The translations under genes were made by a program, and so were the position numbers. A model generated the notes under the pieces. That model worked only from the letters and a program-made list of their open reading frames with translations, did no database searches and was not told the origin of the DNA. Shown one piece after another: positions 1-64,000 of a stretch of 64,000 bases of DNA. The stretch is from Eledone cirrhosa. Taxonomy: Eukaryota. Positions within the stretch are counted from its first letter, which is position 1. Each line of letters opens with the position of its first letter. Location: contig OZ024742.1 of NCBI GenBank assembly GCA_964016885.1, forward strand, positions 346,518,001 through 346,582,000, given 5' to 3'.

Positions 1-1225
1 AAGTTAGTTGGAGGTGGAGGGTAGGTTAGTTGATGCTGGAGGGTAAGTTAGTTGGGAGTGCGGATAAGTTAGTTGGAGGTGGAGGGTAAACTAGTTGGAG
101 GTGGAGGGTAAGCTGTTTGGAGATGGAGGGTAAGTTAGTTGGAGGTGGAAGGTAAGTTAGTTGGAGGTGGAGGGTAAGTTAGTTGGAAGTGGAGGGTAAG
201 TTAGTTGGAGGTGGAGGATAAGTTAGTTGGTGGTGGAGGGTAAGCTAGTTGGAGGTGGAGGGTAAGCTAGTTGGAGGTTGAGGGTAAACTAGTTGGAGGT
301 GGAGGGTAAGTTAGTTGGATGGAGGGTAAGTGAGTTGGATATGAAGGGTAATTTAGTTGGACATGGAGGGTAGGTTAGTTGGAGGTGGAGGGTAAGCTAG
401 TTGGGGGTGGAGGGTAAGTTAGTTGGAGGTGGAGCGTAAGTTAGTTGGAGGTGGAGGGTAAGCTACTTGGAGATGGAGGATAAGTTAGTTGGAGGTAGAG
501 GGTAAGTTACTTGGCGGTGGAGGGTAAGTTTGTTGGAGGTGGAGGGTAGGTTAGTTGAAGCTGGAGGGTAAGTTAGTTGGGAGTGCGGATAAGTTAGTTG
601 TAGGTGGAGGGTAAACTAGTTGAAGCTGGAGGGTAAGTTAGTTGAAGGTGGAGGATAAGCTGGTTGGAGATGGAGGGTAAGTTAGTTGGATGTGGAGGGT
701 AAGTTAGTGGAGGTGGAGGGTAGGTTAGTTGGAGGTGGAGGGTAGGTTAGTTGAAGCTGGAGGGTAAGTTAGTTGGGAGTGAGGATAAGTTAGTTGGAGG
801 TGGAGGGTGAGCTAGTTGGAGTTGGAGGGTAAGTTAGTTGGAGGTGGAGGGTAAGCTAGTTGGAGAAGGAGGGTAAGTTAGTTGGAGGTGGAGGGTAAGT
901 TAGTTGGAGGTGGAGGGTAAGTTAGTTTGAAGTGGAGGGTAAGTTAGTTGGAGGTGGAGGGTAAGCTAGTTGGAGGTGGAGGGTAAGCTAGTTGGAGGTG
1001 GAGGGTAAGCTAGTTGGAGGTGGAGGGTAAGCTAGTTGGAGGTTGAGGGTAAGTTAGTTGGAAGTGGAGGGTAAGCTAGTTGGAGGTGGAGGGTAAGTTA
1101 GTTGGAAATGGAGGGTAAGTTATTTGGAGGTGGAGGGTAAGTTAGTTGGAGGTGGAGGGTAAGCTAGTTGGAGGTGGAGAGTAAGCTAGTTGTAGGTTGT
1201 GGGTAAACTAGTTGGGAGGATAAGG
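1..1225. repeat. 22-bp G-rich minisatellite (consensus GGAGGTGGAGGGTAAGTTAGTT), runs off the window start
   Basis: About 55 tandem units with point variants, read directly. Confidence 0.95.
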
Positions 1226-1227
1226 CA

Positions 1228-1400
1228 GTTTATTAAATCGACCCAAAGTACTTTATTTTATCCATCCAATGAAGATAAAAGGTAAAGTTGACTTCGGTGG
1301 GATTTGAAATCTTAACGTAAGGAACTGAAATAAATACCGCAAGGTATTTTGTCTGATCCTCTAACGATCCTGTCAATCCACTACCTTTTAAACATAAAAC
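1228..1400 (-). mobile_element. tRNA-derived SINE copy (family repeated throughout the window)
   Basis: Reverse complement of the GTTCAAATCCCGCCGAGGTTAACTTTGCCTTTCATCC...GATAAAATAAAGTACC motif seen at 15.2-16.2 kb and 51 kb. Confidence 0.75.
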
Positions 1401-1487
1401 ACTACAACTATAACTGTGCACACGTCCAAGGCACATATAGCCGTGCTCATTTATAGAGGGACAGACGTAATAAATATAAGACTCGCG

Positions 1488-1628
1488 ATGATGGTGGTGA
1501 TGATAGTGGTGGGGTGATGGTGATAATGATGATGACGATGATCACGATGATGATGGTGGTGGTGGTGGTGGTGGTGGTGGTGGTGGTGGTGGTGGTGGTG
1601 ATGACGATGATGAAGATGACGATGATGG

Positions 1629-1699
<71 letters not shown>

Positions 1700-2070
1700 T
1701 TGATGTGATGTTGATGATTCTTATCGCTGAACACCTTAATCAAAAGGTGAAAGTGATTGATAAACTCAAATGTGTGTATGTTTGTGTCAGTGTGAGTGTG
1801 TGTATGTTCGTCTGAGTGTGTGTATGATTGAATTTGCGCGCGTGTATGTGTGCGTGTGTGATCGAGTGTGAGTGTGTATGTGCGTGTGTGATCGAGTCTG
1901 AGTGTGTTTATGTTCGTGTTTGCGTGTGTGTGTGTGTGTGTGTATGTTCGTGTTTGCGTGTGTGTGTGTGTGTGTGTGTTCGTGTTTGCGTGTGTATAGG
2001 TGTTTACGTGTGTGAGGGTATATGTTCGTGTGTGTATGTGTGAGAGAATGTATGTATATTCGTGTTTGCG

Positions 2071-2161
<91 letters not shown>

Positions 2162-2360
2162 TAGATTCATGTTTGCGAGTGTGTATATGTGTGTTCGTCT
2201 GTGTGTGAGCCGTATGTGTGTGTGAGAGAGAGAGTGTATGTATGTTCGTGTTTGCGTGTGAGTGTGTGTGTGTATATGTGTTCAGACAATGTAATAACAA
2301 AACCACAAAAGCGAATTAAAACAACAACAACAACAACAACAACAATAACAACAACAAACA
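1488..2360. repeat. Compound microsatellites (GGT)n/(GAT)n, (TG)n, (GA)n, (ACA)n
   Basis: Direct reading; these explain the low-complexity ORFs here. Confidence 0.95.
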
Positions 2361-2713
2361 AACAAATAAACTCGTTACAACATGGCGGATGGTTGAAAAT
2401 TGCAAATATGGAATGCATGGCGTGAGTTAATGAAATATCATTTCACGGCATCGTGTCTGTCTCACTCTATCGATCGTGAACAATCGATTACGGTGCCAAG
2501 TTTTTGACTTAAAAAGAATCCTCTCTGCCAACTATCCGATCTCTGTTGTCAGAAATATTCTTTCGTCATTGCAATCCACTTTCTGGCAACAACATAAAAG
2601 AAAGCTGAGACGCCATATTGAAATATGGCGGCAGGTATATAATAATACAAAAGTATTAATGGGTGAGCATGCTTACTCCTCTCCACATCTTCACATATCA
2701 ACCCAACGGTCGT

Positions 2714-2871
<158 letters not shown>

Positions 2872-2877
2872 ATATGC

Positions 2878-2951
2878 ATGAGCGGGAGAAACGGAAAGAG
2901 GTAATGAGAAAAAAAAACAGAGATAGACATTCACACAGAGATTACTTCTGC

Positions 2952-2994
<43 letters not shown>

Positions 2995-2995
2995 G

Positions 2996-3046
<51 letters not shown>

Positions 3047-3067
3047 TCACATAGACACATGTATGTG

Positions 3068-3105
<38 letters not shown>

Positions 3106-3179
3106 GCAGAAGTAATCTCTGTGTGAATGTCTATCTCTGTTTTTTTTCCTCATTACCTCTTTCCGTTTCTCTCGCTCAT
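2878..3179. repeat. Fold-back inverted repeat around (CA)n/(TG)n
   Basis: GAGAAACGGAAAGAGGTAATGAG...GATTACTTCTGCAACAC is mirrored by GTGTTGCAGAAGTAATC...CTCATTACCTCTTTCCGTTTCTC. Confidence 0.85.
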
Positions 3180-3202
3180 TCCCTCTCCCACTCTCTCTCC
3201 CT

Positions 3203-3239
<37 letters not shown>

Positions 3240-4139
3240 AGATATAGATGCTAGTCTTATCTTCAGGGGAATATACATACAAAAGACTGAACAATATTCT
3301 GTGATGTCTCCTTGAAAAAAATGAGAAAAAGCAAAACATGAGAAGAGAACTGATATAGGATAGATAACTCCGGTAGAGAAAAATGGAAAATGACTTAGGA
3401 AAAGAAAAAAAGAATAAAAGTTAACATATCAACTACATATTATCAATATGCTATTAATATATATATAGATATAGATATTAAAAAATATATAGAGAGAGAG
3501 ATATAGATATACCCGTTCGCCTAAACTCATACATACTCTCATTTTTCTCCGTTCTCACTCTTTACTTTCTATTTATCTTCTATTTCTAACTCTATCTTCT
3601 GATGAAGGACTAGTGTCTGAAGCGTTTGGACTTTGTCCTGTTATTTCAAACGTTAAACTAATATATTTCTTCAATGTACTGTGTCGTTTGCTTTGTTATT
3701 TCTGTTTACCTTTTACATACATCTACATTTACCTGCGTAAAGAATTGTTAGATTCTTGTTTGAATGTCATTGTTTAGTTTATATAAATGTAGCGAAGATA
3801 TCATGATAACAGGTAGACGATTGGGTGAGAGTTACGGTGAGTGCGGGAAACAGAAAAGGAAAAAATAAGATGAGAAAAGCAACGAGTGGATATAAAGATA
3901 GTAAGCTCGTGGTCAGAGAGTTTATGTTAGTATAATTGTATTAAATTCGTCTTGAGTAAAGAGAGGTGGAAATAAAATCAGTGAGTGATACGTTGAGAAA
4001 AGATATCGTTTAGAATGTTTTAAATAAGATATTAGGGACTTCAAACCTATAAAGTATCACTAATGTGGTTTGTTCCGTTTAGATGTGCAGATGTGCAGGT
4101 TCTAGATTTAGGGGCAAGTGTTTCTAGTAAGAGAGCAAT

Positions 4140-4690
4140 TTTTTAATGTAAAGAGTTTCTGGAAATCCCACTTTTAGAGTTCAGGTTTTCTTTAGACAAT
4201 TTTAAACTCTTGAGTATACTGGTTTTCTCACTGGTATAAAAAAACCACATCTTCGATCCGTTTATGTATGGTTTGGGCTTTTCCAGTATTCTCCTTTTCA
4301 TTTTATGGAGTATACCTCTGTCTTTTAATTCCCACACATGTTTCGCTAGGGTAGTTGATGGTTTCAATTTGGGGTGGCTGAAAGTAGAAACATGCTAGAA
4401 AATTCTTTGCTTAAACTTATCTTCTACCAGACTCACATATCTTTTACTGGACACTTTGTTATTATTAGCAAATGTAACTTCTTTTTCACATACAATCGAC
4501 TTTGTTACAAGCCTGTTGCAGTGGGCACAAGTCCTTTTCCTGCGTGTGTATCCAGGGTTTACGTTGAGTTTATGTATTGCGATTAAGTTAGACATGGCTT
4601 GGGCTATTACTGACCGAAACCTATCAAAGTTATTAATTTCCTTATCTTTTCATATCCTTGGAATATACGGCAGAGCCAGATTTATTGTTT
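4140..4690 (-). pseudogene. Decayed Penelope-like GIY-YIG endonuclease region
   Basis: Peptides [16 protein letters not shown] and STTLAKHVWELKDRG...ILEKPKPY parallel YIGLTACDFKTRLY and TTLSGHIWDLKD...LLSRANSY of ORF 36232; interrupted by stops. Confidence 0.75.
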
Positions 4691-4691
4691 A

Positions 4692-4836
<145 letters not shown>

Positions 4837-4875
4837 ATATTAAATAAATGGAAACTATATTTATAAAACCATATT

Positions 4876-4936
4876 TATTCTATTATATATATTTCAAGGG
4901 TACCAAAGTTTTGGTACGCTATCATCAGATAAAATA
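4876..4936 (-). ncRNA. Minimal type I hammerhead ribozyme (inverted copy of 5087-5147)
   Basis: Reverse complement reads tattttat-CTGATGA-stem II-GAAATATATATA-atagaata. Confidence 0.6.
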
Positions 4937-5086
4937 CGAAGTGTGTTTCATAAATTTTGACATAACCAAGGAGAATATACCTTAACGGTTCACGTTTTCC
5001 TTGGATAGTTTTCCTTGACTATCCAAGGAAAACTTGAACCGTTAAGGTATATCTTGGTTATCTCAAAATTTATAAAACACACTTAG

Positions 5087-5147
5087 TATTTTATCTGATG
5101 ATAGCGTACCAAAATGTTGGTACCCTTGAAATATATATAATAGAATA
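5087..5147 (+). ncRNA. Minimal type I hammerhead ribozyme
   Basis: Stem I tattttat/atagaata, core CTGATGA (5095) and GAAA (5128), stem II agcgtacca/tggtaccct, palindromic stem III ATATATAT, AUA site. Confidence 0.6.
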
Positions 5148-5618
5148 AATATGGTTTTATAAATATAGTTTCCAATTATTTAATATCATTGTATATTATA
5201 CTCCAGAATATTGTCGAGTGTTCTGAATCAGTTATAAACATTTATATTTGTTGAATTACCAACAAATTGAATATCCCTTCCGCTTATATATATATACAGT
5301 TATGTAATAAACAATATAAGATAATTATTTCATTTACCAGTGGTTTCTTGAAAGCAAACAAATTTGCTTTCATTCATTAGTATGAAAAAATCCTGGTCTA
5401 TTTATTGAAAGTGGATTTGCAAAACAAAAATATAATAAATATGAAAGTGAGGCTGAAGGAAGAAGAAGAAAAGGAGAAAGAGAATAATAAATATAAAGGT
5501 ATATAAACACACACGCACACACATATACATATATATATATATACATATATATACATATATATACATATGCATATATATATATATATATCCATACATACAC
5601 AAACACATAAATACACAA

Positions 5619-5733
<115 letters not shown>

Positions 5734-5781
5734 CATATATATATATAGACACACATACATGCCGTCGGGGTCATACTATTT

Positions 5782-5847
<66 letters not shown>

Positions 5848-5895
5848 CATATATATATATAGACACACATACATGCCGTCGGGGTCATACTATTT

Positions 5896-5936
<41 letters not shown>

Positions 5937-6050
5937 TAAAACAATGAAATAAAAAATCAAGTCATTAGAGATATACTTCACTGCTTTACGATCGTTTCTA
6001 GATGATGCATTGTAGGTATACTCCGTTATTGATCTATGTAAGGTTAGTTA

Positions 6051-6098
<48 letters not shown>

Positions 6099-6390
6099 GC
6101 ATACCCATACAACATATATACACATACACAGAAAAATACACACATAATTATATAGAGTACAAACATATACACAGAAAAGTGTATACATACAAATACATAT
6201 GCACGCACACATAAATAAATACATTTAGATATATACATATACATATATATATATATATGTGTAGATAAATCTACCAAAATATACGGTAGTGTCCAATCCG
6301 TATGAAGAACTCAATGTAATCCAAATATCATGAAAAGAGAAGATGTATTCAACATTTTTTCGATGATAAACACAGGAAAACAGAGTCAAG

Positions 6391-6648
6391 ATAAATTAAT
6401 AAAAACAATGAATAAAAACAAAGAAACAGTTCCTTATATTAAAAAATTCATCATTTTACGATCGTTTCTAGGATATATATGTGTGTGTTGGTATGTATAT
6501 CATATAGATCTATGTATAAATTTTACATAGATCTATATGATTTACATACCAACACAGACATATATATCCTAGAAACGATCGTAAAATGATGAATTTTTTA
6601 ATATAAGGAACTGTTTCTTTGTTTTTATTCATTATTTTTATTAATTTA
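6391..6648. repeat. Near-perfect fold-back of about 125-bp arms ending at (TA)n
   Basis: Arms are reverse complements about position 6520; they contain GAAACGATCGTA, an HHR-like 3' half without an intact 5' core. Confidence 0.8.
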
Positions 6649-7105
6649 TATATATATATATATACACACACATAAATATATACATATACATACACACACA
6701 TATATATAAAAAAACATACACACACATATACAATTCACATTCATACGCATTGATACGCATGCATATACTCACAATCACACGAATAAGAACATATATATAA
6801 ATGTACGTGAATATAATATATAGAAACCATATAAATACATCACGTACACATATGCATGAGAAAAAATACATACAACCACATACACAGATATATATAAGAA
6901 AATTACTTATATATAAAAAACATATATAAAAAAACCTATATATAAAGATATACATATATACACACATACGCATAAGTACGTACACATACATACGCACGCA
7001 CATACATATATATATACACATATACACACATACACACATACACACACATATATATATACACACACATATATATATACATACATATATATATATACATACA
7101 TATAT

Positions 7106-7331
<226 letters not shown>

Positions 7332-7482
7332 CACAAATACATACATACAGAAATAAATAGTGGTGGGTATGTAAAGAGTAAGGTAGAAAGTAGGTGGGAA
7401 TAAGAAAAATAAATAACATAGGAAAGATAAGGGAGAAAAATAATATAAGGGTTAGGGTAGGTGCGCTGTTCAGGTAACCCTT

Positions 7483-7560
7483 ACTCCTGTTGAGAAGCCC
7501 GAGGGTTATCTGACAGCCACAAATTTTTGGCGAAACTCTATCTGTAGTTTGTCCAGGAGT
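7483..7560 (+). ncRNA. Type I hammerhead ribozyme, U3-A8 core variant
   Basis: 7-bp stem I actcctg/caggagt, core TTGAGAA (7490), stem II gcc/ggc, GAAA (7532), GTC site at 7551-7553. Confidence 0.7.
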
Positions 7561-7788
7561 TTAATAGTTATTGAAATGGTTAGTACATTTTAATTCATTT
7601 TTTCCGGTTAATTATTTTCTGTTTGTTTATAGATTATATCCATTGCCCCAAAGTGGTTTCCGACCCATGTAATTCAAAACACACTTCTTTGTGTGTTTAT
7701 TTCTATATATTATAAAGGGCCCAGTTTTTATACTTTGAGCTCATTAATTACAGTGTATTAACGTGAGTTTTTAACTCTGTTTTTCATT

Positions 7789-7831
<43 letters not shown>

Positions 7832-7839
7832 ACAATATA

Positions 7840-8199
7840 TATAGAGAGAAACACACAGATACATGCGGACATATACATATACATGAATATATCCACACAT
7901 ATCCCTGTGTCAGTGGTGCCAACCTCAACCGAGGTTGCTCTATGAATAACTGGGACAGAACTATCCGAATGGATTAGACTGATTCAAGATTCTATCTCGC
8001 ACATTGCAGACGTGTTTTGAAATCCTTAGTGAGGTATCCCCTTGATAAGTCGGCAGAACCTCACAAAAACTCTATATCTCTATGATCTAGCTTTTTTGCA
8101 GAAAATACCACGAACCTACGTAGTCGGGGACTGAAGAACCAGCTAGGTATGATATATCTTATTACTAATTATATCTAATGTTTCTTCTCTCTTCATAAT

Positions 8200-8203
<4 letters not shown>
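7840..8203. mobile_element. Older fold-back copy of the 573-bp HHR element family (see 32758-33762)
   Basis: 7840-7982 resembles 33190-33310; 8030-8203 resembles the reverse complement of 32758-32930; flanked by (TA)n. Confidence 0.75.
8037..8130 (+). ncRNA. Hammerhead ribozyme, U3-A8 variant, partly decayed (GAAC)
   Basis: tcccc-TTGATAA-gtcggca...taccac-GAAC-CTACGTAGTC-gggga; stem I covaries with tcctc/gagga in the 33-kb copies. Confidence 0.6.
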
Positions 8204-8274
<71 letters not shown>

Positions 8275-8469
8275 CAGGAGAGAAGATTGACATGGTTTGC
8301 AATACAAAAAAGGTTTTTAATCTCATTGCTGACAATTGTTTCTCTGAACTGGTAGGTCTAGAGATCGCTATTCGCTTGTTTTCACGTTACTCGATCGCCA
8401 ATACAAAATTATAACCAGTCAGTTCTTTGGAGCATGCGAGAATGAAGAGAATATACAGGCATGAATGGA

Positions 8470-8523
<54 letters not shown>

Positions 8524-8574
8524 GTATATATGTATATATATATATATGTATATGTATATATATAGGAAAAGGCA

Positions 8575-8671
8575 TAGGAAAAGGCCCCTGAACCTTTTCC
8601 TATACCCGCTCTACTACCCAAAGTATCGAGTACTCGTTATGGTCCACCTGATTCCTTACCACACTTCATTC

Positions 8672-8672
<1 letters not shown>
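8575..8672 (+). mobile_element. Short tail fragment of the intact-PLE family
   Basis: CCTATACCCGCTCTACTAC...GTTATGGTCCACCTGATTCCTTACCAC resembles 36220-36300 and the reverse complement of 33836-33920. Confidence 0.7.
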
Positions 8673-8724
<52 letters not shown>

Positions 8725-9651
8725 TCGGAAATTTAGCACAGCGAAGAAAGAGAACAGCGGATACTGGAAAATCATAGCAAAACGGATAAACGGAAACATC
8801 CCACTCATCGGCTAACCGCTAGAAGTCAACAAAAATTCGCATTCATAATGAAACACATAAAGGCACTGCACACACACACTCTCTCACACACACACACACA
8901 CTCACGCACACACGCGCACACTCACACACCCTCACACACACTCAACCACACACACACATATATACCAGGAATTCTTCGTACATATGATGGTTAATGGAAT
9001 GTCTAATTTTAATTTTCTTTCCACTATTTTCTCTCCGTCCTCCGGTTATACAGTTTACCAATAATGTGAAAGATTCCTTTCTTTTCTTCAAAGATGACAA
9101 ATGTTAAATTTCTCCTGTGGTAACAATCAATATGACTAAAATAGAAAGAGACTTTCTCTCGTGTAATTACTCCAAGTGATCAAAGTCCTTTCTTTTAACT
9201 TATATTTATTCTCTCTTTGCTGCCTTCTTTAGAAAGAAATCGAATTTTCTGACCACTGTTAGTCGATAAAAGAAATAACAAGCTGTAATAAAAAAAAAAA
9301 ACATTGAATAAATAAATAAATAAATAAATAAATAAATGAAATGCGTCCATCTTGTTCACAGCATGGTCGGCATATTTGGGTTTTGCGTCTTGGGTTCGAT
9401 GCCTCGGCGCGGCACATTAGGTGTCTGTCCTCTACTGTAGCTTCAGGTAGATTAATGCTTTTTTAGTAGAATTTGGTAAATAAAGGCTATGCAAACTCCA
9501 CACACACACATACACACACACACACACACGAAGGAGCATAGAGTGCTCAACCGGCATACCGCCTATGGATATTCTGCTCCGAAGGAGGTTTGTGTGCTCA
9601 ACCGGCATACCGCCTATGGACGCATCCAAGCAACCGTACTATAAATATATA

Positions 9652-10890
9652 TGTAGAAGTGGTTACACAACAGTTAGTTCACCATACCGAGAACAATTGT
9701 TTCACCTTAGCGGATCCTCAGCTCGTAATGGACATGGTTATACGGAGCAGGAAGGACAACCGTACGAACACGCATGCGTAAAAATGATCACTTCACACAG
9801 GAAATACTAAAATGCGTGCGAGAGGTGTAAGGGAGACAACTGCGAAAGTCCGAAAAGTTTCTAGTTGATAAGAAAATTAGGATTTTGTTGTAATTCAATC
9901 CGGAGCTTTGTAGTTATGTAAGAGGTGTTTCCAGACGTGGGGACAACGTGTGAAGAATTCATTTCTCGTGTTTAGGCAATCACTATTGCGTAATCTCTTT
10001 AGAATATTTATTCGTTCATCGATACATAGTCCACACGACGGATTGCCCCTTGCGTATGGCTTGGCCTTAGTGATGGCTTTCCATTGAATGGAGTAGTCTA
10101 TACTTGAGTCCTTGAGGGACCATGCGTGGCTCGCGAGTTTCGTGGATTAACGTCTGTCCGGGTACCTAAAGGTCGACTGGTGGTTCAGGAAGCGTTCCTT
10201 AAATCGGCCCTCCGCCATACCCACATAGGATTTGACCTCCTGTGGTTGATTTGGTCGGTTGGAAGTGACCACAGCTTCATAAACTACAGCGGGTGTGTTG
10301 CATTGCTGTTGAAGGGGACAAGCTTCGGGCTTACGGCAAGAGCACCCTGGTGGGGTGTTGCTCTTATGGTTGTTGGTCATTTGAGCCTTCATGTTCTTAG
10401 CTCAGGAGTATCCTAGTTTTACTTTGTGTCGGTTAAAGGTGGAGCGTTATTTATGACCTATTGGAAAGTGTCTATCTAAATATTCTAAAGAGATTACGCA
10501 ATAGTGATTGCCTAAACACGAAAAATGAATTCTTCACACGTTGTCCACACGTCTGGAAACACCTCTTACATAACTACAAAGCACCGGATTGAATTACAAC
10601 AACATGCTAATTTTCTTATCAACTAGAAACTTTTCGGACTTTCGCAGTCATCTCCCTTACACCTCTCGTACGCATTTTAGTATTGCCTTTGTGAAGTGAT
10701 CGTTTCTGCGCATGCGCGTTCGTACGGTTGTCCTTCCTGTTCCATATAAGCATGTCCATTACGAGCTGAGCATCCGGTAAGGTGAAACAATTGTTCTCGG
10801 TATGGTGAACTAACTGTTGTGTAACCACTTCTACCTAACTCGTCCCATGGACTGAGTGTTCTACCACTACGGATATTACCTTCCAGTGTA
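9652..10890 (-). mobile_element. 5'-truncated PLE (GIY-YIG end plus pLTR) with an inverted pLTR, next to (TA)n
   Basis: ORF 10147-10392 reads CSCRKPEACPLQQQC...VVYEAV...SYVGMAEGRFKERFLNH; 9652-10008 is mirrored at 10478-10835; same family as 49683-50625. Confidence 0.85.
9688..9725 (-). ncRNA. Minimal hammerhead ribozyme in a PLE pLTR
   Basis: cgag-CTGAGGA-tccgctaaggt-GAAACAATTGTT-ctcg with palindromic stem III ACAATTGT. The inverted copy at 10762-10799 has CTGAGCA (mutated). Confidence 0.65.
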
Positions 10891-10894
10891 CTAG

Positions 10895-10973
<79 letters not shown>

Positions 10974-10977
<4 letters not shown>

Positions 10978-11270
10978 AGAAAAAAGAGAATCAGTGTTGC
11001 GACGAAAGGAATTTATTGGACATATTACAATTGTTTCTCGGGCGATCAGCTCGAGGGACGATCGATATGGTGATCAAACCTGACTCTGAAATCGCGCGGT
11101 CCTCGGATACGTCTCGATTCTACGAACCAGATTTTCCAATAAATTCCTTTCGTCGCAACACTGATTCTCTTTTTTCTGTAATATCGTACTCTGCTCTACG
11201 AGGGCATTGAGTGCTCATACGGCCTACCTCATACGGACGCTTTAAGCATCCAACACCAATTGTATGTGGT
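10974..11270. mobile_element. Fold-back HHR-bearing repeat next to (TA)n
   Basis: 10974-11020 is inverted at 11134-11180; relatives lie at 13828-14034 and 22780-22930, with a tail fragment at 9530-9640. Confidence 0.7.
11022..11110 (-). ncRNA. Hammerhead-like motif with CCGAGGA core (U4C)
   Basis: Reverse complement: gtat-CCGAGGA-ccgcgcgatt...gatcgcccga-GAAACAATTGTA-atat. Confidence 0.5.
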
Positions 11271-11340
11271 TGACGGCTAAGGGAAAATAGTACTCAATAC
11301 CGAAGTAGAGTGTTAATATATATATGTGTGTGTATATGTA

Positions 11341-11800
<460 letters not shown>

Positions 11801-11818
11801 TTTCATCTTTTTTTTCTT

Positions 11819-11934
<116 letters not shown>

Positions 11935-13751
11935 TTCTATTTAAATTGTTGGGATACAACAAGCAAATATTTTTATAACTAATATAAAGCACTCAACAAA
12001 TATTTGGAATAAAAATACGATATTAACAAATGGAAACTATATTTATAAAACCATATTTATTTCATTATACATATTTCAAGGACACCAAGTTAAATTATGG
12101 TGTACTTTCATTAGATAAAATATAATATAGATCAGTTTTATAAATAAATATTGACATACCCTTAAAGAATGCAACCATTACTGTTGGAAGCTCCCGGATA
12201 GTGGAGTTATAGCGTTAATTAGTAGTATTGGATACTTTTAAAATAAGCCGTTGGGTTACGGAGAAATAGAAAAATAGAGAAGGAAAGAGAGAGAGAGATA
12301 GCGGAATAAACAGAGAGAGAAATATGGAGAGAGAGAGGATGCGGAAAAAATGAGAGAGAACGAAAAACTCTAAGTCATATCTTGTTGAGTTAACTTAACA
12401 ATTGAGATGAAATGAATAAATAAAAATTAGAAATGTTAATAATCATGAATGGAATATACATATATAATATGAGAAATTTAACCATTGTTTAAATATGATT
12501 AGATGTTTAGTTAATCAGTTAAATATTGAGATCAATATATTAAAAATTGGGATCTATATATTAAGAAATCCATATATTATTAAAGATCTATATATTACAT
12601 AACACGTATACACACGCAAAAAATACGTACATATAAATATATATACACACTTATAAAAATACATATACATATCTAACTACGTATATAACATATACATACA
12701 AAATATAAAGGATTCTTTAATTTAATTTAAGATATAGGAATCTTATAAAATGTTAAATTGTTAAGATATTAAAGGAAAGTTTATGTTATACACACTTTAT
12801 GTTATTAAACAAAATTTTTTATATAAGTTTTATAAGATTACCTATTATGTATTTATGGCAGTTATTATATGTCTTTTTGTCACGAATCTTGGGATAATCA
12901 CTATACATAAGTGCGATCGAATTATATGGATAAACGCGCACATGTACATACACAATTACCACATATACATACATATATGTACCCTCACAAATAGGTAGAT
13001 ACGCATCACATATATATAAACATACAGATAGACATACACGCATACAACATATGTACATGCATGTCAATACACACATATACATATGTACACACATATAGAG
13101 AGAAGTACATATAAATACAGTACATAGTATAATTGAGTACATAAAATACAAAAGAACTATATTACGATTTGGAAATATAATTATAAGCAATATAACTTTA
13201 AAATCAATATAACCTTAAAATATTATAGAATATTTCAAGTTATAATTTCAAAATAATAGTATGTTTAATATATTTAGTATAGAAAATTTTCTACGTATAT
13301 TTAACTTAATTTTATATCCATAAGAAAAATAAACATAAACTCTGAAAGGATAAACTTTCGAAAATAGGAGAAGCTATCAAATAATAAAAAATAAAAAAAT
13401 ATAGGAAATATTTTCTCCCTTCAAGAGCTCTCAGTATATTTCTCTAGAATAGTTTATTATATTTATTTATATTTAGGAAGAAAAGTTATTTTTACTTGAG
13501 TGTATAATCATTCAAAAAAGGATGAAGGAATCTAATGATTTATCGACAGGTTCAATATATCAATAAAATTAATTAATTAATTATATAATTTTACATTTTA
13601 AATTCATAATTATACTTAAACGTTGCGTTTAATCTATGTCTACAGCAACTGAATAAATTATTCCTTAAGTTCAGCGAATTGTTGGTCTTTAATATAAAGA
13701 ATATTTATATATATATATATATATATACATATCTATACACACACATACGCG

Positions 13752-13829
<78 letters not shown>

Positions 13830-14030
13830 ATTGGTGTGGGATGCTTAATGCGTCCGTAAGTGGTAGGCCGTTTGAGCACTCGATGCTCTTACAGAGCAAA
13901 GTATAATATCACATAAAAAATGGAGAATCAGTGGTGCGACGAATAAGATTTATTAGACATATTACAATCGTTTCTCTGGCGACCAACTCGAGGCACGATC
14001 GAACCTGACTCTGAATTCTCTGTTTCTTAT

Positions 14031-14093
<63 letters not shown>

Positions 14094-14094
14094 T

Positions 14095-14460
14095 CTTCGT
14101 CAACTTATGCCTGAGATGGTCGTGGGGGTAGAGTCCTCAAACAGTCCTTCCAGCAGGTCCTGTGAGAATCGTCTCCAACTCATCCGGCTGGGTCCCCAGA
14201 TGAGACCACCCAACTCATGGACATTATCCAACAATCTTTCTTGGGGCCTTCCTGGGTCTCCTACCGTTTGGTTTTGCTCGTAAAATCTATCTATCGACAT
14301 TCTAACCACATGCTCATAGTATCGGAGCTGTGATCTCTCGATTCGGAGAAGTGGTGTCTCTACCTGGAGTGATTCTCTGATCTCCAAGCTACACACTCTA
14401 TCAAGTAGCGTTATTCCAAAGACCTTTCGGAGTAACCTCATTTCGGCCGCTTGTTTTCGC
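14095..14460 (-). pseudogene. RTE-clade LINE 3' fragment (RT C-terminal region)
   Basis: MRLLRKVFGITLLDRV...IRESLQVETPLLRIERSQLRYYEHVVRM matches the RTE/Rex3-type C-terminus; close to (TA)n. Confidence 0.8.
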
Positions 14461-15138
14461 GTCTGATAAAATGTACCAGTAATTTAAAAGGTCTGACCTT
14501 ATCATACACTATGTTGCCCTAAATATCTCTGAATTATGTTAAGGGCACGCATATCTAAGGAATGTTCAGCCACTTGCACGTCAATTTCATAAGTAGGCTC
14601 TTCCGCTGATTGAACACTAGAACACATCTCGTCGAAAACGACGGAAGTCCATTCTTTCCTTGTATACAAATCTCAAACTAATAAAATCTATACAACTAGT
14701 CGCAGCTTATTGTGGCTTGATTGGCCTTCAGTATATTTAGGAATTATTGTTATAATCTATAGAAGTTTCATCACAAGCTAGAAAAATGTAGACATTACTA
14801 AGGAAATATTTATCTATAGAAGGTATTTTTCTGTAGGTTATTACGTCTCTTTCGTTAACACAATAACATATCTACACTTCTTTCGGCTTTCACTATAGAA
14901 ATAGTTGGTATCTTTCATGAAGGTTTTATTGCTATGAAGAATACATAACATCCATCAAAGAGTGTGTGAGTTCTAACAAATCTATTTTGACTCAATAACG
15001 ATTTTTTTGCAAACAGAAAATAGGAAATAATATAATCGTATTGTTATTTTTATTGTTATTATTATAATTAGCCCTGGTGGCCAGTAAAGAAATTACCATC
15101 ACCATCATCATCATCATCACCATCGTTGTCATCATCAT

Positions 15139-15180
<42 letters not shown>

Positions 15181-15189
15181 GTGGAACCA

Positions 15190-16182
15190 GTAGAACGTCG
15201 GACAAAATACTTTGCAGTATTTAGTTACCACTTTCTACATTCAGAATTCAAATCCCGCCAAGGTCAACTTTGCCTTTCATCCTTCCGAGGGCGATAAAAT
15301 AAATACCAGTCACGTACTGGGGTCGCTGTAATCGACTTTCCCTTTCTCCACATTGTTGGCCTTGTGTCTAAATTAGAAACCATTGAGGTCAGGGGTTGAC
15401 AGAATCGTTAGAGTGTCAAATACATTGCAGTATTTCGTTACACCCTTCTATATTCTGGTTTCAAGTACCCACCAGGTCATCCTCCCAGGGTTGATAAAAT
15501 AAAATACCACTCAAGTATTGCGGTCATTTTAACGGACTTCTCCACCCAAAACATGTCTGACCTTGTGCCATAATTAGAAATCATTATTAGAGCAATTTAT
15601 TGGCAGAGTTGGTAGAGCCTTGGACAAATGCTTAGCAGCATTTGTTCTGGTTCATTACGTTCTGAGTTCAAGCCGTGGTTAACTTCACCTTTTATTTTTC
15701 CGGGTTCGATAAAATAAAGTACAAGTATTAGAGTCGATATATTCGACTTCCCCATCATGATCACCACTAACGGCTGGTCTTGGGGCTAAATTAGAAACCA
15801 TGGCAATATCGGTAGAAGGTCGGACGCCATGCGTTGCAGCAAAGAGTTACGGCCCTTTATGGTCTGAGTTCAAATCCCGCCGAGGTTAACTTTGCCTTTC
15901 ATCCTTACGGGGTCGATGAAATAAAGTACCAGTAATACACTGGGATAATTGCTGGCCTTGTGCCAAAAGTAGAAACCATTATTATTATACTGAGGGCGGT
16001 GGGTTGGCAGGATCGGTAGAGCGTTAGACTTTCTGAGTTCTGAGTTCAAATCCTGCCGAGGTTATCTTTGCCTTTCATCCTTACTGGAACGATAAAATAA
16101 AGAACCAGTAATGCACTGGGGTCGATTTAATCGCCTTTCCCCTTCAAAGTGCTGGCTTTGTGCCAAATGTAGAAACAATTAT
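15190..16182 (+). mobile_element. Cluster of about 5 head-to-tail tRNA-derived SINEs
   Basis: Repeated A-box-like TGGCAGNATCGG, B-box GTTCAAATCC, GATAAAATAAAGTACCAG and 3' CTGGCCTTGTGCC...AGAAAC modules at about 190-200 bp spacing. Confidence 0.8.
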
Positions 16183-16659
16183 TAAACCGAGAAATAACAG
16201 ATTCTTCATTCCAGTCCCGAGCTCAAAATGAGGAACATTAAAGAGAAGAGACAGAAAAAGTGACCATGTTACATCAAGTGATAGTATACCTATGGTTGTG
16301 TGGCTAGGATGTTGGACTTACAATCATAGGGTTGTGTGTTTGATCCCTTGATCGGGTGGTATGTTCTTCAGAAAAATACTTTAACGTCGTTTCTTCCCCT
16401 TCCAAAAGTTGCAACCTCGGTATATAGTATAAACGAAAGAAACCACTTATAACATTATTTCATAGTGGAAAGTTTCTTATAAATTTACTAAGAATATATG
16501 TCAAAGTTCATACTAAGTAAAATTAATTTGTTTGAGGTGACTAATTAAATACAGAACTTAATCAGTCTGGTGATATAAGGTGGTGTTTGTAACTCCATAA
16601 AACCAGCATGAGAGACAACTTTAAGCTGACTCTTTTTCTTTATTCAGTACTTATATAAA

Positions 16660-16822
16660 AACAGGCGGCAAATTGTCAGAGTTGTTAGAAGGTCGGTTAG
16701 AATGTTTTGTGGTGTTCATTTCTGATCTCTGCTCTCTAAGTTCAAATCCCGCTGAGGTCAACTTTGCTTTTCATCCATTTGAGGTTGATAAAAAGTACCA
16801 GTCTAGTACTGGGGTCGATTCT
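16660..16822 (+). mobile_element. tRNA-derived SINE
   Basis: AAGTTCAAATCCCGCTGAGGTCAACTTTGCTTTTCATCC...AGTACTGGGGTCGA. Confidence 0.75.
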
Positions 16823-17466
16823 TCCTCTATATCTGTTTCTCACTTCCTTTCTTTCACTCTCTATTCTTCTCTGGAAGAAATCTGCTGTATTCAGACCTGG
16901 GTATGGGCTCTGCCAGGTTTTAAAATGCCCTCGAAACGCCGTATGTCAATATGACATCCCAACGACTTCCCCGGGAGTTATGGCACCACGCATGTAGATA
17001 TAAGCTACCAACATACGATTTATTAGGAACTAACAAACACTGCCATTGTAAGTATGTATTTACTTGTGTTTTGTAAGGTGGTTATAAATTTCGACATGCA
17101 AATGATGCAAACTCGCGTATGCGTATATTGGCTTCCGTTTTAACTTAATATAATAGTGTTTTTTCTCAACAAAATGTTTACCGCCCCAACTTTATTAAAC
17201 AGATGATATATGAACCAATAATAAGAGAAATCGTGTCTGAAACAGTCAGAGTACAGCCTTTTCAAATAAAACAAAATGTCTTATTCATTTATCTTGATGT
17301 TAAGCATGTACAGAGTTCAATTCTCTGTAGCCGCCACTGGTCACTTTTTCCATCTATACAGGTATTTTAACCGATTTTCTAAAGTTGTTGTGTATAGCAA
17401 TCGACAGTTCACAGATAACTGTGAAGCGTTCGAAATTTTCTACATTTTCTAAGAATATATATATAT

Positions 17467-17503
<37 letters not shown>

Positions 17504-17883
17504 AATATATATATTAGTTTTGCGAGGTTATTTAAACACTATACACACACGCAAACGCATGCGCAGAGAAGACAAAAATAAATAAATAAATAAATAAATA
17601 AATAAACAGATTAAATAAAGATGGCGTAGGCATACAATACAACAGGAGGAAAGATAATAGCACCACTGACGATGCTGCAGATGTGCAACGAAAGAACTTT
17701 GTTAGACTATATATATGTGTTTGTGTCTATGTTATATCTGTATTTTTTTACCGTTGGTCAGTCGATGGTAACATTGAGGACCGAACAAATTAAATTAACT
17801 GATATAAAAGATGCAGAAGCGAAAACCAACCAAACAGTGCGTGTGTTCTGTTATTATTACAACAATATGACCCTCCCCAAGTA

Positions 17884-17941
<58 letters not shown>

Positions 17942-17944
<3 letters not shown>

Positions 17945-19390
17945 AAATGAAAATCCGAAGGCAAGGTAAAATTCCAATCATTTAATCACGACAGATGTTT
18001 CAATAAGAGATAGATCGATTGTGAAGTCATCATCGATTATCACTGATCACATCAGGTGAAAATGAATTGTCTTCAAATTCTTGATATAAGGGAGAAAAAA
18101 CGTGATCATCTAACCATAGAGGACTCACTGTTACGGATTGAACAATAATACTTACACACCATTAATGGGCCTACACACATCCTCTGGATTTTATTATCCT
18201 GTGTTTTTTTACTTCACCTTCTGTGTTGGATAACGCACCTCCACCACTTAAAAGCTCATTGGCCCATATGACGGGAAATCGCATTTACTGACGCATTTAC
18301 CCAATACCCAACTCTACACGGAGCCCCTTGCTGGCCTATATTGCGGTTGCTTGCACGCACGGATTTGGTGACTCGGATTCTCAAAGGGACATCGGTACAT
18401 ACTGAGTTTGATATGAGCTGATTGCTTGCTCTTCACATGGATGTGTATATACCCAGACATACCCTTTTTGGGACGATTCGGATGTATATATACCATAACA
18501 TACACTTGAAGATATTAATGTTACAATTCAATCTATACACGTATAGCAGAACACTGAACTGAACTTACTTGCTTGTGTGTGTGCGGTGGGGGGGGGGGCG
18601 TTGGTTAACCCAATATTTCCAATTTACATCGTCAAATTGAGATTTGACCAATGTACCATCTGTTGTTTTGTGAACTAACTTTCGGTGAATGCTGAGTTGG
18701 TACATTCTTATATTTGTTTTCTTATATTTGTTTTTTTCTCTGACATCGCTTCGGTGTGTGTGTGAGTGTGTGTGTACCCACCCACACTAACTGTGACCTT
18801 CTATAATTCTACAGGTTTGATACTGTGTTGATGTGTGTATATATATGTGTATATATTTTTTTTCTTTGACCTCGAGCCGGTGTATGTGGGTGTGGAGTGT
18901 GTGTGTACCCACTCACATTAACTGTGACTGACTGTATCCCTACAGATTTGATTGATGTCCAGCGTCTTTTGCAGCAATAGAAATCTGAAAACTTTTATGA
19001 CCTCAACTGAAGTTAACAGCAGTCGCTTTGTCTCTGACTGCTGTGACTTCATATGAGGAATGAATTCTGTGAGAGAACATCGTTATTTTTTCTCCCTCAT
19101 ATCAAGAATTTGAAGACAATTCATTTTCACCTGATGAGATCAGTGATAATCGATCATGGCTTCACAATCGATCTATCTCTTATTGAAACATGTGTCGTGA
19201 TTAAATGATTGGAATATTACCTTGCCTTCGGATTTTCATTTTGATACTTATACTCCGTTTTACATCATCTAGCTGTTCCCTTGAATGGAATTGGAGATAT
19301 ACAAAAGCGTGGAGAACTTAATATTGCTAACATAAATTTATTGGACCATTTTACACAACCAATAATGCACCTTACTATATAACAACTATA
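17942..19390 (+). mobile_element. Truncated PLE pLTR with inverted 5' piece, same family as 28124-31785
   Basis: 17942-18101 is inverted at 19081-19245; 18102-19390 aligns to 30494-31785; flanked by (TA)n. Confidence 0.85.
19127..19200 (+). ncRNA. Type I hammerhead ribozyme (inverted copy 17986-18059)
   Basis: tcac-CTGATGA-long stem II-GAAACATGTGTC-gtga; self-complementary stem III ACAUGUGU, GUC site. Confidence 0.7.
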
Positions 19391-19400
19391 TATATATAAC

Positions 19401-19442
<42 letters not shown>

Positions 19443-19444
<2 letters not shown>

Positions 19445-20119
19445 AAGGCGGGTAAAATTCCCGAGATCCATGGACGAGTTCTCTCCAGCGGTCTCTGTCC
19501 CTCATTATCGCTGCCATATCCTGCATCTCCAACAGACCAGTGTCTGTCCTTAGGGCATCAACATATGTTAACCTTGATCTTCCTCTTCTAGTGTGTCCAT
19601 GTAGGGGCTCCCAAAGGAGCACTGAGTGCAATGTCAACTCTGGATGTCGGTGAGCATGTCCAGCCAACCTCAGTCTCCTCTGTGTCACTTTTGAGCTGAC
19701 TTTTGGGATGCTCCCATACAGCTCTGAGTTTTTCATCCTCAGTGTATACTGATTAATGTTCAGAGCCATCCTCAGCATTCTCGTGTAGCACCCATCCACC
19801 ATCTGAGTGAGTTTCTTGGTCAGTGTCCAAGTCTCAGACCCATACAGCAGCACAGACTCCACTACAGCAATGAAGAGGCGGATTTTCAGGTCTCTACGAA
19901 GGTCCGACTTCCACACCGATCTCAAGCTGTGGCACGCCGCCCAGGCCTTGCTCTTCCTCTCAACCACATCATCCTCCGTATTCCCAATCTTTGCTCCCAA
20001 ATACAGGGAGTCCTCAACCAATTCCAGCGGCTTCCCGCCTACATTAGTGATCCCCTCTGGCTTCTCAACATTCTCTACCAGATATTTTGTTTTAGTCTCA
20101 TTCATTCTCAGCCCCACAC
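19443..20119 (-). mobile_element. 5'-truncated RTE-clade LINE, RT C-terminal 224 aa still open
   Basis: GLRMNETKTKY, YLGAKI, KIRLFIAVVESVLLYGSETW, RRLRLAGH, RRGRSRLTY; the 3' end abuts (TA)n. Confidence 0.85.
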
Positions 20120-20697
20120 TAGGCTTTTATATTTATATGTGAGCTGATAGAGTACAGTCTAAGGATTTACAGAAACCCATGAAGCTAGATTTAACACCTG
20201 TCTAGTGGGTCCGGGTATGATTTTACATTCATTTATATTATTGACGTATTGTTTTATTGATATTTTTTATCTGTTTGTCCCGAATCTTCCTTTATCGATT
20301 TTAAATCGTATGGTTGATTGTAGACTTGTTCTATATGTGACGGTATTTTAACGATAGTTATAGCTCTGATTCATCTGAATTATTGAGCCCTCTGCCGCTC
20401 ATGTCGAATCTCGTTTATCGTGAACTCGTGCGCCGATTTTTCGATACTCGATCTTTCTAATATATTTAGCTCTGGACATAGCTATCCACCAGTTAATTTT
20501 ATTGCTCATTTTTTGTCGATTCTATTGAGTGATGAATAGCTTTTGTTTTATTTTAACATGTCTATTGAGCACTCTAATTCGATATGTGTATTTCCACATT
20601 CACTCGAATTGTTTTCGCGGATATAGGGGTTATCTCCCTTGTCTAATGCCATGTGCGTTTTTCACTGGTAGTTGGCTCCTCTACCGCCAGGAAAAAA

Positions 20698-20833
20698 ACT
20701 CGTTGAGAAAGTAAAACTCCGTTCCGCTTGCTCTAGTAGGCTTTTATATTTATATGTGAGCTGATAGAGTACAGTCTAAGGATTTACAGAAACCCATGAA
20801 GCTAGATTTAACACCTGTCTAGTGGGTCCGGGT
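20698..20833 (+). ncRNA. Type I hammerhead ribozyme, U3-A8 variant, extended stems II and III
   Basis: actcg/cgggt stem I, TTGAGAA (20703), gtaaa/tttac stem II, GAAA (20789), ACCCA..CTAGA/TCTAG-TGGGT stem III, GTC at 20826-20828. Confidence 0.75.
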
Positions 20834-21313
20834 ATGATTTTACATTCTTTTAATTATTGACGTATTGTTTTATTGATATTTTTTATCTGTTTGTCCCGAA
20901 TCTTCCTTTATCGATTTTAAATCGTATGGTTGATTGTAGACTTGTTCTATATGTGACGGTATTTTAACGATAGTTATAGCTCTGATTCATCTGAATTATT
21001 GAGCCCTCTGCCGCTCATGTCGAATCTCGTTTATCGTGAACTCGTACGCCGATTTTTCGATACTCGATCTTTCTAATATATTTAGCTCTGGGCATAGCTA
21101 TCCACCAGTTAATTTTATTGCTCATTTTTTGTCGATTCTATTGAGTGATGAATAGCTTTTGTTTTATTTTAACATGTCTATTGAGCACTCTAATTCGATA
21201 TGTGTATTTCCACATTCACTCGAATTGTTTTCGCGGATATAGGGGTTATCTCCCTTGTCTAATGCCATGTGCGTTTTTCACTGGTAGTTGGCTCCTCTAC
21301 CGCCAGGAAAAAA

Positions 21314-21449
21314 ACTCGTTGAGAAAGTAAAACTCCGTTCCGCTTGCTCTAGTAGGCTTTTATATTTATATGTGAGCTGATAGAGTACAGTCTAAGGATT
21401 TACAGAAACCCATGAAGCTAGATTTAACACCTGTCTAGTGGGTCCGGGT
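21314..21449 (+). ncRNA. Second copy of the U3-A8 hammerhead
   Basis: Same motif as 20698-20833 shifted by 616; GTC at 21442-21444. Confidence 0.75.
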
Positions 21450-21686
21450 ATGATTTTACATTCATTTATATTATTGACGTATTGTTTTATTGATATTTTT
21501 TATCTGTTTGTCCCGAATCTTCCTTTATCGATTTTAAATCGTATGGTTGGTTGTAGACTTGTTCTATATGTGACGGTATTTTAACGATAGTTATAGCTCT
21601 GATTCATCTGAATTATTGAGCCCTCTGCCGCTCATGTCGAATCTCGTTTATCGTGAACTCGTGCGCCGATTTTTCGATACTCGATC

Positions 21687-21758
<72 letters not shown>

Positions 21759-22282
21759 ATCACAGGTCCATCAATATTTTTTATTTTCCTTAAGATCTTT
21801 TGAAAATTCTTCCTAAAAGATTTTTCAAATATTTTTTTACTTTCCTCAAGAGCTTTTGGAAAAATTTCTTCCAAATTTTTTCAAAATTTTTTTTTCTTTT
21901 TACCAAAATTTTCAACATTATTTCAATATTTTTTCAAAATTTTTTCTCAAAATGGCTTTTAAAGTATTCCCTAAGAGGTTTTGAAAAGTTATGTCAACAT
22001 TTTTTCAAAGTTTTCCATGAATGGATACAGAGGTGGTATATAGAGAGGGTTCCATAGGACGAAGGCAGAAAAACGATGAAAAATAAGGAAAAGAAAGAGA
22101 CCAGAGAGAAAGAGGCGGGGAGAGAAAGGGAAAGATTTTAAGATTCTGGGTTCCTTGAATGTAATTCAGCGGAGAGGAAATGAAACGAAAGAGAAAAAAA
22201 AAGAAAGAAAAAAGAAAAGAAAAGGAGGTATAAAGGCAAGAGGGAATTACAGAATAGTGTCGGGATACTTATAGTAATTTTA

Positions 22283-22320
<38 letters not shown>

Positions 22321-22449
22321 ATGTTAGGTAATTCCGAAGGAAAAGCATAGGAAAAAGAGTGCTCTATGTATAGAACAGAGCTATTTAATTAGAAATTGAA
22401 CAACACAAAATATAACTACTCCATTACCAAAGGTTTCTGGATAACATCT

Positions 22450-22513
22450 CTATCTGACGACCGATCCAGACGTATATTATTATCGTCTGTGATCCAGAAA
22501 CCTTTGGTAATGG
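22450..22513 (+). ncRNA. Hammerhead ribozyme in a small fold-back (about 22385-22548)
   Basis: ctat-CTGACGA-ccgatccagacg...cgtctgtgatcca-GAAACCTTTGGTA-atgg. Confidence 0.55.
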
Positions 22514-22546
22514 GGTAGTTATATTTTGTGTTGTTCAATTTCTAAT

Positions 22547-22584
<38 letters not shown>

Positions 22585-22667
22585 AGTTTATCCCGGGTTC
22601 AATCGGGGGTAACCACAGTAAGTAACGTACTCAGTACATAGCAGAGTATAAATATTTAATATAGAAA

Positions 22668-22718
22668 GGCTTCTACAGGGCTAGAACTGTTTCATTCGGG
22701 AGAAATCATCAGGAAGCC
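22668..22718 (-). ncRNA. Type I hammerhead ribozyme
   Basis: Reverse complement: ggcttc-CTGATGA-tttctcccgaat-GAAACAG...CTGTA-gaagcc, with a 6-bp stem I; homologue at 41583. Confidence 0.7.
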
Positions 22719-22830
22719 AACTGATCAAGTAATATGATGGTATTTATATATGATGCGTATATATATATATATATATATATATGGAATATAAAACGAAAAA
22801 TCACTGATGCATCTGGACTCAGTTTATTGT

Positions 22831-22918
22831 GTGTTACAATTGTTTCGCCGGCAGATAGCTCGAGACACGATCATTGTATGGATCTGTCTGATTCTAGGTC
22901 TGCAGGTTCGTCGGACAC
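22831..22918 (-). ncRNA. Hammerhead-like motif with CCGACGA core (U4C)
   Basis: Reverse complement: gtgt-CCGACGA-acctgcaga...tctgccggc-GAAACAATTGTA-acac; stems covary with 11022-11110. Confidence 0.5.
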
Positions 22919-23540
22919 AGGCAATACTTTCGGAACAAATTTTCTCACTGGGGTGTTAGCTTCAAAAAACATCTTCCTCGCTTGTCTTGCTATTGGCTGT
23001 TGTTTTTCTACGTCATCATAAATTCTGGTCAATATTTGCTGCTATACTGTCCATCAGCTACTCTCCGTCCGACACACTTCAATGAACTCATGCTGGGTTT
23101 GGTATTTCACAAGTCCGCTCATACACACATATATACCCACACATACCAACACACATATATACATACACATACACACATACATATATACGCATACACATAT
23201 GTGCACACACATATGTACATATACACACCCATATACATATACACACACACTCTCTCACACACACCCACACACGCCCACGACCATATAACTACCAACATAC
23301 GCGTCCACAGGCGCCTGCCTATATGCCCTCGTACATCCACTCTCACACACACGCACACGCGCACACACACACACGTACACGCATACAAGGACACACACAT
23401 GCGTACGCGTACATTTGCTCATATACACAAACATGTACAGATATATACATAGACACGCACACGCACATACACACGCCTGTCCTTATAGAGAGGCACAAAG
23501 ACAGACACGCTCCCAAACACACATACACATATACACACAT

Positions 23541-23611
<71 letters not shown>

Positions 23612-24497
23612 CATCCGTGTACATATACATATATGTATATGTACACGCACATAAACTTACTCACAAACAATCCCTACCCTATGTAGGTGCACGTACACAC
23701 ACACACACACACACTGACTCATATACATTCAAACAAATACGCGCCCAATTACCTCCGTGCCCAGGTACATCCACAAAGATAGATACACGCACACATGTAT
23801 ATATCTCTGTCCGTACTCCCAATGTGATATACTCACACTCATATAAATCTGCACAAAAGGTCATACATGGTCATCCATGAAAAGATGCATCATGTTATAC
23901 ATGCACAAATATAAACCATGTAACCATATATATACATACATACACATACATACACACATATAAATATATAAGTAAATAGACAAATAAATAAATGTATATA
24001 TATATATATATATACATATATATAAGTATGTACACGTACATACATATATGTATACAGACGTACAGTAGTATGTATATATATATACATACATGTACATATA
24101 TATATATGTACGTATGGATTCACCGAACATTTATTATAATGCTCGGTGTGTTTGTAAACAAACATCCTGTATTAAGCCGTAGTGTCTAGCAACCATCGTT
24201 GCTCGTTTGTTCAACACTGACAAAGGAATGCTGTACGCTGTACTACTAGTACAGCGTTCCTTTGTCAGTTTATTATTATTCGTATAAATATGCAATTTAA
24301 CTGTAATTTAAACCTCCGTCGTTGAAAAAGCATATAAAGCTGAAACCGTTACACGATTAAATGCGGATATCCCTACTTTATAAATAAATGTTTTGATATT
24401 ATACTGAAAAAATACCTCCAGCATTTTCTACTGTATTTTTTTCTTTTTTACTATTGGTTTATAAATATCAACTCGTGTGTCAATAATTTTCTACATT

Positions 24498-24549
<52 letters not shown>

Positions 24550-25639
24550 ATAAAAATAAATTTATAACTAAAATGCGATTCTTTGCTTAAACTTTAATCT
24601 GTTATTTTAATATATATATATATATATATATATAATCAATGTTTAGCAAATAAGAAAAAGTTTCAAAATAAATTTTAAAAAATTAACTGTACTCACTATG
24701 GTTACCTTTACCGAATCGGTTTGGAGTCTCAAAAATAAATGGACAGTGCTTGCGGCCATCCATTGCAAAGATAAACTCTCGTAGAAGGATCTTTTCACTC
24801 GGAGAATATAAAATTCCCGAGTTCAAATTACGAACTGGCGCTATTCAAAATTGTTCCCGAGATGAGAATAAATGATGTGGAATCAATTCCGTCCAGTGCC
24901 GTGTGTAAAGATAGAAGCAAAGGCAGGGAGGTCAGTCTACTACCACTATAACTAGCAGCAGTCAGAACGACCAAATTTTTTTCTCGACCAAGAGGAGAAT
25001 AATAATAAAGTATATATCCCTACACGCAAAAAGCGTCTAGGGACACATGTATTGTCCAACCATATGCCAATGTGGTTCAATGGCATATATATATATATAT
25101 GAAAAAAGGAAAATAATTACTCCTCTTGTAGCTTTAAACAAATTGATTTAATTTTATATTGTAATATTATGAGTTGGTAGATCTAGTAAGTTCTTTGTTA
25201 ACTTCGGTGGGAAGATTTTTAAAGATTTCTGGTTAACTTTCCTGGAGAACTTTCTCGCATTCGTCGGTGGCGATTGTCAAACTGAGATCAGGTTGTGTTG
25301 TGATGTAAGACTCTATATATAAGAGAGGTGGTGGTGGTGGTGGTGGTGGGTTAATGAGGTGTAAGATACATGTCTTTTGATAATAATGGGATGACAGCAA
25401 AGAGAAGAATAAGGATAGTTTGGGAATATTTGTCAGAAATGTATGTTGTTGATATTGGTTTGGGAGGAGAAGTGTGTATGTGTGTGTTGGGGGAGGGGGC
25501 ATGCTAGCTCACATATTCACTTCCCTATATGTAAATATACTTACAGCCCATATATATTACATACATACACACACACACACGCGTACACACGCACACACAT
25601 ATACACACATCACATATACACACATATATATGCACACAT

Positions 25640-25678
<39 letters not shown>

Positions 25679-26139
25679 CATATGCATACATATATATATA
25701 TACACCTACATATATACACACACATACACACACCTACACATATATGTACATACATACATACACATACATATAAACACATACATATATATATATATACACA
25801 TACACATACATTCATATATACACACACATATGCACACATACATACATGTATACACATACCTGTATACCTACAGACATACATACAAACACATCTACACACA
25901 CATACATGTATACACATCTACTCAAGTATTTAAGTTCACATATAAATTAGGGTGGGGAAGGGAGAATTAATGAAATGTTAGTGTACCTCTGAGGGATTTT
26001 CTTCCCTTCAACGATCGAATGTTTGAACTTCTGGCGTCATCAACTTCTATTTGGATATTTTTCTTTTTTCAATATGAGATGTTTTAAAGAAAATAGAGAG
26101 GGGGAGAATCCCGTTATTTGAAGATGGAATATCATTTTT

Positions 26140-26333
26140 TTGTGTTCAGTAGTGGCTTGTACTTTCTAATAAAGAATTCTTCTTTATATTTTCGAAAATA
26201 TTTGTTGTCCGACCGTATCTTAAAGAAAGGAAATGTTGTGAATTTTCCCTTTCCGCGTGTTGCGAAGTGTTCACTGCATGTGGGGTTTCTGACAGAGGGG
26301 TCTCCAATTTGTTGTTTATGTACTCCAACTCTG

Positions 26334-26337
<4 letters not shown>
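26140..26337 (-). pseudogene. PLE GIY-YIG C-terminal fragment of a different PLE group
   Basis: My translation: DRVGVHKQQIGDPSVRNPTCSEHF...FTTFPFFKI...RKYKEEFFIRKYKPLLN, carrying the R..H, S.H and E..FI....P.LN motifs. Confidence 0.65.
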
Positions 26338-26413
<76 letters not shown>

Positions 26414-26534
26414 ATGTGTGTGTGTGTGTGTGTAAATGAAGTTAGTCCGTCGGAAAGGTCCAGGAAAAAAGAGTGCTCTATGTAGGTTACAGAGCTTATT
26501 AGTTATGTAATAAACAACATAAGAAAATTATTTA

Positions 26535-26587
26535 ATTTACCAGTGGTTTCTTGAAAGCAAACAAAATTTGCTTTCAGTCATCAGAAT
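26535..26587 (-). ncRNA. Type I hammerhead ribozyme
   Basis: Reverse complement: att-CTGATGA-ctgaaagcaaa...tttgctttcaa-GAAACCACTGGTA-aat; a decayed homologue (CTAATGA) lies at about 5330-5385. Confidence 0.6.
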
Positions 26588-27019
26588 GAAAAAATCGTGG
26601 ATTGAGACATAATATATTTTTAATATATTTTAAATATATCATCTTTCTTTCTTTTTTCTCCTCTACACTGGACGTGATTTATGTGTCGGCTAGTTTAACT
26701 GTATCCCTTCCCTCCTTAACCTCTCACATATACGATGATCATCTGTCCAAAAGCTGCCTACTATATTTTTTCACTTCCTCAATGTATTTCTCTCTCCCAT
26801 ATCTCCTTCTCTCTCTATCTCGCTCTGTTGTTTTTCTTTACATACATCTCTTCATCTTCTTCTTTTTTTATTTACATATATCTCTTCATCTTCTTCTTTT
26901 CATCTTCGTTTTTCTTTCTATATAACTGTCATAACAGTTTCACTACCAAATCAACTTTTTAAATGGAAGTTGCATTATTAAGGTATGTCAAAATCATTTA
27001 TAAAACAGCTTATGTATTG

Positions 27020-27085
27020 TATTTTGTCTGAGGAAGGCATACCATATTTTTAATATGATATCCCAGAAATATATATAACGAAATA
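27020..27085 (+). ncRNA. Minimal hammerhead ribozyme, same family as 5087-5147
   Basis: tattttgt-CTGAGGA-aggcatacc...tatccca-GAAATATATATA-acgaaata; stem I covaries (G-C here versus A-U at 5.1 kb). Confidence 0.6.
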
Positions 27086-27215
27086 AATATGGTTTTATAA
27101 ATATAGTTTCCATTTGTTTAATATCGTAAACCTACTCCAGAAACTGTTGAGTGCTTTTATATCAGTTATAAAATATTTACTCGTTGTAACCCAACAATTT
27201 TAAATATAACTTTTG

Positions 27216-27240
<25 letters not shown>

Positions 27241-27246
<6 letters not shown>

Positions 27247-27528
27247 AAAGTATGTGTTCCTACATGTAAGTAATACACAGAGGGATACGACCGTATGCCA
27301 GTGTGGTTCAATGGTAAGTTAATAAATTTACAAGCCAGAACATATAAAATCAGTGAATATTTTGAAATTTATTTTAAAATGTTTTCTTTATTTGCTTTCC
27401 CTTGATTTTATATGTTCTGGCTTGTTAATTTAGTAACTTACCATTGAACCGCACTTTCATACGATCGGACTATACTTGTATGCCTATGTGTATTATTTAC
27501 ATGTAGGAACATATACTTTTATTATTAT
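27241..27528. repeat. Diverged fold-back repeat
   Basis: 27241-27351 is inverted at about 27402-27528; the spacer is shared with 28030-28090. Confidence 0.7.
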
Positions 27529-27529
27529 T

Positions 27530-27732
27530 CTCCCCAGGGCGGTGGATTGGCAGTATCGGTAGAGAGTCGGACACCATGCTTTGAAGCATAGAGTTACGTC
27601 CATTTATGATCTGAGTTCAAATCCCGCCGAGGTTAACTTTGCCTTTCATCCTTACGGCGTCGATAAAATAAAATACCAGTAATGTACTGGATAATTGCTG
27701 GCCTTGTGCTTAAAATAGAAACAATTATTATT
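27530..27732 (+). mobile_element. Full-length tRNA-derived SINE
   Basis: TGGCAGTATCGG A box, GAGTTCAAATCC B box, family body and ATT tail. Confidence 0.8.
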
Positions 27733-27932
27733 CTCCCCAACGGTAGAAAAACCTTTGGTAATTTGAACGGCTGCTATTTTTAGTAGCAAGAGATTGACCT
27801 GTCCACCTTGCTTTCAGTCTTTGCACACGGGACTAAACGAAATTGTTTCATCATTCATTTGCTGGGGAAGTTTTGTATGGCGCCAGTTTGTATTTTGAAC
27901 TCGGGAATTTTATATTCTCCGAGAGAGAAAAA

Positions 27933-28012
27933 CCTTCTGAAGATGATCTCTTTCTCAATGGATATCCGCTTGGATTATCTATTTATTTTGGGATCTGAAA
28001 CCGCGGTAAAGG
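27933..28012 (+). ncRNA. Type I hammerhead ribozyme
   Basis: cctt-CTGAAGA-tgatctc...gggatct-GAAACCGCGGTA-aagg with palindromic ACCGCGGT; a decayed homologue lies at about 24705-24790 (-). Confidence 0.7.
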
Positions 28013-28081
28013 CACATATAGTAAGTACAGTGAATATTTTGAAATTTATTTAAAAATTTTTTCTTTATTTGCTTTCCCTTG

Positions 28082-28126
<45 letters not shown>

Positions 28127-28795
28127 AAATGAAAAACCGAAGGCAAGGTAAAATTTCCAATCATTTTAATCACGACACATGTTTCAATAAGAGATAGATC
28201 GTTCGTGAAGCCATGATCGATTATCACTGATCTCGTCAGGTGAAAATGAATTGTCTTCAAATTCTTGATATGAGGGACAAAATTAGCAATGTTCACTCAC
28301 AGAGTTTATTCCCTCATATGAAGATCAAGCAGTCAAAATACGGCGACTGCTATTATCTTCAGTTAAGGTCATAAAACTATCAAGTTTCTATATCCCAATA
28401 GCTACAAAAGACGCTGGACATCAATCAAATCTGTAGAATTACAGTCGGTCACAGTTAATGTGAGTGGGTACAAACACACTCAACACCCACACACACCGCC
28501 TCAAGGTCAAAGAAATAAAAATATATATATATATACACATACCAACACAGTATCAGATCTGTAGAACTATAGACGGTCACAATTAGTGTGAGTAGGTACA
28601 CTCACACTCTCACACACACCGAAGCGGTGTCAAAGAAAAAATAATAAATATAAGAATATACCAACATAGTATTCACCGAAAGTTAGTTTACAAAACAACA
28701 CATGTTACATTGGTTAAATCTCAATTTAACGATGTAAATTGGAAATATTGGGTCAACCGCAACCCCATACACAAGCAAGTAAGTTCAGTTCAGTT

Positions 28796-30050
28796 AGTTA
28801 ACAGCAGGTGGGATACGAGGGAGGATCAATATAGATTTCATGTTGTATTACCTCCTAGTCCCAATGTTGATGGTACCACTGGAAACAACCACCCAGGTAC
28901 TAACACGGGGTCTGAGCACCGTAATGCCAGCGGAAACTCTAATTGTAACCTTAATTGTAGAACTGATAAAACAACCGTTGAACGTAAAATGGAACGAGGG
29001 TCGAGTAGAGGGAATAGGGATAAATGTAGCAGATGCACAGTAGATATAACCCCGGCTATCGACGGTAATCCCAATGGCTTCACGGGAGGTACACTGCCCC
29101 GGAGACTTGGGACGATTCCGAACACAATCGGGACACCCCAGAACATCATCAACCCACAGGCAGTTTTCAGTTATAATAGACCAGTAGCTACTAAGGAGAC
29201 AGGTAACTCTAATATAGTTAGTAAAAACAAGAGGCATCGGACCAGAAAAATCCTGTGGTATAACCCCCCTTACTCCACTGACCTGACCACTAGTATAGCT
29301 AAGCTTTTCTTTAGGGCATTATACAAATGCTTCCCTAGATCACACAGATAATATAAAATATTCAATAGGAATACCATCAAGCTGTCCTACTCCACAACCA
29401 GTAACATAGCTCAGAATATAGCTAAGATGAATTATAGTAGACTTAGGATAGCCCAAGGGGGGACTAGACATGGCAGAACTAATGGCAGCTCTATGGATGA
29501 ACGGACTCATGCACGTGAGGCGAGTCGGGTCACACCAACCCCTGGGAATTTACCCATAGAGCAGACAAGAACTGAGACTCCAAAGTTACCGTGGTTCCTG
29601 TGGAACAACCCAGGTCGATAACAGAAAATGTAATTGCAGGAACACCGCCACTTGCCCCATGGCTGGGAAATGCCTCACCAAAAACATAGTCTACGACTGT
29701 AAGGTCTCCACTCTTGATAGAACCTTCAGGTATGTTGGGGCAACTGCCACTGAATGTAAGGCTAGATGGTATAATCACCGCAATACCTTTAATAGATTAG
29801 ATTTAAAAAATAGCACGGCGCTTTCTGAATTAGTCTGGAAGCTTAAACAACAGAATATAGAGTACTCCTTATCCTAGTCCATAATTTGCTCAGCCCAGCC
29901 TTATAACGGCAGCACTGGCGTCTGTAATTTATGTATAGCTGAGATCTTTAATATTATTAGAGGCGGCCCCCTATTAATCAATAGGAGAACGGATTCTTTC
30001 AGCAATTGCCAACTAGAACCTCGAAAACCTTCCGCAGGATTTTTGGAAAG
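28796..30050 (+). pseudogene. PLE post-RT linker plus GIY-YIG, with stops and frameshifts
   Basis: RKILWYNPPYS...IAKLFF...CFP, NRNTIKLSYSTT and CLTKNIVYDCKV...YVGATATECKARWYNHRNTF...STALSELVWKLK are collinear with ORF 36232. Confidence 0.85.
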
Positions 30051-31517
30051 TAACCTACCACTAACTCCTCCCTCTCTACTTTAGCCATAGAGTTCTCACA
30101 CACTCAGGTAGTTAGACAGCTAAGATCGTTTGCGCACTTACAAACGGTACTCGGCCTGTTTCCACAGAGTTTTCACAGCTGAGTGCACTTTAGAATACCT
30201 AGTTAGTAAATAGATAGAATGATTACACACTCAGGTTACCTAGTTAGTAAATAGTTAAAAGGATTACACACTCAGGCAAGAACGATTACGCGCATTTACC
30301 ATTACTTTAAGATACCCTAACCATTGAGTTCTCTCGGTTGGGATATAGCTAGACGTATTGCACACTCAGTTAAGACCGATTACGCTCTCTATACATAACT
30401 CTACACACAGTACTCGTTTTCTTTAGACATTGAGTTCCCACAGTTATGACTGGTCACGTTTCTACCGATTGAACACTACACTAGGTTTTGATCCGTGATC
30501 ATCTAGCCATGGAGTGCTCACAGTTACGGATTGGACAATAATACTTACACACGATTAATGGGCCTACACACATCTTCTGGGTTTTGCTATCCTTTGTTAT
30601 TTTATTTTACCTTTTGTGTTGGATAACACACCTCCACCACTCAAATACCTATCTTAAAAGCCCAAGGGCCCATATGACGGGAAATCGCACTTACTGACAC
30701 CTTAACCCAAATACCCAACCCTACACGGAGCCCCTTGCTGGCCAACATAGCGGTTGCTTGCACGCACAGATTTGGGGACTCGGATTCTCAATGGGACAGC
30801 GGTACATACTGAGTTCGATATGAGCTGATTGCTTGCTCTTCACATGGATGTGTATATAGCTAGACATACACTTTTTTAGACGATACGGATGTGTATATAC
30901 CATAACATACACTATTTGGAGATACGGATGTTACAATTCAATCTAAACACGTATAGCAGAACACTGAACTGAACTTACTTGTTTGTGTATGGGGTTGCGG
31001 TTGACCCAATATTTCCAATTTACATCGTTAAATTGAGATTTAACCAATGTAACATTTGCTATTTTGTAAACTAACTTTCGGTGAATACTATGTTGGTATA
31101 TTCTTATATTTATTATTTTTTCTTTGACACCGCTTCGGTGTGTGTGAGAGTGTGAGTGTACCTACTCACACTAATTGTGACCGTCTATAGTTCTACAGAT
31201 CTGATACTCTGTTGGTATGTGTATATATTTTTCTTTATATATATTTTTCTTTGACCTTGAGGCGGTGTGTGTGGGTGTTAAGTGTTTGTGTACCCACTCA
31301 CATTAACTGTGACCGACTGTAATTCTACAGATTTGATTGATCTCCAGCGTCTTTTGTATCTATTGGGATATAGAAACTTGATAGTTTTATGACCTTAACT
31401 GAAGATAATAGCAGTCGCCGTATTTTGACTGCTTGATCTTCATATGAGGGAATAAACTCTGTGAATGAACATTGCTAATTTTGTCCTTCATATCAAGAAT
31501 TTGAAAACAATTCATTT

Positions 31518-31591
31518 TCACCTGACGAGATCAGTGATAATCGATCATGGCTTCACGATCGATCTATCTCTTATTGAAACATGTGTCGTGA
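31518..31591 (+). ncRNA. Type I hammerhead ribozyme in pLTR (inverted copy 28170-28243)
   Basis: tcac-CTGACGA...GAAACATGTGTC-gtga; N7 varies (T/C) relative to 19131, as expected at the free core position. Confidence 0.7.
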
Positions 31592-31779
31592 TTAAAATGA
31601 TTGGAAATTTTACCTTGCCTTCGGATTTTCATTTTGATACTAATACTCCGTTTTACATCATCTAGTTGTTCCCTTGAATGGAATTGGAGATATACAAAAG
31701 CGTGGAGAACTTAATATTGCTAACAAAAATTTATTGGACCGTTTAACACAACCAATAATACACCTTACTATATAACAAC

Positions 31780-31865
<86 letters not shown>

Positions 31866-31866
<1 letters not shown>

Positions 31867-32666
31867 AAATTCATAGGGATACATGTATATATTTAGTCAT
31901 AGTCACAGATGCATATGAGTGTGGCTACCTTTCACGGTGTGGCTCAATGAAGAATTAATTAAGCAAATAAGCTATATGTAAAATTGTAAGTTTGAAGAAT
32001 TATTAGATAAAATATATAGTCTTTTCTCTCCCGAGTCCGTAGAAATCAACCAGATAAATAATCATTTAAACGAGGCTATAAGTTTAAAATGTAACTATGA
32101 AGAAATAATAGACAAATGATACAGACTATCTTCCGCGAGGGACAGCCAGATTAAATTTATCTTGTCATTCCTTTTAGCCCGTAGAAAATGACTACACAAA
32201 TAATCAACTAAACGGAGTTAGGTCTAAAATAGAAGTTAGAAGAGAAAATGCATATAAACTTTACCAAAATTACTCTAGTCCTGACTGCCGACAGTCTCGT
32301 TCCTTTTTTGCGGATATATCTGATCCTGGATTTATCCACGAGGCTTGGAGCTTATCAAGAGACACCTCGAGTCTGGACTAAAATTTCTACCGTGATCCAC
32401 GCCAGAAATGAATTCAAAAATGGCTAACTCCGTTTAGTTGATTATTTGTCTAGTCATTTTCTACGGGCTAAAAGGAATGACTAGATAAATTTTAACTGGC
32501 TGTCCCTCGCGGAAGATAGTCTGCATCATTTGTCTATTATTTCTTCATAGTTACATTTTAAACTTATAGCCTCGTTTAAATGATTATTTATGTGGTTGAT
32601 TTCTACGGACTCGGGAGAGGAAAGACTATATATTTTATCTAATAATTCTTCAAACTTGCAATTTTA
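31866..32666 (-). mobile_element. Fold-back copy of the about 683-bp HHR element family
   Basis: 31975-32220 is inverted at 32424-32666; collinear with 39775-40483 in permuted order. Confidence 0.75.
32278..32363 (-). ncRNA. Hammerhead ribozyme, U3-A8 core, A14G-decayed
   Basis: Reverse complement: gtctc-TTGATAA-gctcc...ggaac-GAGACTGTCGGCAGTC-aggac, at the same position as the C3-G8 HHR at 40074. Confidence 0.55.
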
Positions 32667-32674
32667 TATATGTA

Positions 32675-32761
<87 letters not shown>

Positions 32762-32830
32762 TATGAAGAGAGAAGAAACATTTAGATATAATTAGTAATA
32801 AAATGTATCATACCTAAACTGCTTCTAGAT

Positions 32831-32920
32831 TCCTCGACTACGTAGTTTCGTGGCATAAACAAAAACAATACATCATAAAGATATAGAGCTTTTGCGAGGT
32901 CTGCCGACTTATCAAGAGGA
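32831..32920 (-). ncRNA. Type I hammerhead ribozyme, U3-A8 variant
   Basis: Reverse complement: tcctc-TTGATAA-gt(c)ggca...tgccac-GAAACTACGTAGTC-gagga, with palindrome ACTACGTAGT. Confidence 0.75.
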
Positions 32921-33403
32921 TACCTCGTTTTACTAGCTTCAAGAACGCGTCTATATGATGTGAGAAAGAATCCCAAAAGGCGGAAGGGGAGATAGTCACG
33001 TGATACAACGGTCAAGAAACAGAGCTAAGCCTCTTATAACCCCGAAAAAATACCACGGAGGCGGAGGGGGTATTTATATCGAAGCCGTAGAAGAGGTGGT
33101 GAAGGAGGCGAGAAGTATGAGTACTGGCAGCTTTCCAGCAGTCACCACACTTCAAAGATTACTCGACCAGAGGGAGTTATGAACAATATATTTAGAAACA
33201 CACAGATACATGAATATCTCCACATCCATCCTTGAGTTAATGGTGCCAACCTTAACCGATGTTGCTCTATGAATAACTGGGACAGACCAATCCGGTTGGA
33301 TTAGACTGAACCAGTATCAGAGCTAAAAGTACATTATGAAGAGAGAAGAAACATTTAGATATAATTAGTAATAAAATGTATCATACCTAAACTGCATCTA
33401 GAT

Positions 33404-33493
33404 TCCTCGACTACGTAGTTTCGTGGCATAAACAAAAACAATACATCATAAAGATATAGAGCTTTTGCGAGGTCTGCCGACTTATCAAGAGGA
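33404..33493 (-). ncRNA. Second tandem copy of the U3-A8 hammerhead
   Basis: Same motif as 32831-32920 shifted by 573. Confidence 0.75.
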
Positions 33494-33758
33494 TACCTCG
33501 TTTTACTAGCTTCAAGAACGCGTCTATATGATGTGAGAAAGAATCCCAAAAGGCGGAGGGGGAGATAGTCACGTAATACAACGGTCAAGAAACAGAGATA
33601 AGCCTCTTATACTGGTTCAGTCTAATCCAACCGGATTGGTCTGTCCTAGTTATTCATAGAGCAACATCGGTTAAGGTTGGCACCATTAACTCAAGGATGG
33701 ATGTGGATATATTCATGTATATGTATGTGTCCGCATGTATCTGTGTGTTTCTAAATAT

Positions 33759-33835
<77 letters not shown>

Positions 33836-33926
33836 CGAAGGAAATGTGGTAAGGAACCAGGTGGGCCATAACGCACCAAAGTACTCAATACTTGAGGTAG
33901 TAGAGTGGGTAATAGGAACCAGTAAG

Positions 33927-34020
33927 ACCCCGACAGCTGAGCTCAAGCCGTTTCGACGGCTAATTCTGGACTAAATGAAAATTTATCCTGGTATTTAAAT
34001 AGCCGATCTTCTCAAGGGGT
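33927..34020 (-). ncRNA. U3-A8 hammerhead in the inverted pLTR
   Basis: Reverse complement of 36117-36210. Confidence 0.75.
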
Positions 34021-36116
34021 AATTCCATATATGGTCAAAGTGATTGTCAAAAATCAGTAGTAATTCTGTGGTTGCAAATTAGTAGGGGAGATGGTGGCTA
34101 AACCTGCCAGTAGGAGAAAGAGGGGAGGGGGTGGAGTAGACCCAATCAAGCGTTGGTAGTGCCAGCTACAGCTGGGCATGAGGTCAAAGAAGATACAGGG
34201 GAGGGGGAGGGGGAGGAAGTCGGAACGGTAGGTAGAACAATGGGGGGTAGAAATATATAGGAAAGAAAAAATACTGAGAGTGAAGAAAAGCAAATAAGTG
34301 TAAAGAAAAAAGTAAAGTAAATTAAATTCTACGACCTAGGTCTCAGGCTATTGTTAGGCTAGAATAAAATAAAGAAAGAAAGAAAGAAGTAAAGAAAGAA
34401 ATAAATAAAGAAATAACGAAATAAGTAAAAGAACTAGGTGGGACGGTATAGGCAAGGACCCTTTTAAGAGGTATAAGTACGTAAATGATACGGTGACGGG
34501 TCAACAAAAGGGGCCAAAATACTAAAGAGACTACCACGAAATAAACAATAAAGGTTTCCATCCCGGGCCAGCAACGACCCAGTGCAGCAAAGTGAACTTG
34601 TACGAGATAATAATTCTGAGTCCCGAGAAAAATATATACTAATGCTAACTCTAAAAGATCTAAAACAAGCTACATGAAAGTTCGTACGAAATAAAGGTAG
34701 AATACGGAGAAATAAATTCAGAATCCACCCCGCCCAGAAGAAAAGCGAAGCAAGAAATACTGAAACGAAAAAATAAGGCATAAGTGCCACTAAGAAATAT
34801 AGAGGGCACAGAGAATAGTGGGAGCGGTCGGAAAAAGGGGGCAAGTATCCGGGGTCTAAGCCAACTGCTATAAAGGGCGGAGTCCGCCAAATCTATCATA
34901 GACTAGGGGAGGGGTGGTGGGGGTACTAAGGCTACATGGGGCCAAAGGGCAGCCTCGGGTGGGCGAGAAAAGACGCCGACAAAGGAGAAGAGCTGGGGTA
35001 GAAGGACTAAGGAGAGAGGGGGGAAGGAAATAAAGGAAGCGATAAAAGAATACAAAGAAGATCTTACGTCTTCCTTGGCAAGCAGGGGTTACATCGCTTC
35101 CTTTATTTCCTTCCCCCCTCTCTCCTTAGTCCTTCTACCCCAGCTCTTCTCCTTTGTCGGCGTCTTTTCTCGCCCACCCGAGGCTGCCCTTTGGCCCCAT
35201 GTAGCCTTAGTACCCCCATCACCCCCTCCCCTAGTCTATGATAGATTTGGCGGACTCCGCCCTTTATAGCAGTTGGCTTAGACCCCGGATACTTGCCCCC
35301 TTTTTCCGACCGCTCCCACTATTCTCTGTGCCCTCTATATTTCTTAGTGGCACTTATGCCTTATTTTTTCGTTTCAGTATTTCTTGCTTCGCTTTTCTTC
35401 TGGGCGGGGTGGATTCTGAATTTATTTCTCCGTATTCTACCTTTATTTCGTACGAACTTTCATGTAGCTTGTTTTAGATCTTTTAGAGTTAGCATTAGTA
35501 TATATTTTTCTCGGGACTCAGAATTATTATCTCGTACAAGTTCACTTTGCTGCATTGGGTCGTTGCTGGCCCGGGATGGAAACCTTTATTGTTTATTTCG
35601 TGGTAGTCTCTTTAGTATTTTGGCCCCTTTTGTTGACCCGTCACCGTATCATTTACGTACTTATACCTCTTAAAAGGGTCCTTGCCTATACCGTCCCACC
35701 TAGTTCTTTTACTTATTTCGTTATTTCTTTATTTATTTCTTTCTTTACTTCTTTCTTTCTTTCTTTATTTTATTCTAGCCTAACAATAGCCTGAGACCTA
35801 GGTCGTAGAATTTAATTTACTTTACTTTTTTCTTTACACTTATTTGCTTTTCTTCACTCTCAGTATTTTTTCTTTCCTATATATTTCTACCCCCCATTGT
35901 TCTACCTACCGTTCCGACTTCCTCCCCCTCCCCCTCCCCTGTATCTTCTTTGACCTCATGCCCAGCTGTAGCTGGCACTACCAACGCTTGATTGGGTCTA
36001 CTCCACCCCCTCCCCTCTTTCTCCTACTGGCAGGTTTAGCCACCATCTCCCCTACTAATTTGCAACCACAGAATTACTACTGATTTTTGACAATCACTTT
36101 GACCATATATGGAATT

Positions 36117-36210
36117 ACCCCTTGAGAAGATCGGCTATTTAAATACCAGGATAAATTTTCATTTAGTCCAGAATTAGCCGTCGAAACGGCTTGAGCTCAG
36201 CTGTCGGGGT
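36117..36210 (+). ncRNA. Type I hammerhead ribozyme, U3-A8 variant, 5' pLTR
   Basis: acccc/ggggt stem I, TTGAGAA (36122), ga(t)cggcta/tagccgtc stem II, GAAA (36183), ACGGCT/AGCTGT stem III, GTC at 36203-36205. Confidence 0.8.
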
Positions 36211-36231
36211 CTTACTGGTTCCTATTACCCA

Positions 36232-38553
36232 GTGCAGCAAAGTGTATTGAGTACTTTGGTGCGTTATGGTCCACCTGGTTCCTTACCACATTTCCTTCGT
36301 TATCTAACTCCTACTCCCGTAGTAGAGCACTTTCCGACCCTACCACGCCGTATCCAGACTTTTCCGCTAAGCTCAATTCATTTCACCCGCACCATGCGAA
36401 AACACAACATTGACTTCTCTACCAAGAACATCCCAATCCCACCGAAAAAACTTTACCTTCGGATGCTCACGCAAAAAATCGATCTATTTGCGAAAAGACT
36501 TAGATGGAGAACTTTTTTCTATGACAGATATTGCGACAACCAAGACTTCGGCACCAAGGAGAGATTCGGATTTATTACCTACAAATCTTCGCCCCTGAAC
36601 CCCTTGCTCGCACCCTTCGAGAATGACCTCTTCCAACTGGTCAAGAACATTAAATTTAAACCCAGACACAACCGATTCCTACAAAAACTCCGTAGCAACT
36701 TAACAGAGTATGATAACACAAATGACATCATGGTGCATTCGGATAAAACTGGGAACCTATACTTTGTCAACCCTGACAGATACCACACACTGATCAGGAG
36801 CAGCCTAAACTCCACCTATAAAAAGGCCAACCACTCTTGCATCGAGGACATAAATCGAGATGGACAACAAATCACCTCCAGCCTCGGGGTCGCCGACCGC
36901 ACGGAACCTCTAGACCCACGGACACCATACTTCACACTGAAGGACCATAAATCCGATTTTGACCGTAAACCCTCTATCAGGCTTATTAACCCAACGAAGT
37001 CTGACATAGGGAGAATCGGCAAAAAAATCCTAGACCGCGTGATACCAAAAGTCAAGCAACACACCCGACTTAGCCTATGGATCAACACCCAGCAAGTAAT
37101 CTCCTGGTTCAGCAATATGGAGGATAAACGAGAAACTAAATTCATACAGTTCGACATAGAGAGCTACTATGCTTCAATCACCTTACCGCTACTTACTGCC
37201 GCCTTGGACTTCGCCGAAACACTTGTGCCCATCACCGACCAGGAAAGAAAAATCATGCTCCACGCCAGGAAGACAGTCTTACTCTTTGACGACTCTAAAT
37301 GGATAAAAAGAGCTCCCGACTCACCCTTCGACGTCAGCATGGGCGCCACGGATTCGGCGGAGGTCACAGATCTTATAGGATTATTCCTAATAGCCAAACT
37401 CACTGATATGTTTCCTGCATTCGGTGGTGGATTGTACCGTGATGATGGGCTCCTTACCCTTAAAGGGTACAACCCCAGTAGTACAGATCGGGTCCGGAAA
37501 CAATTAATCAGATTCTTCCGCGACTGGGGATTTAAAATAACCCTACAAACGTCCCTGACCCGAGTAAACTTCCTGGACGTGACCCTCGACCTCGAAAACG
37601 ACCTGTACTACCCATACAGGAAACCTAATGACAATCTGCACTACATCCACCGCCGATCAAACCATCCTAGGAACATCACAAACAACCTGGTCAAAAACAT
37701 CTCCCTCCGCATATCCCGTTTGTCAGCTAATGAGCGGATATTCGATGAACATGCGCCTTATTACAACCAGGCCCTCAAGCGGAGTGGTTTCCGGGAGGAA
37801 ATATCCTACTGTCCAGCTCCCATTAGCGGAACCAGCAGGAGACACCGCCGCTCACGCAATGTAACATGGTTCAATCCTCCCCACAATGCAGAGGTGACAA
37901 CTCCCATCGGGAAACTATTCTTTAGGCTCATTGAAAAACACTTCCCATTACAACACCGCTACCACAACATAATTAACAAAAATACCATCAAACTCTCTTA
38001 CAGCACTACACCAAACTTCGCACAAAACATCGTCTCCTCTAACAACAAAAAACTCAACCCCGATGGCAGAAATAACCTAAATAGCAGTGGAGAACCGACC
38101 AGGAGGTGTAACTGCCCGGATAGATCTATTTGCCCACTCGACAATAGATGCAGAGACCGTAATGTGATCTACCAGTGCAACGTGAGGACGGATACCTCCA
38201 ACAAAGCCTATATAGGACTTACCGCATGTGACTTCAAGACCCGGCTATACCAACATAGACATACCTTCCGAAACCCGGCCCGGCGTCACGCCACTACACT
38301 TTCGGGCCACATATGGGACCTCAAGGACAACAACATCACCTATGATCTCACTTGGAGATTACTGTCCAGAGCCAATTCTTACACGGGAGGACGCCGTCCG
38401 TGCAATTTATGCTCGGAGGAAACTTTACAAATGCTGTTTTCGACGGACCAACTCCTAAACAAGAAAGATGAACTGGTCACTGCATGTAAACATAGATTGC
38501 GTAGGACTTACCTCGCCCTCAAACCCCATAATGACCCGGGGGGGGTAGACTAG
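36232..38553 (+). CDS. PLE reverse transcriptase plus GIY-YIG endonuclease (first ATG 36394, 719 aa)
   Basis: RT motifs FIQFDIESYYASI, FDVSMGA, GLYRDDGL and VNFLDVTL; WFNPP; CNC..CPL..C; VIYQC...YIGLT...R...H; CNLCSEE; no interruptions. Confidence 0.95.
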   Translation: MQQSVLSTLVRYGPPGSLPHFLRYLTPTPVVEHFPTLPRRIQTFPLSSIHFTRTMRKHNIDFSTKNIPIPPKKLYLRMLTQKIDLFAKRLRWRTFFYDRYCDNQDFGTKERFGFITYKSSPLNPLLAPFENDLFQLVKNIKFKPRHNRFLQKLRSNLTEYDNTNDIMVHSDKTGNLYFVNPDRYHTLIRSSLNSTYKKANHSCIEDINRDGQQITSSLGVADRTEPLDPRTPYFTLKDHKSDFDRKPSIRLINPTKSDIGRIGKKILDRVIPKVKQHTRLSLWINTQQVISWFSNMEDKRETKFIQFDIESYYASITLPLLTAALDFAETLVPITDQERKIMLHARKTVLLFDDSKWIKRAPDSPFDVSMGATDSAEVTDLIGLFLIAKLTDMFPAFGGGLYRDDGLLTLKGYNPSSTDRVRKQLIRFFRDWGFKITLQTSLTRVNFLDVTLDLENDLYYPYRKPNDNLHYIHRRSNHPRNITNNLVKNISLRISRLSANERIFDEHAPYYNQALKRSGFREEISYCPAPISGTSRRHRRSRNVTWFNPPHNAEVTTPIGKLFFRLIEKHFPLQHRYHNIINKNTIKLSYSTTPNFAQNIVSSNNKKLNPDGRNNLNSSGEPTRRCNCPDRSICPLDNRCRDRNVIYQCNVRTDTSNKAYIGLTACDFKTRLYQHRHTFRNPARRHATTLSGHIWDLKDNNITYDLTWRLLSRANSYTGGRRPCNLCSEETLQMLFSTDQLLNKKDELVTACKHRLRRTYLALKPHNDPGGVD

Positions 38554-39660
38554 GGCTATAACACCCCACTTGCCGATTTTGCAATGGGTAACCCCTGCTT
38601 GCCAAGGAAGACGTAAGATCTTCTTTGTATTCTTTTATCGCTTCCTTTATTTCCTTCCCCCCTCTCTCCTTAGTCCTTCTACCCCAGCTCTTCTCCTTTG
38701 TCGGCGTCTTTTCTCGCCCACCCGAGGCTGCCCTTTGGCCCCATGTAGCCTTAGTACCCCCACCACCCCCTCCCCTAGTCTATGATAGATTTGGCGGACT
38801 CCGCCCTTTATAGCAGTTGGCTTAGACCCCGGATACTTGCCCCCTTTTTCCGACCGCTCCCACTATTCTCTGTGCCCTCTATATTTCTTAGTGGCACTTA
38901 TGCCTTATTTTTTCGTTTCAGTATTTCTTGCTTCGCTTTTCTTCTGGGCGGGGTGGATTCTGAATTTATTTCTCCGTATTCTACCTTTATTTCGTACGAA
39001 CTTTCATGTAGCTTGTTTTAGATCTTTTAGAGTTAGCATTAGTATATATTTTTCTCGGGACTCAGAATTATTATCTCGTACAAGTTCACTTTGCTGCACT
39101 GGGTCGTTGCTGGCCCGGGATGGAAACCTTTATTGTTTATTTCGTAGTAGTCTCTTTAGTATTTTGGCCCCTTTTGTTGACCCGTCACCGTATCATTTAC
39201 GTACTTATACCTCTTAAAAGGGTCCTTGCCTATACCGTCCCACCTAGTTCTTTTACTTATTTCGTTATTTCTTTATTTATTTCTTTCTTTACTTCTTTCT
39301 TTCTTTCTTTATTTTATTCTAGCCTAACAATAGCCTGAGACCTAGGTCGTAGAATTTAATTTACTTTACTTTTTTCTTTACACTTATTTGCTTTTCTTCA
39401 CTCTCAGTATTTTTTCTTTCCTATATATTTCTACCCCCCATTGTTCTACCTACCGTTCCGACTTCCTCCCCCTCCCCCTCCCCTGTATCTTCTTTGACCT
39501 CATGCCCAGCTGTAGCTGGCACTACCAACGCTTGATTGGGTCTACTCCACCCCCTCCCCTCTTTCTCCTACTGGCAGGTTTAGCCACCATCTCCCCTACT
39601 AATTTGCAACCACAGAATTACTACTGATTTTTGACAATCACTTTGACCATATATGGAATT

Positions 39661-39754
39661 ACCCCTTGAGAAGATCGGCTATTTAAATACCAGGATAAAT
39701 TTTCATTTAGTCCAGAATTAGCCGTCGAAACGGCTTGAGCTCAGCTGTCGGGGT
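39661..39754 (+). ncRNA. U3-A8 hammerhead in the 3' pLTR
   Basis: Same motif as 36117-36210; GTC at 39747-39749, 20 nt before the element end. Confidence 0.8.
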
Positions 39755-39774
39755 CTTACTGGTTCCTATATATA

Positions 39775-40481
39775 TATACTATAAATTATGTCCATAGAAT
39801 CATTTTATAATATATATACACAATTTCCTCTCCCAATTAGCATAATCAACCACACAAAAACCCAATTAAACCAGGCTATAAGATTAAAAGGCACTTATGA
39901 AGAAATAATAGATAAATAAACTATAGCCATCTATTCGCGATCAACAGCCATAGAATATTTACCCACCATTTCAATAGCACGTGGAAATCGATTAAATATA
40001 CCGTCAACCATACACAATTAGGTACAAAATTAAAGTTAGAAGAAAAAATGCATATACATATACCAGGATTACGTTTCTACCCTTTAGGGTTTCGTTCGCT
40101 TTCGGAAATATCCTATCAAGGATAAATTCTCGAGCTTCGAACTCATCAGGAAATAAACTCACTTGGACAAAGATTTTTCTTAAATGATCCTCGCCAGAAA
40201 CGAATTCAAAATGGCTGAGAACTGTGACGGGGCAGTGGTCAAGTCAGAAAAAATGTGATTGGTCCCTTACGACGAGTGGGCTGGTTGCTAGAAAGCGCAG
40301 CCCAATATTGCCTAAATTGCATCTCAACCTTATGGAAGATTATCAAATATAAAAATTTACATATACACAAACTAGACAAAGTCATAGATATATATGTTTT
40401 GGCAATCATTCACGATGTGGCTCAATGATGAATTAATAAATTAAATAATCAGAGCAATATACTATATATTATGTCCATAGA

Positions 40482-40483
<2 letters not shown>
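39775..40483 (-). mobile_element. About 683-bp HHR-bearing monomer with about 25-bp terminal redundancy
   Basis: TATACTATA(A/T)ATTATGTCCATAGAAT occurs at both ends, 683 bp apart; homologous to 31866-32425. Confidence 0.7.
40074..40153 (-). ncRNA. Canonical type I hammerhead ribozyme
   Basis: Reverse complement: tttc-CTGATGA-gttcg...cgaac-GAAACCCTAAAGGGTA-gaaa. Confidence 0.8.
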
Positions 40484-40539
<56 letters not shown>

Positions 40540-40542
<3 letters not shown>

Positions 40543-41530
40543 ATTATAGGCACCCGTTTTACATGTGTTGTATTGAAGCGAATAACTATGTGTATACTCT
40601 GGGAATGTATCTTACATTGACCATCGAGTACGCTGGGACATAACCGGTCCTGGCATTGATAAATATGCTGGCTCCGTCAACCCTTATTATTATTATCTCC
40701 GAACTAGCGGACTACTGAGAGTAAGTTAAACATTTTTTCACTTTTATTGTGGTTTTGTTTTGATATACACTCTTTTTCCTGCTATTAATTCTGTCTCTCA
40801 CTCTTTTAAGTTGTGAAATAGACTGGTTATATACGCACGCGGCTGACACATTTCAGCTCGCTACTATATTGGTATATAATGGATTATCGCATTTAAAGTC
40901 CGTTAAAGGTTCTTGGCACTACCATTGTTACTATCGCTTTCCTCTAGCCATGGGACTTGGAGACATGAGCCGAATGCTACCATTCTATCATACATCGATG
41001 TGGACTGCTATTTCTAATAGCCATCTTTTCACCTTTTGAAAACTTGTGTGTGAGACACGTTGGCTGGGTGCTTTTGACGGGAACGAAAAGATTGGTTTTC
41101 TAGTCCCCCGCAACCACGTAAAATTTGTAAATTGGTGGCTAGTCGAGAGATAAAATCGTATCGGGTGCCATTTGCTAATCGCTTTACCGTGTCAGTCGTC
41201 ACAAACAGACATGACCGGCATGGGCTGGTGTTTGGATTCTGTCGATCGATTGGTTATTGATTAGGCGATACCCACTGATGAAGCCGCATAAGCCGACGGT
41301 GCATTCTTGCATAATATATGCAGACAGATGGCGCAGTGCACCTCACTGCTGCATTAGTGCGGCCGAAACTCGAGTCCGGGAACTATTATAGGCACCCATT
41401 TTACGTGTGTTGTATTGAAGCGAATAACTTTGTGTATACTCTGGAAATGTATCTTACATTGCCCATGGAATACGCTGAGATACAACCGGTACTGGCATTG
41501 ATAAATATGGTGGGTCCGTCAACTCCTTAT
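40540..41530 (+). mobile_element. About 842-bp HHR-bearing unit with about 148-bp direct terminal repeat
   Basis: 40540-40687 is repeated (diverged) at 41382-41530; lies between (TG)n and (TA)n. Confidence 0.75.
41271..41380 (+). ncRNA. Type I hammerhead ribozyme with long stem II
   Basis: ccca-CTGATGA-agccgca...tgcggcc-GAAACTCGAGTC-cggg, with palindrome ACTCGAGT. Confidence 0.65.
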
Positions 41531-41582
41531 ATATATATATATATATTTTAATATAGATGAGATTCTGTTTCAATCTCCTGAT

Positions 41583-41631
41583 GATTTCTGATGATTTCTA
41601 AAGAATGAAACAGTTCTAGTCCTGTAGAATC
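41583..41631 (+). ncRNA. Type I hammerhead ribozyme, family of 22668-22718
   Basis: gattt-CTGATGA-tttctaaagaat-GAAACAG...CTGTA-gaatc; the downstream flank matches the reverse complement of 22585-22665. Confidence 0.65.
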
Positions 41632-42090
41632 TCATCTATATTAAAACTTTTATACTCTGCTATGTATTGAGTACCTTACTTACTGTGGTTACCTCCGATT
41701 CAACCCGGAATAACGTGTATATATATATATATATATATTGGAAAATGTGTGAGATCCTTGGTACAGTTAGGTATATTTGAAAAAATGGAAAAGAATGACT
41801 TCACTTGTAGTGCTAAATAATTTGATTTAATTTTATAATATTATAATATTATGAGTTGGTAGATCTAGTAAGTACTTTGTTTACTTCGGTGGGACTAATT
41901 TTAAAGATTCCTGGTTAACTTTCTTGGAGACCTTTGTCGCATTCGTCGGTGGCGATTGTCTAACTGAGATCAACTTGCGTTGTGAGGTGTGACTATATAT
42001 ATAAGAGAGATTTGGATGTGTCTGGGTGTGGGGTGTGGTGTTAATGAGTGTGGGAGTGAAGGAGTGTTGATGAAGATTTAAAGGAATTAA

Positions 42091-42190
<100 letters not shown>

Positions 42191-42409
42191 TAATATCTTT
42201 AGTAAAGACTTGAGTATTTAGTATGATGTAGTCATAATTCTGTTTTATACTTTTCAAAAGTATTTTGCTAATGAGCTTTCAAATATTCATAGTGCATTTG
42301 CTAATAGAAAGATTGTTGAGAAAATTAGCAGTATTAATATAAGTATTAGATAAAAGCTTTAAAATTTCGTGATACAGTCATACTGGTGTTTTGTATGGCT
42401 TTGCACTTT

Positions 42410-42660
42410 TCAAACATGTGGTGCGGTCGCTCTCCAGCAGGTTTGCGGTCGAGCCCGTAGCAGTGGAGACATCTGGTGTCCTTGGCCCTAGGGCCCCTCC
42501 CTACTCACCACCATCAGCACAGAGTTGGCTACCCGCAGGTGTGAGTCTCGCGAGTTGGAATGGCTCTTCCAGCGCGTCTCCCTCACCAGCCTCCGGGGAA
42601 ACGACTTCTCTATTCTGTCAACTGGGGACGCAGGGCGGCCAGTTCGAGGGTCTCCATTTG
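42410..42660 (+). pseudogene. CRE-like non-LTR retrotransposon 3' end (restriction-like endonuclease tail)
   Basis: FAVEPVAVETSGVLGP, then a frameshift, then RELEWLFQRVSLTSLRGNDFSILS, matching the P.AVET.G...QR.S....RGN motif. Confidence 0.7.
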
Positions 42661-42773
42661 CACATATAATAGTGAGAGATAGGGAGAGCGGCAGGGACGG
42701 GGGCAGTGAGAGTGGGAGTGTAGTTCCATTGTGTCCGGACCTGGTGTATATGTATATGTTTCCATTAGACCTA

Positions 42774-42921
<148 letters not shown>

Positions 42922-43830
42922 CCATTAGACCTAGTATATATATATATATGTTTCACAGATACACAGTGATATCTTCATGTGTGGAATTAGGAGAATGATA
43001 CATGCACGAAGTTAACAACTCAGTTAATTTCGTTGATCGGAACAATGGAAGTACGTTAAGAGTTAAAACTCTATTTACTTACAAATCATTTAATGTTATG
43101 ATAAGTGATAACAGTTCTGTCTGATCTTCAGAATGATCAGTAAATAAAGTGAGGTTTGATATTTGCTCACAAATCTTGCTACAAGCTCCATACTCTCATT
43201 ACTGCAACATATTAACAATATCGACAAACACAACCTTTCTCTTTTCTCTTTTCTCCGTGTATTTATTTTTTGTTGTTGTTTTTTTATTGTTAGTGTTTAT
43301 TTTATTTTTAGTTTTGTTTCTCTTTTCTTTTTTCTTTCTGTTATTGGATTTTAACAGAAATATATTGGTGGGTTTTTTTTTTGGGGGGGGGGGGGTTAAC
43401 GGAAGAAGAAGATAGTGGGAAAGAGGGAGAAAGAGAGAGAGTATGTGTATGTGTGTGTGAGAGAGAATGAGTATGTGTGAGAGAGAGAGAGATAGAAAAA
43501 AGATAGAGAGTATGTGTATGCGTGTGTGTGAGAGAGTGTGTGTGTGTGTGTGAGAGAGAGTATGTGTGTGTGTGTGTGTATGTGTGTGTGAGAGAGAGAG
43601 TGTGTGTGTGAGAGAGTATGTGTGTGTGTATGTGTGTGTGAGAGAGAGGGGTGAGAGAGAGAGAAATATAGAGAGAGAGTGAGAGAAAATTTGAAATATT
43701 ATCATCTCACTAAATGTTATATCTGAGAATGTAATCTTTCTGAATGTTAAAAGCTATGTTATATTTCACACACACACACACAGACACACAGACACACAGA
43801 CACACACACACACAGACACACAGACACACA

Positions 43831-43924
<94 letters not shown>

Positions 43925-43994
43925 TACAACATTACAAACACAGGCATAAATATATGCACTCTCTATCTGTTGGGTTCCTCTGAAGGTTCTTTAG

Positions 43995-44130
43995 AATAAT
44001 TGTTTCTACTTTTGGCACAAGGCCAGCAAATTACCCAGTACATTACTGGTACTTTATTTTATCGACCCCGGAAGGATGAAAGGTATAGTCAACCTCGGCG
44101 GGATTTGAACTCAGATCGTTAAGGGACGTA
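43995..44130 (-). mobile_element. tRNA-derived SINE, truncated
   Basis: Reverse complement of the family body (GGATTTGAACTCAG). Confidence 0.75.
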
Positions 44131-44134
44131 ACTG

Positions 44135-44384
44135 TGCCCAGTCCTCCATGTAGGGGGTGTTGACTGCAGATGGACCGCCTGACCATCGGAGCGCGTCCCT
44201 TCCACAAAAAGAGATAGTGCAAACGCTCCAGTGAAGTCAGGCGAGACTTAGGACAAGGCATGACGGTCAGGCGGTAGTAGATGACGGACGCGATGTACGC
44301 GTTCGCCACCTCCGCTCGACCTTTCAGGGAGAGCTTCCTCTCGGCCCATTTCTGGGTGAGAGAGGCAACCCTGCTCGTCGCCAA
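44135..44384 (-). pseudogene. Tx1/L1-clade LINE ORF2 fragment
   Basis: W..RKLSLKGR..VAN..IAS...Y......P...L..LER....FLW.G...VRR......P...GGLG, the typical post-RT L1/Tx1 motif. Confidence 0.8.
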
Positions 44385-44595
44385 TGATTTCTACTATAGG
44401 CACAAGGCCCACAAATTTGGGGAGAGGGGAAAGTCGACAAATCGACCCCAGTGCATTACTGGTACTTTATTTTATTGACTTCTTAAGGACGAAAAGAAAA
44501 GCCTACCTCGGTTCTGAACTCAGAACGTAAAGGGCCGTAACTCTATGCCACTAAGCATGGCATCTGATGCTCTACCGATTACTGCCAATTCACCT
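44385..44595 (-). mobile_element. tRNA-derived SINE
   Basis: Family body on the minus strand through CTCTACCGATTACTGCCAA (A box). Confidence 0.75.
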
Positions 44596-45181
44596 CCTTT
44601 GTTCATGTAAATAATCATGTTGATTTCTTAATCCTAAACACATCTTTCAAATAAATAAAAGCGATCATATATATTGATGATGATGATGATGATAGTGGTG
44701 GGGGCGATGATGGTGATGGAAGTGGTTGGGGGGGTGATGATGATGGTGATGATGATGATGATGATGATGATGATGTTGATGATGGTAGTGGTGGTGGGGG
44801 GAGGGGTCATGACGATGGTGGTAGTGGTGGTGGTGGGGGGTGATAGTGATGATGATGATGATAATAATGAGAATGATAATGGTGATGATTGTGACGATTG
44901 TGATCATGATGATAATAACAACAACAACAACGACGACGACTACAACAACAATATAAACGATATTCAATTCCTTTGCATCTTATCTGTAACATCAAAATGT
45001 TGGTTCCTAAAAGGAGAGTTGTGGAGTAGAAAGTTTCTTTTAGATTCTTTTAGTCCGTAGATACACATCACGTGCCATCAAAGTGGAATTATGTTCTCAA
45101 CTTTATATATCAAACATACCAATCTCTAGTATAAAATTGCATACGCGTAAATATACACATAGACCTAAATATATTCATACA

Positions 45182-46131
45182 TAAACAATTAAGTTAAAAA
45201 TGTACATCCACATATGTATACTGAAATACTAGTATGCATATGAATACACACACGTATACATATGTAGATGTACCGAGTTTTTCACTGGTCACTTTACTGT
45301 GAGTGTCCAGCTATTCTGTATGTAAACACACAGACAAACCGGTTTTTAGAGTCATACTGGTTTTTGAGGAAACACCTTTCCTCTATTCTTCAGAAAGCCA
45401 GACAAGGAATATTGAACTAGTTTCGATGTTGTTACATCTCATCAGCAATATTTACCTATCTTCTGGTCTCTCTAGAGAATCGTAAAAGCACATATCGTTA
45501 TATGCTTTTTCTATGAAAATTAGTAGTGGGCAGACTAATTTGCATAGAGCGTGAGTACGTACCGGTTCAACGGAGACGATAAAAACAAATAACGAAACGA
45601 AATTAAATTTCGTTTCGTTTGTAACTCACTTTTGTATGACTGACGCTTAAACAATTAAGTTAAAAATCGTCTCCGTTGAACCGGTACGTACTCACGCTCT
45701 ATGCAAATTAGTCTGCCCACTACTAATTTTCATAGAAAAAGCATATAACGATATGTGCTTTTACGATTCTCTAGAGAGGCCGGAAGATAGGTAAATATTG
45801 CTGATGAGATGTAACAACATCGAAACTAGTTCAATATTCCTTGTCTGGCTTTGTGGAGAATAGAGGAAAGGTGTTTCCTCAAAAACCAGTATGACTCTAA
45901 AAACCGGTTTGTCTGTGTGTTTACATACAGAATAGCTGGACACTCACAGTAAAGTGACCAGTGAAAAACTCGGTACATCTACATATGTATACGTGTGTGT
46001 ATTCATATGCATACTAGTATTTCAGTATACATATGTGGATGTACATTTTTAACTTAATTGTTTAAGCGTCAGTCATACAAAAGTGAGTTACAAACGAAAC
46101 GAAATTTAATTTCGTTTCGTTATTTGTTTTT
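45182..46131. mobile_element. Fold-back of two permuted 466-bp HHR-bearing monomers
   Basis: TAAACAATTAAGTTAAAAAT at 45182 and 45648; 45667-46131 is the reverse complement of the same unit starting at a different point. Confidence 0.85.
45794..45838 (+). ncRNA. Minimal type I hammerhead ribozyme (mirror copy 45408-45452 on -)
   Basis: aatattg-CTGATGA-gatgt aaca acatc-GAAACTAGTT-caatatt; 7-bp stem I, palindrome ACTAGT. Confidence 0.8.
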
Positions 46132-46236
<105 letters not shown>

Positions 46237-46261
46237 AAGAGAGAGAGAGATGCATACATAC

Positions 46262-46314
<53 letters not shown>

Positions 46315-46767
46315 GAGAGAGAGAGAGGGAGAGAGAGAGAGAGACAGAAAGAGAGAGAGAGATGCATACATACTTACATATATATATGATGGCTGCCAAC
46401 TCGTTTTCGAGTACGGCCACTACTTTATATCCATGTAGGAGAACTCCTACCGTTGCGCTGAACGAGTGTGACTTTTTAGTCCAGCCAGCGACTTGAAAAC
46501 TTTGGTACAAACACTACACTTGTGACAATTATTGACACATAGTGACAATTATTAACACACAGTATGTCAGGTCACCAGTTGGTGCTACTGGTAACATGTA
46601 TCTCAGTACAACCTGTCTCATGGTTGGGTCGTTGGCGACTAAACTGTCAACCCCACCAAGGTTTCTTGGTGAGGAGGGTGACTTTGGACATCCTGCAGGA
46701 CTAAAAACACATATATACATACACACATACATACATACATACATACATACATACATACATACATACA

Positions 46768-46799
<32 letters not shown>

Positions 46800-47360
46800 C
46801 ATACATATATATGATGATGGCTGCCCCCTCGTTATCGAGTATGGCCATTGCATGATATAGCATTATTATTAATTAATTCTATCGTGCAATGCCTGTGCGT
46901 GAAGATATCTTTTAAAGTGAGGAAAGACTGTGCACTGAGCCAATCCCACTCTCTGAGCGACAGTAGCTATAACCCGAAAAGAAGAAAAGATCAACATCAT
47001 CGGTAACTACTGAGCCGCAGGTTTTATATCGGAGTTATCCCAGTTTCCTGAGTTGCCTTCTCCTAGAAGAATGCCCTGACAAAGGCGAGGGGTCCTTCAC
47101 TCCCAGTGGTTTAACCGCGCGGTACATGGTTTACTTGGTGAGGAGGGTGATTTTGGACACCCTGCAGGACAAAAAACAAAACCTGACAAAGGGAGGAAGA
47201 ACTCATAAGAGTCAACGGCCATCCAAAAGTGTGTAAATATGTATATACATATATATATACATACATACTTACATATATATACATACATACATACATAAAT
47301 ACATACATATATATATACACACACCCACAAACACACATACACACCACACACACATATATA

Positions 47361-47436
<76 letters not shown>

Positions 47437-47440
<4 letters not shown>

Positions 47441-47665
47441 AATGAATATATGATGGGATGAAAACCGATACAAGTATACATGTGTTCCAATTGTAAATGA
47501 CCAAGTTAGCTAGGTGAAAAATACTAATTTAAAATAATATGGTTTGCCTGTCTCGATTTAAGTATTTTAAATTAGTATTATTCAACCTAGCTAACTTGGT
47601 CATTTACAATTGGAACACATGTATACTTGTATCTGTGTTCATCCCATCATATATTCATTTGTATT
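47437..47665. repeat. Fold-back repeat after (TA)n
   Basis: 47437-47536 is inverted at 47563-47663. Confidence 0.8.
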
Positions 47666-47732
47666 ACACGGCTCGGAAATATTCCCTTCTTTGAGCTATT
47701 TAATTGTAAAAGACTATTTTGAGTTTATAACT

Positions 47733-47778
<46 letters not shown>

Positions 47779-47780
<2 letters not shown>

Positions 47781-48005
47781 CAAAGGAATTGTGGTAAGGA
47801 ACCAGATGAACCATAACGCACCAGAGTACTCAATACTTAGGGTAGTAGAGTGGGAAATAGGAAAAAGTATGACCCCGACGGCAGAGCTCAAGCCGTTTCG
47901 ATGGCTATTTCTGGACTAAATTAGAATTTTAGTCCAGAAATTCTAATTTAGTCCAGAAATAGCCATCGAAACGGTTTGAGCTCTGCCGCCGGAGTCATAC
48001 TTCTT

Positions 48006-48010
<5 letters not shown>
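47779..48010. mobile_element. Fold-back of 3' ends of the intact-PLE family within (TA)n
   Basis: 47779-47921 matches 33836-33976 (diverged); 47946-48010 is the opposite orientation. Confidence 0.85.
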
Positions 48011-48093
<83 letters not shown>

Positions 48094-48684
48094 ATATAGA
48101 GGGGAAAGACACAGGAGAGTGTGTTTTTCATTACAGGAATTTCAAACCACCAGCGTGAAGAGAATATAAGCTACTAGAGGCATAGGAAAAACATTAAAAT
48201 TAAAAGCATAAATTAAAATGAGAAACCAACCTCATATCTAAGTCACACATGTACACACTCGCCAGGAGAATGTTTCGCCATTTAAGTGGGTTTCAATTCG
48301 GCTGTGTGGGTCATCAGCATGTGGAAGGGCGATATTGTCCGCACTACTAGAGAGAACTAAAGTAAACTATCTTTCGCACGTGTAGATATAAGGGAAATGC
48401 GTGCGCGAGGCAGTAACCGGTGGCATGAACAGAACAAGCTGCTAGAGATGGCAGCCTATACTATTAAATTGATGGTGCTCAACAGCAGAGAGAGCCTGAG
48501 GAGCAAATATCAAGTAAAATAACGGAGCAAAGGACTAGCGTATAATCCTGTAATTATATATCATATTATATTATATCATACTAATAAATTCGTATTTATG
48601 TGTAATATAACCATACGTGGAACAACGAAACATTAACTGAATAAGCACTCAATATAATTATATATGTGTTTCTATCCTGATTCT

Positions 48685-49500
48685 ATTCTGGGCACCATCC
48701 TGGCAAGCAATGGCGATGTGGAGCTCGACATCAACTGTCATATCAGTAAAGGAGCCGCAGTTTTCCAGCGGTCGTCTTCATGCATCAACACCAGGATCAA
48801 GCTGCACTTGTACAAGAGCATCGTGCTGCCGACAGTGCTTTACCCGAGCGAGACCTGTAAGAGCTACAGAGACGGCTGAACACATTCCACCAGCGGTGCC
48901 TGTGACTGATCCTTCGTGTGTCCTGGCGCGACCCAGTGCAAAACGAGGAAAGCCTGCGGAGAGCCGAGTTGTGGACGCTACAGAGGATGGTCATGAAGTG
49001 GCAGTGCCACCTGGCTGGCCATATTATGCGCCTGCCCTACGAATGACACTCGAAAACAGCGACGAACTGGACTCCACCTGGTGGCAAACAGAGGCGGGGT
49101 TGCCTCAGGATCACCTGGCGACGAACTGGACTCCACCTGGCGGCTAACGGAGGTGGGGTTGCCCCAGGATCACCTAGCGACGAACTGGACTCCATCTGGT
49201 GGCAAACGGAGGTGGGGTTGCCCCAGGTTTACCTGGCGATGAACTGGACTCCACCTGGCGGAAAACAGAGGCGGGGTTGCCCCAGGATCACCGGGCATCG
49301 AACTGAACTCCACCTGGCGGCAAACGGAGGGGGCTGCCCTAGGATCACCTGACGATGAACTGGACTCCACCTGGCGGAAAACAGAGGCGGGGTTGCCCCA
49401 GGATCACCTAGCGACGAACTGGACTCCACCTGGCGGCAAACGGAGGGGGCTGCCCCAGGATCACCTGACGATGAACGTTCCGAAAATACCTGATGGCAGC
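48685..49500 (+). pseudogene. Decayed RTE-clade LINE 3' region
   Basis: LG..LASNGDVELDINCHISKGAAVF, KLHLYKSIVLPTVLY.SET, FHQRCL..IL.VSW.D, LAGHIMR and WTPPGG. Confidence 0.8.
49061..49476. repeat. 58-59-bp minisatellite, about 7 copies, derived from the LINE coding end
   Basis: GACGAACTGGACTCCACCTGG...GCCCCAGGATCACCTGGC repeated. Confidence 0.9.
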
Positions 49501-49602
49501 CAACATCACTTCGCACGGACCCGATAGAACCGCCGCTGATCGTGATCGTTGATGAGTACTTACTGTTCGATATGACGAACGGCGGGGAACAACCTCAGAC
49601 TA

Positions 49603-49682
<80 letters not shown>

Positions 49683-49686
<4 letters not shown>

Positions 49687-50625
49687 GTGGAACACTGGAA
49701 GGTAATATCCGTAGTGGTAGAGCACTCAGTCCAAGGGACGAGTTAGGTAGAAGTGGTTACACAACAGTTAGTTCACCATACCGAGAACAATTGTTTCACC
49801 TTCGCGGATCTTCAGCTCGGGATGTGTATGGTTATAGGAACAGGAAGGACAACTGTACGAACGCGCATGCGCAGAAACTCGGTCATTTCACACAGGCAAT
49901 AGTAGACTGCGTGCGGGAGGTGTAAGGGAGATAACTGCGAAAGACCGGAAAGTTTTTAGGTTGAAAATAAAATAAAAAAATTAAAAATTAAATAACAAAG
50001 AATCAGTCCGGAGCCTTGTAGTTATGCAATAGATGTTTGGTGACGTGTGGACAACGTGTGAAAAATTCAGTTCTCGTGTTTAGGCAATCACTATTAGGAT
50101 AGTTATTCGTTCGTCAATACATAAGCCACACGTTGGATTTCCCCTTGCGTATGGCTTGGACTTAGTGATGGCTTTCCATTGAATGGAGTAGCCTATACTT
50201 GAGTCCTTGAGGGACCATACGTGGCTCGCGAGTTTCGTGGATGTCCGGGTATCTGAAGGTAGACTGGTGGTTCAGGAAGCGCTCCTTGAATCGGCCCTCC
50301 GCCATGCCCACATAGGATTTGACCTCCTGTGGTTCGTTTGGTCGGTTGGAAGTGACCACAGCTTCATAGATTACAGCTAGTGTGTTGCATTGCTGTTGAA
50401 GGGGGCAAGCTTCAGGCTTACGGCAAGAGCACCCTGGTGTGGTTTTGCTCCTAGGGCTGCTGGTGATGTGGGCCTTTATGTTCTTAGCGCAGGAGTATCC
50501 TAGTTTAACTTTGTGTCGGTTAAAGATAAAGCGGTATTTGTGACCTATGGGGAAGTGTCTATCTAAGAGGCCTAGAAATGTTTTGCTACATTGGTTTTAA
50601 CGTTGAGTGAGAAGGGAGGAGAGAA
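49683..50625 (-). mobile_element. 5'-truncated PLE (GIY-YIG end plus pLTR), family of 9652-10890
   Basis: SYVGMAEGRFKERFLNHQSTF; the 3' end joins (TA)n at the same nucleotide context as the 10890 end. Confidence 0.85.
49781..49820 (-). ncRNA. Minimal hammerhead ribozyme
   Basis: Reverse complement: ccgag-CTGAAGA-tccgcgaaggt-GAAACAATTGTT-ctcgg. Confidence 0.7.
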
Positions 50626-50909
50626 CCCACTAGCAGTAAGCGCATCAATAGACAAACTATCTGGTTCTCTCCCCCTCCCCCCTTCTCACTCAACGTTAAA
50701 ACCAATCTATATTTAATAATTTAAAGGAACAAATATAGAGTTAATACATGAATATTATATAATTGTTTCTACTATTTTGGCACAAGGCCAGCAATTACCC
50801 AGTGTATTACTGGTACTTTATTTTATCGACCCCGTAAGGATATTATATAATAACACGAGTGGAAATAGATTTAATTCATTTGGAATTAGTATTAAAGAAA
50901 TTGGCAGTA

Positions 50910-51103
50910 CAGGCTGCGAATTGGCAATATCGGTAGAGGGACGGACGCCATGCTTTCCAGCATAGTTAAGTCCCTTTACAGTCTGAGTTCAAATCCCGTC
51001 GAGGTTAACTTTGCCTTTCATACTTACGGGGTCGATAAAATAAAGTACCAGTGATGTACTGGGGTAATTGCTGGCCTTGTACCAAAAGTAGAAACAATTA
51101 TTA
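50910..51103 (+). mobile_element. tRNA-derived SINE (partial opposite-strand copy at 50760-50840)
   Basis: TGGCAATATCGG, GAGTTCAAATCC, family body and tail. Confidence 0.8.
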
Positions 51104-51181
51104 AAGAAGATATTTTAATTTGGAATTAGGATTTTTCTTCTTTGTTTTGTACTGTGAAGACTCGTGACCTAATGGTTAGGG

Positions 51182-51217
51182 CAGAGGTGAGGAACCTTTT
51201 TATGTTGAAAGGCCGCA
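51182..51217 (+). mobile_element. Putative hAT (Charlie-type) transposon terminus
   Basis: CAGAGGTGAGGAACCTTTTT...AAAGGCCGCA resembles CAGGGGTGGGGAACCT-type TIRs and their subterminal sequence; no partner TIR is in the window. Confidence 0.5.
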
Positions 51218-54200
51218 TTGTAATATAAGTCCACATTAAGATACTTGTAATATAAGCCCACATTAAGATGCTTGTATTATAAGCCAACATTAAGATACTT
51301 GTATTAAAAGCCTACATTAAGATACTTGTAATATAAGCCTAGATTAAGATACGTGTATTATAAGCCAACAGTAAGATACTTGTATTATAAGCCTACATTA
51401 AGATACTTGTAATATAAGCCAACATTAAGATACTTGTAATATAAGCCTACATTAAGATACTTGTAATATAAGCCCACATTAAGATACCTGTATTATAAGC
51501 CTACAGTAAGATATTTGTAATATAAGCCTTCATTAAGATACTTGTATTATAAGCCTAGATTAAGATACTTGTAATATAAGCCAACATTAAGATACTTGTA
51601 ATATAAGCCAACATTAAGATACTTGTAATATAAGCCTAAATTAAGATACTTGTAATATAAGCCCACATTAAGATACTTGTAATATAAGCCCACATTAAGA
51701 TACGTGTAATATAAGCCTAAATTAAGATACTTGTAATATAAGCCTAAATTAAGATACTTGTAATATAAGCCTACATTAATATACTTGTAATATAAGCCTA
51801 CATTAGGATACGTGTAATATAAGCCTACATTAAGATACTTGTAATATAAGCCAACATTAAGATACTTGTAATATAAGCCTAAATTAAGATACTTGTAATA
51901 TAAGCCTACATTAAGATACTTGTAATATAAGCCTACATTAAGATACGTGTAATATAAGCCTACATTAAGATACTTGTAATATAAGACAACATTAAGATAC
52001 TTGTAATATAAGCCTAAATTAAGATACTTGTAATATAAGCCAACATTAAGATACTTGTAATATAAGCCGACATTAAGATACTTGTAATATAAGCCTACAT
52101 TAAGATACTTGTAATATAAGCCTCCATTAAGATACTTGTATTATAAGCCTACATTAAGATACTTGTAATATAAGCCTACATTAAGATACTTGTATTATAA
52201 GCCTTCATTAAGATACTTGTAATATAAGCCTACATTAAGATACTTGTATTATAAGCCTACATTGAGATACTTGTATTATAACCCCACATTAAGACACTTG
52301 TAATATAAGCCTACATTAAGATACTTGTATTATAAGTCTACATTAAGATACTTGTAATATAAGCCGACATTAAGATACTTGTATTATAAGCCTACATTAA
52401 GATACTTGTAATATAAGCCTACATTAAGATACTTGTATTATAAGCCTACATTAAGATACTTGCATTATAAGCCCACATTAAGATACTTGTAATATAAGCC
52501 TACATTAAGATACTTGTATTATAAGCCTACATTAAGATACTTGTAATATAATCCCACATTAAGATACTTGTAATATAATCCCACATTAAGATACGTGTAA
52601 AATAAGCCAACATTAAGATACTTGTAATATAAGCCTACATTAAGATACTCGTAATATAAGCCTACATTAAGATACTTGTAATATAAGCCAACATTAAGAT
52701 ACTTGTAATATAAGCCCACATTAAGATACTTGTAATATAAGCCAACATTAAGATACTTGTATTATAAGCCTACATTAAGATACTTGTAATATAAGCCGAC
52801 ATTAAGATACTTGTAATATAAGCCTACATTAAGATACTTGTAATATAAGCCAACATTAAGATATTTGTATTATAAGCCTACATTAAGATACTTGTAATAT
52901 AAGCCTACATTAAGATACTTGTATTATAACCCTACATTAAGATACTTGTAATATAAGCCTAAATTAAGATACTTGTATTATAAGCCCACATTAAGATACT
53001 TGTAATATAAGCCAACATTAAGATACTAGTATTATAAGCCTACATTAAGATACATGGAATATAAGCCTACATTAAGATACTTGTATTATAAGCCAACATT
53101 AAGATACTTGTATTATAATCCCACATTAAGATACTTGTAATATAAGCCTGCATTAAGATACTTGTATTATAAGCCGACATTAAGATACTTGTATTATAAT
53201 TCCACATTAAGATACTTGTAATATAAGCCTACATTAAGATACTTGTATTATAAGCCCACATTAAGATACGTGTAATATAAGCCAACATTAAGATACTTGT
53301 AATATAAGCCTAAATTAAGATACTCGTAATATAAGCCTCCATTAAGATACTTGTATTATAAGCCAACATTAAGATACTTGTATTATAAGCCCACATTAAG
53401 ATACTTGTAATATAAGCCTTCATTAAGATACTTGTAATATATGTCTACATTAAGATACTTGTAATATAAGCCTCCATTAAGATACTTGTATTATAAGCCT
53501 GCATTAAGATACTTGTATTATAAGCCTACATTAAGATACTTGTAATATAAGCCTACATTAAGATACTTGTAATATAAGCCGACATTAAGATACTTGTAAT
53601 ATAAGCCAACATTAAGATACTTGTATTATAAGCCTACATTAAGATACTTGTAATATAAGCCGACATTAAGATACTTGTAATATATGCGAAAATTAAGATA
53701 CTTGTAATATAAGCCCACATTAAGATACTTGTAATATAAGCTTTCATTAAGATACCTGTATTATAAGCCTGCATTAAGATACTTGTAATATAACCCTACA
53801 TTAAGATACATGTATTATAAGCCTACATTAAGATACTTGTAATATAAGCCTAAATTAAGATAGTTGTATTATAAGCATACATTAAGATACTTGTATTATA
53901 AGCCTACATTAAGATACTTGTAATATAAGCCAACATTAAGATACTTGTATTATAAGCCTACATTAAGATACTTGTAATATAAGCCTGCATTAAGATACTT
54001 GTATTATAAGCCTACATTAAGATACTTGTATTATAATCCCACATTAAGATACTTGTAATATAAGCCTTCATTAAGATACTTGTATTATAAGCACACATTC
54101 AGATACTTGTATTATAAGCCTACATTAAGATACTTGTAATATAAGCCAACATTAAGATACTTGTAATATAAGTCTACATTAAGATACTCGTAATATAAGC

Positions 54201-57200
54201 CTACATTAAGATGCTTGTAATATAAGCCTACATTAAGATACTTGTAATATAATCCTACATTAAGATACTTGTAATATAAGCCTACATTAAGATACTCGTA
54301 ATATAAGCCTACATTAAGATACTTGTATTATAAGCCTACATTAAGATACTTGTAATATAATCCCACATTAAGATACTTGTATTATAAGCCTTCATTAAGA
54401 TACTTGTAATATAAGCCTACATTAAGATACTTGTATTATAAGCCTACATTGAGATACTTGTATTATAAGCCCACATTAAGACACTTGTAATATAAGCCAA
54501 CATTAAGATACTTGTAATATAAGCCTCCATTAAGATACTTGTATTATAAGCCTACATTAAGATACTTGTAATATAAGCCTACATTAAGATACTTGTATTA
54601 TAAGCCTTCATTAAGATACTTGTAATATAAGCCTACATTAAGATACTTGTATTATAAGCCTTCATTGAGATACTTGTATTATAAGCCAACATTAAGACAC
54701 TTGTAATATAAGCCTACATTAAGATACTTGTATTATAAGTCTACATTAAGATACTTGTAATATAAGCCGACATTAAGATACTTGTATTATAAGCCTACAT
54801 TAAGATACTTGTAATATAAGCCTACATTAAGATACTTGTATTATAAGCCTACATTAAGATACTTGCATTATAAGCCCACATTAAGATACTTGTAATATAA
54901 GCCTACATTAAGATACTTGTATTATAATCCTACATTAAGATACTTGTATTATAAGCCCACATTAAGATACTTGTAATATAATCCCACATTAAGATACTTG
55001 TAATATAATCCCACGTTAAGATACGTCTAAAATAAGCCAACATTAAGATACTTGTTATATAAGCCTACATTAAGATACTCGTAATATAAGCCTACATTAA
55101 GATACTTGTAATATAAGCCAACATTAAGATATTTGTATTATAAGCCTACATTAAGATACTTGTAATATAAGCCTACATTAAGATAATTGTATTATAAGCC
55201 TACATTAAGATACTTGTAATATAAGCCTAAATTAAGATACTTGTATTATAAGCCGACATTAAGATACTTGTAATATAAGCCAACATTAAGATACTTGTAT
55301 TATAAGCCTACATTAAGATACTTGGAATATAAGCCTTCATTAAGATACTTGTATTATAAGCCAACATTAAGATACTTGTATTATAATCCCACATTAAGAT
55401 ACTTGTAATATAAGCCTACATTAAGATACTTGTATTATAAGCCCACATTAAAATACTTGTATTATAAGCCCACATTAAGATACTTGTAATATAAGCCTAC
55501 ATTAAGATACTTGTATTATAAGCCCACATTAAGATACGTGTAATATAAGCCAACATTAAGATACTTGTAATATAAGCCTAAATTAAGATACTCGTAATAT
55601 AAGCCTCCATTAAGATACTTTTATTATAAGCCTACATTAAGATACTTGTATTATAAGCCCACATTAAGATACTTGTAATATAAGCCTTCATTAAGATACT
55701 TGTAATATAAGTCTACATTAAGATGCTTGTAATATAAGCCTACATTAACATACTTGTATTATAAGCCTACATTAAGATACTTGTAATATAAGCCGACATT
55801 AAGACACTTGTAATATAAGCGAAAATTAAGATACTTGTAATATAAGCCCACATTAAGATACTTGTAATATAAGCCTTCATTAAGATACTTGTATTATAAG
55901 CCAACATTAAGATACTTGTATTATAAGCCTACATTAAGATACTTGTATTATAAGCCTACATTAAGATACTTGTAATATAAGCCTAAATTAAGATAGTTGT
56001 ATTATAAGCATACATTAAGATACTTGTATTATAAGCCGACATTAAGATACTTGTAATATAAGCCAACATTAAGATACTTGTATTATAAGCCTACATTAAG
56101 ATACTTGTAATATAAGCCTCCATTAAGATACTTGTATTATAAGCCTACATTAAGATACTTGTATTATAAGCCCACATTAAGATACTTGTAATATAAGCCA
56201 ACATTAAGATACTTGTATTATAAGCCTACATTAAGATACTTGTAATATAAGCCTCCATTAAGATACTTGTATTATAAGCCTACATTAAGATACTTGTATT
56301 ATAAGCCCACATTAAGATACTTGTAATATAAGCCTTCATTAAGATACTTGTAATATAAGTCTACATTAAGATACTTGTAATATAAGCCTACATTAAGATA
56401 CTTGTATTATAAGCCTACATTAAGATACTTGTATTATAAGCCTACATTAAGATACTTGTAATATAAGCCTACATTTAGATACTTGTAATATAAGCCAACA
56501 TTAAGATACTTGTAATATAAGCCAACATTAAGATACTTGTATTATAAGCCTACATTAAGATACTTGTAATATAAGCCTACATTAAGATACTTGTAATATA
56601 AGCCTTCATTAAGATACATGTATTATAAGCCTTCATTAAGAAACTTGTAATATAAGCCTACATTAAGATACTTGTATTATAAGCCTACATTAAGATACTT
56701 GTATTATAAGCCCACATTAAGACACTTGTAATATAAGCCTACATTAAGATACTTGTATTATAAGTCTACATTATGATACTTGTAATATAAGCCCACATTA
56801 AGATACTTGTATTATAAGCCTACATTAAGATACTTGTAATATAAGCCTACATTAAGATACTTGTATCATAAGCCTACATTAAGATACTTGCATTATAAGT
56901 CCACATTAAGATACTTGTAATATAAGCCTACATTAAGATACTTGTATTATAAGCCTACATTAAGATACTTATATTATAAGCCAACATTAAGATACTTGTA
57001 ATATAATCCCACATCAAGATACTTGTAATATAATCCCACATTAAGATACTTGTTATATAATCCCACATTAAGATACTTGTAATATAATCCAACATTAAGA
57101 TACTTGTAATATAAGCCTAGGTTAATATACGTGTAATATAAGCCAACATTAAGATACTTGTATTATAAGCCTACATTAAGATACTTGTAATATAAGCCTA

Positions 57201-60200
57201 CATTAAGATACTTGTAATATAAGCCTACATTAAGATACGTGTAATATAAGCCTACATTAAGATACTTGTAATATAAGCCTTCATTAAGATACATGTATTA
57301 TAAGCCTTCATTAAGATACTTGTAATATAAGCCTACATTAAGATACTTGTATTATAATCCTACATTAAGATACTTGTATTATAAGCTCCCATTAAGATAC
57401 TTGTAATATAATCCCACATTAAGATACTTGTAATATAATCCCACGTTATGATACGTGTAAAATAAGCCAACATTAAGATACTTGTAATATGAGCTTACAT
57501 TAAGATACTCGTAATATAAGCCTACATTAAGATACTTGTAATATAAGCCAACATTAAGATATTTGTATTATAAGCCTACATTAAGATACTTGTAATATAA
57601 GCCTACATTAAGATAATTGTATTATAAGCCTACATTAAGATACTTGTAATATAAGCCTAAATTAAGATACTTGTATTATAAGCCGACATTAAGATACTTG
57701 TAATATAAGCCAACATTAAGATACTTGTATTATAAGCCTACATTAAGATACTTGGAATATAAGCCTTCATTAAGATACTTGTATTATAAGCCAACATTAA
57801 GATACTTGTATTATAATCCCACATTAAGATACTTGTAATATAAGCCTACATTAAGATACTTGTATTATAAGCCCACATTAAAATACTTGTATTATAAGCC
57901 CACATTAAGATACTTGTAATATAAGCCTACATTAAGATACTTGTATTATAAGCCCACATTAAGATACGTGTAATATAAGCCAACATTAAGATACTTGTAA
58001 TATAAGCCTAAATTAAGATAGTTGTATTATAAGCATACATTAAGATACTTGTATTATAAGCCGACATTAAGATACTTGTAATATAAGCCAACATTAAGAT
58101 ACTTGTATTATAAGCCTACATTAAGATACTTGTAATATAAGCCTCCATTAAGATACTTGTATTATAAGCCTACATTAAGATACTTGTATTATAAGCCCAC
58201 ATTAAGATACTTGTAATATAAGCCAACATTAAGATACTTGTATTATAAGCCTACATTAAGATACTTGTAATATAAGCCAACATTAAGATATTTGTATTAT
58301 AAGCCTACATTAAGATACTTGTAATATAAGCCTACATTAAGATAATTGTAATATAAGCCTCCATTAAGATACTTTTATTATAAGCCTACATTAAGATACT
58401 TGTATTATAAGCCCACATTAAGATACTTGTAATATAAGCCTTCATTAAGATACTTGTAATATAAGTCTACATTAAGATACTTGTAATATAAGCCTACATT
58501 AAGATACTTGTATTATAAGCCTACATTAAGATACTTGTAATATAAGCCGACATTAAGACACTTGTAATATAAGCGAAAATTAAGATACTTGTAATATAAG
58601 CCAACATTAAGATACTTGTAATATAAGCCTTCATTAAGATACTTGTATTATAAGCCTACATTAAGATACTTGTATTATAAGCCTACATTAAGATACTTGT
58701 ATTATAAGCCTACATTAAGATACTTGTAATATAAGCCTAAATTAAGATAGTTGTATTATAAGCATACATTAAGATACTTGTATTATAAGCCGACATTAAG
58801 ATACTTGTAATATAAGCCAACATTAAGATACTTGTATTATAAGCCTACATTAAGATACTTGTAATATAAGCCTCCATTAAGATACTTGTATTATAAGCCT
58901 ACATTAAGATACTTGTATTATAAGCCCACATTAAGATACTTGTAATATAAGCCAACATTAAGATACTTGTATTATAAGCCTACATTAAGATACTTGTAAT
59001 ATAAGCCTCCATTAAGATACTTGTATTATAAGCCTACATTAAGATACTTGTATTATAAGCCCACATTAAGATACTTGTAATATAAGCCTTCATTAAGATA
59101 CTTGTAATATAAGTCTACATTAAGATACTTGTAATATAAGCCTACATTAAGATACTTGTATTATAAGCCTACATTAAGATACTTGTATTATAAGCCTACA
59201 TTAAGATACTTGTAATATAAGCCTACATTTAGATACTTGTAATATAAGCTAACATTAAGATACTTGTAATATAAGCCAACATTAAGATACTTGTATTATA
59301 AGCCTACATTAAGATACTTGTAATATAAGCCTACATTAAGATACTTGTAATATAAGCCTACATTAAGATACGTGTAATATAAGCCTACATTAAGATACTT
59401 GTAATATAAGCCTTCATTAAGATACATGTATTATAAGCCTTCATTAAGAAACTTGTAATATAAGCCTACATTAAGATACTTGTATTATAAGCCTACATTA
59501 AGATACTTGTATTATAAGCCCACATTAAGACACTTGTAATATAAGCCTACATTAAGATACTTGTATTATAAGTCTACATTATGATACTTGTAATATAAGC
59601 CTACATTAAGATACTTGTATTATAAGCCTACATTAAGATACTTGTAATATAAGCCTACATTAAGATACTTGTATCATAAGCCTACATTAAGATACTTGCA
59701 TTATAAGTCCACATTAAGATACTTGTAATATAAGCCTACATTAAGATACTTGTATTATAAGCCTACATTAAGATACTTATATTATAAGCCAACATTAAGA
59801 TACTTGTAATATAATCCCACATTAAGATACTTGTAATATAATCCCACATTAAGATACTTGTTATATAATCCCACATTAAGATACTTGTAATATAAGCCTA
59901 CATTAAGATACTTGTAATATAATCCAACATTAAGATACTTGTAATATAAGCCTAGGTTAATATACGTGTAATATAAGCCAACATTAAGATACTTGTATTA
60001 TAAGCCTACATTAAGATACTTGTAATATAAGCCTACATTAAGATACTTGTAATATAAGCCTACATTAAGATACGTGTAATATAAGCCTACATTAAGATAC
60101 TTGTAATATAAGCCTTCATTAAGATACATGTATTATAAGCCTTCATTAAGAAACTTGTAATATAAGCCTACATTAAGATACTTGTATTATAAGCCTACAT

Positions 60201-63200
60201 TAAGATACTTGTATTATAAGCCCACATTAAGATACGTGTAATATAAGCCAACATTAAGATACTTGTAATATAAGCCTAAATTAAGATACTCGTAATATAA
60301 GCCTCCATTAAGATACTTTTATTATAAGCCTACATTAAGATACTTGTATTATAAGCCCACATTAAGATACTTGTAATATAAGCCTTCATTAAGATACTTG
60401 TAATATAAGTCTACATTAAGATACTTGTAATATAAGCCTACATTAAGATACTTGTATTATAAGCCTACATTAAGATACTTGTAATATAAGCCGACATTAA
60501 GACACTTGTAATATAAGCGAAAATTAAGATACTTGTAATATAAGCCCACATTAAGATACTTGTAATATAAGCCTTCATTAAGATACTTGTATTATAAGCC
60601 TACATTAAGATACTTGTAATATAAGCCTACATTAAGATACTTGTATTATAAGCCTACATTAAGATACTTGTAATATAAGCCTAAATTAAGATAGTTGTAT
60701 TATAAGCATACATTAAGATACTTGTATTATAAGCCGACATTAAGATACTTGTAATATAAGCCAACATTAAGATACTTGTATTATAAGCCTACATTAAGAT
60801 ACTTGTAATATAAGCCTCCATTAATATACTTGTATTATAAGCCTACATTAAGATACTTGTATTATAAGCCCACATTAAGATACTTGTAATATAAGCCAAC
60901 ATTAAGATACTTGTATTATAAGCCTACATTAAGATACTTGTAATATAAGCCTCCATTAAGATACTTGTATTATAAGCCTACATTAAGATACTTGTATTAT
61001 AAGCCCACATTAAGATACTTGTAATATAAGCCTTCATTAAGATACTTGTAATATAATTCTACATTAAGATACTTGTATTATAAGCCCACATTAAGATACT
61101 TGTAATATAATCCCACATTAAGATACTTGTAATATAATCCCACGTTAAGATACGTGTAAAATAAGCCAACATTAAGATACTTGTAATATAAGCCTACATT
61201 AAGATACTCGTAATATAAGCCTACATTAAGATACTTGTAATATAAGCCAACATTAAGATACTTGTAATATAAGCCTACATTAAGATACTTGTAATATAAG
61301 CCAACATTAAGATACTTGTATTATAAGCCTACATTAAAATACTTGTAATATAAGCCGACATTAAGATACTTGTAATATAAGCCTTCATTAAGATACTTAT
61401 AATATAAGCCAACATTAAGATATTTGTATTATAAGCCTACATTAAGATACTTGTAATATAAGCCTACATTAAGATAATTGTATTATAAGCCTACATTAAG
61501 ATACTTGTAATATAAGCCTAAATTAAGATACTTGTATTATAAGCCCACATTAAGATACTTGTAATATAAGCCAACATTAAGATACTTGTATTATAAGCCT
61601 ACATTAAGATACTTGGAATATAAGCCTACATTAAGATACTTGTATTATAAGCCAATATTAAGATACTTGTATTATAATCCCACATTAAGATACTTGTAAT
61701 ATAAGCTTACATTAATATACTTGTATTATAAGCCCACATTAAGATACTTGTATTATAATCCCACATTAAGATACTTGTAATATAAGCCTACATTAAGATA
61801 CTTGTATTATAAGCCCACATTAAGATACGTGTAATATAAGCCAACATTAATATACTTGTAATATAAGCCTAAATTAAGATGCTCGTAATATAAGCCTCCA
61901 TTAAGATACTTGTATTATAAGCCTACATTAAGATACTTGTATTATAAGCCAACATTAAGATACTTGTAATATAAGCCTTCATTAAGATACTTGTAATATA
62001 AGTCTACATTAAGATACTTGTAATATAAGCCTACATTAAGATACTTGTATTATAAGCCTACATTAAGATACTTGTATTATAAGCCTACATTAAGATACTT
62101 GTATTATAAGCCCACATTAAGACACTTGTAATATAAGCCTACATTAAGATACTTGTATTATAAGTCTACATTATGATACTTGTAATATAAGCCCACATTA
62201 AGATACTTGTATTATAAGCCTACATTAAGATACTTGTAATATAAGCCTACATTAAGATACTTGTATCATAAGCCTACATTAAGATACTTGCATTATAAGT
62301 CCACATTAAGATACTTGTAATATAAGCCTACATTAAGATACTTGTATTATAAGCCTACATTAAGATACTTATATTATAAGCCTACATTAAGATACTTGTA
62401 ATATAATCCCACATTAAGATACTTGTAATATAATCCCACATTAAGATACTTGTTATATAAGCCAACATTAAGATAGTTGTAATATAAGCCTACATTAAGA
62501 TACTTGTAATATAATCCAACATTAAGATACTTGTAATATAAGCCTAGGTTAATATACGTGTAATATAAGCCAACATTAAGATACTTGTATTATACGCCTA
62601 CATTAAGATACTTGTAATATAAGCCTACACTAAGATACTTGTAATATAAGCCTACATTAAGATACGTGTAATATAAGCCTACATTAAGATACTTGTAATA
62701 TAAGCCTTCATTAAGATACATGTATTATAAGCCTTCATTAAGAAACTTGTAATATAAGCCTACATTAAGATACTTGTATTATAAGCCTACATTAAGACAC
62801 TTGTATTATAAGCCCACATTAAGATACGTGTAATATAAGCCAACATTAAGATACTTGTAATATAAGCCTAAATTAAGATACTCGTAATATAAGCCTCCAT
62901 TAAGATACTTGTATTATAAGCCAACATTAAGATACTTGTATTATAAGCCCACATTAAGATACTTGTAATATAAGCCTTCATTAAGATACTTGTAATATAA
63001 GTCTACATTAAGATACTTGTAATATAAGCCTCCATTAAGATACTTGTATTATAAGCCTGCATTAAGATACTTGTATTATAAACCTACATTAAGATACTTG
63101 TAATATAAGCCTACATTAAGATACTTGTAATATAAGCCAACATTAAGATACTTGTAATATAAGCCAACATTAAGATACTTGTATTATAAGCCTACATTAA

Positions 63201-64000
63201 GATGCTTGTAATATAAGCCGACATTAAGATACTTGTAATATATGCGAAATTTAAGATACTTGTAATATAAGCCAACATTAAGATACTTGTAATATAAGCC
63301 TTCATTAAGATACCTGTATTATAAGCCTGCATTAAGATACTTGTAATATAACCCTACATTAAGATACATGTATTATAAGCCTACATTAAGATACTTGTAA
63401 TATAAGCCTAAATTAAGATAGTTGTATTATAAGCATACATTAAGATACTTGTATTATAAGCCTACATTAAGATACTTGTAATATAAGCCAACATTAAGAT
63501 ACTTGTATTATAAGCCTACATTAAGATACTTGTAATATAAGCCTGCATTAAGATACTTGTATTATAAGCCTACATTAAGATACTTGTATTATAATCCCAC
63601 ATTAAGATACTTGTAATATAAGCCTACATTAAGATACTTGTATTATAAGCACACATTCAGATACTTGTATTATAAGCCTACATTAAGATACTTGTAATAT
63701 AAGCCAACATTAAGATACTTGTAATATAAGTCTACATTAAGATACTCGTAATATAAGCCTACATTAAGATGCTTGTAATATAAGCCTACATTAAGATACT
63801 TGTAATATAATCCTACATTAAGATACTTGTAATATAAGCCTACATTAAGATACTCGTAATATAAGCCTACATTAAGATACTTGTATTATAAGCCTACATT
63901 AAGATACTTGTATCATAAGCCTACATTAAGATACTTGCATTATAAGTCCACATTAAGATACTTGTAATATAAGCCTACATTAAGATACTTGTATTATAAG
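51218..64000. repeat. 27-bp satellite array (TAATATAAGCCTACATTAAGATACTTG), about 470 monomers, runs off the window end
   Basis: Direct reading; substitution variants, with the register checked at several marker variants. Confidence 0.98.

Follow-up and report, generated by a model that had tools for sequence, protein, structure and literature searches.

Penelope-like elements (PLEs) have been described as forming partial tandems, with 5′ truncation, inverted arms, a tail often found at one end and targeting to (TA)n (Craig et al. 2021, PMC8557442), the same account listing an RWK-type motif, DKT, a CxCx5C linker, a C-terminal nuclease and a (TA)n target as hallmarks of the Hydra clade. For one PLE, the Poseidon element of Anolis, reverse transcription has been found in vitro to begin at two internal start sites with the tail lying between them (Frangieh et al. 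2024, PMC11167929). Hammerhead motifs in which the core pair between positions 3 and 8 is U-A in place of C-G have also been published (Perreault et al. 2011, PMC3088659; Cervera and de la Pena 2014, PMC4209133), with the Cercyon elements of Schistosoma providing U3-A8 hammerheads in about 1,300 hits (PMC4209133).

The window analysed here, a stretch of 64,000 nucleotides (positions 346,518,001–346,582,000 of contig OZ024742.1) that is dense in microsatellites and comes from the 3.0 Gb assembly of Eledone cirrhosa, contains two related elements, A (31866–32671) and B (39775–40483). Their hammerhead motif is on the minus strand, and both are described in that orientation. We conclude, with a probability of roughly 85%, that these are non-autonomous PLEs carrying a hammerhead motif, that their apparent permutation is explained by two fixed start sites for reverse transcription and that a Hydra-clade element is the probable driver.

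Anatomy of elements A and B

Features of elements A and B and of the neighbouring Hydra-type element (window positions)
Feature	Position	Strand	Description
Element B	39775..40483	−	Partial tandem of one 683-nt non-coding unit and ~26 nt from the unit upstream; 3′ end within (TA)n, at the short (S) site
B tail segment (unit 1–111)	40347..40457	−	Internal in the window copy; the long (L) 3′ end of 13/100 B arms falls at the end of this segment
Element A, left arm	31866..32425	−	5′-truncated unit; end at the long (L) site
A tail segment	31866..31973	−	Homologous to 40347–40457
Element A, inverted right arm	32424..32671	+	Terminates within (TA)n at the short (S) site
Type I hammerhead motif of B	40073..40154	−	Core of C3-G8 type with a long stem II; cleavage predicted after 40078
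Type I hammerhead motif of A	32278..32363	−	U3-A8 core; in the window copy, A14G and C·A mispairing at the first stem I pair
Autonomous Penelope-like element, Hydra type	33834..39769	+	Separate from A and B; direct and inverted repeats around an ORF
Inverted arm of the Hydra-type neighbour	33834–34923		Long end
Pseudo-LTRs of the Hydra-type neighbour	35214–36225 and 38758–39769		Latter with short end; 78-nt tail runs to 36303
ORF of the Hydra-type neighbour	36394–38553		719 codons
U3-A8 hammerhead motifs of the Hydra-type neighbour	34015, 36122, 39666	−, +, +	

A preliminary description of this locus held that A and B are circular permutations of each other and that B is bounded by a 25-bp terminal repeat. 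Both observations were borne out. The 27 nt at 39774–39800 recur at 40457–40483 with a single mismatch. Element A aligns with a doubled 39775–40457 as one block across the junction (391/561 identities, E 1e-71); against a single B unit, the alignment splits into two parts (306/438 and 70/92). The full A unit is ~705 nt long, with A 11–584 aligning with B 123–683 and A 596–677 with B 7–85. The preliminary description did not include the inverted right arm of A, which is 96% identical to 31974–32221 and stops at the point homologous to the 3′ end of B. In the left arm the tail lies at the 3′ end, and it is this that makes A appear permuted relative to B.

A and B are copies from two sister, high-copy families of short non-coding repeats that are ~70% alike. 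The longest ATG frame in the units is 57 codons, the GC content is 34–36% and a tblastn comparison with the ORF of the Hydra-type neighbour gave no match inside them. Searches of the species’ own genome returned 5002 first-look candidates for one of the two families and 2994 for the other, 40 being scored in each case. Neither family proper was seen in 80 evenly spaced 10-kb stretches of the genome, which fits a copy number in the thousands rather than many tens of thousands. The copies are dispersed and their flanks are unrelated. Two further relatives, families D and E, were found in the flanks of copies and then searched for in the genome. Element A also contains an old internal repeat of ~105 nt (31971–32250; 69–75% identity), one block of which is missing from family D. 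The Penelope-type traits observed in A and B are the partial tandem (pseudo-LTR), 5′ truncation, the inverted 5′-truncated arm, the optional tail at one end and the lack of coding capacity.

Other repeats in this genome deserve mention. Family C (32759–33770) is a non-coding partial tandem with a period of ~573 nt, U3-A8 hammerheads at 32915 and 33488 (minus strand), an inverted arm, TA flanks, a weak profile match to the A/B clan and a relative at 7825–8204. At 45182–46064 lie inverted arms of 399 nt that both carry a minimal hammerhead motif of the C3-G8 type (45445, minus; 45801, plus), whilst a locus elsewhere in the genome (L204:8749–9700) is a classic array of the non-LTR retrozyme kind, with four hammerheads repeated every 311 nt. 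The window also contains a 27-bp satellite with >460 copies (51218–64000), a G-rich array of 22-bp repeats (1–1215) and a GC-rich one of 59-bp repeats (49058–49476).

Fixed 3′ ends and the pairing of inverted arms

Ends were mapped on arms in 210 loci found in seven genome searches (with the whole copy, the hammerhead only, the 3′ part or the tail), duplicates being removed by sequence and the best 30, or best 20–30, of the 40 scored matches being taken from each search. Among 100 distinct B arms, 79 have their 3′ end at unit position 683 (the S site), 13 near position 111 (the L site) and eight elsewhere, and 94 A arms divide into 36 at position 584 (S), 38 at 705 (L) and 20 elsewhere, these shares being dependent on the query and not genome-wide. 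The S and L sites are about 110–120 nt apart and both are used by the A and B families, the S sites of the two being homologous and the L sites lying within a few columns of each other. In the copies themselves, ends at S or L run into TA-rich flank in 86/92 cases in B and 58/74 in A, whilst the 5′ ends are scattered over the whole unit in both families. The shifted order of A and B stems from these two fixed end points, common to both families. The preliminary description had reasoned that fixed ends shared by all copies would speak against its view, and the mapping finds this for one end of the copies: the 3′ ends are fixed at two sites in both families and only the 5′ ends vary.

Family E, read by eye, uses the same two 3′ ends. 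The exception is locus L346, which has two S ends from different subfamilies; this inverted insertion (L346:726–1745) also shows a switch from B-like to E-like sequence inside the tail region.

Many arms are longer than one unit (55/115 in B, 24/97 in A), the maximum being 1670 nt or ~2.4 units. As the units are continuous head to tail, the template must have been terminally redundant, multimeric or circular.

The two end sites are not combined at random in inverted insertions. The 16 head-to-head B pairs (15 when the duplicate loci L043 and L044 are counted once) include five with an unclassified arm, and all 11 classified pairs join an S end to an L end. For A, 12 of 32 pairs are unclassified and the remaining 20 comprise 16 S+L and four L+L. 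Of the A and B pairs taken together, 27/31 classified are S+L and none is S+S; label shuffles matched the observed pairing in 316 and 480 of 100000. All four L+L pairs sit in one cluster at 89–90 Mb of C3 and are probably one duplicated event. Within the window, element A and the neighbouring Hydra-type element are each S+L. An inverted insertion would reflect priming twice, once on each DNA strand, from start sites that differ. A literature search of partial coverage found no published count of short/long pairing in inverted insertions.

The neighbouring element itself encodes an ORF with the motifs RWR at residue 37, DKT at 117, YRDD at 348 and CNCPDRSIC at 572, a nuclease domain read by eye and TA flanks. 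On the basis of these motifs it is assigned to the Hydra clade of PLEs; the ORF had no Pfam or PDB match (Pfam was run on three ORFs, PDB on one). The element is young, with 150 scored matches at 99–100%, some in tandem at 3531 bp, and is apparently intact. The C-terminal part of its ORF has 76,660 first-look candidates in the genome. Of 41 ends counted in 30 loci, 13 fall at 36225 and 16 at 36303, the same two-end pattern as in A and B, and one that corresponds to the known Penelope ‘tail’. A second Hydra-type family (locus L180), with a broken ORF that retains RWK, DKT and CxCx5C, likewise has two end sites, 76 nt apart, with four ends at the short one and 13 at the more distant one (23/25 loci, two overlaps left out, with only ends near the element considered). 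The short end of this second family directly precedes the 8-nt GCTCTGAT, as do those of B, E and family C, and an altered form is found in A; GCTCTGAT occurs 23 times in 851 kb, mostly elsewhere. A trimer at 20130–21700 with a period of ~616 nt, which ends in (TA)n, has GCTCTGAT ~100 nt before its end and contains a hammerhead-like core with one extra base.

Neither the window nor an 800-kb genome sample yielded alignable homology between A or B and the pseudo-LTR of any autonomous element, which leaves the short GCTCTGAT as the one link in sequence. The Hydra-type element of the window was rejected as the parent of A or B, there being no homology and a different sequence at the short end. Four further broken remnants of Hydra-type ORFs are present in the window, at 4206–4529, 9937–10494, 28596–30027 and 50092–50584 (29–53% identity).

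The hammerhead fold and the 3–8 pair

The preliminary description reported a C3-G8 core in B and a U3-A8 core in A, with stem III remodelled from one to the other, and both were found as claimed, on the minus strand. B reads CTGATGA at 40149–40143 and GAAAC at 40093–40089, with stem III ACCC/GGGT and a GUA site at 40080–40078; A reads TTGATAA at 32358–32352, with stem III ACTG/CAGT and a GUC site at 32285–32283. Absent from the earlier account is that the window copy of A has GAGAC in place of GAAAC, an A14G change seen in 1/56 family copies. A14G and the C·A mispairing where stem I begins caused this copy to fail the type I descriptor, and it is probably dead. The core N3-UGA-N-N8-A, GAAA and UH with a paired 3–8 is present in B and in the majority of each family and is lacking in the window copy of A; it is intact in 23/37 copies of the A U3-A8 group, 7/18 of the U3·G8 group and 62/75 of B. 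Families A, D and E have a palindromic stem III, which corresponds to what Cervera and de la Pena class as the dimer type (PMC4209133).

The type I descriptor gave eight matches in the window and one in five 51-kb Markov copies. When left free at positions 3 and 8, it found 18 C-G, nine U-A and one C-C match in an 800-kb genome sample, a few of which look spurious, against four in a 1.6-Mb null. U3-A8 is common in this genome, occurring also in the neighbouring Hydra-type element and in family C. Rfam at its gathering threshold gave no match in the whole window, and at E<=10 over 31800–40600 it gave 48 matches, all of them hairpin or repeat look-alikes below gathering and none a hammerhead; this silence is probably caused by the long stem II. 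Single-strand folding of the A and B motifs on the ribozyme strand gave z values of −0.95 and −0.62, so that energy alone lends no support.

A census of positions 3 and 8 covered 171 distinct hammerhead-bearing copies. The pair is C-G in 78/81 B and 13/14 E copies and U-A in 20/20 D and 34/56 A copies, a further 19/56 A copies having U·G. We built a midpoint-rooted tree of 86 rows (74/76 A+D, 8/81 B and 4/14 E) with positions 3 and 8 masked, in which a single branch with a support of 100/100, the bootstrap being not fully settled, separates B+E from A+D, and the switch between C3-G8 and U3-A8 is therefore one event in the clan. U·G is nested inside A and requires at least four changes, with one group of 16 holding 15 of the U·G copies; a subfamily with U3·G8, descended from U3-A8, has amplified. 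A literature search of partial coverage found no published account of an amplified U3·G8 form. As to the covariation of C3-G8 with U3-A8 put forward in the preliminary description, both cores are indeed present, but the change occurs on one branch only, was already published and is not strict, given the U3·G8 copies of A.

An anchored parse of 164/171 rows gave five groups that are 61–77% alike; in the majority sequences of these groups, 78/78 cells are paired and 11/16 pairs show two-sided changes, spread over all three stems. None of 20000 shuffles matched this, although such shuffles ignore relatedness. The fold is thus observed to be conserved, and several independent compensatory swaps make selection on the hammerhead fold likely, in agreement with the preliminary description.

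Proposed mechanism and comparison with known systems

A and B probably owe their insertion at (TA)n tracts to a Hydra-clade reverse transcriptase/endonuclease. The enzyme would nick a TA tract and begin reverse transcription at either of two fixed points, 110–120 nt apart, within an RNA that is terminally redundant, halting at a variable position, at times past one unit; priming again on the opposite DNA strand, it would often add an inverted arm, begun at the other site. The left arm of A would have started at the far site and stopped early, whilst B would have started at the near site with 1.04 units copied, giving the shifted block order. We infer that A and B are transcribed, that their hammerheads cleave and that a partner enzyme is used.

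The best of the alternatives keeps the same elements and the same start sites and differs in the template, which, following the non-LTR retrozyme model, would be a hammerhead-cut, ligated circular monomer RNA rounded more than once by the reverse transcriptase. The head-to-tail register is exact in arms of up to 2.4 units, and arms pass across the predicted cleavage site of B 99 times, as would be natural had the site been re-ligated. Four of the 115 B arms start at this site (positions 379–382; 0.64 expected, P 0.004), three of them cleanly at GAAAC, a hint that B undergoes some cleavage in vivo; arm stops are as numerous in other 4-nt windows, mostly at TA-rich spots. None of 97 A arms starts at the predicted site (0.56 expected), the difference between B and A being not significant (Fisher 0.13). 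Where an arm repeats a stretch, the repeats are more alike (95.8%) than they are to other arms (92.7%) in 29/31 cases, which fits a circle and a tandem transcript alike, and DNA cannot separate the two. Animal retrozymes have been shown to form circular RNAs (PMC7229834), and such RNAs have been proposed for Penelope elements as well (PMC4209133). Each of these points, however, also fits a linear read-through transcript of a partial tandem. Moreover, a circle needs two cuts, whereas two hammerheads are found in a few loci (L007, L025) and most arms have one or none, hammerhead mutants were without effect on insertion in vitro for one Penelope element (PMC11167929) and the U3·G8 subfamily has amplified. 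We therefore consider a circular template possible but doubtful. Of the circular or multimeric template claimed in the preliminary description, the head-to-tail continuity stands and the arbitrary opening of a circle does not, since the 3′ ends are fixed; no circle is required. A broader proposal, in which start sites are tied to target DNA strands, hammerheads generate RNA circles of ~690 nt and transposing lineages make a natural walk at the 3–8 pair (C-G, U-A, then U·G), is slightly less probable again and must be called unlikely. Were it true, these elements would form a natural series for asking whether Penelope mobilisation needs ribozyme cleavage.

Far less credible is the strong form of the earlier view, in which copies opened at arbitrary points of a circular RNA are free circular permutations: although the alignment of A with a doubled B crosses the junction, and 8/100 B and 20/94 A arms end away from S and L, the ends of 92/100 B and 74/94 A arms at two sites largely refute it, as do the end of the inverted arm of A at the B end and the same pattern in an autonomous neighbour. 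Least credible of all, by a small step, is a shuffling of the order at the DNA level by satellite-type duplication and deletion with the hammerhead a passive remnant, for which some segmentally duplicated copies and the many broken cores would speak but which fits poorly with copies dispersed among unrelated flanks, with 3′ ends that are fixed and 5′ ends that vary, with TA targets and with two-sided changes in 11/16 pairs between family majorities.

How do A and B compare with known systems? They resemble the PLEs described in PMC8557442 in their partial tandems, 5′ truncation, inverted 5′-truncated arm, one-end tail, hammerhead and (TA)n insertion, and differ from them in having no ORF, a tail of 110–121 nt rather than 30–40 nt and no alignable autonomous parent among the elements searched. 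The local Hydra tails, at 76–78 nt, are also longer than the 30–40 nt described there. With Poseidon they share two 3′ ends bounding a tail and AT-rich targets; in vitro, however, the Poseidon start site was equal on both DNA strands, whereas the inverted arms of A and B are almost always at different sites (PMC11167929).

A and B likewise resemble animal non-LTR retrozymes (Cervera and de la Pena 2020, PMC7229834; Li et al. 2026, 10.64898/2026.07.22.740005) in their non-coding unit, type I hammerhead, GC content below 45%, head-to-tail copies and co-occurrence with Penelope elements. Their unit of 683–705 nt, however, lies outside the 150–450 nt monomer size given for retrozymes (PMC7229834), and they differ further in being mostly 0.3–1.4 units long, with Penelope-type ends and inversions and seldom two hammerheads. 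The clan shares with the published U3-A8 variants (PMC3088659; Cercyon, PMC4209133) the same 3–8 swap, a long stem II, a short stem I, a palindromic stem III and opposite-strand pairs 100–700 bp apart; it departs from those variants, as described in these papers, in having both cores within one alignable clan and an amplified U3·G8 subfamily.

These elements are thus no new kind of replicon, their anatomy and core variant having already been described for PLEs and animal retrozymes. Their value is as test material: with subfamilies of C3-G8, U3-A8 and U3·G8 type, a genome that also holds young autonomous elements of Hydra type and a short/long rule that can be counted, it becomes easier to test whether Penelope elements need the hammerhead and pass through a circle.

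Follow-up and report, generated by a model that had tools for sequence, protein, structure and literature searches.

A locus of Eledone cirrhosa (assembly GCA_964016885.1, contig OZ024742.1) bears on how Penelope-like elements (PLEs) make their pLTRs and on the role that their hammerhead ribozymes play. We analysed a stretch of 64,000 nt of this contig (the window), in which positions 33834-39769 hold a near-intact and likely recent copy of a Hydra-type Penelope-like retrotransposon with three repeats, each bearing a predicted hammerhead. At a probability of roughly 60%, our reading is that a full-length Hydra-clade PLE inserted into (TA)n, likely target-primed from two fixed internal sites, with its hammerhead likely uncut. 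From left to right, the element comprises an inverted pLTR (A), a direct pLTR (B), a 719-aa ORF with RT and GIY-YIG domains and a 3′ pLTR (C), with the following features (window positions and strand; +n, nucleotides from the predicted cut):

33763..33833, no strand: left (TA)n target tract, 71 nt
33834..35092, minus: inverted pLTR A, a copy of the 3′ UTR from the equivalent of 38588; outer end at site 2, about +98 from the cut
33834-33911, minus: tail of arm A, 78 nt
33915..34026, minus: predicted type I hammerhead A, core starting at 34015, predicted cut after 33932; extent taken from an identical folded copy
35044..35092, minus: asymmetric spacer of the A/B palindrome, 49 nt (alignment, direct reading)
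35093..36225, plus: direct pLTR B, 1133 nt, 99.7% identical to C; its tail runs to 36301
36111..36222, plus: predicted type I hammerhead B, core UUGAGAA at 36122, predicted cut after 36205
36206..36393, plus: leader, 188 nt, containing site 1 (36225), site 2 (36301-36303) and a uORF
36232..36244, plus: templated patch, 13 nt in place of 15 nt of family tail
36266-36307, plus: out-of-frame uORF, 13 codons, its AUG at 36266 (+60)
36394 (ATG) to 38553 (stop), plus: ORF of 719 aa within the stop-to-stop frame 36178-38553
38554..39769, plus: 3′ UTR and pLTR C; homology to A begins at 38588, and the end lies at site 1 (+20)
39655..39766, plus: predicted type I hammerhead C, core at 39666, predicted cut after 39749
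39770..39778, no strand: right (TA)n tract, about 9 nt, followed by an older, unrelated hammerhead-bearing repeat

Several claims of the first-pass annotation were borne out by this layout: alignment placed arms A (minus), B and C (both plus) in the inverted-plus-direct arrangement it described, the ORF that it called uninterrupted runs through 719 codons without a stop or frameshift, and the two sense hammerheads said to bracket the ORF at a distance of 3544 nt do so (39749 − 36205 = 3544). Its (TA)n flanks hold on the left (71 nt), but only about 9 nt follow on the right; because the target consists of TA repeats, a target-site duplication is unreadable. The proposed RNA start about 190 nt before the first ATG agrees with 188 nt to the first in-frame ATG but overlooks the out-of-frame AUG at 36266. 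The frame is also open upstream of the ORF's ATG (36178-36393); coding use of this stretch was dismissed, as the unpatched tail shifts the frame by 2 nt. Neither AATAAA nor ATTAAA is present on the sense strand of 38554..39769. Two older repeats (33184-33762 and 39775-40460) flank the TA tract of the element, and microsatellite insertions appear to accumulate in a nested fashion.

The encoded protein carries the following motifs (residue numbers):

RT part: RWR 37-39, DKT 117-119, D254, YRDD 348-351
Linker and endonuclease: CxCx5C 572-580; GIY-YIG residues Y593, Y606 and G608 with R617, H621, E676 and N689
Endonuclease cysteines: CxxC 670-673; CxH 698-700

A Pfam search of the protein returned no family and a PDB sequence search nothing under E 1, and 1968 of 8000 scored candidates were homologues, mostly about 700 aa long at about 40% identity. 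In alignments with homologues, D254, D350, D351, Y593, Y606, G608, R617, H621, E676 and N689 are all the majority residue. The structure model reached a pLDDT of 92.9. Telomerase RTs were its best Foldseek matches (3du5, E 2.6e-8) and a telomerase RT its best VIA match (Z 16.4, rmsd 4.4, 285 aligned), with DGR and DRT RTs within 1-2 Z units of telomerase RTs in VIA. Matches in the whole-protein fold searches were filled by RTs and included no GIY-YIG structure, and a single-sequence model of the endonuclease domain alone gave a pLDDT of 34. The C-terminal domain aligns to the Pfam GIY-YIG stretch of a homologue, P0001, and the putative GIY-YIG assignment rests on the motifs together with that Pfam match. 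P0001 itself is an annotated mollusc protein with two tandem Hydra-type RT-endonuclease stretches, probably because a partial tandem insertion was merged into one gene model.

The element shows the marks of an endonuclease-bearing (EN+) PLE: a telomerase-like RT and GIY-YIG in the same ORF, direct and inverted pLTRs with a one-sided tail and, on structural grounds, a type I hammerhead in the pLTRs. Within the EN+ PLEs, we used the definition of the Hydra clade in the relevant passages of PMC8557442. The element resembles that clade in its single ORF of RT and C-terminal GIY-YIG, in its (TA)n target and in a hammerhead near the 3′ end (PMC8557442). RWR replaces RWK, as it also does in Hydra-1_Crog (PMC8557442), and the third residue is R in 23 and K in 24 of 59 representatives; GxKF/Y is absent and DKG is changed to DKT. 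The linker cysteines are C572, C574 and C580, and CCHH is missing, with one non-conserved Cys between Y593 and Y606. C670/C673 precede E676, C698/H700 follow N689, and there is no IFD, D254 to G317 spanning 63 residues versus 64 by eye in Hydra-1_Obim. The CCHH-bearing endonuclease and DKG of Penelope/Poseidon, Neptune and Nematis are thus not found, nor are the N-terminal endonuclease and IFD of Naiad and Chlamys, the endonuclease motifs here being C-terminal. The Penelope-like, Hydra-type assignment made at first sight therefore stands, the comparison with named references being by eye. Hydra-1_Obim was the closest by eye among the six novel families compared (PMC8557442), with identity at 23 of the 44 N-terminal positions and at 13 of 18 positions around RT motif B.

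Two descriptive traits of the clade differ. Hydra elements are generally under 3 kb, with 1080-3045 bp in the 27 consensus sequences listed in PMC8557442, versus a unit of 3544 nt here, which exceeds all 27 owing to a stop-to-cut 3′ UTR of 1196 nt. Their hammerheads have a C3-G8 core (CUGANGA in 26 of 26 Hydra ribozyme rows of the supplement of PMC8557442, whose methods describe a CUGANGA descriptor), whereas the core here is U3-A8; full pLTRs are present in this element. We take the element to represent a new family within the known Hydra clade, one set apart by its variant ribozyme core and its long 3′ UTR. In a FastTree phylogeny built with P0001 left out and without named reference clades, the two closest homologues group with the protein (support 1.0). 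At 50% identity, 825 clusters, which may include non-Hydra proteins, score E ≤ 1e-30 against it, and the Hydra clade looks far larger than the 27 published families.

The copy was also said to be intact, which holds for the frame and the catalytic residues but is qualified by Ala260, the leader patch and the out-of-frame upstream AUG. In two alignments, 119 of 120 and 102 of 111 homologues have Pro at position 260, and Ala at this conserved RT position is the main doubt on the protein, which departs from its homologues at 21 of 162 conserved columns. The patch, on which the first-pass annotation did not remark, lies within 36227-36244, which equals 34577-34594 and the reverse complement of 39087-39104; with five flanking bases, it exactly matches the antisense pLTR interior and carries the allele of A and C, not that of B. 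The 15 nt that it replaced are present in A, in a related copy at 47.8 kb and, with small changes, in another at 8.6 kb. Such a patch may be the signature of a template switch, from integration or later repair, and its position between the two end sites may affect the use of this copy as a donor. That the copy, though young, does not act as a donor, owing to the patch, Ala260 or silencing by the 1.1-kb hairpin, comes somewhat short of even odds in our judgement and is compatible with the other readings discussed below. The retention of the unpatched family tail in A and the departures at conserved columns speak for it; against it, 8 of the 21 deviations are common to both closest homologues, which form a clade with the protein, and the 719 codons contain neither a stop nor a frameshift.

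Hammerheads were searched across the whole window with a type I descriptor that allows N3-N8 covariation, which gave 11 matches, three of them within the arms of the element. These three have the core UUGAGAA, GAAA and a GUC site, the U3-A8 pair being the rarer core, and were missed by a strict CUGANGA-type core search of the window. They are likewise absent among the 150 of 172 Rfam matches listed, in which the hammerhead matches were weak HH9 at 45.4 and 45.8 kb. Rfam matches to miRNA families at 34949-35188 were rejected, as this is the centre of the palindrome. The minimum-energy fold is a three-way hammerhead junction, both alone and in 257 nt of context, its stability is not above that of shuffled sequences (z −0.46), and four helix I pairs have probabilities of 0.95-0.98. 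Helix III of hammerhead B has 5-6 bp and a loop with a GAGCUC palindrome, and divergent copies of the family change a G-U pair of helix III to G-C. The U3-A8 core is known from Schistosoma PLEs (PMC4209133), and our literature search found no cleavage rates for it. In other systems, cleavage by a ribozyme can bring about cap-independent translation (PMC13725137); such a role for the predicted hammerhead of this element is a possible lead, not a result.

Other hammerheads occur in the window. An unrelated type I candidate with a U3-A8 core lies at 7490-7553 (plus), and its minimum-energy fold is not a hammerhead junction. At least four further hammerhead repeat families have C3-G8-type cores, at 19131 (plus), 28239 (minus) and 31522 (plus); at 10766 (plus), with an inverted arm near 9713; at 40149 (minus); and at 45445 (minus) and 45801 (plus). 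In those that were scored, the ends again lie downstream of the predicted cut.

Where the ends of the element's own family lie can be read from related copies in the window:

5761..5900, plus: tandemly duplicated pair of related ends at site 1, 26 nt each; weak match (E 0.09)
7146..7210, minus: truncated related copy, 95% identical, ending at site 1
8568..8672, no strand: tiny related insertion, 82% identical, with an 11-nt inverted site-1 arm and a direct site-2 arm
47779..48010, no strand: truncated related insertion, 84-88% identical, head to head, with site 2 on the left and site 1 on the right

The window contains nine outer ends of the family, six at +20 (five independent, as the six include one tandem duplicate; one 11-nt arm was seen only by motif scan) and three at +96 to +98, and none of the nine falls at the predicted cut. 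All three double-ended insertions of the family use one site per end, and both end sites of the element finish in TAT, merging with the target. Ends past the predicted cut imply that the template ran through the ribozyme, as an uncut precursor or a religated circle. None of the short copies of the same family reaches further upstream than −52, so that each misses the first half of the core (−84); we read them as 5′-truncated products.

One-sided ends are not confined to this family. We picked by hand from a self-BLAST 16 head-to-head inverted insertions in microsatellites (window 4879-50709), a set of mixed families of which only some were shown to be PLEs. Twelve of the 16 meet a microsatellite at both ends and could be scored. 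None of these 12 has symmetric ends: in 11, one end carries a tail of 63-149 nt, and in the remaining one the difference is 15 nt. For nine of the 11 tails, a homologue is found elsewhere in the window, and we therefore take the tails to be element sequence. If two equally used sites were chosen independently, 0 of 12 symmetric would have a probability of 2.4e-4, a figure to be read with the hand-picked, mixed sample in mind. One-sided PLE tails are already known (PMC8557442; PMC3846280), and those seen here are consistent with priming at two fixed positions within the RNA, each serving one strand of the target. Against this, roughly half of the palindromes have a nearly symmetric centre, which hints at fold-back.

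In the reading that we favour, a read-through transcript of pLTR-ORF-pLTR would be translated into the RT-GIY-YIG protein, whose endonuclease would nick both (TA)n strands. Site 1 (+20, immediately downstream of helix I) would be primed from one nick and site 2 (about +98) from the other, in both cases with a TAT overlap of 3 nt with the target. The site-1 cDNA would have copied C, the ORF and B, the site-2 cDNA would have copied A, and the two would have been joined head to head at 35092/35093. The ribozyme would mainly trim transcripts, possibly allowing cap-independent translation, and would not define the priming end. A Poseidon PLE studied in vitro starts at two internal sites, cutting and extending both strands, and hammerhead mutations leave it unaffected (PMC11167929). 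In the same work, neither start favoured one of the strands and the RNA start shared no homology with the target, and the one-site-per-end rule was not found in the parts of that study that we cite. The strict site pairing and TAT overlap seen here differ from this in vitro result, which is a point against the favoured reading, as is the need for a linear donor to include at least 1.18 kb of 5′ pLTR in the transcript.

The template could instead have been a circle: both hammerheads would cut, the 3544-nt RNA would be ligated, and RT from site 1 would run 1.32 turns to give C-ORF-B, with A copied from site 2. This model, proposed in PMC4209133, accounts for B-ORF-C measuring exactly 3544 + 1133 nt (1.32 turns) and, since religation rebuilds the junction, for ends past the cut, and helix III is stable enough for a monomer fold. 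On a circle, however, the leader would exist only once, yet the tail of A and the leader of B differ by the patch and a substitution, so that an extra event is needed; moreover, the Poseidon PLE gave no reads ending at the cut, and cleavage was dispensable (PMC11167929). We regard a circular template as unlikely.

Alternatively, a single cDNA may have folded back into a hairpin, the endonuclease resolving the intermediate at site 1, in which case only one of the two sites primes. The truncation points of A and B lie no more than 49 nt apart, several further palindromes come close to symmetry, one tail per insertion is accounted for, and the patch could mark the join of the left and right halves; endonuclease resolution and self-priming have been proposed earlier (PMC8557442, PMC3846280). 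The 35092/35093 join, read directly, shows no microhomology, single-arm copies (7146, 5786) also end at site 1, and for a related PLE two RT starts have been mapped by direct measurement (PMC11167929), which together make fold-back quite improbable.

The first-pass annotation had pointed to a doubly cleaved, unit-length RNA (36206-39749), and its priming from its own 3′ end as a linear template, suggested by the two sense ribozymes that bracket the ORF 3544 nt apart, has hardly any probability left, since C extends 20 nt and A about 98 nt beyond the cut and no end of the nine lies at it.

An origin of the repeat identity or the palindrome as an assembly or fold-back read artefact has a similarly negligible chance. 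A 1.1-kb near-perfect palindrome and one homopolymer indel could point that way, but every arm has private differences, A lacks both the two substitutions and the patch of B, and both outer ends coincide with sites used by independent copies of 82-95% identity. B and C differ by three substitutions in 1133 nt, A and C by one substitution and one C-run indel in 1182 nt, and the tail of A has one further A-private substitution. The pLTR copies therefore do differ at only a handful of positions, overall four substitutions, one indel and one templated patch. Four substitutions in 3632 arm sites correspond to 0.11% (95% interval 0.03-0.28%), which under an octopus repeat calibration (distance 0.09 = 25 My; PMC13282606) suggests an insertion age of about 0.3 My (0.08-0.8), an upper bound because RT and assembly errors are also counted. 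The insertion, described at first as very recent, is young, but its age is bounded only to roughly less than 1 My.

We did not find support for the further suggestion that such an element mobilises nearby hammerhead repeats: these have no detectable sequence in common with its pLTR, and the short copies of its own family are truncated ones. Two of these nearby hammerhead-repeat families lie on their own Hydra-type endonuclease fragments, and trans activity through pLTR sequence has been reported for a rotifer family. Broken fragments of Hydra-type endonuclease ends are found at 4128-4550 (minus), 9907-10494 (minus), 29214-30027 (plus) and 50015-50593 (minus); the four are mostly 29-35% identical to the ORF, and the pair at 9.9 and 50 kb is 83% identical in DNA.

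Other features of the window include an ORF fragment at 19443-20126 (minus) that matches only DUF6451 in Pfam and presumably resembles the 3′ end of a LINE RT. It adjoins a 99% identical tandem duplication with a period of about 617 bp (20120-21692). A dispersed repeat of 130-190 bp, SINE-like in size, has many copies of 70-90% identity (15190-16817, 27441-27732, 43987-44597 and 50759-51108). From 51217 to 64000 extends a long tandem array of 27/54-bp period, its copies about 91% identical, which runs off the end of the window.

Among known systems, Poseidon PAc of Anolis carolinensis (Frangieh et al., 2024; PMC11167929) likewise has a tail set by two end sites that lie downstream of the hammerhead, an AT-rich target and use of both strands. 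It belongs to another clade, its start sites lie inside the ORF whereas those of this element lie in the non-coding leader, and the tail here is 78 nt versus the 30-40 bp quoted for PAc; the TAT target overlap and one site per end distinguish the element further. The hammerhead of the Schistosoma Cercyon PLE (Cervera and de la Peña, 2014; PMC4209133) shares the type I pLTR fold and the U3-A8 covariation; the Cercyon motifs are minimal and thought to act as dimers, whereas helix III has 5-6 bp and helix II a long extension here. Non-LTR retrozymes (bioRxiv 10.64898/2026.07.22.740005) also comprise type I hammerhead repeats linked to PLE pLTRs, but they are non-coding tandem arrays, whereas this element has coding capacity and the short members of its family in the window are truncated copies rather than ribozyme units in tandem.

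A wider proposal, tentative and in our view doubtful, is that integration of Hydra-type PLEs is obligately asymmetric and two-sited, with one RT subunit priming at the site near the ribozyme and the other at the distal site, one per target strand, and exactly one tail per double-ended insertion, that the template is a ribozyme-intact RNA, possibly the 3.5-kb circle, and that this copy, whose U3-A8 hammerhead is of the monomer type, is active. Our literature search found no functional work on the Hydra clade. The end statistics of the window argue against priming from the 3′ end of a cleaved RNA and leave the uncut precursor and the circle as templates. The element is not a new kind of system, and its value is that of a test case: the locus, in which the ORF is full, the pLTRs are complete and the end sites have been mapped, offers a substrate for testing how PLEs move.
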